From Candidatus Dojkabacteria bacterium (lineage in GTDB: Bacteria; Patescibacteriota; Dojkabacteria; SC72; JAFGCJ01): DNA of 33,362 nt. Location of the stretch: positions 1 to 33,362 of the forward strand of contig JAQVGB010000001.1 in the NCBI GenBank assembly GCA_028696915.1, in the 5' to 3' direction. This document shows positions 1 to 33,362 of this stretch, piece after piece. How positions within the stretch are numbered: the first letter of the stretch is position 1; each line of letters starts with the position of its first letter. The notes under the pieces were generated by a model that saw nothing but the letters and a program-made list of their open reading frames with translations, made no database searches and was not told the origin of the DNA. Both the position numbers and the translations under genes were made by a program.

Positions 1-382
1 CGTAGAGTGCTACCATGTTTTCTCCCCCTATCGGCACACCGTATTCCAGAGAGTACGTATTATAGAAGTTGACAACCGGATTGATATTCGGAAGGTCCTT
101 GCCTGAAAGCACCCGCTTGGCAAGCGCGACATGCGACGGCAGGTAATCACCCGACTTCAATCCCGCCCGCTCAGTGATTCGTCGGTACTCATCCATCCAC
201 CGTGTGTAGCGCGATTCGGACAGCACGTTTCTTCCCCTTTGTCGCAGATCCGTGGAAACCGCGTGCATCCGCTCAAGGATACTCTTTCCCGGAATTTCAT
301 TGTTGACACCCGTCGCAACAACAACATACTCGATTGCTGACGGATGCGCTTCGATAAACTCGTCAGTACGCTTGAATTTCAT
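1..382 (-). CDS. B3/4 domain-containing protein (PheRS beta-subunit-related), 5' part; continues beyond window start
   Basis: Absent from the ORF track because it is truncated. Hand translation of the minus strand from ATG 382..380 stays open to position 1: MKFKRTDEFIEAHPSAIEYVVVATGVNNEIPGKSILERMHAVSTDLRQRGRNVLSESRYTRWMDEYRRITERAGLKSGDYLPSHVALAKRVLSGKDLPNINPVVNFYNTYSLEYGVPIGGENMVALY. The LPNINPVV-x-x-YN...Y-x-x-P-x-GGE block is what I recall from B3/4 (PF03483-like) proteins. Confidence 0.55.
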   Translation of the reverse strand, partial: MKFKRTDEFIEAHPSAIEYVVVATGVNNEIPGKSILERMHAVSTDLRQRGRNVLSESRYTRWMDEYRRITERAGLKSGDYLPSHVALAKRVLSGKDLPNINPVVNFYNTYSLEYGVPIGGENMVALY

Positions 383-389
383 ACCGCAC

Positions 390-418
390 ATTGTACTCAT
401 ACCGTGCAAAAAAGTCAC
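390..418 (-). promoter_or_regulatory. Putative promoter of the B3/4 gene (GTGACT-17-TACAAT), -10 box 7 nt from the ATG
   Basis: Minus strand reads GTGACT (418..413), a 17-nt spacer, TACAAT (395..390), then gtgcggt and ATG at 382. This implies a leaderless or near-leaderless mRNA. Confidence 0.4.
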
Positions 419-538
419 CTGACCACATCGGGTGTGCTACGGCCAGTCATCAGATTTTTATTAAAATGACCGTAGCCTTAACGAAAATTTCATGAGATCA
501 GGGTACCTGCAGATAACAGGCACTTCTCGTGGAAAATG

Positions 539-552
539 CTATACGTTAGCGG
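539..552 (+). promoter_or_regulatory. CTATACGTTAGCGG box (TG-extended -10-like) upstream of the giant ORF
   Basis: The sequence tgCTATACGTTAGCGG lies 56 nt upstream of ATG 609. An identical 14-mer recurs at 9378..9391. Confidence 0.45.
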
Positions 553-608
553 CACGAAGGGGTTTACACGACATCCGCCCCATGGTAGTCTGGTAGAAGA
601 CTGCCCAC

Positions 609-3600
609 ATGAAAAAGATCATCAAGCGAAAGACAAAAACTACGCGTAGCAGTTCTACACGAACGGCACTCTCTGCTATGTCCACGCTTAGGGCCCTCCT
701 TTCCCGGAACCTGCGACATATCTTCAAGAAACCGGTCTTGATCCTACCTTCGCGAGAGGCGCACTCCAGCCTTTTCAGGTATGCTTCACGAATACTTCTT
801 TTGCTCATCATTATTGTTTCCACCGTCATCGTCATTAAAAAAGTCAGCGCACTCGACGAAACGACTCATATCATTGGGGCGGGCGGGAACACTGAATTTG
901 CACAGGGAACCGGCAGTTCGGTCGTTGTGAGCGCAAGCGCCGTCACCCTCGACAAACGGGAAAACTGGCTCAGCCTCGACTGGAACTACAACCGGCAGTT
1001 GACCGTGTACAATCGATCGGACATCCCTGTCGGCGCCGGCTCGACCGTCCAGGTCACCGTCGATACCGCCAGCCTCGAATCGGTCAGAGACGACTGCTAC
1101 GACGTGAGAATTGTGCATCGCGCCGGGGACGGAACGCTGTCCGATATCCCCCGGAGCCTGTATCTCAAAGAAGGAAGCACCACCTGTAACGACTCCAGCA
1201 CAACAACGATCTCATTTCAGGCCGCCACCGCAATTGAACCCGGAGCCAGCGACAATTCCTACTATCTGTACTACGGCAATATCACGGCGGGAAACCCGGC
1301 CCACGGAGATAACGGATATGACATATTGAGAGCGGACGATTCGGTCGCGTCGGCATCACTTGTATGCGCGTTTAACGGCACGACAACCTGTTTGGACGGC
1401 GAGGTTCCCAGCACCCAGAGCGGACCGTTGCGCTACAGCGGCGGGAGGGGGGCGTTGGACTTCGGAAGTGCAAACGACAAAGTGACAATCCTCGATAGCG
1501 CAAGCAATATGGACATCACAACGGGCTCAGTCGAGATGTGGGTCAAGATCAATTCCTACTCTGGCTCCTACCCTCGAATTTTTTCAAAAGGAAGTTACGA
1601 GTTGGTTATGTATACCTTCGTCGGCGGAGAAGGAAAACTCGAGTGGAATACGCGCTACTCAGCAGCAAGTTCCTGCCAAGTAACCTCCGGGACCTTCAAA
1701 CTCGCACTCAATCAATGGTATCACGTAGCTCTGACATTTGACGGAACCACCTCCACAATCTTCGTCAATGGCGAGGTGAAGGGCCAGCGCTCCGACTGCT
1801 CCGGGGTCATCTACGACGTATCGACAAACTTCACCTTAGGAGATCAAGCCTCAGGCGGACGCAACGCAGACGTCGCCCTCGACGAATTTGCGGTATATAC
1901 AAGAGTCCTTGATCCGGCAGAAGTCCTTTCCCACGCCAGTTCAAATGCACCTCTCCCTATCGATAACAGCATGCGACTCCTTTACCACTTCGACGAGAAT
2001 GGAGATGATCCACGGGATGGCGATGCCAGTAATATGATTGTTCACGATGCGTCAGGATTAGGACATCACGGCACAGTGACTGGCGCAAAGTATATCGGAG
2101 GTCTCATCGGCATCGATTCGTCCACCTCCGACACCGGTATCACCGGCACACAATCATACGCCAGCCACCAGGGCATTTTCATTGAAGAAGGTACCACCAA
2201 TCTTGTCACCAATCCCTCCTTCGAACATGCGACGTTCGATACAAACTGGGGTCGGTTTTACAGCAACTACGACTCAGCAAATGACACATTCACACCATTA
2301 ATGGCGAAAAGGAATTCAGCGGGTCCGTTTGCCGCGGGGGTGATAAGCCAAGATGATTATGGAGACCTTGCAGAACTGGGTAACGACTCGCTTGTATACA
2401 CACATAGCACAACAATAAACGGAGACTTTGCCGAGAACGCAGATGATGACCAAGGAACACTTCTTTTCTGGTGGACCCCAGAATATTCATCAACCCAAAT
2501 GAATACAGGTTCTGCATATTTCTATCAAACCCGCTCGAGCTCCTATTTGAGCTATGACTGGGTGAATGACCGGTTCGTCATCGGAATCGGTGGTCCAACT
2601 TACAATTATTCTGTAAACGCAGGAGAGACATACCTCATTGCATTTCGATGGGACAAAGACTTAACACTCAACGGAACACACTATTCCAGCCTCACGGTTA
2701 ACACCGATCACTACTTCGTCGGGACTTCACCATTAGGAACGGCCTGGGAAGACGATTGGGGAAACACCACTCTTCTCGGCGGAGCGGATGGCGTCGTAGA
2801 AGGTTTGACCGTCTATCGAAGGCCTCTTTTCGATGGCACTAACGGCATTGATGTCGGCAATGGCGATGAACTCGAGCAGATCTGGAACGCCGGTGCGGGA
2901 AAAGATCCCACTCTTATCACCGGTAGCTGGGATGTCGTGTTGGCTTTGCCAACGAACGCCCTCCCGGGATCTATCACAACAGGAACCGGCAACGCCTGGA
3001 GCCATCCGCACGCAAGTAACCAGATCGGCCCCACGGCGGCGGGAGCCGGCCAGGGACGGTATGGATTCATGATGAACGGCAATCATCTTCAAGATGGATT
3101 CACCTGGACACACGAACCGGACTCACTCTCAGGACTTTCACTATGGCTTAAAGCGGACTCAATAACAGGTGTTGCCGATGGAGGTACAATCAACTCATGG
3201 AACGACAGCAGTGGGAATGATAACCACGCAGTACAAGCATCCGTCGGTCTCCGAGCCACCTATAGAACAAATGTGTTAAACGGGAACCCGGTTGTGCGGT
3301 TTGACGGGCTTGATGACTACTTCAGCCTGACAAACAGGATCACAGACGCACAAACGATATTCGTCGTGCATAAATGGGTACTCGACGAAGTTGAATACCG
3401 CCCGATCCTGGGAGATGACACCGTTGCTCATTTTCACGGATCGGGTTCTGGATGCGGTACACCAACAACCCGTTTGTTCGGATGCATGCCACTCGTAGCG
3501 ACCGGAGGTGGATGGATCAATGGAATCGCTGCGGCCCCGTGGCCGATGAATAAGCAGACGGAATTTGCAATCCTCACACTCCGTCCTGACTCTCCCGTAA

Positions 3601-6600
3601 CTATAGGAACCGTTTCCAGAGATCGATTTAATCCTCGCCTTTTCTATGGAGATATTGCTGAAGTCATTGCCTTTAACAGAGCCCTTTCCGATACTGAACG
3701 ACAGCGCGTGGAGCGATATCTCAGCCAGAAGTACCAAATTTCATACAATGGAGGCGATCCAATCCTGACCGCAATGGCCTCCGATCAAAAAATCTTCGCG
3801 GGGGGCTACTCGTGGTCAACCGAAGAATCTGGCGACGGAATCAAACGAACGCTCACAGGCCTTTCCGCAGGTCAGAACTACGTTGTCCGAGCACTCGCAC
3901 ATTCTGACGGGGGAAGTGTTCCTCAGGTCCAGATCTGGGATGCCACCAATGGACATGAAATCACACACCTCGACGGTACTGCAGCTTCAACGCGTACAAA
4001 TCCCAATACGCTACTCTTCACCTTCGAACTTCCCACCGTCGCTCGCTACAACCCCGTCGACGACGACCTTAGTTACGACTGGGTTGACGCAGATTGCACA
4101 GCAATCGAGGTGCGGCTTGTGAATACACAGGCATCAGGCACGATCTACTGGCATCAGATAGAGTTGCTGGTGAACAAGCTCGATAACCCCTCATTTGAGA
4201 TCGGAAGCGGAGATGCGTGGATTCCTGCTGGCTGGAATAGCGGAGACCTCGATCCATCAGACACACAACAGGAAAACGGAACAATCCGTACAGGAAACCA
4301 ATCTATGCAGTTTAATTCCGGGATTTCTCAAAATGAGTGGTTCTACCCGACACTCGCCTTGGCAGCAAACAAGTACCATGCATTTGGCGGATGGAGCCGT
4401 GGTGATGGCAACGGCGGTTTCTTCTGGTGGGGCACAAACAATTCAAACTACTACTGGCAGGCACTATCAGGAAATCCTGCAACAAGTCATGACGCTTTGT
4501 GGTCACATACTCCCGGAGTTTTTCGAACGACCGGATCACCAGACTCGAACCGTCCAGCCATCGGCGTTGACGACATAACAGGAGAGGCCTTTCTCGACGA
4601 TCTCTACTCCTTCGAGCTCACCGACGTTTCCCTCTCAATCACCCCCGCATCCGAAGCAAACAGCCTCGAATCGACAGGCCTTCGCATCGACGGCCGCGAT
4701 TCCCTCTCACAAGTCATCACCAGCTTACAGGCCGATCTCGGAAGTATCAAATTCAGATATACCCCCCGGCATTCAGCTGACATAGTAACAAACTTTGGAG
4801 TATCCCGGCCGCATATCGTGATGCTGGCAAACGGCTCGTTCGATTCACGAAATCACAACGGATCAAGCAACGCCGCAACACTCCGCGACTCTACTCGCGC
4901 CTGGGTGAATAACCAGTGGGTCGGCTACACCGTGTACAACAGGACCGATGGTTCAACCGGTACAGTGACCGCCAATAACGCGACCACGGTTACCGCAGTT
5001 CTCGCCGGAGGAGCCGAAAACGACTGGGACAGCAACGACCTCTACGAAATTCTCCCCACAGCCTATATCCGTTTATTCTGGAACGCGAATAATAGCATCA
5101 CGCTCGGTTTCAACGATGGTGGCGGTGAGCATCAGGACACCTGGGACGCAACGGACGCAATCGTTGCAGGAACAACCTACGATCTGGAAGTGTCATATAC
5201 CGGCTTGGCGATGAATTTCAAAATTAACGGAACAACACAGAAATCTGTGGCAACTAGCATTAACTTCACTTCATTGCCAACGACCGCGTATTTCGGTTCT
5301 ACGTCAGGAGGATCCCAACAGAACGACTGCACAATCAGCAATTTCATATCAGCAGATCCGTCCGCCAATACAACCGGTCCGTACTATAAGTTTGGAGGAA
5401 AATCGCTCAAACTGACCCACGCGGGAACTATCGCCGACGAATACGCGACACTGATCGATCCGGACTCGACAGATACACATACCCTCTCGGTATATGTGTA
5501 TGACACAACAGAAGGAAATATAGCAGGCACTGTTGACGCAACGGTCGCTACACTTGTTTTCGGCGGGGAACTCGTCATACCGGCAAGCTATACCGATATG
5601 GGGGGCGGCTGGTGGCGGCTCACCTACCCGGCCGCTACGGTCGACGCGGCACAATTGTATGGCATACAGGTACAGGCAGGAAAATCCATCTATGTGGACG
5701 GTGTACAGCTTGAGGCAAAGGCCTACGCGACGACCTACGCGGATGGGAGTCTCGATGGTGACGCCGTGAACTACGCGTGGACCGGTACGGCAAATGAGAG
5801 CAGGAGCACAAGAGATACCAGTGAGATCGTTCATCCCGCGACAAATAATGCAAACATTAGCGAAGGAACCTTAAGTTTTTGGGTTAGACCGGTAGGCTGG
5901 GACTGGTCTGAGAACTTAACCTATTATCGCGCTATTTTTCGTTGGGGAATCCAATGGGCATGGCAACCGGGAATAGGTATTTCGGCTCACAATAATACTC
6001 TCTACCTCTATTCTATGTGTGATGGCTGTGGCTGGAATGTCACATCAAGACCAATTAGCGGCCAGGGATGGGCTCACGTTGTCGTTTCATGGAGTGTTCC
6101 GGAATCAACCATTTCCATGACCGTTAATAACAACCGCGTGGAGGATAACTTCGGAACCACCTCCATAACAGACGATTTCCTGCGATTTGGAAAAGCAACA
6201 CTCAATGCCAACTCATTTAGAAACCACGGCAATTCTATTTACTCCGACATCAAGATCTACAACAAATCCCTCACCCAAGACGAAATCGCCTCCCTCTACT
6301 ACCAGGGCCTCGCTACCCACGCGCAGTCCGAGACCAGTAACGACAAGTACGCCGAAACCGGTTCCTGGACCAGCCCGACCATCGATCTGGGGGCGGCTGG
6401 CCTCTGGGGAGAAACTCCCAATCTCAACGTCACCGAGACCCTGAACGGAAACACCATCACCTATGAAACCCGCACATCGGAAGATGGAGAAACATGGTCC
6501 GACTACATGGTCGCTACCGGCACCACCCCAAATCTCGACATCCAGAGCGACCCCAACCGCTACCTGCAAATCAAAACAACACTCGACTCAACCGCGACAT

Positions 6601-9287
6601 CGCAGACCACCACCCCGACATTTTCGGGACTATCGTTCAACTACGTTGAAGACATCATCGCACCGGACCTGAATGCATCTGACATTCATATGTATACCGC
6701 ACTTGACGGCGTGCCTGTTTCCGAGGAATCGTGGACACCAGCAACCTCCCCCTACTTCACCTGGGAGGACGGACACGACGCACCTAACGGCTCAGGGCTC
6801 CGCGGGTACTGTGCCTATCTCGGCACCTCACCGCTCGGAGACCCGAAGACCGCAAAAGGCATTCTTGGCACAACGCCCGTTTCCACCGCCAATACCACGT
6901 GTCAATTCATCATTGCAGAGAATTTCATCAACCTCTCACAGGAGCTCCTCAAAGGCAACCCGTGGCTCACCTCGAGCACCTTACCCTACTACTTCAGGCT
7001 GAAAGCCGTCGACAACACCGGAAACGTCCACGAGGGCGCATCCGCAGAATTCATGTTCTATTTTGACGATACACCACCCTCAAATCCTCGCGGACTATCC
7101 GCCCCGCAGGAATACCAGCGCGAACTCGAAGCAATCACGATCTACTGGTCGAACACTGGCGACACCGCCGCCACCGACGAGCACTCGCAGGTAAAAGGCT
7201 TCCAATACCGTATCGAGGACGGCACGTGGTACGGCTCCGGACACACAGGATCTGAAGATTGCACAGACTTATTTATTCCCGAAATCGGGCAAACCAGCCT
7301 GTCCTACACCCTCAATGCCGACTACGACGAGCTCGGTGTGGGAGAAAACGTGTTTTACCTGCGCACGTGGGACAACGCCTGTAACGCCAGTCATACCTAT
7401 GCAACAGCCATCATTAAATACAGCGCCGATGCCCCCTCTGCCCCGCAAAACCTCCGCGTCTCTCCGGAACAGAGCGAAACAAACGAATTTGCCTTCTTCT
7501 GGGATCCACCGGAATCGTTCTCCGGCCAGGAGTCAGCACTTCGCTACTGCTATACCGTCAACGCAACACCGTCAATTAACCGATGTCTCTGGATTGCCGA
7601 CACATCCCTTGCCGCCGACGCATATGCCAATCAGCCGGGCGAGAATATCTTCTATCTGGTCGCAAAAGACGAAGCCGGCAACGTCAACTATCTCGATTAT
7701 GCATCGGTGAAATTCACCGCTGACACCGCCGCACCCGGAATCCCAACCGGAATCGATATTTCGGACATCTCGATAAAGGCAACACAAAGCTGGAAACTTG
7801 CAGTCACCTGGGACGATCCGGAAGATACGGGAGCAGGTGTAGCATCATACGCAGTCTATCGGACAATTGACGATGTGAATTGTGTGACTGACCCATCTGC
7901 CTACGATCTCGTCGGTGGCACCGCAGGGACCTCGTTTGTCGATGCAAGCCTCGAACCACAGACATACTATTATTGTGTCAAAGCATGCGACAGTACCAAC
8001 AACTGCTCTGCATTTTCTGAGCGCGTTTCGGACATTCCCACCGGAAGATTTAGAGAACCCGCAGAGCTTGTTTCCGGCCCCGAGGTCACTAATATTTCAA
8101 CCCGCTCCGCAAAAGTCAGCTGGGTCACCGCACGTGACTCGGATTCCAACGTCGAATTCGGCTTGGCAGAAGGAGAATACTTTGAGGAAGAGGTCGCCAA
8201 TTCTGACCAGGTCGTCATTCATACTGTGACCCTCAACAACCTCTCCCCTGCAACCACGTACTTCTTCCGCGCGAAGTGGACCGATGTCGACGGCAACACT
8301 GGAGTCAGCAACGAGCACTCGTTTACCACCGCACCACCACCAGCCCTGAAAAATGTCGCCTCAACGCACGTAGGGATCACCTCCGCAATGGTAGAATTCA
8401 CGACAATTGGGGCCACCCGTGCCACCATTTACTATGGCCCTTCGGGCAGTTTCACGACCCTGCGCGAAGTCAATACCTCCCCGGAAGAATCATCCTATAC
8501 CGCAATCCTGCCCGGGCTCAACGAGGGAACCACCTACACCTACCGCATCAACCTCTTCGATGCAGAAAACCAGGAATACGAAGGAGAAATTCACACATTC
8601 ACGACACTTCCGCGGCCTCGCGTCATCAATGTGACAATTCAGGAAGTCAGAAATACCGCGCAACCATCGATCGATGTCACCTGGCAGTCCAACACGTCCG
8701 TATCGTCCATAATCAGCTTCTATCCTGTTTCACGGCCTGATGAAGCCCGTGAACAGGTGGACCTGGAACCGGTAAGCGGCGAGCATACCATGCGCATCAC
8801 CGGCCTTCTGCCGGAAACAGCCTACGCCCTCGTCGTGCGGGGAATCGACGCTCTCGGGAACGAGGCAGTTTCGGACGAGCATACCTTCACCACATCGACC
8901 GATACCAGACCGCCGAAAATCTTCAACATCACGACCAAGGGCGGCATTGTTTCGCCCGAAGTCCAGAGCAACCGCGACCAAAGCGCACAACTCATCATTT
9001 CCTGGGAAACCGATGAGGCCGCAACCAGCCAGGTCCTGTTCGGGGAAGGCTCCACCGCAACCTATACACAAAAGAGCCAGAAGATCGACGATCTGACCTA
9101 CAACCACATTGTCGTAATCACAAACCTGCGCCCTTCAAGCGTCTACCACATCAAGATCGAGTCGATCGACACCGCAGGTAACACAAGTGAATCCGCAAAA
9201 ATCGTCGCAATAACACCAAAAACGACCAATAGTGTCCTGAACGTCATATTTGGAAGCCTGGTCGACATATTCGGTTTCTTGCAATGA
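609..9287 (+). CDS. Giant (2892 aa) membrane-anchored surface protein with DUF2341-like, multiple LamG/concanavalin-like, CBM4/9-like and Fn3-like repeat domains
   Basis: Single uninterrupted ORF. A basic N-terminus is followed by one hydrophobic helix (RILLLLIIIVSTVIVI, aa 61-77). Residues ~118-226 (WNYNRQLTVYN...SYYLYYGN) resemble DUF2341. LamG-type module ends are LDEFAVYTRVLDPAEV (~nt 1870-1930), GDIAEVIAFNRALSDTERQRVERYLSQKY (~nt 3650-3735) and YSDIKIYNKSLTQDEIASLY (~nt 6240-6300). Two segments start with NPSFE, as CBM4/9-like domains do. The C-terminal third is Fn3-like and includes four consecutive ~90-aa repeats at ~nt 8080-9215: the first three end in H(S/T)FTT and the fourth ends at DTAGNTSES. 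The extreme C-terminus is short and hydrophobic (VLNVIFGSLVDIFGFLQ). Confidence 0.85.
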   Translation: MKKIIKRKTKTTRSSSTRTALSAMSTLRALLSRNLRHIFKKPVLILPSREAHSSLFRYASRILLLLIIIVSTVIVIKKVSALDETTHIIGAGGNTEFAQGTGSSVVVSASAVTLDKRENWLSLDWNYNRQLTVYNRSDIPVGAGSTVQVTVDTASLESVRDDCYDVRIVHRAGDGTLSDIPRSLYLKEGSTTCNDSSTTTISFQAATAIEPGASDNSYYLYYGNITAGNPAHGDNGYDILRADDSVASASLVCAFNGTTTCLDGEVPSTQSGPLRYSGGRGALDFGSANDKVTILDSASNMDITTGSVEMWVKINSYSGSYPRIFSKGSYELVMYTFVGGEGKLEWNTRYSAASSCQVTSGTFKLALNQWYHVALTFDGTTSTIFVNGEVKGQRSDCSGVIYDVSTNFTLGDQASGGRNADVALDEFAVYTRVLDPAEVLSHASSNAPLPIDNSMRLLYHFDENGDDPRDGDASNMIVHDASGLGHHGTVTGAKYIGGLIGIDSSTSDTGITGTQSYASHQGIFIEEGTTNLVTNPSFEHATFDTNWGRFYSNYDSANDTFTPLMAKRNSAGPFAAGVISQDDYGDLAELGNDSLVYTHSTTINGDFAENADDDQGTLLFWWTPEYSSTQMNTGSAYFYQTRSSSYLSYDWVNDRFVIGIGGPTYNYSVNAGETYLIAFRWDKDLTLNGTHYSSLTVNTDHYFVGTSPLGTAWEDDWGNTTLLGGADGVVEGLTVYRRPLFDGTNGIDVGNGDELEQIWNAGAGKDPTLITGSWDVVLALPTNALPGSITTGTGNAWSHPHASNQIGPTAAGAGQGRYGFMMNGNHLQDGFTWTHEPDSLSGLSLWLKADSITGVADGGTINSWNDSSGNDNHAVQASVGLRATYRTNVLNGNPVVRFDGLDDYFSLTNRITDAQTIFVVHKWVLDEVEYRPILGDDTVAHFHGSGSGCGTPTTRLFGCMPLVATGGGWINGIAAAPWPMNKQTEFAILTLRPDSPVTIGTVSRDRFNPRLFYGDIAEVIAFNRALSDTERQRVERYLSQKYQISYNGGDPILTAMASDQKIFAGGYSWSTEESGDGIKRTLTGLSAGQNYVVRALAHSDGGSVPQVQIWDATNGHEITHLDGTAASTRTNPNTLLFTFELPTVARYNPVDDDLSYDWVDADCTAIEVRLVNTQASGTIYWHQIELLVNKLDNPSFEIGSGDAWIPAGWNSGDLDPSDTQQENGTIRTGNQSMQFNSGISQNEWFYPTLALAANKYHAFGGWSRGDGNGGFFWWGTNNSNYYWQALSGNPATSHDALWSHTPGVFRTTGSPDSNRPAIGVDDITGEAFLDDLYSFELTDVSLSITPASEANSLESTGLRIDGRDSLSQVITSLQADLGSIKFRYTPRHSADIVTNFGVSRPHIVMLANGSFDSRNHNGSSNAATLRDSTRAWVNNQWVGYTVYNRTDGSTGTVTANNATTVTAVLAGGAENDWDSNDLYEILPTAYIRLFWNANNSITLGFNDGGGEHQDTWDATDAIVAGTTYDLEVSYTGLAMNFKINGTTQKSVATSINFTSLPTTAYFGSTSGGSQQNDCTISNFISADPSANTTGPYYKFGGKSLKLTHAGTIADEYATLIDPDSTDTHTLSVYVYDTTEGNIAGTVDATVATLVFGGELVIPASYTDMGGGWWRLTYPAATVDAAQLYGIQVQAGKSIYVDGVQLEAKAYATTYADGSLDGDAVNYAWTGTANESRSTRDTSEIVHPATNNANISEGTLSFWVRPVGWDWSENLTYYRAIFRWGIQWAWQPGIGISAHNNTLYLYSMCDGCGWNVTSRPISGQGWAHVVVSWSVPESTISMTVNNNRVEDNFGTTSITDDFLRFGKATLNANSFRNHGNSIYSDIKIYNKSLTQDEIASLYYQGLATHAQSETSNDKYAETGSWTSPTIDLGAAGLWGETPNLNVTETLNGNTITYETRTSEDGETWSDYMVATGTTPNLDIQSDPNRYLQIKTTLDSTATSQTTTPTFSGLSFNYVEDIIAPDLNASDIHMYTALDGVPVSEESWTPATSPYFTWEDGHDAPNGSGLRGYCAYLGTSPLGDPKTAKGILGTTPVSTANTTCQFIIAENFINLSQELLKGNPWLTSSTLPYYFRLKAVDNTGNVHEGASAEFMFYFDDTPPSNPRGLSAPQEYQRELEAITIYWSNTGDTAATDEHSQVKGFQYRIEDGTWYGSGHTGSEDCTDLFIPEIGQTSLSYTLNADYDELGVGENVFYLRTWDNACNASHTYATAIIKYSADAPSAPQNLRVSPEQSETNEFAFFWDPPESFSGQESALRYCYTVNATPSINRCLWIADTSLAADAYANQPGENIFYLVAKDEAGNVNYLDYASVKFTADTAAPGIPTGIDISDISIKATQSWKLAVTWDDPEDTGAGVASYAVYRTIDDVNCVTDPSAYDLVGGTAGTSFVDASLEPQTYYYCVKACDSTNNCSAFSERVSDIPTGRFREPAELVSGPEVTNISTRSAKVSWVTARDSDSNVEFGLAEGEYFEEEVANSDQVVIHTVTLNNLSPATTYFFRAKWTDVDGNTGVSNEHSFTTAPPPALKNVASTHVGITSAMVEFTTIGATRATIYYGPSGSFTTLREVNTSPEESSYTAILPGLNEGTTYTYRINLFDAENQEYEGEIHTFTTLPRPRVINVTIQEVRNTAQPSIDVTWQSNTSVSSIISFYPVSRPDEAREQVDLEPVSGEHTMRITGLLPETAYALVVRGIDALGNEAVSDEHTFTTSTDTRPPKIFNITTKGGIVSPEVQSNRDQSAQLIISWETDEAATSQVLFGEGSTATYTQKSQKIDDLTYNHIVVITNLRPSSVYHIKIESIDTAGNTSESAKIVAITPKTTNSVLNVIFGSLVDIFGFLQ

Positions 9288-9377
9288 GAACGGGATACCC
9301 ATATATTCCGGAGGTACCGGTCAATACAGGAAGAATCTGTAACTCTGACCGGCCACCGGTTCTACCGACAACAATTA

Positions 9378-9391
9378 CTATACGTTAGCGG
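9378..9391 (+). promoter_or_regulatory. Second copy of the CTATACGTTAGCGG box, 7 nt upstream of the ABC gene ATG
   Basis: The sequence ttaCTATACGTTAGCGGggttaggATG is a 14/14 match to 539..552. Confidence 0.45.
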
Positions 9392-9398
9392 GGTTAGG

Positions 9399-11855
9399 AT
9401 GCCAGAACAACCAGATCGAAAAAACATAATCATAGCGCTCCGGGACATCCGGAAAAGTTTCGACACCAAAGGACAGCAAACGGTGGTGCTCAGAGGTGTA
9501 GACCTCGACATTCACAAAGGTGAGCTTTTGATGATCTTCGGCCCATCCGGATGCGGAAAGTCGACACTTCTCAACGTCATCCTCGGGCTGGAACAGCCCG
9601 ATACCGGCACCGTTGATTTCCTGGGAATTAACCTCTGGACACTTAATGAAGACGATCGCGCCAGCATCCGTAAACGCACCATCGGGACAATGAACCAACA
9701 GCAGTTCTGGATCAATTCCCTTACCGTCAAAGAAAATGTCGCATTTCCCCGGCAACTGCTCGGATCATCCTTCGACGAGGCGCTACCACACGCGGAGGAA
9801 AAGCTCACGCTTGTCGGCATGTCGCACCGTATCGACTATATCCCACGGGAACTATCATCGGGAGAACAGCAGAAAATCAGCCTTGCGCGAGCGTTGATCT
9901 CAAATCCGACGGTCATTATCTCGGATGAGCCGACCGGAAATCTTGACGTAAAAAGCGGTTTTGAACTGATGGACCTACTTGCCTCACTTCGCGACAATGG
10001 CACAACGATCGTCATGGTCACCCATAACCCGGAGTACCTTTCCTACGCGGACCGCGTCATTTTCATGATCGACGGCAAGATCCACAAGGATGTCCGCCCG
10101 CAAAAAAAGGACGTCAACAAGATCCGCAAGGAGCTGACCGAAACACTCAAACAGTACCTGCGCAGTAATAACGCCGATGATTCTTCAGGCGACGAGGGCA
10201 GGACAAAGAGTATTCGGACATCCGGAACATCCCGGAGTATCTCCCGTGCCATACGATTGTTTGCGACAGAGTTCAGGTCCGATTTCACCGACTTTTTCAC
10301 GTACTTTATCAGCATCAGCACATACCTGCTTGCAACGACAAGTTCACATCTCAGTCACAAGATACTGAGGAAAAAGCCCTCAGAAAAGATCATGAAACAC
10401 GTGAAAAGGGACCGCGCCTCCGCCACCATCAGTCCCGGCATCAACAGCTTTGATGTCGTCGATCTTTCCTATAAAAACATCATGAACAAGCGGGTCAGGA
10501 CATTCATCACCATCGGTGCCATGGGCATCGGAATCGGATTCGTTATGTTCCTGATCTCCATCGGGTACGGCCTGCGCGATCTGATCGTTTCGAGAATTGC
10601 CACCGTCGAGGACACACGACAGATAGAAATCGCCGCACCAGCCAGCAGTAACATTTTCCTAGACGACTCCACGATCGCGAAAGTGAACAACATCAATGGA
10701 ATCGAAACAACCCAGCCACTTATCAGTATCGCAGGACAGATCACCTACAACGACTCACTGTCTGATGTCGTGGCACACGGGGTGCGATATGACTATCTCG
10801 AACACACTTCGATCAGGCTCTCTGGGGGTGAATTCTTCGATCCTCCGCAGGAACCGGAGGACCAACCTGATAGTGATGATCAAACTGCCAGTCCGGAGAC
10901 CAGTCCGGAGACCAGTCCGGAGACTGGGGCGTCAGAGCCGGAAGCCGAGCCCGAACCAACGCCTGACGATACACCGATACAGCTCGACTATCAGGACCAG
11001 GTAGTCATAAACGAACAATTACTTCAGACGCTTGGAATTGAGGCAGAGGCCGCTATAGGAGCCACGGTGCAAATCGCGTACATCCCGGTTGGGTCAGGTA
11101 TTGAAAATGAAGGGACAAGCGCCCAAGAAACCGGAACCGACGACACACCAAACGGACTCAACGATACAGAAGACCCCGACGAAAACACCTCCGACATGAC
11201 CCGTCCGCTTCCTCACACAATCGTCGGCGTTGTAGCAGATGACAATCCGCCGGTCGCATATGTACCAATCAGTAATATTAAAATGCTCGGACTTTCCACC
11301 TACACCCAATTGACCGCCATCCTCGAAACAAACGACCAGGACCTGAGCACCACGACCCGCAAAACCATCGAAGCAATGGGGTACGAAACACATTCGACAT
11401 TCGACACTATTTCTCAGGTCGACCGGATCTTCCGCTATATCAACATCGCACTCCTCACCATCGGCCTTGTAGCCCTTTCGGTGGCCGTTCTTGGCATGGT
11501 TAACACACTAACCGTCTCCCTGCTTGAACGAACCCACGAAGTCGGCCTCATGAAAGCGCTCGGCATGATGTCGAAAGAAATCCGTTTCCTCTTCATCTCT
11601 GAATCGATGCTCATCAGCATATTTGGAGGAATTCTTGGCATTGCCATTGGAGTGCTCGAGGGCAAAACACTTTCCCTCGTGCTGTCGGCGATATCCATAT
11701 CGCGCGGTGAAGAAGCGATCGACGTCACCTCGATCCCATGGTACCTGATCATCGTGGTTGTCGTGGCGGCAGGGATTGTCGGCTTTTTGACGGGATTGTA
11801 TCCGTCACGTCGCGCCGTCCGTATGTCCGCTCTGGATGCATTGCGGTATGAATAA
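9399..11855 (+). CDS. MacB-type ABC transporter, fused ATPase plus FtsX-family permease
   Basis: ATPase motifs: Walker A GPSGCGKST, signature LSSGEQQK, Walker B IISDEPTGNLD, H-loop VMVTHN. A ~130-aa linker precedes TM1 (TFITIGAMGIGIGFVMFLISIGYGL). Next is a ~300-aa extracytoplasmic domain, then a C-terminal FtsX-type 3-TM bundle (LKALGMMSKEIRFLFISESMLISIFGGILGIAIG...ALDALRYE). The order NBD-TM1-ECD-TM2-4 is the MacB architecture. Confidence 0.85.
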   Translation: MPEQPDRKNIIIALRDIRKSFDTKGQQTVVLRGVDLDIHKGELLMIFGPSGCGKSTLLNVILGLEQPDTGTVDFLGINLWTLNEDDRASIRKRTIGTMNQQQFWINSLTVKENVAFPRQLLGSSFDEALPHAEEKLTLVGMSHRIDYIPRELSSGEQQKISLARALISNPTVIISDEPTGNLDVKSGFELMDLLASLRDNGTTIVMVTHNPEYLSYADRVIFMIDGKIHKDVRPQKKDVNKIRKELTETLKQYLRSNNADDSSGDEGRTKSIRTSGTSRSISRAIRLFATEFRSDFTDFFTYFISISTYLLATTSSHLSHKILRKKPSEKIMKHVKRDRASATISPGINSFDVVDLSYKNIMNKRVRTFITIGAMGIGIGFVMFLISIGYGLRDLIVSRIATVEDTRQIEIAAPASSNIFLDDSTIAKVNNINGIETTQPLISIAGQITYNDSLSDVVAHGVRYDYLEHTSIRLSGGEFFDPPQEPEDQPDSDDQTASPETSPETSPETGASEPEAEPEPTPDDTPIQLDYQDQVVINEQLLQTLGIEAEAAIGATVQIAYIPVGSGIENEGTSAQETGTDDTPNGLNDTEDPDENTSDMTRPLPHTIVGVVADDNPPVAYVPISNIKMLGLSTYTQLTAILETNDQDLSTTTRKTIEAMGYETHSTFDTISQVDRIFRYINIALLTIGLVALSVAVLGMVNTLTVSLLERTHEVGLMKALGMMSKEIRFLFISESMLISIFGGILGIAIGVLEGKTLSLVLSAISISRGEEAIDVTSIPWYLIIVVVVAAGIVGFLTGLYPSRRAVRMSALDALRYE
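10888..10923 (+). repeat. Perfect 12-nt x3 tandem repeat (ccagtccggaga) encoding (SPET)3 inside the ABC permease
   Basis: Read directly: 10888..10899, 10900..10911 and 10912..10923 are identical. The repeat sits in an acidic, Pro-rich low-complexity insert. Confidence 0.95.
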
Positions 11856-11911
11856 CCCCGCTACCATATAGTATGGAAATGTCGTACTGGCGATCTTTTT
11901 GTACTATAAGT

Positions 11912-11972
11912 TGGCGCACCCGGCAGGACTCGCCTGTCCGCCTCTGGCGGAAACCTCCAACCTTTGGTTCCG
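11912..11972 (-). pseudogene. tRNA-Arg-derived 3' fragment with an 18-nt hairpin insertion in the T-loop, ending in G-CCA (element R1)
   Basis: Minus strand: CGGAACCAAAGGTTGGAGGTT + TCCGCCAGAGGCGGACAGG + CGAGTCCTGCCGGGTGC-G-CCA. The first 21 nt equal positions 35-55 of the adjacent tRNA-Arg(UCG). The last 17 nt match the 3' end of tRNA-Arg(GCG) at 16 of 17 positions. Confidence 0.6.
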
Positions 11973-11985
11973 ATCCCGCCATCAC

Positions 11986-12059
11986 CGCATCTAGGAGGAC
12001 TCGAACCTCCAACCTTTGGTTCCGAAGACCAACGCTCTATCCAATTGAGCTATAGATGC
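11986..12059 (-). tRNA. tRNA-Arg (anticodon UCG)
   Basis: Hand-folded cloverleaf on the minus strand: GCATCTA TA GCTC AATTGGATA GAGC G TTGGT CT-TCG-GA ACCAA AGGTT GGAGG TTCGAGT CCTCC TAGATGC, discriminator G. No CCA is encoded. Confidence 0.9.
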
Positions 12060-12072
12060 GGAGGTGGCGGGA

Positions 12073-12095
12073 TTATCCAATTAAGCTACGGGTGC
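12073..12095 (-). pseudogene. tRNA-Arg-like 5' fragment (acceptor 5' strand plus D-arm start)
   Basis: Minus strand GCACCCGTAGCTTAATTGGATAA: its first 15 nt (GCACCCGTAGCTTAA) are identical to the 5' end of tRNA-Arg(GCG) and similarity then weakens. Its acceptor strand is complementary to CGGGTGC in element R1. Confidence 0.55.
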
Positions 12096-12181
12096 ACACC
12101 ATGCTTGCTCAGACCATATGCGCTATAGAACGAACACCTCCTATCACTGCACTCTCTGCTCAGCAGACTGCAGATACTACA

Positions 12182-12625
12182 TCACGTGTATGTAACAGTC
12201 TGTATTGGCGCAACAACCGTGCCCTCCAAAAAGTTCTTCGTCACCAGTTTCATATCCTCGTGAACGATCTCGTCATTTGATATATTCCAGAATCGTTCAA
12301 GATCAAAATATCGCGCGTCCAGAACATTATCATCGCTAATCGTGACACCCTCGGATTCAGCCTTACATCCGAATACCAGATACAACGTCTTATCAACCGG
12401 AGTGACCGAAAGATACCCGGCAACCAGCCCTTCGACGCTCACCTTCACCCCACACTCTTCCATCACCTCCCGCTGAACCGCGTCACTAAGCGTCCGGTCC
12501 GAAGATTCCTCAAAGGTACCGCTTACTAAGTTCCACTTCTCAAGCTGAGCCGATTTGAGGCTTCTTTCACGAACAAGAAGGATCTTATTGCTCTTAATTA
12601 CGATGGCCCCGAACGTGATGGTCAT
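12182..12625 (-). CDS. NUDIX hydrolase
   Basis: Nudix box REVMEECGV is preceded by SGTFEESSDRTLSDAVQ, which has slightly longer G-to-RE spacing than the consensus. I take ATG 12625 (MTITFGAIVIKS...) as the start. The ORF track begins at a TTG at 12637, only 11 nt from the tRNA. Confidence 0.75.
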   Translation of the reverse strand: MTITFGAIVIKSNKILLVRERSLKSAQLEKWNLVSGTFEESSDRTLSDAVQREVMEECGVKVSVEGLVAGYLSVTPVDKTLYLVFGCKAESEGVTISDDNVLDARYFDLERFWNISNDEIVHEDMKLVTKNFLEGTVVAPIQTVTYT

Positions 12626-12647
12626 GCTATTTCGCAATTAATTCAAA

Positions 12648-12720
12648 CGCACCCGGCAGGATTCGAACCTGCAACCTTTGGTTCCGCAAACCAATGCTCT
12701 ATCCGTTAAGCTACGGGTGC
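12648..12720 (-). tRNA. tRNA-Arg (anticodon GCG)
   Basis: GCACCCG TA GCTT AACGGATA GAGC A TTGGT TT-GCG-GA ACCAA AGGTT GCAGG TTCGAAT CCTGC CGGGTGC, discriminator G. A promoter-like tttttgtaCTATAAGTGAGCGGcgt directly abuts the 5' end. Confidence 0.9.
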
Positions 12721-12777
12721 ACGCCGCTCACTTATAGTACAAAAACGTTCCGATGACAAGCTTCTCGTGCTATAGGT

Positions 12778-12842
12778 TGGCGCGATCGCACCTGGCAGGA
12801 CTCGCCTGTCCGCCTCCGGCGGGAACCTGCAATCCGATTTCC
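12778..12842 (-). pseudogene. tRNA-Arg(UCU)-derived T-arm and acceptor 3' fragment with a 19-nt hairpin insertion in the T-loop (element R2)
   Basis: Minus strand: TGCAGGTT + CCCGCCGGAGGCGGACAGG + CGAGTCCTGCCAGGTGC + GATCGCGCCA. The 17-nt 3' piece is identical to the 3' end of the adjacent tRNA-Arg(UCU). The insertion is at the same T-loop position as in R1 and is near-identical to it. Confidence 0.6.
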
Positions 12843-12854
12843 ACACCACTTCTT

Positions 12855-12927
12855 CGCACCTGGCAGGACTCGAACCTGCAACCTACTGCTTAGAAGGCAG
12901 TTGCTCTATCCGTTGAGCTACAGGTGC
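12855..12927 (-). tRNA. tRNA-Arg (anticodon UCU)
   Basis: GCACCTG TA GCTC AACGGATA GAGC A ACTGC CT-TCT-AA GCAGT AGGTT GCAGG TTCGAGT CCTGC CAGGTGC, discriminator G. Confidence 0.9.
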
Positions 12928-12958
12928 ATATGATGCGATTTATTCCAACGCCACGCGA

Positions 12959-12967
12959 ATTGTAGCA
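12959..12967 (-). promoter_or_regulatory. Extended -10 (TGcTACAAT) upstream of tRNA-Arg(UCU)
   Basis: Minus strand reads TGCTACAAT about 30 nt upstream of the tRNA 5' end. Confidence 0.4.
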
Positions 12968-12997
12968 CTAGATCAAGGGTAAGTCTAAGGATGAGTC

Positions 12998-13858
12998 TTA
13001 GTCTTCAATCCACCATTCATTCCCGTCCGAAACGATCTCGATCGTCCCCCACTCGTCAGTTCGAAGATACTCAAGACCCAGAGCATCAAATCGTTCCAGA
13101 ATCTCCTTATGGGGATGTCCGAAAGAGTTGTCCGCCCCAACACTGCAAATCGCCAGTTCAGGAGAAGCCATCCTTAGAAAAGATTCCCCGCTTGATGTAT
13201 GGGAACAATGGTGGCCCGCCTTCAGCACATCGACAGCACGCACATTGCTCCTCCATTCACTTTTCAACAGTGACTCCTCGCCTGATTGGGTGAGATCTCC
13301 GGTCAACAGCGCGTGAAACGTCCCATATTCTACACTTACCACAAGCGAACATCCGTTCACATCCGAACGATCTCTGCTTTCACCAAAGTCACCATAGATA
13401 CTTACACTCAACACACACAAATCACCACCAGAAACCATACTTACACCAACCTCTTGGCTTACATACACCAATTTCACATTTTCGAAATTGACCTTTTCAA
13501 GTAATTCCTGAGATACGGAATCGTACTCACACACCTCCGGAACAAGAAACATCCCGACTTCATAGCGGTCCACTATTTCAAACAACCCCTCATAGTGATC
13601 AGCATGCGGATGAGTCAAAACAACAACATCTAGTTCATGAACCCACGGTGGCAGAGTCGAGCCAAGTTCAGACAGCACCGCATCTCCCGGACCGCCATCG
13701 ACAAGAATCGTCAACCCCGAAGGTGTCCTGATAAAAATTCCATCACCCTGCCCCACATCGAAAATCCATATATGTAACTGTGTATCAGCACGCCACCCAA
13801 ACCAAAGACCGGATAGACACAGGATCGTTGCAATTGTGAACATCAACACTGGCTTCAT
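12998..13858 (-). CDS. ComEC-type metallo-beta-lactamase-fold domain protein with its own N-terminal membrane anchor
   Basis: Contains HxHxDH (VVLTHPHADHYEGL) and the ComEC-MBL-like KAGHHCSHTSS motif. The N-terminus is hydrophobic (MKPVLMFTIATILCLSGLWFGW). Its start overlaps the comEC stop by 4 nt (ATGA). Confidence 0.8.
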   Translation of the reverse strand: MKPVLMFTIATILCLSGLWFGWRADTQLHIWIFDVGQGDGIFIRTPSGLTILVDGGPGDAVLSELGSTLPPWVHELDVVVLTHPHADHYEGLFEIVDRYEVGMFLVPEVCEYDSVSQELLEKVNFENVKLVYVSQEVGVSMVSGGDLCVLSVSIYGDFGESRDRSDVNGCSLVVSVEYGTFHALLTGDLTQSGEESLLKSEWRSNVRAVDVLKAGHHCSHTSSGESFLRMASPELAICSVGADNSFGHPHKEILERFDALGLEYLRTDEWGTIEIVSDGNEWWIED

Positions 13859-15399
13859 GTGCGAACTTGACCTGAAATTACCAGGCCATCCGACCGCACA
13901 TCCCTATCATTACCCGGATAAAACGCAACAATGGTCAAACCCAGCGCTACGTACAGTACCGCACATATCCAGGCCGATTCTACTGAAAATTCAACGATTG
14001 CCCACGATGGCTGGGCCAAACACTCCACAACCCAGACAAAATACCGCAGTATCACCCACGCGGGCAGAGCCACAACAATAGCAAGACTACGTGATATACA
14101 CGACACGGCGATGAGAAACACCCCCAGTCCCATAACCGGAGCAATGGTCGGAGCAACCAGTATATTCGCAATCAGCGCCACCACCGACACCGACCCAAAG
14201 TGATACGAGACGACAGGAAAAGAAGCCACTATCGCCGACAATGTCACCGACACCGATTCCGAAAAACCTTTGAGAAACCCTGCAAAGAACCGATCAATGA
14301 CCGGTGAAACATATATGAGGCCAAACGTCGACGAAAAGGAAAGCTGGAAGCTCAAATCGTAGAGGACACGAGGATCTGCCAGCACGAGCAATGCGGCGCT
14401 CAGCGGTAAAGCAACGTGCACGACAGAGGTATTACCCGAAAGCGTACCAAGCGTTGCCATCGTCACCATCAATCCTGCTCGTATAACCGGAATACTCGCG
14501 CCGGAAATCAGAACAAATGACCAGACCGCAACAAGTCCCATCAGCAAACGCTTCTTGCGCGACAGAACGGACAACATCCGATCCACCGACGTAGCAACGA
14601 TCGCCACATTGTATCCCGAAGCCGCAATAATATGTGTTGTCCCTGTTATCCGCAGGCTTTCCGAAAACCACACCGGCATGCTCCCTTCGACACCCAACAG
14701 CATACCGCCCAGAAGCGCCGCATGCGGCTCGGGAAGGTACAACTGAAGCCGCTTGAGCAAATTCCCACGAATTCGGACATGTACATTCGCCATACCTTCG
14801 GCCTTTTCAATAACGGTGAGCACCCGAGCACGGTACATAACCGAATAGATATCCTTTCTGTGCAGAAATTGCTCATATGAAAAATCAGAGTCCGGAGAAT
14901 CTCTCGGCCGCTCCAGCAGACCAGTCACGACAATTCGGTCTGCGTCTCCCACGGCAGGATACCGGGGAAGAAACACCTGCACCTTCCCGGTGACCACGTG
15001 CCACTCTTCACACTCGTCCTTCTCGATATCCGTGCACACGCGGTCGGCAGACAGAACACAGGAAATCCGGTCCGGTTTTTTCCCGCACTCTCCCGAAACA
15101 ACCCCCTCCACCATTGTAAAAGAGGTCGCATTATATGAGATATCACGATCGGGGATGGTCAGACTCACAGACCCCACCCTGATACTCACTAATGCTATCC
15201 CAAAAACAAACGGGATACATTTCACAACGCTTCTTTTTGCAATTCCCACCAAAATCACAACGATTGCACACCCCACAACTACACCAAAAGGGAAAAGGGA
15301 ACCGAAAAAGACACCAATACACCACTGCAACAATGGAACCAACACGACAAAACGACCTATAGCAACGAGTCGACAACTCAACACTTGCACTATAGGCAT
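13855..15399 (-). CDS. comEC: ComEC/Rec2 DNA-uptake channel (OB/DUF4131-like plus competence domain), lacking the MBL domain
   Basis: Polytopic membrane protein. It carries the competence-domain motif THIIAASGYNVAIV, which I recall as H-L/I-x-A-I/V-SG-x-H/N. It is preceded by comEA and followed by the MBL gene. Confidence 0.8.
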   Translation of the reverse strand: MPIVQVLSCRLVAIGRFVVLVPLLQWCIGVFFGSLFPFGVVVGCAIVVILVGIAKRSVVKCIPFVFGIALVSIRVGSVSLTIPDRDISYNATSFTMVEGVVSGECGKKPDRISCVLSADRVCTDIEKDECEEWHVVTGKVQVFLPRYPAVGDADRIVVTGLLERPRDSPDSDFSYEQFLHRKDIYSVMYRARVLTVIEKAEGMANVHVRIRGNLLKRLQLYLPEPHAALLGGMLLGVEGSMPVWFSESLRITGTTHIIAASGYNVAIVATSVDRMLSVLSRKKRLLMGLVAVWSFVLISGASIPVIRAGLMVTMATLGTLSGNTSVVHVALPLSAALLVLADPRVLYDLSFQLSFSSTFGLIYVSPVIDRFFAGFLKGFSESVSVTLSAIVASFPVVSYHFGSVSVVALIANILVAPTIAPVMGLGVFLIAVSCISRSLAIVVALPAWVILRYFVWVVECLAQPSWAIVEFSVESAWICAVLYVALGLTIVAFYPGNDRDVRSDGLVISGQVRT

Positions 15400-16097
15400 A
15401 TCGAATCCTTAAACTTGTCAAGTGTCTTGTCGCCTATTCCCGAAACAGAAAGTAGGTCCGACACCGCACGATAAGGCCTTCCGCTAATAATCTTTTCGGC
15501 CGTGGACGGACCAACACCCGGCAATGTTTCGAGTTCGGACGGAGATGCGGTGTTTATACTCACGCAGGAAGCTGATACCTCTGTCACTCCCGATCCCGCC
15601 GCCACCACGCTTTCCGGGACTGCACCACCGACAACCGCGCCACACTCCACCGCCGAAACAGAAGGAACAAACACCTTTGAATTCGGGATGACATGCTGAG
15701 CTAGGTTTAAATTTCTCGAGATCCACGGCAGGCATGCGTCTCCCGAAAACCCTCCCGCCGCTCCAACTACATCGTCGATAATCGAATCATCAGACAGACA
15801 CAGGACACCCGGCTGAGCAACCGCACCAGACACTTCAATCCAGACACCATTGGTACACCCTTCGTCCACAGCACTACCAGAAAGCCCCCCAGGGTTATCA
15901 CCCTCATCGATTCCTTCAGAAATGAACGTATCGCCAGCCGGAGGCACGATGTCTCCGGAAGAGGCCGTCAGATGCGTCACACCCCACACTCCTCCCGCCC
16001 CAAGCAAAACCCCCGCGATACATCCCGCGGTGGCAGCCTGCACAATTGTTATCCGGGAAAGTAGCGCTTTCAAACGCTCACGATCGAAATTCACCAT
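15390..16097 (-). CDS. comEA: ComEA-like DNA receptor (membrane anchor, SLBB-like region, tandem helix-hairpin-helix)
   Basis: The C-terminus reads INTASPSELETLPGVGPSTAEKIISGRPYRAVSDLLSVSGIGDKTLDKF, which is two HhH GxG motifs. There is an N-terminal TM segment, and the gene overlaps the comEC start by 10 nt. Confidence 0.8.
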   Translation of the reverse strand: MVNFDRERLKALLSRITIVQAATAGCIAGVLLGAGGVWGVTHLTASSGDIVPPAGDTFISEGIDEGDNPGGLSGSAVDEGCTNGVWIEVSGAVAQPGVLCLSDDSIIDDVVGAAGGFSGDACLPWISRNLNLAQHVIPNSKVFVPSVSAVECGAVVGGAVPESVVAAGSGVTEVSASCVSINTASPSELETLPGVGPSTAEKIISGRPYRAVSDLLSVSGIGDKTLDKFKDSICL

Positions 16098-16211
16098 ACA
16101 CGAAAAATATCATCCTTCAATGATGAATTTCTGTAACAAATGTGAAACCTTAATGAGCACGTGAGGAACACAAAGACATTCCACGACCATACGGATAGTT
16201 GTCGGTGGCAA

Positions 16212-16240
16212 TTGACGGCCAGTCAATTTCATACTATACG
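16212..16240 (+). promoter_or_regulatory. Putative promoter TTGACG-17-TATACG for the RNHCP gene
   Basis: TTGACG (16212..16217), 17-nt spacer, TATACG (16235..16240), with ATG at 16249. The CTATACGTGAGTGA box belongs to the same motif family as 539 and 9378. Confidence 0.45.
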
Positions 16241-16248
16241 TGAGTGAA

Positions 16249-16554
16249 ATGAAGACATTCACACGAACACAAGAAACCTTCACCTGCGAAGTTTGTGGAG
16301 CCGTGACCCACGGAAACGGCTATACGGACCACTGTCCCAACTGCCTCTGGTCAAAACACGTGGATGTCAACCCGGGAGACCGCAGAGCCACATGCAGAGG
16401 ACTGATGGAGCCGATCGGTTGTACAACCTCGAACAAAACAACGAGAATCCATTACCGCTGTACCGTGTGCGCCTACCGACATCAAGTGACCACCGCACCC
16501 GGTGACAATCAGGAAGCCATACAAAAAATTTCCCAGAACCCGATTCCCCTCTAA
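16249..16554 (+). CDS. RNHCP domain-containing zinc-ribbon-like protein
   Basis: FTCEVCG...GYTDHCPNCLWSKHVDVNPGDRRATCRGLMEP...YRCTVCAY matches the RNHCP-family pattern as I recall it. I chose ATG 16249. The track start, GTG 16240, overlaps the -10 box. Confidence 0.65.
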   Translation: MKTFTRTQETFTCEVCGAVTHGNGYTDHCPNCLWSKHVDVNPGDRRATCRGLMEPIGCTTSNKTTRIHYRCTVCAYRHQVTTAPGDNQEAIQKISQNPIPL

Positions 16555-16559
16555 GAAGA

Positions 16560-16591
16560 ACCGCGGACATACATCCAAGATCGGCCGCGGT
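16560..16591. terminator. Weak candidate bidirectional hairpin between convergent genes
   Basis: ACCGCGG (16560..16566) and CCGCGGT (16585..16591) form a 7-bp stem with an 18-nt loop. There is no clear U-tract. Confidence 0.25.
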
Positions 16592-16627
16592 CGTTTACCA
16601 GTCCAATATCTATGGGTCATTAAGCCT

Positions 16628-17494
16628 CTACTGCTCCTGTATTGATATGCGTTCTATAGTAACTTCATTTCTGGGCATACTGTTCTCGTCGGTCGATACC
16701 TGCGAGATCTCGTCGACCACGTTCATCCCCGAAACAACCCTTCCAAAGACTGTATGCCTCCCATTTAGCGAACTTGTGTCCGAATTGCCAACCGTTATGA
16801 AAAACTGCGACCCATTGGTATTTGGGCCGGAATTTGCCATCGCCACCACTCCTGGTCCGAACGGATAACTCTCCAGGTCATAGTTGTAGGAATACCCGAT
16901 CACATCGTCGTAGAAACTCGCAAGCGTATCGTTGGAATGCTCCTGAAGACTTCGGGGGGAATACCCGATAGTAGAGGAGTTCCACGTACTATAGAGACCT
17001 GAAAGGTATGGAGCATCTTTGACAAGGATCCGGTCAAGACCGATCGAATTCGGATTGATTTCATCAGGGAAGCTATAGCCGGGCCCTCCGGTCCCGTTCC
17101 CCGCCGGATCACCGCCCTGAATGACAAAGCCATCCACCACACGGTGAAACGTCAGATCATCATAGAAACCATCCCGGCTCAGGAAAACGAAATTGTTCAC
17201 CGTCATCGGCGCACGCTCCTCGAACAGATCGACCGTAATGTCGCCATGGTTCGTTTCAATCGTCGCCCGGTAATCCACTCCGGATCGGAGGTCCATTTCG
17301 GGTGAGGCTGAATACGTATTTCTGTTTGTTCCCATATCGGTTGATGGTCCGCTAAATTGAGCTGAATCATTAAGATAATCGCCGCCTTCGTTGAGGAAAA
17401 TACCGAGACCAACGATGATCACCGCCGCCGCAAGCAGCGGAAGAAGAACACCTTTGTGATCTTTGAATAGATCTCCGGGATTGAGAGCACCCAT
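16628..17494 (-). CDS. Membrane-anchored cyclophilin-type peptidyl-prolyl cis-trans isomerase
   Basis: Cyclophilin motifs FHRVVDGFVIQGGDP, VVAMANSGPNTNGSQFFIT and GRHTVFGRVVSGMNVVDEI. N-terminal TM segment VLLPLLAAAVIIVGLGIFL. A ~60-aa insertion lies between FPDE and the MANSGPN block. Confidence 0.85.
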   Translation of the reverse strand: MGALNPGDLFKDHKGVLLPLLAAAVIIVGLGIFLNEGGDYLNDSAQFSGPSTDMGTNRNTYSASPEMDLRSGVDYRATIETNHGDITVDLFEERAPMTVNNFVFLSRDGFYDDLTFHRVVDGFVIQGGDPAGNGTGGPGYSFPDEINPNSIGLDRILVKDAPYLSGLYSTWNSSTIGYSPRSLQEHSNDTLASFYDDVIGYSYNYDLESYPFGPGVVAMANSGPNTNGSQFFITVGNSDTSSLNGRHTVFGRVVSGMNVVDEISQVSTDENSMPRNEVTIERISIQEQ

Positions 17495-17539
17495 GACATT
17501 CGAGACTAATCTTATACTGCTAACCTATCGCCTCTAGAC

Positions 17540-17548
17540 AGTATAGCA
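17540..17548 (-). promoter_or_regulatory. Extended -10 (TGcTATACT) upstream of the cyclophilin gene
   Basis: Minus strand reads gaTGCTATACTgtctagagg about 45 nt upstream of ATG 17494. Confidence 0.35.
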
Positions 17549-17606
17549 TCAGGTGTGCAAATCAGAGAACCCCTCACCCATCCGCCCATGCGAGACTCAT
17601 ACAACA

Positions 17607-20045
17607 CTACACAACGAGCGTTGCGATCTTTCCCGGCACATATATGAATTTCTTGACATCCTGCCCATCCAGACACCTCTGCACGCTATCCAGGGCCATC
17701 ACAGCCGCTCTGACGGTGTCCTCCGAAGCGTCAGGCGAGATGTTGACCTTGCCCCGAACCTTGCCATTAATCTGGACCGGGATCACGACGCTCTCCTGCT
17801 GGAGAAGTTTCTCGTCAACTTCTGGCCACGGCTGAGCATGCACGCTTCCATTTCCGCCAACCGCGCTCCAGAACTCCTCTGCCACATGTGGGACCATGGG
17901 AGCTATCGCGACAGCAATTTTCTGTAAATTCTCAATCGTGACCGGCTTCTCATGTGCGTCATTGTAAAATTCCATCAGGGCGGCAACTGACGTATTGAAC
18001 TTGCGCTGGGGCAATTCATCGGTCAATTGCCGGATGAGCCTGTTAACGGCGATCTCCACCCCCAGTTCGGACACATCGTCTGTTTTCTTTTTCGCGTTGG
18101 CATTTTCCATGAAGAATTTCCAGAACTTGCGCACGAATCGGTTCACGCCTTGGATCGCCCGGTCGCTCCATTCGACCGTGCCTTCGTGAGGTCCGGTGAA
18201 TAGCAGGTACAATCTGACCACATCAGCCCCGAACTTCTCCACAAGGTCATCGGGATTTATCACATTTCCGAGCGATTTCGACATCTTTGTTCCCCCCTCG
18301 CCAAGAAGCATACCGTGATTGCGCCGTGCCCGGTACGGTTCTTTGCCCGGAACAACACCGATATCGTTGAGAAATTTGTGCCAGAACCGCGAGTACAGCA
18401 GATGAAGCGTCACGTGCTCCGCGCCGCCATCGTAAAAATCAACGGGCATCCAGTAGTTGAGCTTCTCGGGATCGGCAATCGCCGTATCGTTGTCCGGATC
18501 GCAGAATCGGTAGAAGTACCAACTCGAGCCAGCCCAGTTTGGCATAGTGTCAGTTTCACGTTTTGCAGTCCCTCCACAAGTCGGACAGGTAGTGTTCACC
18601 CATTCGTCAATCGCCGCCAGCGGCGATTCTCCCGTTTCTGTCGGTTCATATGATTCGACATCGGGAAGAACGACCGGCAAGTCCTTTTCGGGGACCGGCA
18701 CCGTCCCGCATTTCTCACAAAAAACAACCGGGATCGGCTCGCCCCAATAGTGCTGACGGGAGAAAATCCAGTCGTGAATATTGTAACGGACTTCGGCATG
18801 ACCAATACCGTTCTCAACCAAGTGGTCCATAATTTTCTCACTCGCCTCGTCCACCGATAACCCGTCCAATATATCTGAATTCACCACGGTTCCCGCGTCA
18901 TGCTGGACCTCGGAGATCTTGTTGATCTCTCCGGTCTTCCCGTCTGGACCGACAATAACTCTTGCAACCGGCAATTTATACTGTGTTGCAAACTGGAAGT
19001 CCCGCTTATCATGGCCGGGAACACCCATCACCGCCCCTGTTCCAACGGTCATGAGCACGAAATCGGTCATCCAGATCTGTACTCGCTCCCCGTTGACAGG
19101 GTTGATCGCGTACAATCCTGTAAACACTCCGGTTTTCTTCATCTTCTCGTCAGCTCGTTCCTCGGGTGTTTTTCCCTGCGCTTCTTTTTTATAAGCGAGA
19201 ACAGTGTCCCGATACTCTTCCGGCACAAACTTCTTGTCCTCGTCAAAAATCGGGTGTTCCGGCGCGACGACTATGAATGTAACCCCATAGATTGTCTCGG
19301 GCTGGGTCGTGGATACCACAAGCTTCTGCCCAGTTCCCTCCACGTCAAATGAGATATCGATCCACGTTTTCCGTCCGATCCAATTTCGCTGAGCGGCTTT
19401 GATACTCTCCGGATAATCGACTTCGTCCAGCTCATCGGCCAACCGATCCGCATACGCAGTTATTTTCAGCATCCACTGGCTCAATTCTTTCATTTCAACT
19501 TCACTACCGCACCGCTCGTGCCTCCCGTTCACCACCTCTTCGTTCGCAAGCCCTACTTTGCATTTCGGACACCAGTTGATCGGCGCTTTCTCCTTGTACG
19601 CAAGTCCATTTTCTAAAAATTTTAAAAATATCCACTGCGTCCACTTGTAGTAGGAAGGTTCCGTTGTATCGATCTCCCGACTCCAGTCAAATGAATATCC
19701 CATCATTTTCAATTGCCGGCGGAAGTTGTCGGTATTTTGCTTTGTGACAACTTTTGGATTAATTTTGTGCTTGATCGCGTAGTTTTCTGTCGGCAGGCCG
19801 AACGCATCCCACCCCATGGGGAACAGTACGTTATATCCCTGCATCCGCTCGAAACGCGCCAATACGTCAATCATCGAGTATGTGCGGCAGTGGCCGATGT
19901 GCACACCGTCTCCAGACGCATACGGAAATTCGACCAGAATGTACTTTTTAGGCTTATCCGCAAAGTCGACTGCGCGGTACAGATTCGAATGTTCCCACTC
20001 ATTCTGCCACTTAGGGTCGATTTGTTTGTGGTCGTACTCTTTCAT
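17607..20045 (-). CDS. leuS: Leucine--tRNA ligase
   Basis: 812 aa. HIGH motif (DGVHIGHCRTY), KMSKS motif (GTKMSKSLGNV), a CP1 editing region and bacterial-type organisation. Confidence 0.95.
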   Translation of the reverse strand: MKEYDHKQIDPKWQNEWEHSNLYRAVDFADKPKKYILVEFPYASGDGVHIGHCRTYSMIDVLARFERMQGYNVLFPMGWDAFGLPTENYAIKHKINPKVVTKQNTDNFRRQLKMMGYSFDWSREIDTTEPSYYKWTQWIFLKFLENGLAYKEKAPINWCPKCKVGLANEEVVNGRHERCGSEVEMKELSQWMLKITAYADRLADELDEVDYPESIKAAQRNWIGRKTWIDISFDVEGTGQKLVVSTTQPETIYGVTFIVVAPEHPIFDEDKKFVPEEYRDTVLAYKKEAQGKTPEERADEKMKKTGVFTGLYAINPVNGERVQIWMTDFVLMTVGTGAVMGVPGHDKRDFQFATQYKLPVARVIVGPDGKTGEINKISEVQHDAGTVVNSDILDGLSVDEASEKIMDHLVENGIGHAEVRYNIHDWIFSRQHYWGEPIPVVFCEKCGTVPVPEKDLPVVLPDVESYEPTETGESPLAAIDEWVNTTCPTCGGTAKRETDTMPNWAGSSWYFYRFCDPDNDTAIADPEKLNYWMPVDFYDGGAEHVTLHLLYSRFWHKFLNDIGVVPGKEPYRARRNHGMLLGEGGTKMSKSLGNVINPDDLVEKFGADVVRLYLLFTGPHEGTVEWSDRAIQGVNRFVRKFWKFFMENANAKKKTDDVSELGVEIAVNRLIRQLTDELPQRKFNTSVAALMEFYNDAHEKPVTIENLQKIAVAIAPMVPHVAEEFWSAVGGNGSVHAQPWPEVDEKLLQQESVVIPVQINGKVRGKVNISPDASEDTVRAAVMALDSVQRCLDGQDVKKFIYVPGKIATLVV

Positions 20046-20058
20046 AGAGGTGCATTCT

Positions 20059-20093
20059 AAAATAAAAACAAAAAACCTCCCTTTCGGGGAGGC
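20059..20093 (-). terminator. Intrinsic terminator of the leuS leader (attenuator segments 3:4)
   Basis: Minus strand: aaGCCTCCCcgaaaGGGAGGtTTTTTTGTTTTTATTTT. It ends 13 nt upstream of the leuS ATG (20045). Confidence 0.75.
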
Positions 20094-20128
20094 TTATCGG
20101 AACAAACCGGCGGTCAGAAGCCTCCCGC

Positions 20129-20182
20129 TTATGAGCGAAGGAGAAGGAGGCCCAGCTTTGCAATACCCGCGGTATCTATCAT
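20129..20182 (-). CDS. 17-aa leucine-rich leader peptide MIDTAGIAKLGLLLLRS
   Basis: ATG ATA GAT ACC GCG GGT ATT GCA AAG CTG GGC CTC CTT CTC CTT CGC TCA TAA. It has four consecutive Leu codons and starts 10 nt after the TATAAT box. Confidence 0.6.
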   Translation of the reverse strand: MIDTAGIAKLGLLLLRS

Positions 20183-20192
20183 ATTGAAGGAA

Positions 20193-20221
20193 ATTATATG
20201 GGGGGAATGAAGGAATGTCAA
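20193..20221 (-). promoter_or_regulatory. Consensus sigma70-type promoter TTGACA-17-TATAAT for the leuS leader
   Basis: Minus strand: TTGACA (20221..20216), 17-nt spacer ttccttcattcccccca, TATAAT (20198..20193). Confidence 0.75.
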
Positions 20222-20338
20222 AAAAAGCCGCAGGTCCGACCTGAAGTTCCCAGAAAAGTGATATACTCCAAAAGCTCATGGAAACTGTAGAAACAATCAA
20301 GAAAAGATATTCCTGCCGGGACTCTCTTTAAAAACATC

Positions 20339-21205
20339 ATGAACAATACCCTCCCGCCTATCACAAAAAATCACAAGAGTATCAAGTATCCATTTCACAC
20401 CTATACCCCCTCAGATCTACACAACAAGCACATTCTCATACTGGGACATGGATCCATAACTTCGCCGGACATTGTCGAAGAATCAGCACGTATGTTTTCA
20501 AGTTTCACCAAAGATTTTGAGAAGTACGGAATCGCCGCGCTCATGCCCGTCCTTCCAAGGAAAGTTGGTCCCAATCCCAGTCAGTATCTCGATTCCCAGA
20601 TACTGGAACGAGCCGTTATGATAGACACATGTGATCCGTACTACGCGAGACCTGACAAGGAGATCGTGAAGATGATCGTTTTGTTTCAGAGAGAACTCAG
20701 AGAGAAAGGTTATAACATCTCAGACACGGTATTTTTTTCCGGGGCGTCCGCAGGAGCATGCATGGCACAACGTATGGCTGTTCTATACCCGGATATCGTC
20801 GCCGGTACAGCAATCTTTCTATCAGGGATATTTTTGTACCCGGAAAAAGAACTGGAATCAGTTGAACTGACGTACCCGTTTGGTGTCAGCGATATCTCAG
20901 CCCTCGACGGGACACAATTCAACAAAGAATTATCTCTAAAAATACCCCAGTATATATTTGTAGGGGAGCAGGAGACTCGCGGCGGACCCTTCGATTTTGA
21001 GATTCGAAGCCAGTTAGGGCGGATTGAGGAATTTAGAAAGGTTCTCGGGGAAAATCCCTTGGAGATGACCCAAAAGTATCTGGACTATCTAAAAAAACAG
21101 AATACCCCTTTTGATGCGGTAATTAAGAAAGGCGTGGGTCACGATTGCTCCGGTTCTGATTTCAGAAAAGGATTTGAGTATATTATTGAAAACGGGTTGA
21201 AGTGA
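20339..21205 (+). CDS. Alpha/beta-fold hydrolase (esterase-like)
   Basis: Contains ILILGHG (HG oxyanion motif), the nucleophile elbow FSGASAGA (G-x-S-x-G) and a C-terminal GVGHD candidate catalytic His. An extended -10 TGaTATACT lies at 20259..20267. No closer family assignment is possible by eye. Confidence 0.6.
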   Translation: MNNTLPPITKNHKSIKYPFHTYTPSDLHNKHILILGHGSITSPDIVEESARMFSSFTKDFEKYGIAALMPVLPRKVGPNPSQYLDSQILERAVMIDTCDPYYARPDKEIVKMIVLFQRELREKGYNISDTVFFSGASAGACMAQRMAVLYPDIVAGTAIFLSGIFLYPEKELESVELTYPFGVSDISALDGTQFNKELSLKIPQYIFVGEQETRGGPFDFEIRSQLGRIEEFRKVLGENPLEMTQKYLDYLKKQNTPFDAVIKKGVGHDCSGSDFRKGFEYIIENGLK

Positions 21206-21350
21206 GGCGGGATTTGGGGGATGCAACCGCTATAGGTTGGCACAGTAGAGCTTGCAAGAGAAACTTGCAACTCCTTGAACACATTAATACACTGTATAAT
21301 ACATTCGCAGAAGTAAAGACGGCTAGGCTTAAAATACTCAACCCACAACA

Positions 21351-21794
21351 ATGGACACATCACCTGGTTTCGCACCCAATCCAGCAACCCCTACAGCTCC
21401 CCGATTAGGCGTCCCAAGATGCAGGTTGTCCGAAGCCGAATTAGCTGCACTAGAGAAAGCACATCCGGAAGAACAAGACCTACTTCACCAAATGTTCTTT
21501 GCCTATGGAAAAAGAATGAAGCCAGAAGAGGCCGTACAAGCAACAACCTCCCCTATTCCGAAAACACTGCTGTTGAGGAGAATTGAAGCGAAATCAACAG
21601 GAGCCATTCTTTATGCCATTATGAAACCAACAAGTCCACGTTCACGAGACGGAAAAACACTTGCTGAACCTCCGTTTGCCCAAACCTGTGAGTACGCGCT
21701 TATTCATACTGACGAACTGGACTCATGGGCAAAAGAGGTACTTGATCCAGAATGGAGGGCACTCCGCCAACTTGAACCGCTACATATACCATGA
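21351..21794 (+). CDS. Hypothetical protein (147 aa)
   Basis: Only an open frame with an ATG start, a CTATAGGTTGGCAC box at 21229..21242 and a TATAAT at 21295..21300 upstream. I recognise no motif. Confidence 0.35.
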   Translation: MDTSPGFAPNPATPTAPRLGVPRCRLSEAELAALEKAHPEEQDLLHQMFFAYGKRMKPEEAVQATTSPIPKTLLLRRIEAKSTGAILYAIMKPTSPRSRDGKTLAEPPFAQTCEYALIHTDELDSWAKEVLDPEWRALRQLEPLHIP

Positions 21795-21815
21795 TGCTTT
21801 GTGAAAAATCTTTCT

Positions 21816-21889
21816 TGGACCCGGCGAGATTTGAACTCGCGACCCCCTCAATGCCATTGAGGTGCTCTAGCCAACTGAGCTACGGGCCC
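21816..21889 (-). tRNA. tRNA-Ala (anticodon GGC)
   Basis: GGGCCCG TA GCTC AGTTGGCTA GAGC A CCTCA AT-GGC-AT TGAGG GGGTC GCGAG TTCAAAT CTCGC CGGGTCC A. The G3:U70 alanine identity pair is present. Confidence 0.9.
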
Positions 21890-21903
21890 GCAAAACCTCA
21901 AGG

Positions 21904-21932
21904 ATTGTAGACGATCACCCGTTCTTTCGCAA
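21904..21932 (-). promoter_or_regulatory. Putative promoter TTGCGA-17-TACAAT for tRNA-Ala(GGC)
   Basis: Minus strand: TTGCGA (21932..21927), 17-nt spacer, TACAAT (21909..21904), about 15 nt upstream of the tRNA 5' end. Confidence 0.5.
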
Positions 21933-21992
21933 GAAATCGAGTGAGCAGAAAACGCAGACCAGGAACTGACTCACCCATCCCTCCTTGCCACA

Positions 21993-24900
21993 CTACTCAG
22001 GTGTCCAAACTCCCGATCCGTTGATAACACGCACAAAGTACGCTTCAGTTCCGGAAATCGGAAAGTCAAAGCCGTACACCTCCTGTGTCCCGCCGTCGCC
22101 GGTCTCCACCTGCAAACCGCTGTACCGCGAACGAACCGCTTCCCACTCTGACAAATTATCCGCCTGTACTACTCCTGTCAGATTCACCCCATCTATCACC
22201 GATGCCGCAGTATACGACTCGCCAACGCCATGAACCGACACGAGATTCCAGCCCTCAATAAGTCCAATCGGGACTGGTTCGGCCACCCCCTTCCCTTCCA
22301 GGCGTACCAATATATCTGCACTTGAACGAATGACATACCCCTTTCCGGGTAGTATCTGAAAGTCGTTTGAACCGTAGATCGTTTCCCCCCGTTGTTCAAT
22401 CACCTGCCACTGCCCACTTTCATACGAGGCGATAGAGTAAAAGGAACCGCCGTATACTTCATTGAGATTAACCAGAACTTCAACAGCCGTAGTTCCAATA
22501 TCTTCGTTCAAAAAAGGAAACGACACAAAGTTGAAACCTTGTGATATATCATAGTAAAAGCTCAAGTTCTCTTGGGTTACCGTAATCCCCGTCGCTCTCG
22601 AGATATCAATATCTCTTTCATCGAATAATCCATTTTCGTTTACGTCCACATATATCACCGCCTGCCCCCCGGCATTGACATAGAAACATAGTGTCCCATA
22701 TCCCTCAATTCCATCGACGCAGTACTTACCCGGTTCTGGGAATAGCATTATTCCAGTTTCAGGGTCAATGATGACGTCCTGACTATCACTCTGAGCGTGC
22801 ACCCTGAAGTAATTGCTCAGAAGCGATGCTCTTTTCTCAACGCCAATCACCGCCTCCCGCAAACTTGCAATAACTCCACTCCCATCGATAACTATTTGTG
22901 AATTCTCACCTGACGGTGGATCGCACTTACAGTCACCCAGATCACTGCACTGACAGACATATCCTTTTGTATTACAAATCTGCCCGGGTTCGATACGCTG
23001 TTTTACCCAACAGCCGGGTGTAGTAATATTCGGGCACCAATCGTTTAGTTCGATACTGTAAAATGCCGCGTGTTCGCAATTACACTGTTTAGCCTTGCAC
23101 TGTTCTCCTTTTGATACATCTGCCCAAGCGGGGATCTCCGGCGGGGTACCTCCCCCACACGCTTCACCCGGAGCAATAACCGAATTTGTTTCGTCACAGT
23201 AGCAACCAACATTGGTTCCTGTCAGACTCACATCAACAGGACATGATCCCTCTGAAATTTTCTCCTGCCATACGCCTCCAGTACAGACATACTTTCTCGA
23301 TCCTGATTCGCGGACTTGTCCACTGCATTTATCGCCGCACGCCTTCCCCTCCCCACTGAAATCACATCCAGAACCGCCCCCTGAAGGAGGTGTAGCAGGA
23401 GAAGAACCACCGGTGGCGTCGGTCGAATTGCTTGTACTTGAGGAACTTCCTGATTGTTTGCATTCATAGCAAAGCTGATAGCTCACTACCACCGGCGCAC
23501 ATCGGGGACACAAAGCGCCCCCATCCGGTGTTTCCGTTCCCTCGAGCCCTCCACACGTATCATCCGGATAATACGAGCCTACACACACTTCAGACGGAGG
23601 TGGTGGAATTTGACCCGGAATATCATCCGCATCGATAAACGGACAGGTTTCCGTGCACTCTACGAAATCATATAACCGTTCATCAATATTGCAGTAACAC
23701 CCATCACCATCAAGACACTTTTGATTCCGGGATTTTGAACCCTCATTACCATCTACAGGACATTCAGAACCACCCCCGGACGGAATGGCATCACCACTCC
23801 CCGACCCATCTCCACACCCTCCACAGCAATCGCTCGATGCCTTCCACGTACCATCGGCCTGACAGGTCGCCCACGAACACTTCGGATCCCTACTACCGCC
23901 TTCGCCGCTGGTCCAACAGTCGTATTTATCTGGTCCACAGCGAACTTCTCCGCACCCACCCCCACCCGACGATGGTTCCTGTTCCTCACCTCCGGTATAA
24001 CAACAGCGGATATTCGCACTGCCCGGACATAAACCGATCTTTATCGTTCCCGCGCCATTATTACAAGAATCTCCGCTACTCTTTCCCGGAGCGGAAATAC
24101 ACTCTCCCGGAACTCCATAACAGGAACAACCGGCAAAATCGGCATCAGTGCAACCGGACTGGTTTGGATCCTCACAACAGCTCGTTGATCCCTCCGAATG
24201 GGGAGAGTCCGAGCTTGAATCTGTATCTGTCTCCGTATCGGAAGAGGACGAGTCGTCATCCGAATCATCCCCAGAAGCGTCGTTCTCGTCAATACAACAC
24301 TTAATGTTTATCGGCTGAGTGGGACACAATCCTGATCGTACCTTTCCTGAACAATCATTCTCATTCATACATTGGCCCCCCACTGCCTCACACTCCGGCT
24401 CCTGATATGCCGCTTCCACATATGACACCAGGCTCCCACCGCCCTTTGATTCCACGACGTCCTGCTCCTCCTCCATCACAATCGGATCGGCTGGGGCATC
24501 CATCGTCATAGGAATCGTCACCTCTTGTGGAACAAATCCCGGTGCTTCAACAAGAAGATATTCTTCATCTGTGTTTTCATCCACTCCCCCAAACTCGGCT
24601 CCATCAAACGCACGAAACCCTGAAATATCAATATACCAGCTTCCGTTATCCGCAAGCACTGCAGACAAGGGCTCGCTTGGCAGTTCATTAATACGCATAT
24701 AAATCACACCATCTGGAATATCACCGGCCGGTGACACAATCTTTCCATATGCGGGATTGGGAACCCGCATATCTTCGAGATCGGCAAATGTCGTGAACGA
24801 ATTTACTGATGCCGTTGGAAATCCGCCGGACGTGTCCATCTCCCATGATTTTGAGAACCTGAATCCATTCCCGACCATGAAATAGTATGTCTGCTCAGGA

Positions 24901-25442
24901 TCTAGCCCCGACACAGTCACGTGATGTGCAAAATACTCGCCGACTGTTTTCACAACCACATCCTCGGCAACCGTCAGATAATCGATCTTTGCTCCTCCAT
25001 TGCCTTCCTGTAGAGAATCCCGCATGTTTTGCGCCGCATCCAGTCGGGCGCGGATGACATCACGGTCATCCACTGCAATTTCTTTCCCAATTTTTGAGAA
25101 AAAAAGCGGGTAAAACTGGTCGGTCGTTCCATAGACCACATAGCCTTTCGTCGCCTCATCAGTCACCCAGCTAATCGTTGCGGAACGTCCGGTCACATTA
25201 GTCACACGCACCCTTTTCGGGGCAGAGAAATTCTCGGACAATCCTACATAGACAACAAATGCGATCGTGAGGACAAATACCACCAAACTCAGCCCCACAA
25301 CGAACCTGTTCGGAGAAATCTTCATCCTCAGCCGCTTCAACGCGGGCTTCTGCAACACTGTAACCGGTTCGGGAGCAGGTGGCACAGTATCGGGAGTACC
25401 GGGCACATTCGCAGCCGGAACATCAGGGACAGTCTGATCCAT
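21993..25442 (-). CDS. Membrane-anchored Fn3-headed, cysteine-rich modular surface protein, paralog 1 (1149 aa from ATG 25442)
   Basis: Pro-rich N-terminal tail, KRLRMK, then a TM segment (FVVGLSLVVFVLTIAFVVYVGL). Fn3/purple-acid-phosphatase-N-like domain (VRVTNVTGRSATISWVTDEATKGYVVYG...HHVTVSGLDPEQTYYFMVGNG). 54 Cys lie between aa 351 and 840 (counted from the track translation). The C-terminal domain is shared with paralog 2 and ends GSGVWTPE. The start is set at MDQ (25442) because a TTGACA-17-TATGCT promoter and an AGGA box lie inside the longer track ORF, whose extra 60 aa look non-protein-like. Confidence 0.8.
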   Translation of the reverse strand: MDQTVPDVPAANVPGTPDTVPPAPEPVTVLQKPALKRLRMKISPNRFVVGLSLVVFVLTIAFVVYVGLSENFSAPKRVRVTNVTGRSATISWVTDEATKGYVVYGTTDQFYPLFFSKIGKEIAVDDRDVIRARLDAAQNMRDSLQEGNGGAKIDYLTVAEDVVVKTVGEYFAHHVTVSGLDPEQTYYFMVGNGFRFSKSWEMDTSGGFPTASVNSFTTFADLEDMRVPNPAYGKIVSPAGDIPDGVIYMRINELPSEPLSAVLADNGSWYIDISGFRAFDGAEFGGVDENTDEEYLLVEAPGFVPQEVTIPMTMDAPADPIVMEEEQDVVESKGGGSLVSYVEAAYQEPECEAVGGQCMNENDCSGKVRSGLCPTQPINIKCCIDENDASGDDSDDDSSSSDTETDTDSSSDSPHSEGSTSCCEDPNQSGCTDADFAGCSCYGVPGECISAPGKSSGDSCNNGAGTIKIGLCPGSANIRCCYTGGEEQEPSSGGGGCGEVRCGPDKYDCWTSGEGGSRDPKCSWATCQADGTWKASSDCCGGCGDGSGSGDAIPSGGGSECPVDGNEGSKSRNQKCLDGDGCYCNIDERLYDFVECTETCPFIDADDIPGQIPPPPSEVCVGSYYPDDTCGGLEGTETPDGGALCPRCAPVVVSYQLCYECKQSGSSSSTSNSTDATGGSSPATPPSGGGSGCDFSGEGKACGDKCSGQVRESGSRKYVCTGGVWQEKISEGSCPVDVSLTGTNVGCYCDETNSVIAPGEACGGGTPPEIPAWADVSKGEQCKAKQCNCEHAAFYSIELNDWCPNITTPGCWVKQRIEPGQICNTKGYVCQCSDLGDCKCDPPSGENSQIVIDGSGVIASLREAVIGVEKRASLLSNYFRVHAQSDSQDVIIDPETGIMLFPEPGKYCVDGIEGYGTLCFYVNAGGQAVIYVDVNENGLFDERDIDISRATGITVTQENLSFYYDISQGFNFVSFPFLNEDIGTTAVEVLVNLNEVYGGSFYSIASYESGQWQVIEQRGETIYGSNDFQILPGKGYVIRSSADILVRLEGKGVAEPVPIGLIEGWNLVSVHGVGESYTAASVIDGVNLTGVVQADNLSEWEAVRSRYSGLQVETGDGGTQEVYGFDFPISGTEAYFVRVINGSGVWTPE

Positions 25443-25470
25443 ATGATTCCTGGAACATATAATCAATTCC

Positions 25471-25499
25471 AGCATACGCAAACACGAAATCCTTGTCAA
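25471..25499 (-). promoter_or_regulatory. Putative promoter TTGACA-17-TATGCT of paralog 1
   Basis: Minus strand: TTGACA (25499..25494), spacer aggatttcgtgtttgcg, TATGCT (25476..25471). AGGAAtcATG follows. Confidence 0.55.
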
Positions 25500-25769
25500 A
25501 CTGCTGGTGGACTGGAAATCGCACGTTTTGTTCGAAAATTCCCGATCTACACTCCTAACCTCAAAAAAACGTCCTGTCATACACCACAGAAACGGGGACA
25601 CGATGACGTCCCCTCGGCGCATCTATGTCCCCGGATTCCCCCTCGATTCCAACAATACAGAATCCGGATGAAAAGATCCTAACAAAAGTATGACAGGATA
25701 ATTACCCGAGAGAGTCGGGACAGGCCAGCACATACCGGCCAAAAACGTTTTCACCACGACACGTTTCGT

Positions 25770-28691
25770 CTACTCGGGCGTCCACACCCCGCCGCCCGCC
25801 GAAATTCTGACGAAGTACCCGCGCCCAGTTTCCAACGGAAAATCGAAACCGTACACTTGAGCGCCGGTTTTCTGCAGGCCCTCGTACCGGGACACAGGCG
25901 CATCCCACTTAGTCACGTTATCAGCGGTCGCTCCTTCAATCGCGTTGATGCTATCGATCAGGCTTTCGGCGGTGTAGATCCTTCCCGCGCCGTTAATACC
26001 CATCAGATGCCATCCGGGAACGTTGAAGTCCACGGGAGCCGGAGCCGTCAGTGAATACCCGGCAAGAAGCAATTCCATGTCAACAAACGATCTCAGCACA
26101 TATCCACGGCCGGGAACAACAGGGAAGCAGTCCCCGGAAACGGTCCCTGTATCGCGACGGTACGAAGTCGCCTGAAACTTCCCGGACTCAAATCGCCCGA
26201 CCATAGTCACCCCCAGATCCGTTGTCACAGCGTTCATATCAACAATAAGCTCACACGAATCCGTCAGGGCTGGAAGGTACTCGAACGAGACGAAATTTAA
26301 CCCTTCGGAAACGGTCAACTCAAACGTGCTTTCCGTCGTATCGACCGTTACCTCTAACAGAGTACTACAAAGATCAAGTTGTTTTTCGTCACCATCCATC
26401 ATACCATTCCCGTTATCATCAACAAAAAGCGTGTATCCCTGTCCCTCGACAAGACGGACACTCTCGACGACCCCGACACCGGGGACCGTCACACTGTATA
26501 GACCGTTTTCATCTGGCGTCATAACAAGACAGTCCGTTACGGTATACGAGGCTTCTGCGGCATGAACGGAGGGAACAAGCCGCGAGGAAGATGTTCCAAG
26601 TGCGGATTTGGAAGAAGTTCGTTGGGCGACGGCTCCGAATCGGCGGTTTTCTTCACCGGCATGCCCTCCCGGGCGAATCGGTATTGAACCTCCCCGGCTA
26701 CTACTTCCACCTGTATCACGATCCGTGCCGCCGTTCGCAGACGCCGGTTGACATGCCCCCTCACCACAGGATTCATAACCACTATTTGGGAATTCAAACG
26801 CCGCACAATCTTTGTATTCAGAAAGCGTCTCGTCGACTGATTCACCATGCTCATACCAACAACAGCATCTCTTCGTATTTCCTTGTCCTGCATTCGCAGA
26901 GTTCTCCTGAGAAGCAACCACACAACAACCAAAACCCTCCTGACATCCATGACCTTTCTTAAAGTCTCCTCCCTCACATGCCTTAGCGATATTACAAGTC
27001 CCATTTTTTCCATTGATAGCACAGCTATCACCAATATTCTTTTCAATCTTCTCGGCACAACATACAACTTCGGCGCCACCCGGACAGTGCCCCGGAACGA
27101 AGTCCTTCGGCGATTCACACGATTCTCCTGCACTTTTATCCAGACACTCTCCGGTATGATAGTTCGATGGCGTACAGTCTTCCCCTACACCTACTTTCGT
27201 GTCTTCCGTCTGGTCACTCGGCCTCCCAGATTGGTCAGAATCCTGGCCGGGACCTTCCGCATTGCTAGAAACACATTTATTCTTGTCATTGCAAATCAAC
27301 CCCTCACAACACCCACCCTCCTTATTACACGCCTCACCCACGTCACTACACAGCTCATTTCCCTCTGCACACTTACCACAGCCATGCGCCTGACAGTCGT
27401 TATATCCCTTCTTCCAATCATCCTCAGAATCACACTGACCACCACCAAGAGCCTCATTTCTCCATCCACTATCATCACAGCAGTTGTTTGCTGCCACGAC
27501 ATACGACACCAGCCCTCTCCCGCTACTTTCTTCTGTTTCTGGGCTATCGGCATCCAAGCCGTCCGCTGAGGACACCGTGATCACCCGCGCCGGAGCATTT
27601 TCATTAAGATGAATATTGACTGGAGTAGAGGCAAGATCCGATCCGGCAACGACATACACATTTTCAAGATCACTCTCCTCATCAAATGCTACCACCTCGC
27701 CGCTCACCGACCGCACATTCGCCAGATCAAGATACCACCGTCCCTCTTCGTTCAATGTCGCCGAAACCGGAGCCGACTGCGTTTCCGCACCATTGTAGTA
27801 CACAACCGCATACGAAATCCCGTCCACAGCCGCCGACCCGTCCTCTGAAACGACACTCCCGTACGATGGATCCGGAACAGCAAGGTCCTCAACCATGGCA
27901 ACTGTCACAAACACATTCTCCTGCGACACCGTGTAGCGATCATTAGCAAACGTGTCCAATTCCGCACTAAACCATAACCCCGATCCTACCGCGAAGTAGT
28001 ATTGTTGCTCTGGATCCAGCCCGGTCAGCGTCACATGATGTGTATAGTAATTATTCAAATCGGGAGCCATCGCATCATACCCGGCAGGCACCATAGAGAC
28101 ACCCTCTGTGCCACTGATATCTGCATAGTACTCAAGCTCCGCCTTGCTGACGTCCCTGTCATCATAGGCAAGTTTACTTCCAAATCTCGCAAGCACACCC
28201 GGAAGAAAACTCTGATCTTGAGAATACACGACCACACCCGGGGTCGGTTTGTCGGTCCGCCACGAAATAGTCACGGATTGATCAGTCACATTCGTTACGC
28301 GGATATCTCGAGGAGCGCTATAGGTGACTACCGTCCACACGGCAAAACCAGCAATTGATAGGAAAACGGCCCCAGCCAACAAAAGCAGGAGGGCCTTCAG
28401 AATCGAGCGGTTCCCTTTCGGTTGCTCTGATTGGGAATGCACGGATTGTGGTGGCTCAACTGGAGCGGGTTGTGTTGGTGCAAGATTAGCCTGCGGCAGT
28501 TCAACGTGCGGCACCGCAGCCTGCACACCAGCAGGTTGCGGAACATCAGGTTGACCTAACGACTGGGCCTGTTCTTCTTTTTCAGCACCCGACACCTGGT
28601 CGACTAGAGCCTTTGAATCCTGGACCGGAGGAGAACCAGGAGCATTTGACGAAGAAACCTGACCGGAAGAATTGCTCTCTTCTGGATTCAT
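25770..28691 (-). CDS. Membrane-anchored Fn3-headed, cysteine-rich modular surface protein, paralog 2 (973 aa)
   Basis: A ~95-aa Q/P/S-rich tail precedes the TM segment (ILKALLLLLAGAVFLSIAGFAVWTVV). Fn3-like domain (IRVTNVTDQSVTISWRTDKPTPGVVVYS...HHVTLTGLDPEQQYYFAVGSG). 30 Cys lie between aa 404 and 647. The C-terminal domain is colinear with paralog 1 (PGWHLMGINGAGRIYTAESLID...QVYGFDFPLETGRGYFVRISAGGGVWTPE). Confidence 0.85.
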   Translation of the reverse strand: MNPEESNSSGQVSSSNAPGSPPVQDSKALVDQVSGAEKEEQAQSLGQPDVPQPAGVQAAVPHVELPQANLAPTQPAPVEPPQSVHSQSEQPKGNRSILKALLLLLAGAVFLSIAGFAVWTVVTYSAPRDIRVTNVTDQSVTISWRTDKPTPGVVVYSQDQSFLPGVLARFGSKLAYDDRDVSKAELEYYADISGTEGVSMVPAGYDAMAPDLNNYYTHHVTLTGLDPEQQYYFAVGSGLWFSAELDTFANDRYTVSQENVFVTVAMVEDLAVPDPSYGSVVSEDGSAAVDGISYAVVYYNGAETQSAPVSATLNEEGRWYLDLANVRSVSGEVVAFDEESDLENVYVVAGSDLASTPVNIHLNENAPARVITVSSADGLDADSPETEESSGRGLVSYVVAANNCCDDSGWRNEALGGGQCDSEDDWKKGYNDCQAHGCGKCAEGNELCSDVGEACNKEGGCCEGLICNDKNKCVSSNAEGPGQDSDQSGRPSDQTEDTKVGVGEDCTPSNYHTGECLDKSAGESCESPKDFVPGHCPGGAEVVCCAEKIEKNIGDSCAINGKNGTCNIAKACEGGDFKKGHGCQEGFGCCVVASQENSANAGQGNTKRCCCWYEHGESVDETLSEYKDCAAFEFPNSGYESCGEGACQPASANGGTDRDTGGSSSRGGSIPIRPGGHAGEENRRFGAVAQRTSSKSALGTSSSRLVPSVHAAEASYTVTDCLVMTPDENGLYSVTVPGVGVVESVRLVEGQGYTLFVDDNGNGMMDGDEKQLDLCSTLLEVTVDTTESTFELTVSEGLNFVSFEYLPALTDSCELIVDMNAVTTDLGVTMVGRFESGKFQATSYRRDTGTVSGDCFPVVPGRGYVLRSFVDMELLLAGYSLTAPAPVDFNVPGWHLMGINGAGRIYTAESLIDSINAIEGATADNVTKWDAPVSRYEGLQKTGAQVYGFDFPLETGRGYFVRISAGGGVWTPE

Positions 28692-28752
28692 ACAATCATG
28701 GACAGTAAGAAGTTATGGTTATAACCCATAACCACCATACCGTAAAGAAAGG

Positions 28753-28819
28753 AAAAAATCCAGGCGGTGGTGAAGATCTGACTCTACACGAGATAAAGAC
28801 CCACTACAATCCACCTGGA
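28753..28819 (-). terminator. Candidate terminator after tRNA-Ala(CGC)
   Basis: Minus strand: TCCAGGTGG, a ~43-nt loop, CCGCCTGGA, then TTTTTT. The stem is 9 bp including one G.U. The large loop lowers confidence. Confidence 0.3.
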
Positions 28820-28862
28820 AATTTAACAGGATAAGCGCTTTCACCTTCGATACCGACAAACA

Positions 28863-28935
28863 TGGACCCGGGCGGAATCGAACCGCCAACCTCTACAATG
28901 CGAATGTAGCGCTCTGCCAGTTGAGCTACGGGCCC
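28863..28935 (-). tRNA. tRNA-Ala (anticodon CGC)
   Basis: GGGCCCG TA GCTC AACTGGCA GAGC G CTACA TT-CGC-AT TGTAG AGGTT GGCGG TTCGATT CCGCC CGGGTCC A. G3:U70 is present. Confidence 0.9.
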
Positions 28936-29020
28936 GGAGGACCGAACCGGATCAGATCGAACCTGCAAGATTGTAAAGTATCTCGCCTTTTTCCACAACA
29001 CCTTCGAGGAAAAAATCAGC

Positions 29021-29464
29021 CTATAACCATAAAGGTCGCGCATGCACCCGTAACCATCGGTAATCGTAATACTTTGTGACCAGTTTGAGTTTGACTGGAT
29101 TATTCTGCAAATATGCCCTTAGTCTCTTCCAATCTGTGTGGGCCGGAACATGCTTTGCCTGGTATCTCCCTTGAAAAACATGCCCCACCAGCCTATTCCG
29201 ACGATTAATATAGATGGTATACGAAATCCCCATACCCTGCATGAATTTGGGAATAGACCCGTCCATCAGCGGTTTCAACGCAAAGTGAAAATGATTAGGA
29301 AGTAGGCAATAGGCAATCACCTTAACCTTGAATCTATGAGAATATTTCCGTACTAGGCCAAGAAAAACTTCGTAGTCCCGCTCACGATAAAAGATGCTCT
29401 TCTTTCTGTTTCCCCTATTATAAATATGGTATATCTGGCCCTGAAAGAATTCGATGCGTCGCAT
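29021..29464 (-). CDS. IS200/IS605-family Y1 (HUH) transposase-like protein, REP-associated-tyrosine-transposase-like
   Basis: IYHIYNRGN, the HUH motif LLPNHFHFAL, GHVFQGRY, and a catalytic Tyr context RAYLQNNP. ATG 29464 is preferred over the track's GTG 29470. TATACT at 29476..29471 lies 6 nt upstream. Confidence 0.7.
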   Translation of the reverse strand: MRRIEFFQGQIYHIYNRGNRKKSIFYRERDYEVFLGLVRKYSHRFKVKVIAYCLLPNHFHFALKPLMDGSIPKFMQGMGISYTIYINRRNRLVGHVFQGRYQAKHVPAHTDWKRLRAYLQNNPVKLKLVTKYYDYRWLRVHARPLWL

Positions 29465-29602
29465 TCCCACAGTATATAGCCCACTTGTTACGGAACCATT
29501 ACGTACCGGTGTTAAGATCCAACCCGCACTCCTATCGGCCTACATCCCGGATCACATATCCCACGGAAAACCCACAACAAGAAGAAAACACGAAGATCCG
29601 AT

Positions 29603-30784
29603 CTAATACCCGCACACGTGGATATCCATATATGGCGCCGGGTTGATCCGCGATGCCCAGCCAACCCCCGCCCGAAGTTCGAAGTGCACATGGACCCCCG
29701 TCGCAAGACCGGTCGCTCCCATATTCCCTATCACCTGCCCCTTCGCAACATACTGCCCGGAAACAACCGCAATCGATGACATATGCGCATACCACGTCGT
29801 ATAGCCATTTCCATGATCGATCTGCACCGACCACGCGTACCCCCACGGATCGCTCATGCCGGCAAAGATCACGGTCCCTGCCGCAGACGCTATCAATGGC
29901 GGGTACGACGAGTTTGCGATGTCGATGGCCATATGCCACGCACTCGGACATTGGGTTACCAACCCCAACCCGCCCGAAACCGGCCACCCCAAAAATCTAG
30001 AAGCAGAAGGATCAGCCGGAGGAAGTGATGGTGTCGGATAATTCACCGATCCGGCATTCGATCCGACTGACGCAATTGGTGTCGGCGGGGCCGGAGGTGG
30101 CGGCATGGTTCCTTCTGGAATAAAGAGTGTCTGACCCTCGACAAGGTTAAACGGCGGATCAAGCCAGTTCACATCCGCAATCGCTTGCTCCGCTGCATTG
30201 TACTTTCCGGCAACAGATGACAATGTGTCGCCACTGGAAACAGTATGAATAACACCATTACCCGGAGGAATTTTAAGCTGATCTCCGGGACGAATAAAGT
30301 CGTATGCACTCATATCGTTCGCCCAGAGCAATGTCTGAGAACTCACGCCGTGCCGCTCAGCTATGACACTGATGGTATCCCCGCCTTGGACAGTATAGGT
30401 GATAATATCCAACCTCGAGCGGCCTTTTGGTACAAGCGTCTGGGACGATCCCCGCTCAACCAGCAAGTCAGTTTCGGAAACCGCCTGAACGGGTTCCGCT
30501 TCGGCAAGTACCTGAGAAGAAAGTTGCTTATGCTGGAGTGTAAATGGAAGAACCCCCACCGATATCAGGATCGTGGCGACAACAACCAGCCGGTACCAAC
30601 TGCCGCGCCCCCAGAATACATACCGCATGAGTCCCCTCTTGATCGAGTCCAGACTGCTGATAGTTACTTCTCCCGCAACAGACAACACGACAATAATTTG
30701 TCGAAATCGCATGAAAAGATAGAGAAAAATCTCCCGGGAAAAACCTGCCAACTCATGACCCAGAGCGGATCTTTGCTGTTCCAT
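29603..30784 (-). CDS. LysM-LysM-M23 family metallopeptidase (peptidoglycan hydrolase)
   Basis: Two LysM repeats (YTVQGGDTISVIAERHGVSSQTLLWAN...GDQLKIP and HTVSSGDTLSSVAGKYNAAEQAIADVN...GQTLFIP). M23 motifs are HMAIDIAN, IDHGNGYTTWYAHMSS and GVHVHFELR. An N-terminal TM segment is present. Confidence 0.88.
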   Translation of the reverse strand: MEQQRSALGHELAGFSREIFLYLFMRFRQIIVVLSVAGEVTISSLDSIKRGLMRYVFWGRGSWYRLVVVATILISVGVLPFTLQHKQLSSQVLAEAEPVQAVSETDLLVERGSSQTLVPKGRSRLDIITYTVQGGDTISVIAERHGVSSQTLLWANDMSAYDFIRPGDQLKIPPGNGVIHTVSSGDTLSSVAGKYNAAEQAIADVNWLDPPFNLVEGQTLFIPEGTMPPPPAPPTPIASVGSNAGSVNYPTPSLPPADPSASRFLGWPVSGGLGLVTQCPSAWHMAIDIANSSYPPLIASAAGTVIFAGMSDPWGYAWSVQIDHGNGYTTWYAHMSSIAVVSGQYVAKGQVIGNMGATGLATGVHVHFELRAGVGWASRINPAPYMDIHVCGY

Positions 30785-31082
30785 ACTGTCAAAACACTCC
30801 TTTTATGTCCCCCATCCAAACCGGCCGACGACATTCAAAAAACACAAAAGGGACAGGTCATTGTACCAGAAATGGGCGGATAACTCCACATCAATGGTGA
30901 CAGGCATCGAGAGTTGGCAACGATTCCTTGTATCTCGCCTCGGTGAAAAATTGCAGGGTAGTTAACAGTCTGATGGTAGTGGAATAGAAGTTCCTCCCCG
31001 AATAAACCCGTAAAGGTGTCGTTCACCGAGAAACACTGCAAGACCAGCAGGAGACACTTTTAACCGAACGCTCTCGTGCAGA

Positions 31083-32339
31083 TTACCCGATGCTCTCGTG
31101 CAGAGTCGCAAGGAATTCCTGGTTGCTCTTGGTCTTTCTGAGCCGCTCAACCAGGACTTCGGTTGCACCTTCTTCCTGGGGGAGCGCTTCAAGCATACGC
31201 CTGACACGCCAGGACTGATTAAGCACTTCCTTATCGAGCAGAAGCTCTTCATGGCGGGTTCCCGAACGGACGACATCAATGGCAGGATACACTCGCCGCT
31301 CGGCAAGGCGCCGGTCGAGGTGCAGTTCCATGTTGCCGGTGCCCTTGAACTCCTCGTATACAAGATCGTCCATGCGGCTACCGGTATCGATCAGTGCAGT
31401 TGCAATAATCGTAAGGCTTCCACCGTTTTCGATGTTTCGTGCCGCACCGAAGAACCGCTTTGGCGGGAACAATGCAACCGGGTCGAAACCGCCCGACAAG
31501 GTCCGTCCTGATGTCGGCATCGTAATATTGTATGCGCGTGCAAGACGGGTAATGCTGTCCATCAGAATGACAACGTTCCGCCCTGCCTCTACCATTCTTT
31601 TGGCCTTCTCAAGTGCCATTTCCGCGACTTTGCAGTTATCCTCAGGCCGTTCGTCGAAGTTGCTTGCAAACACCTCACCCTTCACCGACCGCTCGATATG
31701 GGTCACCTCCTCCGGCCGTTCTCCGACCAATACGACCATCAGGTCGACATCTTTCTGATTCTCGGTAACACCGGCAGCGATATCGAGTAGAAGCCACGTT
31801 TTACCCGCTTTCGGCGGGGACACGATCATACCGCGCTGTCCGAAGCCGATCGGACTGAGCAGGTCGATAATACGGGTCGACAGCTTGTCTGATTCGGTTT
31901 CCAGAATAATTTGCTTATCGGGAAAAATTGGGGTCGATTTCTCAAATCGGGGACGGTCCATAATTGAAAGCGGATCCATACCCCAAACCGAGTCCACCCG
32001 CAATAGCGAGCGGTATTTCTCGTTATCTTTGGGAGGCCGGGCCGGGCCTGCAATGAGATCTCCGGTCTTGAGCCGGAATTTCTTAATCTGAGTACCGGAG
32101 ACATAGGCGTCGTGCTCTCCCTGAAGTAATCCTTCTGTCCGAAGTACCCCATGGGTGCTGTCGTTCATGACCTCGAGAACGCCTGACGCGTAATCGTAAC
32201 CCTCTTTCTTGGCGACATGGCGCATGATGTTCATGATCACCTCACTCTTGTCATCCGCACCGCCATCGGTAACGTCGAGTTTTTTTGCAAGAAGTTTCAA
32301 CTGCGGAACCGTCTTTGCGTTAAGCTCACTGAAATTCAC
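31083..32339 (-). CDS. rho: Transcription termination factor Rho (GTG start)
   Basis: Rho_N-like N-terminus (NFSELNAKTVPQLKLLAKKLDV), an RNA-binding OB region, Walker A SPPKAGKT, and a RecA-type ATPase core running to the ...RLRKTKSNQEFL tail. Confidence 0.93.
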   Translation of the reverse strand: MNFSELNAKTVPQLKLLAKKLDVTDGGADDKSEVIMNIMRHVAKKEGYDYASGVLEVMNDSTHGVLRTEGLLQGEHDAYVSGTQIKKFRLKTGDLIAGPARPPKDNEKYRSLLRVDSVWGMDPLSIMDRPRFEKSTPIFPDKQIILETESDKLSTRIIDLLSPIGFGQRGMIVSPPKAGKTWLLLDIAAGVTENQKDVDLMVVLVGERPEEVTHIERSVKGEVFASNFDERPEDNCKVAEMALEKAKRMVEAGRNVVILMDSITRLARAYNITMPTSGRTLSGGFDPVALFPPKRFFGAARNIENGGSLTIIATALIDTGSRMDDLVYEEFKGTGNMELHLDRRLAERRVYPAIDVVRSGTRHEELLLDKEVLNQSWRVRRMLEALPQEEGATEVLVERLRKTKSNQEFLATLHESIG

Positions 32340-32459
32340 CTTGATACGACACTGAAATCTTAGATGCCTGCGAGGAAATGCCTCAGCGGGTTGATACCTG
32401 AAAACTCCCGGAAAGCCACATCGCCAGAGTTACACGTCTTGAGATGGAAAACTGCGTTA

Positions 32460-32488
32460 AGTATACGAAGCTGTAGTATCGATGTCAA
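32460..32488 (-). promoter_or_regulatory. Putative rho promoter TTGACA-17-TATACT
   Basis: Minus strand: TTGACA (32488..32483), spacer tcgatactacagcttcg, TATACT (32465..32460). The resulting 5' UTR is ~113 nt. Confidence 0.6.
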
Positions 32489-32508
32489 ATAAGCGTAGTT
32501 GCTTTGCG

Positions 32509-32550
32509 AAAAAAGGAAAAACGGGATCGGTACTGCCCCAACCGACCCCG
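32509..32550 (-). terminator. Strong intrinsic terminator ending the radA-rho intergenic transcript
   Basis: Minus strand: CGGGGTCGGT, loop tggggcagt, ACCGATCCCG, then TTTTTCCTTTTTT. The stem is 10 bp with one G.U. Confidence 0.75.
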
Positions 32551-32628
32551 ACCACTAAATCCTCTATGGACCTACCGGTCGAGGTATAACACAACAGTTA
32601 TTTCCCGAAAAGAAGAGCGATGCGCGAA

Positions 32629-32746
32629 CTTTTCCGAGGGACCAGTCGCAGGTATTCCCTACGCCAGACCCTGGGAAAAATCCGCGCGGGTAGACTTTTC
32701 CGAGGGACCAGTCATAGCTGTTCACTATACCAGACCCTGGGAAAAA
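32629..32746 (-). repeat. Two direct repeats (period 66 nt) with conserved arms and a variable 16-nt centre
   Basis: Plus-strand units 32629..32680 and 32695..32746 share cttttccgagggaccagtc and ccagaccctgggaaaaa exactly. The centres are gcaggtattccctacg and atagctgttcactata. Confidence 0.95.
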
Positions 32747-32783
32747 CCTGCCCGCCGACACTTAGTTATTGAAGAACATGTAC

Positions 32784-32812
32784 ATTATATCCTATAGCCT
32801 TACCGGTGTCAA
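32784..32812 (-). promoter_or_regulatory. Consensus promoter TTGACA-17-TATAAT for the intergenic RNA
   Basis: Minus strand: TTGACA (32812..32807), spacer ccggtaaggctatagga, TATAAT (32789..32784). A second candidate, TTGACA-18-TACTAT, lies at 32862..32833. Confidence 0.7.
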
Positions 32813-32987
32813 CCCTCTAATTACTTATCCACATAGTATCGTCCCGGATACAGTTTTGTCAAGACCCGATTAAAGTATGTTGCGCCGCGACTTTCCACCA
32901 CAAAACAATCACTATCTGTCGGAACACCCCGTAAGAATGTTACGAAAGTTTCGCGGAAAAGATACGTGATACGATAATTGGAAAAAT

Positions 32988-33362
32988 CTACTGACGGAGG
33001 GATTTAACGATGTCGTGCACATCCGTGTGCGCACCACGGCGCTCACCGGTTATCGACAACCCCCGCCGCTTCGCCTCGCCCGATACCCGCTTCATATAGG
33101 CAACCGGCCGGACCTCGCCGGAAAGACCAACCTCACCAACATACACATCCGTTCTGCGTAGAGGAACATCCAGTTTCGAGGAAACAATCGCCATACATAC
33201 CGCAAGGTCCGCCGCAGGATCGTCAATCGTCATCCCACCGATAACGCTGACATAGACATCATCGGACGAAACATCGACCTTAGCCCGCCTCGAAAGCACC
33301 GCGCACAACATCTCAAGCCGCTGTCGTGCAATCCCCGTCGGCAGTCTCCGGGGAGAACCGAA
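32988..33362 (-). CDS. radA: DNA repair protein RadA/Sms, C-terminal Lon-protease-like domain; 5' part lies beyond the window end
   Basis: The frame is open from 33362: FGSPRRLPTGIARQRLEMLCAVLSRRAKVDVSSDDVYVSVIGGMTIDDPAADLAVCMAIVSSKLDVPLRRTDVYVGEVGLSGEVRPV...EAKRRGL. This is the typical RadA C-terminal pattern. Confidence 0.85.
   Translation of the reverse strand, partial: FGSPRRLPTGIARQRLEMLCAVLSRRAKVDVSSDDVYVSVIGGMTIDDPAADLAVCMAIVSSKLDVPLRRTDVYVGEVGLSGEVRPVAYMKRVSGEAKRRGLSITGERRGAHTDVHDIVKSLRQ

Follow-up and report, generated by a model that had tools for sequence, protein, structure and literature searches.

What controls leuS, the leucyl-tRNA synthetase gene, in this member of the CPR/Patescibacteria? 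To our knowledge, these bacteria generally cannot make their own amino acids and have few known regulators. In the window, by which we mean the whole 33,362-nucleotide stretch of DNA analysed, leuS lies behind a short leader that an initial annotation read as a leucine-codon leader peptide followed by a three-helix attenuator of the trp/leu/pheST type. Conservation in relatives, three alternative conformers and the lack of a competing Rfam family support that logic. Judged from sequence and modelling, the element is most probably a transcription attenuator of the ribosome-mediated kind, whose leader peptide matches leuS expression to the amount of charged tRNA-Leu, and a shortage of charged leucine tRNA would most likely cause more LeuRS to be made. 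The leader holds an ORF rich in the cognate codon, an intrinsic terminator, a 2:3 pairing that excludes the terminator, a 1:2 pairing that overlaps the putative regulatory codons and a stop codon placed where a terminating ribosome would mask segment 2. Coordinates are collected in Table 1.

Table 1. Features of the leuS leader and of the gene behind it, in window coordinates.
Feature	Coordinates	Strand	Basis
-35 hexamer TTGACA	20216..20221	-	read from sequence
-10 hexamer TATAAT, 17-nt spacer from -35	20193..20198	-	promoter scored 12/12
Predicted transcription start, purines 8-9 nt past the -10 box	20184..20185	-	promoter geometry
Leader-peptide ORF MIDTAGIAKLGLLLLRS, 17 codons, plus TAA stop	20129..20182	-	sequence; counterparts in relatives
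Putative regulatory Leu codons CUC CUU CUC CUU, codons 12-15	20138..20149	-	sequence
Segment 1 GGGCCUCC (core GGCCUCC, 20146..20152), on Gly-Leu-Leu codons; anti-antiterminator strand pairing with segment 2	20146..20153	-	minimum-energy folds, RNAalifold
Segment 2 GGGAGGCUU, 2 nt past the stop codon; pairs with segment 1 or segment 3	20118..20126	-	duplexes, masked folds
Segment 3 AAGCCUCCC; 5' arm of the terminator and 3' arm of the antiterminator	20087..20095	-	folding, alignment
Segment 4 GGGAGG and U-rich tract UUUUUUGUUUUUAUUUU; 3' arm and tail of the intrinsic terminator	20059..20081	-	folding, alignment
leuS, the putatively regulated gene; leucyl-tRNA synthetase, 812 aa	17607..20045	-	Pfam tRNA-synt_1, LeuRS editing domain, Anticodon_1; homologues

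The leader opens with a consensus promoter set unusually close to a start codon. The perfect TTGACA-17-TATAAT promoter that had been annotated on the minus strand is present, with the ATG 10 nt past its -10 box; chance would supply about 0.004 such perfect sites over the whole 33-kb window. All seven relatives that carry the leader (described below) have TTGACA, TTTACA or TTGACG at -35, and the spacer measures 17-18 nt across leaders. In all eight leaders the -10 box is TATAAT and its gap to the ATG is 9-10 nt. The window RNA would thus be near-leaderless, with a predicted 5' UTR of 2-3 nt, and across leaders the gap implies a UTR of 2-4 nt, not a strictly leaderless AUG. In E. coli, leaderless messages are translated less well once they carry short 5' extensions of this kind. 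Read on the minus strand, the sequence ahead of the leader ATG holds nothing like a Shine-Dalgarno motif, which together with the short gap from the -10 box points to leaderless or near-leaderless translation of the mini-ORF. The missing Shine-Dalgarno is no obstacle, since most genes in the window lack SD-like sequences. Leaderless initiation at this mini-ORF is a point that the initial annotation did not raise.

The mini-ORF is strongly enriched in leucine codons. It runs from an ATG at 20182 to a TAA at 20131..20129 (minus strand), and its 17 codons include the annotated run of four consecutive Leu codons and one further CTG, at 20155..20153 on the same strand, five Leu codons altogether. 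Leucine makes up 24-41% of the leader peptides in all eight leaders, compared with 7.4% in the window's genes (P = 0.0001-0.03 each). The codons of the run, CUU and CUC, are the commonest Leu codons of those genes, accounting for 48% of the total. Relatives encode ORFs of 16-18 codons. In every leader the frame is open, its in-frame stop lies just ahead of segment 2, and LLL begins at codon 12 or 13, with the x-LLL motif falling within codons 11-15. Compared across relatives, the peptides show no conservation in their N-terminal sequence and keep only the Leu run. Length differences ahead of the Leu motif amount to 0 or 3 nt among the eight leaders, so the reading frame is kept. Additional Leu codons (UUA, UUG and CUG) lie upstream of the pairing segment, where they have no structural role. 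From these features we infer that the mini-ORF is translated. Searching the window for further leader-like mini-ORFs returned none besides this one.

Folding of the leader yields a complete set of alternative helices built from the four annotated segments, all of which are present where the annotation had placed them. RNAfold of the whole window leader gives 1:2 plus the 3:4 terminator at -39.8 kcal/mol. The 1:2 helix had been described as 7 bp; the helix stands, but its length is 8 bp, GGGCCUCC/GGAGGCUU, including two G-U pairs and stacked on a 4-bp inner hairpin. The antiterminator 2:3 is indeed 9 perfect bp, with a helix energy of about -17.7 kcal/mol in the window. A 9-bp stem, AAGCCUCCC/GGGAGGUUU, and a U-tract make up the terminator (20095..20059), which ends 13 nt before the leuS ATG (20045), as annotated, and has a counterpart in all eight leaders. 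It is the strongest intrinsic-terminator-like site of the 33-kb window, though it lies inside a 5' leader; intrinsic terminators are not enriched in the window. The GGGAGG of segment 4 was also considered as a ribosome-binding site for leuS and rejected, as it lies 30 nt upstream of the ATG.

Three conformers are thermodynamically feasible, and each appears where the attenuation model needs it. The annotation had proposed folding of the alternative conformers as a check, and we did so, simulating each ribosome position by masking the RNA up to 15 nt from the P-site, in keeping with a ribosome footprint of about that size. In all eight leaders the full-length minimum-energy fold is 1:2 plus terminator; with a ribosome modelled on the Leu run the 2:3 antiterminator forms (-12.6 to -24.1 kcal/mol), and with one modelled at the stop codon only the terminator remains. 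Helix energies across the same leaders run from -12.6 to -21.8 kcal/mol for 2:3 and from -9.3 to -14.8 kcal/mol for 3:4; the antiterminator pairing is no less stable than the terminator stem. In every leader the stretch that pairs best with segment 3 is segment 2, which ends 10-15 nt past the stop. The 2:3 duplex beats shuffled controls with P = 0.003-0.078 per sequence. Cognate and non-cognate duplexes of segments 2 and 3 do not differ significantly in energy (P = 0.14), because a shared G+C-rich core dominates it. The fold energy of the window leader is unexceptional when taken alone (z = -1.16); what carries the element beyond chance is its conservation in relatives, its position-specific complementarity and a leave-one-out model.

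Of the eight closest relatives whose DNA was readable, seven repeat this layout directly upstream of leuS; their LeuS proteins are 62-67% identical to that of the window (leader-carrying loci L015, L016, L017/L018, L019, L021, L022 and L023). Comparing leuS upstream regions had been suggested as a check, and the Leu-run mini-ORF and terminator duly reappear. All seven keep the promoter, the gap to the ATG, the mini-ORF, the x-LLL motif, segment 2 after the stop and the terminator, while the remaining leader sequence has diverged past alignment. From the ATG to the end of the T-tract the unit spans 109-124 nt. One clade member, L020, has leuS without the leader. We also looked for the element in two sampled lineages of named Dojkabacteria, P0023 and P0036, and it is absent from both.

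Comparative alignment supports all three helices around a fixed core. A plain MAFFT alignment put the helices out of register and was replaced by one of the eight leaders, N-padded and anchored by hand on the cores; this anchoring biases pair counts towards the proposed helices. On the anchored alignment, 2:3 is 80.5% paired, as against 41-60% when slid, with five pairs changed on both sides; its covariation of 0.299, versus 0.217, was reached by 19 of 500 shuffles. Segments 1 and 2 are paired in 92% of cells in one fixed register (48-72% when slid), and 3:4 is 84% paired with an invariant core. CCUCC/GGAGG and a run of U5-7 are invariant in all eight leaders. Since all helices share this core, covariation among the eight sequences is modest and confined to the flanks. 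RNAalifold independently predicts 1:2 and 3:4.

A covariance model trained without the window recognises the window element. Built from the seven relatives with the window sequence left out, the model matched the element over its full length (20071..20182, minus strand; model positions 1-130) with 39.4 bits and E 1.6e-8. Run against 477 kb from 95 control loci, namely 94 other leuS loci and L020, it returned nothing below E 0.5. Some controls came from a scan of genome contigs with LeuS, which found relatives no more than 44% identical (Saccharibacteria, Planctomycetota and DPANN archaea). Others were 80 loci of 42-52% identity, found by scanning metagenome contigs with a LeuS alignment; these are generic, since bacterial LeuS proteins all share the two peptide patterns used, and the loci served as negative controls. 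A separate screen for the architecture matched 7 of 7 clade loci and 2 of 92 others. On inspection one of these two, the control leuS locus L060, proved to have a T-box-like leader; the other, L080, has an ORF unlike the clade peptides. A pattern scan of viral contigs gave 21 matches, all of them ordinary gene ends followed by CCUCC/GGAGG terminators and none a leader.

Known RNA families do not account for the leader. No Rfam family reached threshold in the window or in 10 related loci, and on that basis we rejected a T-box or other riboswitch. The T-box family (RF00230) gave no match at its gathering threshold in any of these loci and none in 19900..20500 of the window even at E up to 10, bearing out the annotation, which had found no T-box. 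In the window Phe_leader (RF01859) reached 18.5 bits (E 1.9), short of its threshold of 55 and owed largely to the terminator; Leu_leader (RF00512) had no match there at E up to 10.

Put together, these parts suggest a switch. The consensus sigma-70-type promoter would start an RNA with only about 2-3 nt ahead of its AUG, and a ribosome would load without a Shine-Dalgarno and translate the 17-codon peptide. When Leu-tRNA(Leu) is scarce, that ribosome would stall on CUC-CUU-CUC-CUU and cover segment 1, leaving segment 2 free to pair with segment 3 once the latter has been made. With 2:3 formed, no terminator would arise and RNA polymerase would continue into leuS. When Leu-tRNA(Leu) is plentiful, the ribosome would reach the UAA and mask segment 2; were no ribosome loaded, segment 1 would pair with segment 2. 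In either case the 3:4 hairpin and U-tract would be expected to end transcription 13-24 nt before the leuS AUG. The transcription start, translation of the mini-ORF, stalling, and termination or read-through in vivo are thus predictions of the leader's sequence and folds.

Could the unit instead be a gene in its own right? Promoter, mini-ORF and terminator might form an independent gene for a hydrophobic micropeptide or a small RNA, with leuS served by its own promoter downstream of the terminator. The unit is self-complete, with a strong promoter, an ORF and a strong terminator, and the distance from terminator to leuS varies from 6 to 101 nt. In five of the eight leaders a TGnTAnnnT motif resembling an extended -10 box follows right after the U-tract, which makes a second leuS promoter, additional or sole, possible, and in the window a TAGAAT lies 8 nt ahead of the leuS start codon. 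These -10-like motifs, however, sit in A/T-rich sequence, where chance predicts them. The unit always adjoins leuS directly and in the same orientation despite differing genes farther upstream, and peptide conservation is limited to the Leu run. Segment 2, moreover, is conserved in position and complementary to both segments 1 and 3, something that a stand-alone gene would not need. We regard an independent gene as improbable. We give equally little credence to real helices flipped by a trans-acting factor (LeuRS or another protein, or uncharged tRNA-Leu) while the mini-ORF goes untranslated. In favour of such control, aaRS genes elsewhere are governed by tRNA (T-box) or by the enzyme itself (thrS), the mini-ORF lacks a Shine-Dalgarno, and its predicted 2-4 nt 5' UTR is not ideal for leaderless initiation. 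Moreover, a CCUCC-like strand complementary to GGAGG also requires CUY CUY, so conservation of the Leu codons could be partly structural. Yet the -10 box and the ATG keep a constant spacing of 9-10 nt, all eight leaders have an open frame with length differences of precisely 0 or 3 nt, and a stop codon closes that frame just before segment 2 every time. The extra UUA, UUG and CUG codons upstream of the pairing segment have no structural role, most window genes do without a Shine-Dalgarno anyway, a T-box match is absent even at E up to 10, and a leader of about 110 nt is too short for a T-box.

More doubtful still is a constitutive partial terminator or evolutionary relic, a hairpin that damps a very strong promoter to a fixed level and senses no leucine. 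The unexceptional fold energy of the window (z = -1.16) would fit it, and L020 and the sampled Dojkabacteria manage without the element. Against this, the Leu run, the spacing from stop to segment 2 and the three-way complementarity have been kept amid otherwise randomised leader sequence, and the leave-one-out model match is significant.

That mechanism is classical, has already been predicted for leuS in Streptomyces and introduces no new principle. The initial annotation had been aware of no leader-peptide attenuator for leuS, and here it was wrong: in 2005 attenuators of the classical kind had been predicted ahead of leuS for Streptomyces avermitilis and S. coelicolor (PMC1262725), and the S. 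lividans TK24 leuS leader peptide LeuL2, MRAVRLLLSEPR, was mapped in 2021 on a transcript reported as leaderless, followed by a hairpin and U stretch (PMC8079986). Both elements place a short Leu-run peptide directly upstream of leuS, here of the form ...L-x-LLL..., and the Streptomyces element likewise has predicted antiterminator and terminator hairpins, a leaderless peptide, and a hairpin with a U stretch. They differ in phylum (Actinobacteria there, CPR/Patescibacteria here) and in peptide length (12 residues in LeuL2, 16-18 here). Unlike the Streptomyces element, the present one leaves 9-10 nt between -10 box and ATG, which implies a UTR of 2-4 nt, and builds its helices on an SD-like GGAGG and anti-SD-like CCUCC core. 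We assume an independent origin; judged from the published LeuL2 peptide and its description (PMC8079986), the likeness appears to be functional.

The enterobacterial trp, leu, his, thr, pheA and pheST attenuators share the four-segment logic of the window leader: regulatory codons in segment 1, a stop just before segment 2, a 2:3 antiterminator and a 3:4 intrinsic terminator. Enterobacterial leaders carry an SD and a longer 5' UTR; in Salmonella and E. coli, the leu leader uses rare CUA codons. The window leader, in contrast, has no SD and uses the commonest Leu codons, CUY, and it falls outside Rfam Leu_leader RF00512 and Phe_leader RF01859 by both sequence and structure. Among these systems, pheST applies the same logic to an aminoacyl-tRNA synthetase operon (PMC1262725). 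T-box leaders (RF00230), the usual control of aaRS genes in Firmicutes, serve the same purpose of making more aaRS when the cognate tRNA is poorly charged, and their output is also an antiterminator set against a terminator. Unlike the element proposed here, a T-box senses uncharged tRNA directly, without translation, and its leader, of some 200 nt or more, includes a specifier loop and a T-box sequence.

Actinobacteria offer parallels to the leaderless design. The polycysteine uORFs of mycobacteria are leaderless sensors rich in a single amino acid. In S. lividans, leaderless short ORFs with cognate codons (alaL, thrL and trpL2) precede aaRS genes (PMC8079986). As in the window, these actinobacterial ORFs are enriched in one amino acid and lie upstream of a related gene; some cases have no obvious terminator, whereas the terminator here is canonical. 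Several aaRS genes of one S. lividans genome share the design, which parallels the leuS and tRNA-His/hisS leaders of the CPR clade described next.

Leucine is not the only amino acid with such a leader in this clade. The Leu leader precedes leuS in eight of nine sampled clade members, and a His-codon leader (...HHHHSH) precedes tRNA-His and hisS in both of the two relatives sampled. Whether the clade uses near-leaderless cognate-codon mini-ORFs as a general device, matching expression of aaRS and tRNA genes to charging, seems to us an evenly balanced question. If it does, the device would have an origin separate from those of the attenuators in Proteobacteria and Actinobacteria, and leaderless translation as well as coupling of transcription to translation would have to work in these organisms. 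Our literature search turned up no report of attenuation, leader peptides or a cis-regulatory RNA switch in CPR bacteria, so the leuS leader may be the first. From the leuS element one would predict that the lineage has functioning leaderless initiation, coupling of ribosome and polymerase, and intrinsic termination. LeuRS levels would likewise be predicted to follow Leu-tRNA charging, in a cell that presumably takes its leucine from outside. CPR bacteria are uncultured or hard to culture, and a conserved, legible switch offers an entry point to their gene control. The combination of a consensus promoter, a gap of 9-10 nt and an ATG mini-ORF with a codon run is a marker for annotation that can reveal other amino-acid-specific leaders, the His leader being an example.

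The leuS leader of the window is probably a classical ribosome-mediated attenuator with a near-leaderless mini-ORF. The promoter, mini-ORF, four RNA segments and tail spacing described in the initial annotation are all confirmed at its coordinates when the minus strand is read. The promoter scores 12/12 in a consensus scan, and about 0.004 perfect sites are expected by chance per whole window. Between the segment 4 tail and the next start codon are 13 nt; this ATG opens an ORF of 812 aa that Pfam identifies as leucyl-tRNA synthetase. Segments 1 and 2 are predicted to form an anti-antiterminator helix (1:2), segments 2 and 3 an antiterminator (2:3), and segments 3 and 4 an intrinsic terminator (3:4). 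A small hairpin (CAGGTCGGACCTG) with a T-run directly adjoins the −35 box at 20225..20243 (−); it could be a terminator for upstream or antisense transcripts, or a T-rich UP-like element.

Features of the window and of related loci (L015 to L023 and L133 are contigs of relatives)
Feature	Location	Strand	Remarks
−35 box TTGACA	20221..20216	−	minus-strand reading
−10 box TATAAT	20198..20193	−	17-nt spacer from −35
Leader ORF MIDTAGIAKLGLLLLRS	ATG 20182, TAA 20131..20129	−	ATG ten nt past −10 box
Leu run CTC CTT CTC CTT	20149..20138	−	within leader ORF
Segment 1 GGCCUCC	20152..20146	−	
Segment 2 GGGAGGCUU	20126..20118	−	2 nt past stop
Segment 3 AAGCCUCCC	20095..20087	−	
Segment 4 GGGAGG + UUUUUUGUUUUUAUUUU	20081..20059	−	
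Post-terminator stretch with −10-like motif	20046..20072	−	equivalents in L016, L019, L021, L022, L023
Leader peptide MIKPVFRNNLLSLLLR	L015		
Leader peptide MKEIKTCNNLSLLLRIF	L016		
Leader peptide MITTNSFNSLFGLLLLS	L017		
Leader peptide MTEIRTLSHLLGLLLSL	L019		
Leader peptide MEDSKSCNSLLNLLLSAI	L021		
Leader peptide MTARKNYSPLSLLLAL	L022		
Leader peptide MMARQIHSLFSLLLAQ	L023		
His mini-ORF MLNSMFNTVKLHHHHSHVFAGL	L017 4462..4545		just downstream of leuS; TATAAT, 9 nt, ATG
tRNA-His(GUG), hisS	L017 4713..4789, 4892..6217		after His mini-ORF
His mini-ORF MRTDGSYNQVHHHHSH	L133 1541..1685		TATAAT, 9 nt, ATG
tRNA-His(GUG), hisS	L133 1779..1854, 1897..3219		after His mini-ORF
tRNA-Arg TCG, GCG, TCT and NUDIX gene	11985..12928	−	three tRNAs clustered around NUDIX
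tRNA-Ala GGC, CGC	21816..21889, 28863..28935	−	two genes
IS200-like Y1 transposase ORF	29021..29470	−	adjoins second tRNA-Ala
Very large ORF, 2892 aa	609..9287	+	
Paralogue-like adjacent ORFs, 1209 and 973 aa	21993..25622, 25770..28691	−	Pur_ac_phosph_N / fn3-type domains alone

Comparison across relatives supports the interpretation of this leader as a putative attenuator. We took the contigs of the nine closest LeuS proteins and compared eight loci, leaving out P0008. Seven of the eight share this layout immediately 5′ of leuS, so the mini-ORF and terminator layout recurs in the related upstream regions that the initial annotation proposed to compare. In these seven, the −35 box reads TTGACA, TTTACA or TTGACG, the spacer is 17–18 nt and TATAAT is invariant; the ATG follows after 9–10 nt and opens an ORF of 16–18 codons, an SD-like purine block lies immediately 3′ of the stop, and a CCUCC-loop-GGAGG hairpin runs into U5–7. 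The N-terminal halves of the peptides bear no relationship to one another, and the loop joining segments 2 and 3 is unalignable. In every leader LLL starts at codon 12 or 13, with length differences of 0 or 3 nt 5′ of it, and the stop immediately precedes segment 2. Selection acting on a leader peptide that is translated and whose position matters would be expected to leave this pattern. Genes farther upstream vary by locus, and the window's neighbour is divergent; the leader unit therefore travels with leuS. The leader is absent from the clade member L020, whose LeuS (P0006) shares 63% identity with that of the window: the nearest upstream feature is a tRNA gene at 217 nt from leuS, and neither a Leu mini-ORF nor a terminator occurs in the spacer (984..1200), which looks like loss or replacement inside the clade. 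It is also absent in two sampled Dojkabacteria lineages (L104–L107 and L108–L111).

Folding yields the conformers expected of an attenuator at each simulated ribosome position. RNAfold predicts 1:2 plus the 3:4 terminator for the whole window leader (−39.8 kcal/mol); the 1:2 helix initially annotated as 7 bp is present, but has 8 bp and an inner hairpin of 4 bp. The fold energy is ordinary for composition (z = −1.16), and the single sequence alone therefore proves nothing. We simulated ribosome positions in eight leaders, the window's and seven relatives', by masking RNA as far as 15 nt from the P-site. Every leader behaved alike: unoccupied, it folded into 1:2 and the terminator; when a ribosome sat on the Leu run before segment 4 had been made, it formed the 2:3 antiterminator (−12.6 to −24.1 kcal/mol); and when the ribosome had reached the stop, it formed the terminator alone. 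Folded in isolation, the 2:3 hairpin (−12.6 to −21.8 kcal/mol) equals or exceeds 3:4 (−9.3 to −14.8) in stability, and 1:2 ranges from −6.3 to −14.9 kcal/mol.

Alignment evidence bears on each helix. Segment 3's best post-stop partner ends 10–15 nt past the stop in every leader (P = 0.003–0.078 per sequence against shuffles). On an alignment of eight sequences in all, anchored by hand on helix cores, 2:3 is 80.5% paired versus 41–60% when slid, with five pairs changed on both sides and a covariation score that 19 of 500 shuffles also reach. Pairing is 92% for helix 1:2, in a single register, and 84% for 3:4, whose core is invariant; RNAalifold independently predicted both on this alignment. 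Because CCUCC/GGAGG is common to all helices, real covariation is limited to the flanks. Cognate and non-cognate duplexes did not differ significantly (P = 0.14).

A covariance model trained on the seven relatives alone recovered the window element over its full length (20071..20182, −; 39.4 bits, E 1.6e-8). The same model found nothing below E 0.5 in 95 control loci (477 kb), comprising 94 further leuS loci, bacterial and archaeal, and L020, which has no Leu leader. Screening for a Leu-run mini-ORF, downstream hairpin and T-run 5′ of leuS recovered 7/7 clade loci versus 2/92 others. One of the two, L060, is a T-box leader on inspection; the other, L080, has by the screen alone a 35-codon ORF with the Leu run at its start, and clade peptides differ. 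Rfam returned no family at threshold in window or relatives and no T-box match, in line with the initial failure to find a T-box. The best sub-threshold match was Phe_leader (18.5 bits, threshold 55), with the terminator supplying most of the score. Membership of the enterobacterial Rfam attenuator families was tested for the leuS leader and rejected.

Ribosome-mediated attenuation, the mechanism originally proposed, is the best-supported reading, to which we add the near-leaderless mini-ORF. The elements are present and conserved, and the conformers are feasible; from these we infer a transcription start, translation, stalling, termination and a leucine response. A purine lies 7–8 nt past the −10 box and no SD sequence precedes the mini-ORF ATG, suggesting a 5′ UTR of 2–4 nt. 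Such a mini-ORF fits an organism that seldom uses SD sequences. Among the window's 15 long ORFs, at most four are preceded by a 4-mer or better (AGGAG in 29603..30784 alone, a 4-mer in three other genes, none in leuS), and this organism seems to initiate translation independently of SD sequences. CUY codons are the window's commonest Leu codons (48%) and form the pyrimidine strand that pairs with segment 2 GGAGG, so sensor codons and segment 1 coincide.

An independent small gene, with leuS served by its own promoter, is an improbable account of the same region. An extended −10-like TGnTAnnnT does lie right behind the U-tract in five of eight leaders (for example TGGTATAAT in L021 and TGTTATAGT in L019), and the window has TAGAAT 8 nt upstream of the leuS ATG; the motif may be a weak second promoter for basal leuS expression, or A/T-rich chance. 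A switch driven by a factor, with no translation involved, is likewise improbable, and a damper that senses nothing is highly improbable.

The proposed attenuation of leuS follows the same logic as that of trp, leu, his and pheST. The initial annotation knew of no leader-peptide attenuator described for leuS, a novelty claim that fails against Streptomyces precedents. The leuS genes of S. avermitilis and S. coelicolor were predicted to be preceded by classical attenuators comprising leader peptide, antiterminator and terminator (Seliverstov et al. 2005, PMC1262725). Re-annotation of S. lividans TK24 placed LeuL2 (MRAVRLLLSEPR), leaderlessly transcribed and with a hairpin and U stretch behind it, upstream of leuS, with leader peptides also before alaS, thrS and trpS (PMC8079986). 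Leaderless LeuL2 matches the window's near-leaderless mini-ORF. The literature we searched contained no account of attenuation or leader peptides in CPR/Patescibacteria. The proposed leuS attenuator is a known mechanism, textbook and with direct leuS precedent, in a group for which we found no earlier report; it offers a clean, conserved, testable switch in a radiation where gene regulation has hardly been explored.

LeuS and HisRS matches place the window's lineage in sparsely sampled CPR/Patescibacteria near Dojkabacteria. The best LeuS match among GTDB representative genomes has 44% identity (pattern scan). In a large protein collection the nearest are nine metagenomic proteins (62–67%), followed by hundreds at 54–58%, the named ones being Candidatus Dojkabacteria / WS6. 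One relative's HisRS matches proteins named Patescibacteria, Dojkabacteria and Shapirobacteria.

Histidine leaders occur in two relatives. L017 and L133 carry a near-leaderless His mini-ORF between leuS and a tRNA-His(GUG)-hisS pair; the design therefore serves a second amino acid, before a tRNA gene and synthetase. In L133, whose HisRS is 72% identical, a 1:2 hairpin on the His codons precedes a CAGACC/GGUCUG + U6 terminator (fold z = −3.37), and segments 2 (UGGUCUG) and 3 (CAGACCA) complement each other. The terminator is less clear in L017. These leaders support a reading of cognate-codon leaders as a general device in the clade.

Terminator-like hairpins are not enriched in the whole window against shuffles (12 vs 17.4 expected, 12 vs 5.9, 16 vs 12.9), and hardly any lie at gene ends in the 33 kb. 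The leuS-leader terminator is the strongest, though placed in a 5′ leader and not at a gene end. Another perfect TTGACA-17-TATAAT promoter occurs at 32812..32784 (−), upstream of rho (31083..32339, −). The roughly 270 nt past it (region 32505..32812, −) hold a tandem pair of long, nearly identical hairpins (UUUUUCCCAGGGUCUGG...GACUGGUCCCUCGGAAAAG), along with a third hairpin and one that resembles a terminator. This region has an MFE of −120.6 kcal/mol (z = −7.07; 0/200 shuffles as stable) and no Rfam family match; it is a candidate for either a structured RNA of unknown kind or a repeat element. Proteins with a Pur_ac_phosph_N / fn3-type domain, as in the window's two adjacent large ORFs, also border leuS in L019 and L021.

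Follow-up and report, generated by a model that had tools for sequence, protein, structure and literature searches.

Neighbouring membrane-anchored proteins of Candidatus Dojkabacteria combine variable cysteine-rich cores with a conserved C-terminal domain and may form surface fibrils

Two adjacent genes of Candidatus Dojkabacteria, p1 and p2, encode members of a large, unannotated Patescibacteria family, the core and C-terminal domain of which are without characterised relatives as judged from profile searches; cysteine-rich surface proteins of Patescibacteria (CPR) were already noted in 2016. We consider the chances about even that p1 and p2 are type II membrane-anchored surface proteins in which a disulfide-stiffened stalk displays a C-terminal binding head, and that they serve as fibrils for adhesion or recognition. 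The genes lie in a window of 33,362 nucleotides, which is the whole stretch of DNA analysed here, and the coordinates of their features are listed in Table 1.

Both reading frames are intact and free of interruptions, so that neither gene is the pseudogene that the first-pass annotation had considered. An in-frame ATG further upstream of p1, at position 25622, would give an alternative product of 1209 residues. The protein and DNA of p2 have an identical copy in an independent Logan assembly, and four sequencing runs, SRR10812145 among them, carry the contig. The two genes would be transcribed separately, and a promoter-like site and a hairpin in front of p1 are suggestive only.

Table 1. Positions of the features of p1, p2, and their flanks within the window
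Feature	Residues	Nucleotides	Strand	Basis or remark
p1 gene	1149 aa from MDQTVPD	21993-25442	minus	complete ORF including stop
p1 transmembrane helix (signal anchor)	44-68	25239..25313	minus	hydropathy; followed by FSAP
p1 PAP-N-type Fn3	69-195	24858..25238	minus	PF16656, E 3.5e-9, 37.5 bits
p1 Cys-free beta-rich domain	196-345	24408..24857	minus	conserved; BLASTP, identity, no Pfam match
p1 Cys-rich core, 54 Cys	346-845	22908..24407	minus	Cys count, spacing
p1 6-Cys modules ending in CC	351-383 and 441-481		minus	regex spacing match
p1 acidic Ser/Asp linker	392-413		minus	within core
p1 8-Cys module	776-850	22893..23117	minus	I..GE.C..C.C...G.WC.EV..C...GK.C...G.TC...C
p1 C-terminal domain	885-1149	21996..22790	minus	AlphaFold pLDDT 94.9, pTM 0.87
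p2 gene	973 aa	25770-28691	minus	complete ORF including stop
p2 Pro/Gln-rich N-terminal tail, predicted cytoplasmic	1-95	28407..28691	minus	sequence
p2 transmembrane helix (signal anchor)	96-122	28326..28406	minus	hydropathy above 1.8; followed by YSAP
p2 PAP-N-type Fn3, membrane-proximal	123-240	27972..28325	minus	PF16656, E 5e-11, 43.5 bits
p2 Cys-free beta-rich domain	241-395	27507..27971	minus	conserved; no Pfam match at E 10
p2 Cys-rich core, 30 Cys	396-660	26712..27506	minus	spacing kept with P0006
p2 6-Cys modules ending in CC	506-545 and 557-590		minus	regex spacing match
p2 C-terminal domain ending GVWTPE	713-973	25773..26555	minus	368.6 bits to family profile
Promoter-like site		25499-25471		between p2 and p1 start; suggestive only
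Hairpin		25613-25594		between p2 and p1 start; suggestive only
tRNA-Ala(GGC)		21816-21889	minus	downstream flank; same position in L015, L016, L003
tRNA-Ala(CGC)		28863-28935	minus	upstream flank; same position in L015, L016
IS200-like Y1_Tnp gene		29021-29470	minus	PF01797, E 6.5e-12; syntenic neighbour, outside protein pair

The two proteins can be divided into a predicted cytoplasmic tail, a transmembrane helix, a PAP-N-type Fn3 domain, a beta-rich domain, a cysteine-dense core, and a C-terminal domain of about 265 residues. The first-pass annotation was right about the common architecture of the two proteins and about their extracytoplasmic, membrane-anchored topology. Direct reading of the sequences places lysine or arginine residues on the N-terminal side of the one hydrophobic segment of each protein, and every cysteine of the cores lies after the helix. 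The N-terminal tail of p2 is poorly kept, with 4–29% identity to homologs. The Fn3 domain starts about six residues after the transmembrane helix and is therefore a membrane-proximal base, not the "head" it had been called; the distal end of both proteins is the conserved C-terminal domain. Both Fn3 domains score above the Pfam cut-off of 30 bits for PF16656 (Pur_ac_phosph_N, Fn3-like) and contain the motifs ISW.T and HHVT..GL.P...Y.F.VG; the domain carries an inserted segment of about 50 residues (..YDDRDV..), which in p1 is marked by ..DDRDV... The motifs, the acidic linker, and the GVWTPE ends quoted previously were all found in the sequences. The cysteine-free beta-rich domain of p2 is 35% identical to that of p1 and 35–41% identical to those of the nearest relatives; its candidate assignment as a CarboxypepD_reg/transthyretin-like sandwich was dropped, with no Pfam support at E ≤ 10. 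The N-terminal parts of p1 and p2 are 32% identical overall (BLASTP, E 5e-50).

The PF16656 domain spans only about 10% of each protein, and PF16656/fn3 is all that Pfam, NCBIfam, PHROGs, and PADLOC recognised in p1 and p2. Sequence and profile searches of the PDB with alignments A1, A2, A3, and A4 and with p1 likewise matched the Fn3 alone. Together with Foldseek, these searches bear out the view that neither the core nor the C-terminal domain belongs to a known family, and none of the profiles places the whole protein in a characterised one.

The C-terminal domain is composed of a beta subdomain, which contains a DxNxNGxxD loop of the calcium-binding type, and a duplicated pair of alpha/beta units, each about 95 residues long; the two units of p1 align with each other in hhalign with a probability of 97.2%. 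The domain of p1 scores 383.2 bits against the family profile, and that of p2 is 53–57% identical to its nearest relatives. The identity between p1 and p2, earlier put at roughly half, is 38% by BLASTP (E 1e-41). A Foldseek search with the predicted structure gave no match in the PDB or BFVD at E ≤ 0.001, and TM-scores in the comparisons of this domain and of the 8-Cys module were 0.26 or lower. Isolated C-terminal domains matched nothing in Pfam at E ≤ 10 except for one weak, sub-threshold SdrD_B hit over the calcium-loop subdomain of homolog P0032 (E 4.7e-4, 20.8 bits with a cut-off of 29.7), which has no equivalent in p1 or p2. Conservation climbs towards the C-terminus, and in the last unit 29 of 93 positions reach 80% conservation or more. 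The conserved residues comprise 14 Tyr/Phe/Trp plus Asn/Asp, without any His, Cys, Glu, or Lys; thus no catalytic set is evident. No ligand-binding family was matched by sequence or fold in the PDB and BFVD searches. The outermost C-terminal domain probably binds something outside the cell.

The search of protein sets for the GVWTPE-terminal domain, proposed in the first-pass annotation, yielded 1629 cluster representatives with the C-terminal profile, 315 of them at E ≤ 1e-30, and so uncovered a large unannotated family. The domain is almost always located at the extreme C-terminus of proteins of 850–1450 residues: it ends 0–6 residues from the C-terminus in most members, is followed by about 18–27 extra residues in 11, and by about 150 in one. 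An N-terminal hydrophobic segment is present in 103 of the 112 full-length members, which have a median of 39 cysteines, and PF16656 was recognised in 43 of 44 scanned members, without any other real domain. Genomes carry several copies of the family, and in L002, L005, L008, and L009 a second copy lies within 8 kb. Members whose records bear a name come from Ca. Dojkabacteria or other Patescibacteria. Searching for homologs with alignment A3, which covers a single unit, gave two proteins only and added nothing, and a phage origin was rejected, as no relative was found among viral contigs. We found no published description of the family in a literature search of incomplete coverage. The few available record titles name bioreactor and environmental sources for Dojkabacteria-type Patescibacteria.

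The cores carry most of the cysteines. The earlier counts of 54 (p1, residues 351–840) and 30 (p2, residues 404–647) were reproduced, with a correction of the p1 boundary from nucleotide 22926 to 22923, and the complete proteins contain 56 (4.9%) and 34 (3.5%) cysteines, respectively. Cysteine density reaches 11–12% in the cores, compared with 0.92% over the 13 other genes of the window. The 8-Cys module, with seven invariant cysteines across 45 copies, was predicted by AlphaFold with a pLDDT of 82.3 and has neither a Foldseek nor a sequence match in the PDB. It occurs in p1 (E 3e-11), not in p2, and in 66–67 of 167 family proteins (about 40%), and is therefore not obligatory. The cysteine spacing of p2 is kept in P0006 at 38% identity. 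This spacing and the invariant cysteines of the 8-Cys module answer the concern that cysteine positions might not be conserved in homologs, and the cysteine content is thus not compositional noise. The cysteine total is even in 77 of the 112 full-length members (binomial p = 4.5e-5). The window contains no thiol-oxidoreductase gene, so disulfide formation is assumed, and the core modules would be disulfide-bonded.

The previously noted divergence of the cores between conserved ends was borne out. Conservation is lowest in the core, which has 21–32% identity to the nearest relatives against 43–57% for the Fn3 and C-terminal domains, and isolated cores are so divergent that phmmer found almost no relatives for them. 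Members differ in module content and in core length, which spans about 170–680 residues. Some have an SH3_3, beta-helix, or Ig-like domain in place of the core or in addition to it; one member has only two cysteines, and nearly cysteine-free members still keep both conserved ends.

The arrangement of the domains suggests how the proteins could function as fibrils. Each protein has an N-in signal anchor, and the PAP-N-type Fn3 and the second conserved cysteine-free domain sit directly on the outside of the membrane. The variable string of small disulfide modules would form a stiff, protease-resistant stalk, which would carry the C-terminal domain, a putative non-enzymatic binding head, through the wall. 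The ligand of the head would be conserved, and most plausibly a glycan or an envelope component of another cell or of a surface, in which case the proteins would act as adhesion or recognition fibrils. Many adhesins have a variable tip on a conserved stalk. The conserved tips of p1 and p2 would reverse that pattern, which counts against the adhesin reading; a ligand of the producing cell itself, or an invariant one, would be as compatible with it as a ligand of a host. It is a more tentative proposal that the C-terminal domain and the 8-Cys module are new folds that form a lineage-specific apparatus of Dojkabacteria-type Patescibacteria for recognising hosts or partners, with p1-type and p2-type proteins as distinct specificity determinants. 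If this is true, assembly of the apparatus requires an extracytoplasmic oxidative-folding system in bacteria with reduced genomes.

A self ligand is central to a different and rather unlikely explanation, according to which the proteins are envelope tethers or struts, with the N-terminus in the membrane and the C-terminal domain bound to the peptidoglycan or the outer layer of the same cell. Conserved ends with a free middle are expected for two fixed contact points, but the spread of core lengths is odd for a fixed-distance spacer. The aromatic and Asn/Asp residues conserved in the C-terminal domain would be suited to binding glycans, and one member carries SH3_3 domains, which are typically cell-wall-binding; however, Pfam detected no known wall-binding domain (SLH, LysM, CWB, GW) in p1, p2, or 44 relatives. 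The presence of multiple copies within genomes speaks for a tether, whereas the evolution of the genes at a much higher rate than that of their neighbours would be surprising in a core structural element. High cysteine content speaks against an S-layer lattice protein.

The cysteine modules themselves might be the active agents, displayed on the cell or released at the linkers as defensin- or knottin-like peptides, which we regard as improbable. Acidic or Gly/Ser-rich low-complexity linkers do join the modules, and the four 6-Cys-CC modules have a beta-defensin-like spacing that residue shuffles reproduce at about 0.03 matches per protein. The core of p2 also holds a 12-Cys module with knottin-like spacing and a CCC module, and its residues 448–473 show the knottin-like pattern C-x6-C-x5-CC-x4-C-x5-C. 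Nevertheless, the resemblance is one of spacing only, and no defensin, knottin, or toxin family was found in Pfam at E ≤ 1. The 6-Cys-CC module is present in only 4 of 167 family proteins, and thus does not define the family; its HMM found no copies outside the training set. The members that are nearly free of cysteines and retain both ends also argue against such a peptide array. Lastly, a secreted or membrane-bound phosphatase-type enzyme, which could be surmised from PF16656 scoring above the cut-off in p1, p2, and 43 of 44 relatives, is very improbable, as PF16656 is an Fn3-like accessory domain, no metallophosphoesterase catalytic domain or other enzyme family was detected at E ≤ 1 (Pfam, NCBIfam), and the conserved C-terminal residues include no His, Cys, Glu, or Lys.

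The first-pass annotation described p1 and p2 as tandem paralogs, but a recent tandem duplication was rejected: p1 and p2 score 294 bits against each other, but 499 and 596 bits against proteins from other genomes. On these scores, the paralogs are old and belong to different subfamilies. A relative with the same flanks has a single p1-like gene at the site. The two tRNA-Ala genes and the IS200-like gene were confirmed as the bounds of the pair, and the latter has a 49% identical copy at the same position in L015. A genomic island bounded by the tRNAs and the insertion sequence was rejected, as GC content is uniform and the flanks are conserved; comparison of the loci identifies the tRNA-Ala pair and the IS200-like gene as ancestral synteny and not as traces of a mobile island. 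At 33–39%, identity to the positional ortholog P0087 is below that of the neighbouring Rho, M23, and RadA (80, 64, and 57%, respectively); such faster evolution would be typical of surface proteins. The gene neighbourhood consists of housekeeping genes and is not conserved across the family, and therefore provides no functional clue. A diversity-generating-retroelement target was also dismissed, since no TR/VR-like repeat and no reverse transcriptase were found among the neighbouring genes. Direct repeats of at least 30 nucleotides involving p1 or p2 are limited to a single chance-level pair of 31 nucleotides with 71% identity.

Little is known of how Patescibacteria (CPR) cells recognise and attach to partners, except in a few cultivated Saccharibacteria and Absconditabacteria. 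The family has more than 1600 cluster representatives, and current domain libraries miss about 85–90% of each protein; two confidently modelled domains are without a PDB or BFVD match. Such strict conservation of the cysteines would imply disulfide chemistry outside the cell. Should the C-terminal domain prove to be a binding head, the family could help in the search for the hosts or ligands of a lineage not yet cultivated, and the domain boundaries and profiles derived here may provide new family models for annotation.

Several known systems share individual features with p1 and p2. Purple acid phosphatases have the N-terminal Fn3-like domain in common with them, but the catalytic domain is absent from p1 and p2. 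Several of the cysteine modules fit the beta-defensin or knottin patterns C-x(4-12)-C-x(3-12)-C-x(6-13)-C-x(4-9)-CC or C-C-CC-C-C; however, there is no profile match, and the modules are embedded in proteins of about 1000 residues instead of being stand-alone peptides. The alpha/beta unit of about 100 residues (L.L..GFNF[VI]SLP ... G.GY.I ... L.G ... GWN) is also present in RHS/Tc-toxin-type proteins, with distant copies in RHS/TcdB-like and SpvB-type extracellular proteins of Planctomycetia (L010) and Omnitrophota (L011), although the scores are low (47 and 32 bits) and each match spans a single unit. Pfam recognises RHS, SpvB, and TcdB domains in L010 and L011 and none of them in p1 or p2.

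The closest description is that of the large cysteine-rich extracellular proteins of Ca. Peribacter riflensis, for which a role in attachment was proposed (Anantharaman et al. 2016, PMC4736985). As portrayed in the relevant passages of that paper, they resemble p1 and p2 in being large, multi-copy or clustered, cysteine-rich, and predicted to be extracellular, with a signal peptide or transmembrane segment and without functional annotation. The same passages place them in another CPR lineage and report a weak likeness to Myxococcus cysteine-rich repeats and FG-GAP (PMC4736985), whereas p1, p2, and their relatives have no Myxococcus-repeat or FG-GAP match in Pfam; the Peribacteria proteins were compared by description only. 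A PAP-N base and a duplicated C-terminal domain are features of p1 and p2 that those passages do not mention (PMC4736985). The cysteine density that had been called rare in bacteria was confirmed, but it is less exceptional in this lineage, because a high density has already been reported for large CPR extracellular proteins (PMC4736985). Another patescibacterial epibiont has large surface proteins with adhesion domains (PMC13059738).

The MSCRAMM/Sdr adhesins and p1 and p2 have a common logic of anchor, stalk, and distal binding region. The acidic Ser/Asp linker of p1 recalls the Ser-Asp stalk, and a DxNxNGxxD loop is present, with a sub-threshold SdrD_B match in one homolog. The polarity is reversed, however, since p1 and p2 are anchored in the membrane at the N-terminus and would carry the head at the C-terminus, and they end in ...G.GVWTPE without an LPXTG motif or a C-terminal hydrophobic segment. 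The stalk of the MSCRAMM/Sdr adhesins is built of SD repeats, whereas that of p1 and p2 would be built of cysteine modules.

The neighbouring minus-strand genes p1 and p2 are intact, and their products belong to a widespread and as yet unannotated family of Patescibacteria proteins, which are signal-anchored, extracytoplasmic, and rich in conserved cysteines. Both reading frames are uninterrupted, and an identical p2 gene, with the start of p1 after it, recurs in an independent assembly seen in four samples. The paired cysteine-rich anchored proteins described in the first-pass annotation are confirmed as an observation, and their interpretation is partly supported. The cysteines had been counted correctly, with 54 in p1 residues 351–840 (56 in the whole protein) and 30 in p2 residues 404–647 (34 in the whole protein). 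The motifs quoted for both proteins are correct, the acidic linker of p1 is located at residues 392–413, and each protein has a single hydrophobic helix. Cysteine makes up 11–12% of the cores, compared with 0.92% for 13 other window genes. If translation started at the in-frame ATG at 25622, p1 would be 60 residues longer. A promoter-like site and a hairpin separate the p2 stop codon from the p1 start at 25442 and may favour the shorter p1 and separate transcription of the two genes, although shuffled sequences contain such sites at least as often.

The helix is preceded by basic residues and followed by the Fn3 domain and all core cysteines, so that p1 and p2 are predicted to be N-in signal-anchored proteins. 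The Fn3 domain, previously regarded as a head, begins about six residues past the helix (FSAP or YSAP, then R.TNVT) and would form the membrane-proximal base; the C-terminal domain is the probable distal end. The only Pfam matches above cut-off in p1 and p2 are PF16656 (Pur_ac_phosph_N) and fn3, and scans against NCBIfam, PHROGs, and PADLOC returned nothing, in agreement with the earlier failure to assign the core and the C-terminal domain to a known family.

BLASTP aligns p1 and p2 in two colinear blocks. The N-terminal block (p1 residues 72–481) spans the region from Fn3 to the first part of the core and shows 32% identity to p2 (E 5e-50). The C-terminal domains are colinear as proposed, but their identity is 38% (E 1e-41) rather than roughly half. 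The closest relatives of p1 (P0087, P0098, and P0114; 499–425 bits) and of p2 (P0006, P0055, P0042, and P0007; 596–484 bits) come from other genomes and outscore the p1–p2 pair (294 bits), and cysteine positions inside the C-terminal domain differ between p1 and p2. This makes the two proteins old paralogs representing two subfamilies.

This is a genuine and large family whose structure is unassigned. When p2 was used in a word-indexed search, some 20 relatives of 860–1500 aa were recovered, and those bearing names read 'Candidatus Dojkabacteria' or 'Patescibacteria group'. The C-terminal domain, used in an exhaustive profile search, matched 1629 cluster representatives at E ≤ 1e-3, of which 315 reached E ≤ 1e-30; the best 150 matches are proteins of 850–1450 aa that carry the domain at their C-terminal end. 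It is present in 166 of 167 collected proteins, most of which end 0–6 residues after it, and a subgroup carries an additional short cysteine-containing tail. An N-terminal hydrophobic segment is present in 103 of the 112 full-length members; their median number of cysteines is 39 (range 5–80), and even cysteine totals are in excess (77/112, p = 4.5e-5). PF16656 is the only real Pfam domain in 43 of 44 members. The scan of species-representative genomes identified eight clear loci, in MAGs labelled Dojkabacteria, 'uncultured Saccharibacteria', or unclassified bacterium, and at four of these loci another family gene is found within 8 kb; the viral contig collection contained no relative. In one locus (L001, GCA_040771765.1), many genes (MutL, LexA, NrdD, and the family gene) are fragmented into short ORFs, suggesting a frameshift-rich assembly, and its 238-aa P0003 is therefore a fragment rather than a short family member.

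The annotated flanking features, two tRNA-Ala genes and an IS200-like Y1_Tnp gene, are present. Contigs carrying P0087 have the order ClpB, RadA, Rho, LysM-M23, Y1_Tnp, tRNA-Ala(CGC), P0087, tRNA-Ala(GGC), which the window matches, with p2 and p1 occupying the space between the tRNA-Ala genes. The synteny extends to the other side in the related locus L003, with a p1-like gene, tRNA-Ala(GGC), PPIase, ComEA, ComEC, MBL, and three tRNA-Arg genes in this order. Given this shared order, the tRNA-Ala and IS200-like genes are ancestral neighbours of the locus. Either the window's lineage has an extra p2-type gene or the relative has lost one. At other family loci, the adjoining genes are unrelated and of housekeeping type, and no GC anomaly was found at the locus. 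The Y1_Tnp copy of locus L015 is 49% identical to that of the window and the L003 copy is shorter; the gene looks resident and vertically inherited rather than a recent insertion. In L003, the PPIase gene is the family gene's syntenic neighbour, directly following tRNA-Ala(GGC), and its product lacks about 60 aa that the window's PPIase has at roughly residues 148–209; ComEC is split as in the window. The RadA–Rho repeat matched no Rfam family. The 2892-aa protein has several PAP-N/Fn3 domains near its C-terminus; it is a large surface protein of another kind that shares the Fn3 subtype of p1 and p2.

Features of the window, with counterparts in the related loci L003 and L015
Feature	Position	Strand	Description
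p1	21993-25442	minus	1149 aa
p2	25770-28691	minus	973 aa
8-Cys module	p1 aa 776-850		~65 aa; I..GE.C..C.C...I..G.WC.EV..C...GK.C...G.TC...C
Promoter-like site	25499-25471		TTGACA-17-TATGCT
Hairpin	25613-25594		T-rich tail
IS200-like Y1_Tnp	29021-29470; L015 6792-7307; L003 2149-2481	minus (window)	Same syntenic position
LeuRS and two ORFs	17607-21794		Between tRNA-Ala(GGC) and PPIase
288-aa ORF	20339-21205		G-x-S-x-G hydrolase-like motif, no Pfam match
147-aa ORF	21351-21794		Between tRNA-Ala(GGC) and PPIase
Cyclophilin-type PPIase	16628-17494	minus	288 aa, no Cys
ComEC	12998-15399	minus	Two ORFs, 4-nt overlap: Competence/DUF4131 and metallo-beta-lactamase parts
Three tRNA-Arg (tcg, gcg, tct)	11985-12928; L003 6977-7613	minus (window)	Adjoin ComEC; order kept
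66-nt direct repeat	32628-32759		Two tandem copies, 79% identical; RadA-Rho intergenic region
Giant protein	609-9287	plus	2892 aa; N-terminal hydrophobic anchor, Laminin_G_3 domains

The core is modular and variable across the family. Some members carry an SH3_3, beta-helix, or Ig-like domain in it and others have almost no cysteines, so that the core behaves like a swappable cassette flanked on both sides by conserved regions. P0006 is 38% identical to p2, and their cysteine spacings agree almost module for module (0-14-12-4-2-6-6-5-0-4-5 / 9-8-10-7-0 / 8-5-10-5-0 / 18-0-0-17-12-4 in p2; 0-9-11-4-2-6-6-5-0-4-5 / 8-8-8-5-0 / 12-8-8-5-0 / 38-0-0-12-3-4 in P0006). The 8-Cys module is found in 66–67 of 167 family proteins in one to four copies, usually about 40 residues ahead of the C-terminal domain; p1 has one and p2 none. 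Seven cysteines are invariant in an alignment of 45 copies and the eighth is kept in at least 70%, which, together with the p2–P0006 spacing, excludes compositional noise. The AlphaFold model of the module (pLDDT 82.3) had no match in Foldseek, nor its sequence in the PDB. No thiol-oxidoreductase ORF was found within the window.

The strong core divergence noted earlier holds against the nearest relatives, with identities of 47–57% in Fn3, 33–41% in the spacer, 21–32% in the core, and 43–57% in the C-terminal domain. Relative to a P0087-carrying genome, identity is 80% for Rho, 64% for M23, 57% for RadA, 49% for Y1_Tnp, and 33–39% for p1/P0087. The whole gene is fast-evolving and the core fastest; no DGR-like repeats were found. 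The reading we prefer, at roughly even chances, is that small disulfide-bonded modules form a stalk holding the conserved C-terminal domain at a distance from the membrane, where it would serve adhesion or recognition as a non-enzymatic binding domain. Conserved ends with a variable middle also fit the main rival, in which the protein would be an envelope tether that attaches through its C-terminal domain to the wall of its own cell; we consider this rather unlikely. An array of defensin- or knottin-like peptides is improbable: each protein has two 6-Cys modules that end in CC and show beta-defensin-like spacing, versus a shuffle expectation of about 0.03 per protein, but they are rare in the family and match no Pfam defensin or knottin profile.

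The C-terminal domain of p1 (residues 885–1149) was predicted by AlphaFold2 from a 60-sequence alignment with a mean pLDDT of 94.9 and pTM of 0.87. The model comprises a small beta subdomain with a DxNxNGxxD loop, of calcium-binding type by motif, followed by a pair of alpha/beta units, each about 95 aa long. The units match each other in hhalign profile comparison (97.2%, E 3e-11), which shows that they are an internal duplication. Foldseek comparison of the model to the PDB and BFVD gave no hit at E ≤ 0.001 (TM-scores below 0.2), and PDB profile searches gave none; one homolog has a sub-threshold Pfam SdrD_B match over the calcium-loop subdomain. Distant single units with the hallmark motifs occur in a Planctomycetia MAG RHS/TcdB-mid/FG-GAP ORF (residues ~1277–1451) and at the N-terminus (residues 31–133) of an Omnitrophota MAG SpvB/ZU5/Glucodextran_B protein (ORF 7905-9959), making the unit a rare, mobile extracellular module. 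Conservation climbs towards the C-terminus. Positions conserved in at least 80% of sequences comprise Gly, Pro, Asn/Asp, and 14 Tyr/Phe/Trp, with His, Cys, Glu, and Lys absent, which argues for a binding or structural rather than catalytic role; an enzymatic function is very improbable.

Limited literature searches found no earlier description of the family, its C-terminal domain, or the 8-Cys module, and the latter two appear to be new domains that can be modelled with confidence. Proteins of this kind are already known and nothing about them is conceptually surprising for this lineage: PMC4736985 proposes attachment roles for large cysteine-rich extracellular proteins of CPR Peribacteria, and large surface proteins with adhesion domains have been described in a patescibacterial epibiont (PMC13059738).

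Follow-up and report, generated by a model that had tools for sequence, protein, structure and literature searches.

The radA-rho spacer on a contig of an uncultivated bacterium (Dojkabacteria, candidate phyla radiation, CPR) is predicted to hold a structured RNA gene of ~270 nt that would be transcribed separately. At a probability of roughly 60%, this gene was considered to represent a new, uncatalogued family of independently transcribed structured sRNA that acts in trans as a protein scaffold or decoy; the mode of action was inferred, and no partner protein was identified. No expression or transcript data were available, and both the ends of the gene, placed by consensus signals, and the existence of a discrete transcript are inferences from the sequence. 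In the following, the window denotes the whole stretch of DNA that was analysed (33,362 nt). Table 1 summarizes the parts of the RNA gene.

Table 1. Coordinates of the predicted RNA gene and its flanking signals in the window (all on the minus strand).
Feature	Position	Strand	Remarks
P1 promoter TTGACA-17-TATAAT	32784..32812	minus	score 12/12; GGG precedes
boxA-like transcript 5' end GUUCUUCAAUAA	32766..32777	minus	one mismatch to GYTCTTTAANA
Hairpin H1a	32690..32751	minus	covariance-model score 76.4 bits, E = 3e-23; MFE and RNAalifold concur
Hairpin H1b, second H1 copy	32624..32685	minus	covariance-model score 70.8 bits, E = 3e-21
Pyrimidine linker CGCUCUUCUUUUC, conserved GGGA and hairpin M1 (AUAAC-UGUUGU-GUUAU)	32579..32619	minus	
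Helix CCUCGACC/GGUCGGGG enclosing hairpin M2 (32554-32576)	32546..32584	minus	seen in MFE
27-nt 3' hairpin GGGGUCGGU-U-GGGGCAG-U-ACCGAUCCC	32523..32549	minus	9-bp stem including G.U, 7-9-nt loop
U-rich tail GUUUUUCCUUUUUU	32509..32522	minus	terminator U-tract and 3' strand of closing helix
P2 rho promoter TTGACA-17-TATACT	32460..32488	minus	score 11/12; boundary of the unit, outside the RNA

Transcription signals and boxA-like 5' end

An earlier sequence-only reading of the window had placed a perfect TTGACA-17-TATAAT ahead of the RNA. This sigma-70 promoter, P1, was recovered at full score, and 141 distinct homologs also had a promoter of this kind; none was detected at 11 loci. In the homologs, both P1 hexamers were preceded by a conserved (T)ATRGG, and the identity of P1 between the window and the homologous locus L001 was 62%, compared with 37-38% in the flanks. 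A second promoter, TTGACA-18-TACTAT, had been proposed further upstream. This motif is present and scored 10/12, but it is not conserved: a second promoter-like site was found in 8/132 homologs vs 3.9% of background windows, so the second upstream site is probably incidental. The separate rho promoter expected after the hairpin (P2) was borne out, as TTGAC[AT]-N16-18-TATACT occurred no more than 80 nt from the 3' hairpin in 113/146 distinct flanks vs 1.7% of random windows. The gene downstream of the RNA was identified as Rho by NCBIfam equivalogs (E = 3.7e-176 and 7.6e-172). The predicted 276-nt transcript folded at -120.6 kcal/mol (z = -7.07), and none of the shuffled sequences folded as well (0/200).

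Transcription was inferred to start near 32777-32779. When the boxA consensus was taken as GYTCTTTAANA (PMC5725501), the window sequence at this place, GTTCTTCAATA, carried 1 mismatch. At no more than one mismatch, boxA was found in 39/141 homologs vs 20/5220 background windows (0.4%), an approximately 70-fold enrichment at the inferred start, and its position in the homologs was always 0-4 nt from that start. The same motif was also found in the rRNA spacers of the same lineage. One criterion for a nut site or rrn leader, a boxA in the nascent RNA, was thus met by sequence; the binding of NusB/NusE is inferred, without binding data. The boxA-like 5' end had not been part of the earlier account.

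Tandem H1 hairpins

The two 66-nt units that had been described were located at 32628-32759, and they are 79% identical to each other. The 17-nt and 19-nt arms each occur in exactly two copies, with chance expectations of 0.13 and 0.01, respectively. The arms pair as proposed, with 15/17 pairs per arm pair; the mismatches form 1x1 C.C and U.U loops, and the pairs include a tandem U.G/G.U. From base to tip, H1a consists of UUUUUCC/GGAAAAG, a 1x1 C.C loop, AGGG/CCCU, a 1x1 U.U loop, CUGG/CUGG with the tandem wobble pairs, an apical stem and a GAACA loop, and an outer stem lengthens it to about 32755-32686. The arms of H1b are identical to those of H1a, and its centre is compensated. Both centres fold, with columns 28-44 changing from A-U to G-C, columns 32-40 changing from U.G to G-C and two more pairs changing on one side only, as the sequence-only reading had argued. 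Its GAAYA pentaloops are present in both window units (GAAUA in H1b) but are confined to the close relatives of the window. As the homologs carry one, two or three H1 units, with single-unit homologs common, tandem duplication is, on the loci compared, no feature of the family.

The comparison of homologous radA-rho spacers, which had been suggested as a check, showed that the pairings were kept with compensatory changes. In H1, 18/24 pairs showed double changes, and 89-92% of the cells were paired vs 37-55% in slid controls. The CC/GG base and the CUGG/CUGG tandem-wobble core were invariant. Moreover, the U.G and G.U pairs of H1 were kept in 65/65 distinct sequences, which fixes the strand of the RNA as minus, in agreement with the original assignment. 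H1a, H1b and the 3' hairpin were 82%, 68% and 100% identical to L001, respectively, compared with 15-41% for the flanks; in this alignment, conservation was shown to follow the RNA and not the spacer.

Invariant 3' hairpin and closed 3' domain

The predicted terminator, a 10-bp stem (CGGGGUCGGU/ACCGAUCCCG) followed by GUUUUUCCUUUUUU, was found at 32550..32509. The criterion for an intrinsic terminator, a GC-rich stem of 9-10 bp and then a U-tract, was met, with a scan match at 32543..32525, and at least 5 U among the first 8 nt after the stem were counted in 130/146 flanks. The description of the 3' hairpin as a mere terminator did not hold, as no other part of the RNA is so highly conserved, its loop is invariant and copies without a U-tract exist. 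Across 52 loci of Dojkabacteria type, one of which (L047) has two copies, the 27-nt hairpin showed 0-3 substitutions, and it was constant in stem and loop across species with Rho only ~67% identical; none was found in 25 Chloroflexi loci. Compensatory variants were observed in L047 (C-G to U-A) and L052 (G.U to A-U and G-C to A-U). In most homologs the U-tract is broken by C (UUCUUCUUU), and a minority of homologs and the phage copies are without any U-tract. Given these interrupted or absent U-tracts, termination at the 3' hairpin may be partial, and the conserved role of the hairpin would not be termination itself. A complement to the invariant loop, ACUGCCCC, which could indicate a trans target, was not found in the window except as the hairpin's own opposite strand.

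The M1 columns were 92.7% paired, with double changes at 4/5 pairs (50 homologs), and the GGGA columns read G/G/G/A in 35-42 of 43 sequences. For the helix that encloses M2, the CUYCGA/YCGGGG columns were 84.7% pairable, and all 7 M2 pairs showed double changes. The first four G of the 3' hairpin also belong to the 3' strand of this helix, so that the junction has an alternative isomer. The U-rich tail pairs over a long range with a purine tract upstream, as the 3' strand of a helix that closes the junction of M1, M2 and the 3' stem-loop; the partners in the window are CGGGA:UCCCG and/or GGAAAAGU:GUUUUUCC. The closing-helix columns were 83% paired, and a tail/purine-tract duplex score of at least 24 was obtained for 39/137 sequences vs 3-7 in controls, with compensatory examples present. 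The sequence-only reading had not described this long-range closure of the 3' domain. Within this domain, the pairings GGGA:UCCC and CUYC:GGGG exclude the pairing GGGG:UCCC. Both junction isomers fit the alignment, and covariation fails to separate them because the discriminating columns are invariant.

Distribution, synteny and phage copies

The H1 family was found in all 53 Dojkabacteria-type genomes with upstream sequence and in >100 metagenome contigs. The H1 covariance model was matched 71 times in the genome loci (674 kb) and 113 times in the metagenome loci (825 kb), only at this site and always on the rho strand; it gave no match in Chloroflexi rho loci, and the motif was found nowhere else in the ~1.7 Mb searched. 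The length of the RNA in the homologs ranged over 140-330 nt. The rho gene lies downstream in 86/97 metagenome loci, and radA lies upstream in 126/142 loci. Complete copies without rho (L084, L128 and L155) and without rho or radA (L087, L098 and L113) were also found. The synteny thus appears conserved and not obligatory, and the copies without rho or radA fit a free-standing gene. The RNA is always co-oriented with the next gene and typically lies 110-160 nt upstream of rho; the gene that follows varies by lineage and may be rho, a small ribbon-helix-helix-like ORF or others.

Related elements were also identified in phages, which the earlier account did not include. Phage L202 carries H1 (39.4 bits) and the 3' hairpin; together with a promoter and a boxA-like motif, they lie ahead of replication genes and lack a U-tract. 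Phages L201, L203 and L193 carry the 3' core alone, within new closing stems; in L203, a perfect boxA (GCTCTTTAAAA) lies ~60 nt before the 19-nt core, again without a U-tract. In L122, a compact copy of the RNA lies 350 nt before the small terminase gene. The GenBank phage collection gave no match by blastn. In the viral scan, 81 matches to a lineage-specific H1 string (GTCTGGTTCGCGTACA) were discarded, as essentially all were one unrelated repeated coding sequence, and the match L204 was rejected as a chance match within a lysozyme ORF (motif TIGWGST). So far, the RNA is confined to Dojkabacteria, neighbouring CPR lineages and their phages.

Comparison with known RNA families

The RNA had not been recognised as 6S, tmRNA, SRP, RNase P or a Csr/Rsm-type RNA, and the Rfam check agreed: no Rfam 15 family was matched at its gathering score, and the window gave only 5 tRNAs elsewhere. 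A cmscan search of ten homologous loci returned rRNA, 5S and tRNA only. At E <= 10, the window and two distant homologs gave only sub-threshold hairpin noise, with matched families that differed between homologs; the best scores were 17 bits for mir-35 (gathering 70), 27 for rli48 (gathering 100) and 23.5 for MIR5185 (gathering 102). ARAGORN detected no tRNA or tmRNA in 32300-33000 nor at the RNA in the 8 loci scanned from homologs or phages, and no aptamer-like match that would indicate a riboswitch or attenuator was found. A literature search on the sequence and on Dojkabacteria RNA motifs found nothing.

Several known classes were considered and rejected. A 5S rRNA or a detached rRNA piece was excluded, as the same loci contain, ~8 kb upstream, complete rRNA operons (16S-23S-5S) that include a 5S gene; in these operons, the match to the LSU models covers positions 1-2925. 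SRP, 6S and RNase P RNA were rejected on the lack of an Rfam match even at E <= 10 and on the consensus fold, which is a series of hairpins with a closed 3' junction. 6S RNA and the lambda pR'-tR' transcript, which lies directly upstream of genes reached only via antitermination, are likewise non-coding promoter-to-terminator RNAs tied to the transcription machinery, and the known ones are abundant. However, 6S is a single rod with a central bubble and paired 5' and 3' ends. A Csr/Rsm sponge was not supported either, as the GGA conserved in H1 lies in paired sequence at the base of the stem and the apical loops are variable, without a conserved GGA. Antitoxin RNAs of type III toxin-antitoxin systems (ToxI-like) also consist of tandem direct RNA repeats that precede a terminator and then a protein gene. 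In the present case, however, the downstream gene encodes Rho rather than a ToxN/AbiE-type endoribonuclease, the repeat number is 1-3 with single units common, and the H1 units are long hairpins of ~60 nt vs processed repeats of 34-36 nt.

Among transcription-control elements, rrn leaders and spacers and lambda nut resemble the RNA in that a boxA of the GYTCTTTAANA class opens an untranslated structured transcript from a very strong promoter and is combined with a sequence-conserved stem-loop, with related elements in phage early regions. The GAACA and GAAUA loops of H1 in the window also resemble the GNRA-like boxB pentaloops. Unlike rrn or nut, the host unit ends ~250 nt on at a hairpin and U-tract, and a promoter of its own serves the gene that follows. 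With a stem of 5 or 9 bp and a GGGGCAG loop, the conserved stem-loop differs from boxB, the pentaloops are not family-wide, and no N-like protein is known for the RNA, nor was an N-like gene identified. HK022 put and Bacillus EAR are similarly compact multi-hairpin RNAs just after promoters, with phage and host versions, and their conserved internal loops act on RNA polymerase. However, no match in sequence or structure was found (Rfam includes EAR), and both are embedded in long operon transcripts without a terminator and new promoter after them. The Y RNAs (YrlA) share a modular, multi-helix, cloverleaf-like domain, a place beside a protein gene and phage-encoded relatives. In contrast to YrlA, rsr (Ro) is not encoded in the vicinity, ARAGORN and Rfam gave no sign of T-loop or D-loop mimicry, and the junction lacks linker nucleotides. 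Similar to raiA, OLE, ROOL and HEARO, which were found via intergenic conservation and covariation, the RNA is lineage-wide and, as those were at discovery, of unknown function; its sequence and fold are other than theirs, and none of their Rfam models match.

Proposed function and alternative explanations

In the preferred explanation, the RNA would be transcribed from its own strong promoter P1 and released at the 3' hairpin and U-tract just before P2. Through its boxA-like 5' end it may, by analogy with rRNA, bring NusB/NusE to the polymerase that transcribes it. The product, with this 5' end, one to three H1 hairpins and a 3' domain closed by tail/purine-tract pairing, would act in trans and as RNA, serving as a stable scaffold or decoy. 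The binding sites for a conserved protein would be the invariant 3' stem-loop with its GGGGCAG loop and the H1 core; this protein would most plausibly come from the transcription elongation/termination machinery, because of the boxA motif and the position of the gene beside rho. Phages may carry their own copies to exploit the same partner. Besides the lack of expression data and of an identified partner or target, the points against such an sRNA are the U-tracts broken by C or missing, its co-orientation with the next gene and the attenuator-like, mutually exclusive 3' pairings.

Alternatively, the RNA may be a cis-acting leader, either a nut/put-like processive-antitermination site or an attenuator controlled by a protein or ligand; this main rival remains possible but was considered clearly less likely. 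In such a leader, the boxA and stem-loop would load Nus or an N-like factor on the polymerase from P1 and set read-through into rho or into phage early or late genes. The phage copies fit this: the element of L202, before replication genes and without a U-tract, occupies the position of nutR in lambda, and the perfect boxA of L203 and the L122 copy before the terminase gene point the same way. A nut site requires that no terminator or new promoter precede its target genes, and this was met in L202 and L203 but not in hosts (113/146 flanks). A regulated gene normally lacks its own promoter at that place, and the intervening near-consensus P2 argues against direct attenuator control of rho. The constant co-orientation with rho at a typical distance and the boxA-like 5' end fit a leader, and the alternative junction pairings could leave only 5 of the 9 bp of the terminator stem; however, the downstream gene varies between lineages, and the tail is under selection to pair with upstream parts of the same RNA, which suits a released, end-protected RNA. 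A U-rich tract also follows the 9-bp GC-rich stem in most flanks, and rrn-type Nus complexes in E. coli are not known to override intrinsic terminators. More speculatively, and with less support, boxA, H1 and the invariant stem-loop could form a nut-like host module that programs Nus/RNA polymerase or antagonises Rho, that sets rho expression or global termination, and that was captured by CPR phages for antitermination of their early and late operons.

It is very unlikely that the 27-mer acts at the DNA level, as an operator palindrome of the rho promoter, a phage recombination or attachment site or a part of replication control. Its stem and loop are invariant beyond what pairing requires, and copies occur in phage contigs. 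However, the G.U pair of the stem would be A.C on the other strand, the L047 and L052 variants are RNA-compensatory, and what the phage copies keep is the surrounding RNA architecture (closing stem, CUUCGA and M2), not just an identical core. Each locus has a single copy, and no adjacent integrase was seen in the available fragments. DnaA-box-like motifs do flank P1, with TGTGGATAA-like sequences at about -45 in 51/132 homologs and at about +20 in 78/132 vs 1.2% background. A replication origin, which these motifs might suggest, was rejected, as the sign of the GC skew was the same on both sides in 56/58 loci and the genes are co-oriented.

That the locus amounts to no more than the usual terminator for radA and promoter for rho, with hairpins that arose by chance or by local tandem duplication, is scarcely credible: intergenic hairpins and terminators are common, and H1a and H1b look as if they had recently been duplicated or gene-converted among the close relatives of the window, but >140 distinct sequences show conservation and covariation, the promoter is dedicated and of consensus type, the fold has z = -7 and the motif is absent elsewhere in the sequence searched. 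Finally, a small repeat protein encoded by a 65-aa frame (32564..32761, GTG start, two FFPGSG...DWSLGKV repeats, the 66-nt period equalling 22 codons), which the sequence-only reading had named as a point to check, was refuted by in-frame stop codons in L001, L186, L180, L009 and L006; the lack of a Shine-Dalgarno sequence, substitutions that are pairwise-compensatory and not synonymous, and the position of the most conserved segment, the 27-mer, outside the frame also count against it.

Significance

To our knowledge, bacteria of the candidate phyla radiation, which have tiny genomes, have almost no characterised regulatory RNAs. The Dojkabacteria RNA matches no catalogued family and is probably protein-binding; its function is inferred and not demonstrated. 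Its own promoter, the rRNA-like invariance of 27 nt and its presence in every Dojkabacteria-type genome examined suggest that the RNA is important and may have a housekeeping role. CPR genomes and their phages can now be annotated with a new covariance model, that of this family. Moreover, the rRNA-type boxA, the fixed place beside rho and the phage copies in nut-like positions provide a testable link to the control of elongation and termination. If the nut-like reading were true, transcription termination would be under the control of a new class of RNA in a lineage of phylum rank that has hardly been studied by experiment.

Element in the radA–rho spacer

The radA–rho spacer of the window was 650 nt long on the minus strand, between the radA stop at 32988 and the rho GTG start at 32339. 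The rho gene was identified by matches to the NCBIfam Rho equivalogs (E = 3.7e-176 and 7.6e-172), and the upstream ORF, which is truncated in the window, was aligned with the full-length RadA of the retrieved locus L001 (TIGR00416, E = 2e-136). The features of the window are summarized in the table.

Features of the window, with strand and basis of assignment
Feature	Coordinates	Strand	Basis
P1, promoter of the element, TTGACA-17-TATAAT	32812-32784	minus	12/12 score
Two 66-nt direct repeats	32759-32628	minus	repeat comparison
Further hairpins	between repeats and GC-rich stem	minus	
10-bp GC-rich stem, then GUUUUUCCUUUUUU	32550-32509	minus	
P2, rho promoter	32488-32460	minus	11/12 score
DnaA-box-like motif TGTGGATAA (plus strand TTATCCACA), flanking P1	32825-32833	minus	
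CGTAAC(A) heptamer repeats, between radA stop and P1	~32938-32990	minus	
Split ComEC (Competence-domain ORF and metallo-beta-lactamase ORF), adjoining a ComEA-like HHH protein	12998-16097	minus	
Three-tRNA cluster	11986-12927		
Two large paralogous proteins (973 and 1209 aa), common purple-acid-phosphatase N-domain	21993-28691		
2892-aa ORF, converging near 12 kb	609-11855	opposite	

The sequence-only reading had placed in this spacer a perfect promoter, two repeat units that each form a hairpin, compensatory changes in the repeat centres, and a separate rho promoter after the last hairpin, all of which were borne out. Each repeat arm occurred exactly twice, compared with 0.13 and 0.01 copies expected by chance, both repeats folded as drawn, and the centres of the two units differed by two double and two single compensatory changes. 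The 276-nt transcript was folded with an energy of -120.6 kcal/mol (z = -7.07). Because the repeat-arm copy number, the fold significance, the hairpins and the compensatory differences all hold, the original observation was confirmed. Its interpretation is supported. The second promoter proposed further upstream was not conserved (8 of 132 homologs).

Other identities were also considered. The 65-aa frame overlapping the element (32564-32761) was ruled out as protein-coding by the coding test. No Rfam 15 family was matched by the window or by distant homologs, and tRNA or tmRNA and 5S rRNA identities were rejected. A replication origin was rejected by a GC skew without a switch across the locus, and a dispersed repeat by the presence of one site per locus in ~1.7 Mb. 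A search of the available literature found nothing on this RNA.

Distribution and synteny

Rho-based retrieval placed the window in Dojkabacteria (WS6, Patescibacteria/CPR), with Rho identities of 81% for the best locus, 65-76% for ~50 further species-level genomes and 56-62% for Chloroflexi. Every Dojkabacteria-type locus with upstream sequence carried the element ahead of rho, and the 25 Chloroflexi rho loci lacked it. When metagenomes were scanned for a degenerate motif derived from the 3' hairpin, an invariant 27-nt stem-loop, at least 120 loci matched. Among the matches listed, rho lay within 1.1 kb downstream in 86 of the 97 loci having at least 1.1 kb there (median gap, 132 nt), and radA was upstream in 126 of the 142 loci with room. 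Complete rho-less copies keeping radA (L084/L145, L128, L155) and complete copies without radA and without rho (L087/L178, L098, L113) were also obtained. Therefore, the clpC-radA-RNA-rho synteny is strongly conserved, not obligatory.

In the rho-less lineage, a conserved small ORF, M(A/P)R(K/Q)QIKL...LPISTF.R, followed the RNA (L084 2818-3195, L128 5353-5766, L155 2287-2589, oriented coordinates); it appeared ribbon-helix-helix-like by eye and had no Pfam match. In L114, L115, L137, L150, L081, L175 and others, a 16S-tRNA-tRNA-23S-5S operon preceded the RNA by ~8 kb and clpC-radA by a few kb, in the same orientation. At 3.1-4.7 kb, the 23S genes of these operons exceeded the 2.9-kb model, which implies that they contain large insertions or introns. 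Large insertions and introns in rRNA genes have been reported for CPR.

The H1 hairpin

A covariance model of H1, the 66-nt repeat hairpin, was built on 15 hand-picked units. The model gave 71 matches in 674 kb of genome loci and, among the matches listed, 113 in 825 kb of metagenome loci, with 22 in the remainder. Bar two weak reverse-strand echoes, every match fell at this site, on the strand of rho. In 65 distinct sequences, 89% of cells were paired, with both-side changes in 18 of 24 pairs, whereas sliding the partners by 1-3 columns left 37-55% paired. The invariant core comprised the basal CC/GG of the conserved part and a 5'-CUGG/5'-CUGG box, where U.G, G.U and G-C were each kept in 65/65 sequences. 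The four pairs between these two elements swapped wholesale (AGGG/CCCU vs UUUG/CAAA), and the apical part was variable in sequence and length, with insertions to ~50 nt in this alignment. The retained G.U pairs fix the transcribed strand, and the earlier minus-strand assignment was upheld.

One, two or three H1 units were present per locus, with three in a row in L131 (1490-1676). The whole unit (H1 and 3' hairpin) was tandemly doubled in L047 (3559-3856) and L120 (two matches). Module copy number is evolutionarily fluid. In the window, L001, L002 and L186, both units were of the same subtype and closer to each other than to the orthologous units, which suggests, from sequence comparison, gene conversion between H1 units in the window's close relatives.

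The 3' domain

The 3' hairpin, GGGGTCGGT-Y-GGGGCAG-T-R-CCGATCCC, carried 0-3 substitutions across 52 loci, and it was 100% identical between the window and L001, compared with 15-41% for the surrounding spacer. Rare compensatory variants were C-G to U-A in L047 and G.U to A-U together with G-C to A-U in L052. This so-called terminator hairpin is the most conserved part of the RNA. On its 5' side were a conserved GGGA, the small hairpin M1 (93% paired, double changes in 4 of 5 pairs), a CUYCGA segment and a second small hairpin, M2 (double changes in all 7 pairs).

The U/C-rich tail after the 3' hairpin was complementary to a purine tract ~55-70 nt upstream, and unusual tail bases were matched in the partner (UAGAGAGAGGGGA/UCCCUUUUCUCUA in L150 and AGUAUGGAAAGGGA/UCCCUUUUUAUACU in L168). 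A duplex score of at least 24 was reached in 39 of 137 sequences vs 3-7 with reversed or shuffled tails, and the tail-helix columns were 83% paired in an alignment not fitted to structure. From this complementarity and the compensating partners, the 3' end of the RNA is predicted to be tucked into a closing helix round a three-hairpin junction. Four short segments of the junction allowed two alternative pairings. The first, GGGA:UCCC with CUYC:GGGG, forms a linker-free four-way junction, with 5 bp of stem remaining below the invariant loop, and was the MFE structure in L030, L022, L007 and L168; the second, GGGG:UCCC, gives a 9-bp terminator stem. Both fit the alignment, and no variation occurs in the columns that could tell them apart.

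Transcription-unit boundaries and boxA

In 141 distinct homologs, the element had a promoter of the P1 type. At least five U within 8 nt after the 3' hairpin were present in 130 of 146 distinct flanks, and TTGAC[AT]-N16-18-TATACT followed within 80 nt of the hairpin in 113 of 146, compared with 1.7% of random windows. This arrangement is the signature of two back-to-back transcription units, and mainly because of it a free RNA was ranked above a leader. The principal alternative, a cis-acting nut/put-like or attenuator element governing read-through into rho, is considered less likely. The alternative junction pairings and the phage contexts described below speak for it; the copies without rho, the U-tract and the conserved promoter in between weigh against it.

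The first 12 nt of the inferred transcript were G(U/A/C)UCUUUANAA in many homologs and GUUCUUCAAUAA in the window. With at most one mismatch, the published boxA consensus GYTCTTTAANA (PMC5725501) was matched in 39 of 141 RNAs vs 20 of 5220 background windows, always 0-4 nt from the inferred start. In several of the same loci, the rRNA operons ~8 kb upstream contained the same boxA motif in their spacers (e.g., GUUCUUUAAACAA and GCUCUUUAGAA). By analogy with the known role of boxA, NusB/NusE may bind at the boxA of the element.

The DnaA-box-like motif lay at about -45 and +20 relative to P1 in homologs. Of 132 homologs, 51 had a site with at most one mismatch to TGTGGATAA in the 35 nt preceding the -35, and 78 had one among the first 45 transcribed nt (background, 1.2% of windows). 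The motif could be a site for DnaA or for some other regulator of P1, or it could act in the RNA as a boxC-like element. The CGTAAC(A) heptamers occurred in homologs 300 nt upstream of P1 (e.g., L006 3440-3500), with at least two copies in 47 of 132 vs 1.8% background, and may bind a transcription factor or belong to the 3' UTR of radA. In rho leaders of homologs (e.g., L006 3960-4000, L007 830-865), UAAUUUCCC was conserved; it was not obvious in the window's leader. It lay 12-18 nt ahead of the rho ATG in 59 of 81 distinct sequences vs 16% of other genes, was often preceded by a small GGG...GCCC hairpin, and was complementary to the GGGAAA(U) segment of the RNA over 6-7 bp only. Shine-Dalgarno-like motifs are generally rare in these genomes.

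Phage and metagenomic copies

Homologs of the element were detected in phages; GenBank phages gave no match to the element. On the IMG/VR contig L202, replication-type genes were preceded by a promoter, a boxA-like sequence, a genuine H1 (39.4 bits) and a 3' hairpin that lacked a U-tract, all divergent from a small ORF. In phage contig L201, a CUUCGA-M2-3' hairpin module within a closing stem lay between a replication-protein-O-like gene and a YqaJ gene. Phage contig L203 contained a perfect boxA, a hairpin and the 19-nt core of the 3' hairpin (UCGGUUGGGGCAGUACCGA) in a different 10-bp closing stem, beyond which lay another boxA-like motif, an HNH gene and tRNA-Thr. Among metagenomic contigs, L122 had a compact H1 and 3' hairpin 350 nt ahead of a small terminase gene, and in L193 the 27-mer lay behind a PNKP-phosphatase gene, in its 3' UTR, and was followed by an ordinary terminator. 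Therefore, the 3' stem-loop is a functional module that can be carried from one context to another, and termination as such is not its role. The earlier terminator assignment accordingly stands for the stem and U-tract of the window, not for the role of the stem-loop.

A tRNA-Thr(UGU) lay ~550 nt downstream of the element in both the rho-less host locus L087 (8726-8801) and phage L203 (7586-7656), which may be fortuitous or may hint at an integration site or a relationship between host and phage. In L204 (8374-8392), the 19-nt core (TCGGTTGGGGCAGTACCGA) occurred by chance inside a phage lysozyme ORF, encoding (T)IGWGST, and this calls for caution in pattern-based searches for this RNA.

Interpretation

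The results establish that the element is non-coding, under structural constraint and found throughout the lineage, with a promoter of its own and an end formed by a hairpin and U-tract. They also demonstrate a modular architecture, in which a boxA-like 5' end and one or more H1 units are combined with a closed 3' junction that contains an invariant stem-loop. It is inferred that the element would be released as a discrete, end-protected RNA of ~270 nt and would work via a protein that recognizes its invariant parts. The elongation/termination machinery is its putative setting, as indicated by the boxA motif and by the location next to rho. If the minority reading were true, that the RNA controls termination and is shared with phages, the finding would be considerably more important. 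The element is a new structured sRNA family of unknown function, here named radA-rho intergenic RNA, and it joins the class of orphan bacterial ncRNAs.
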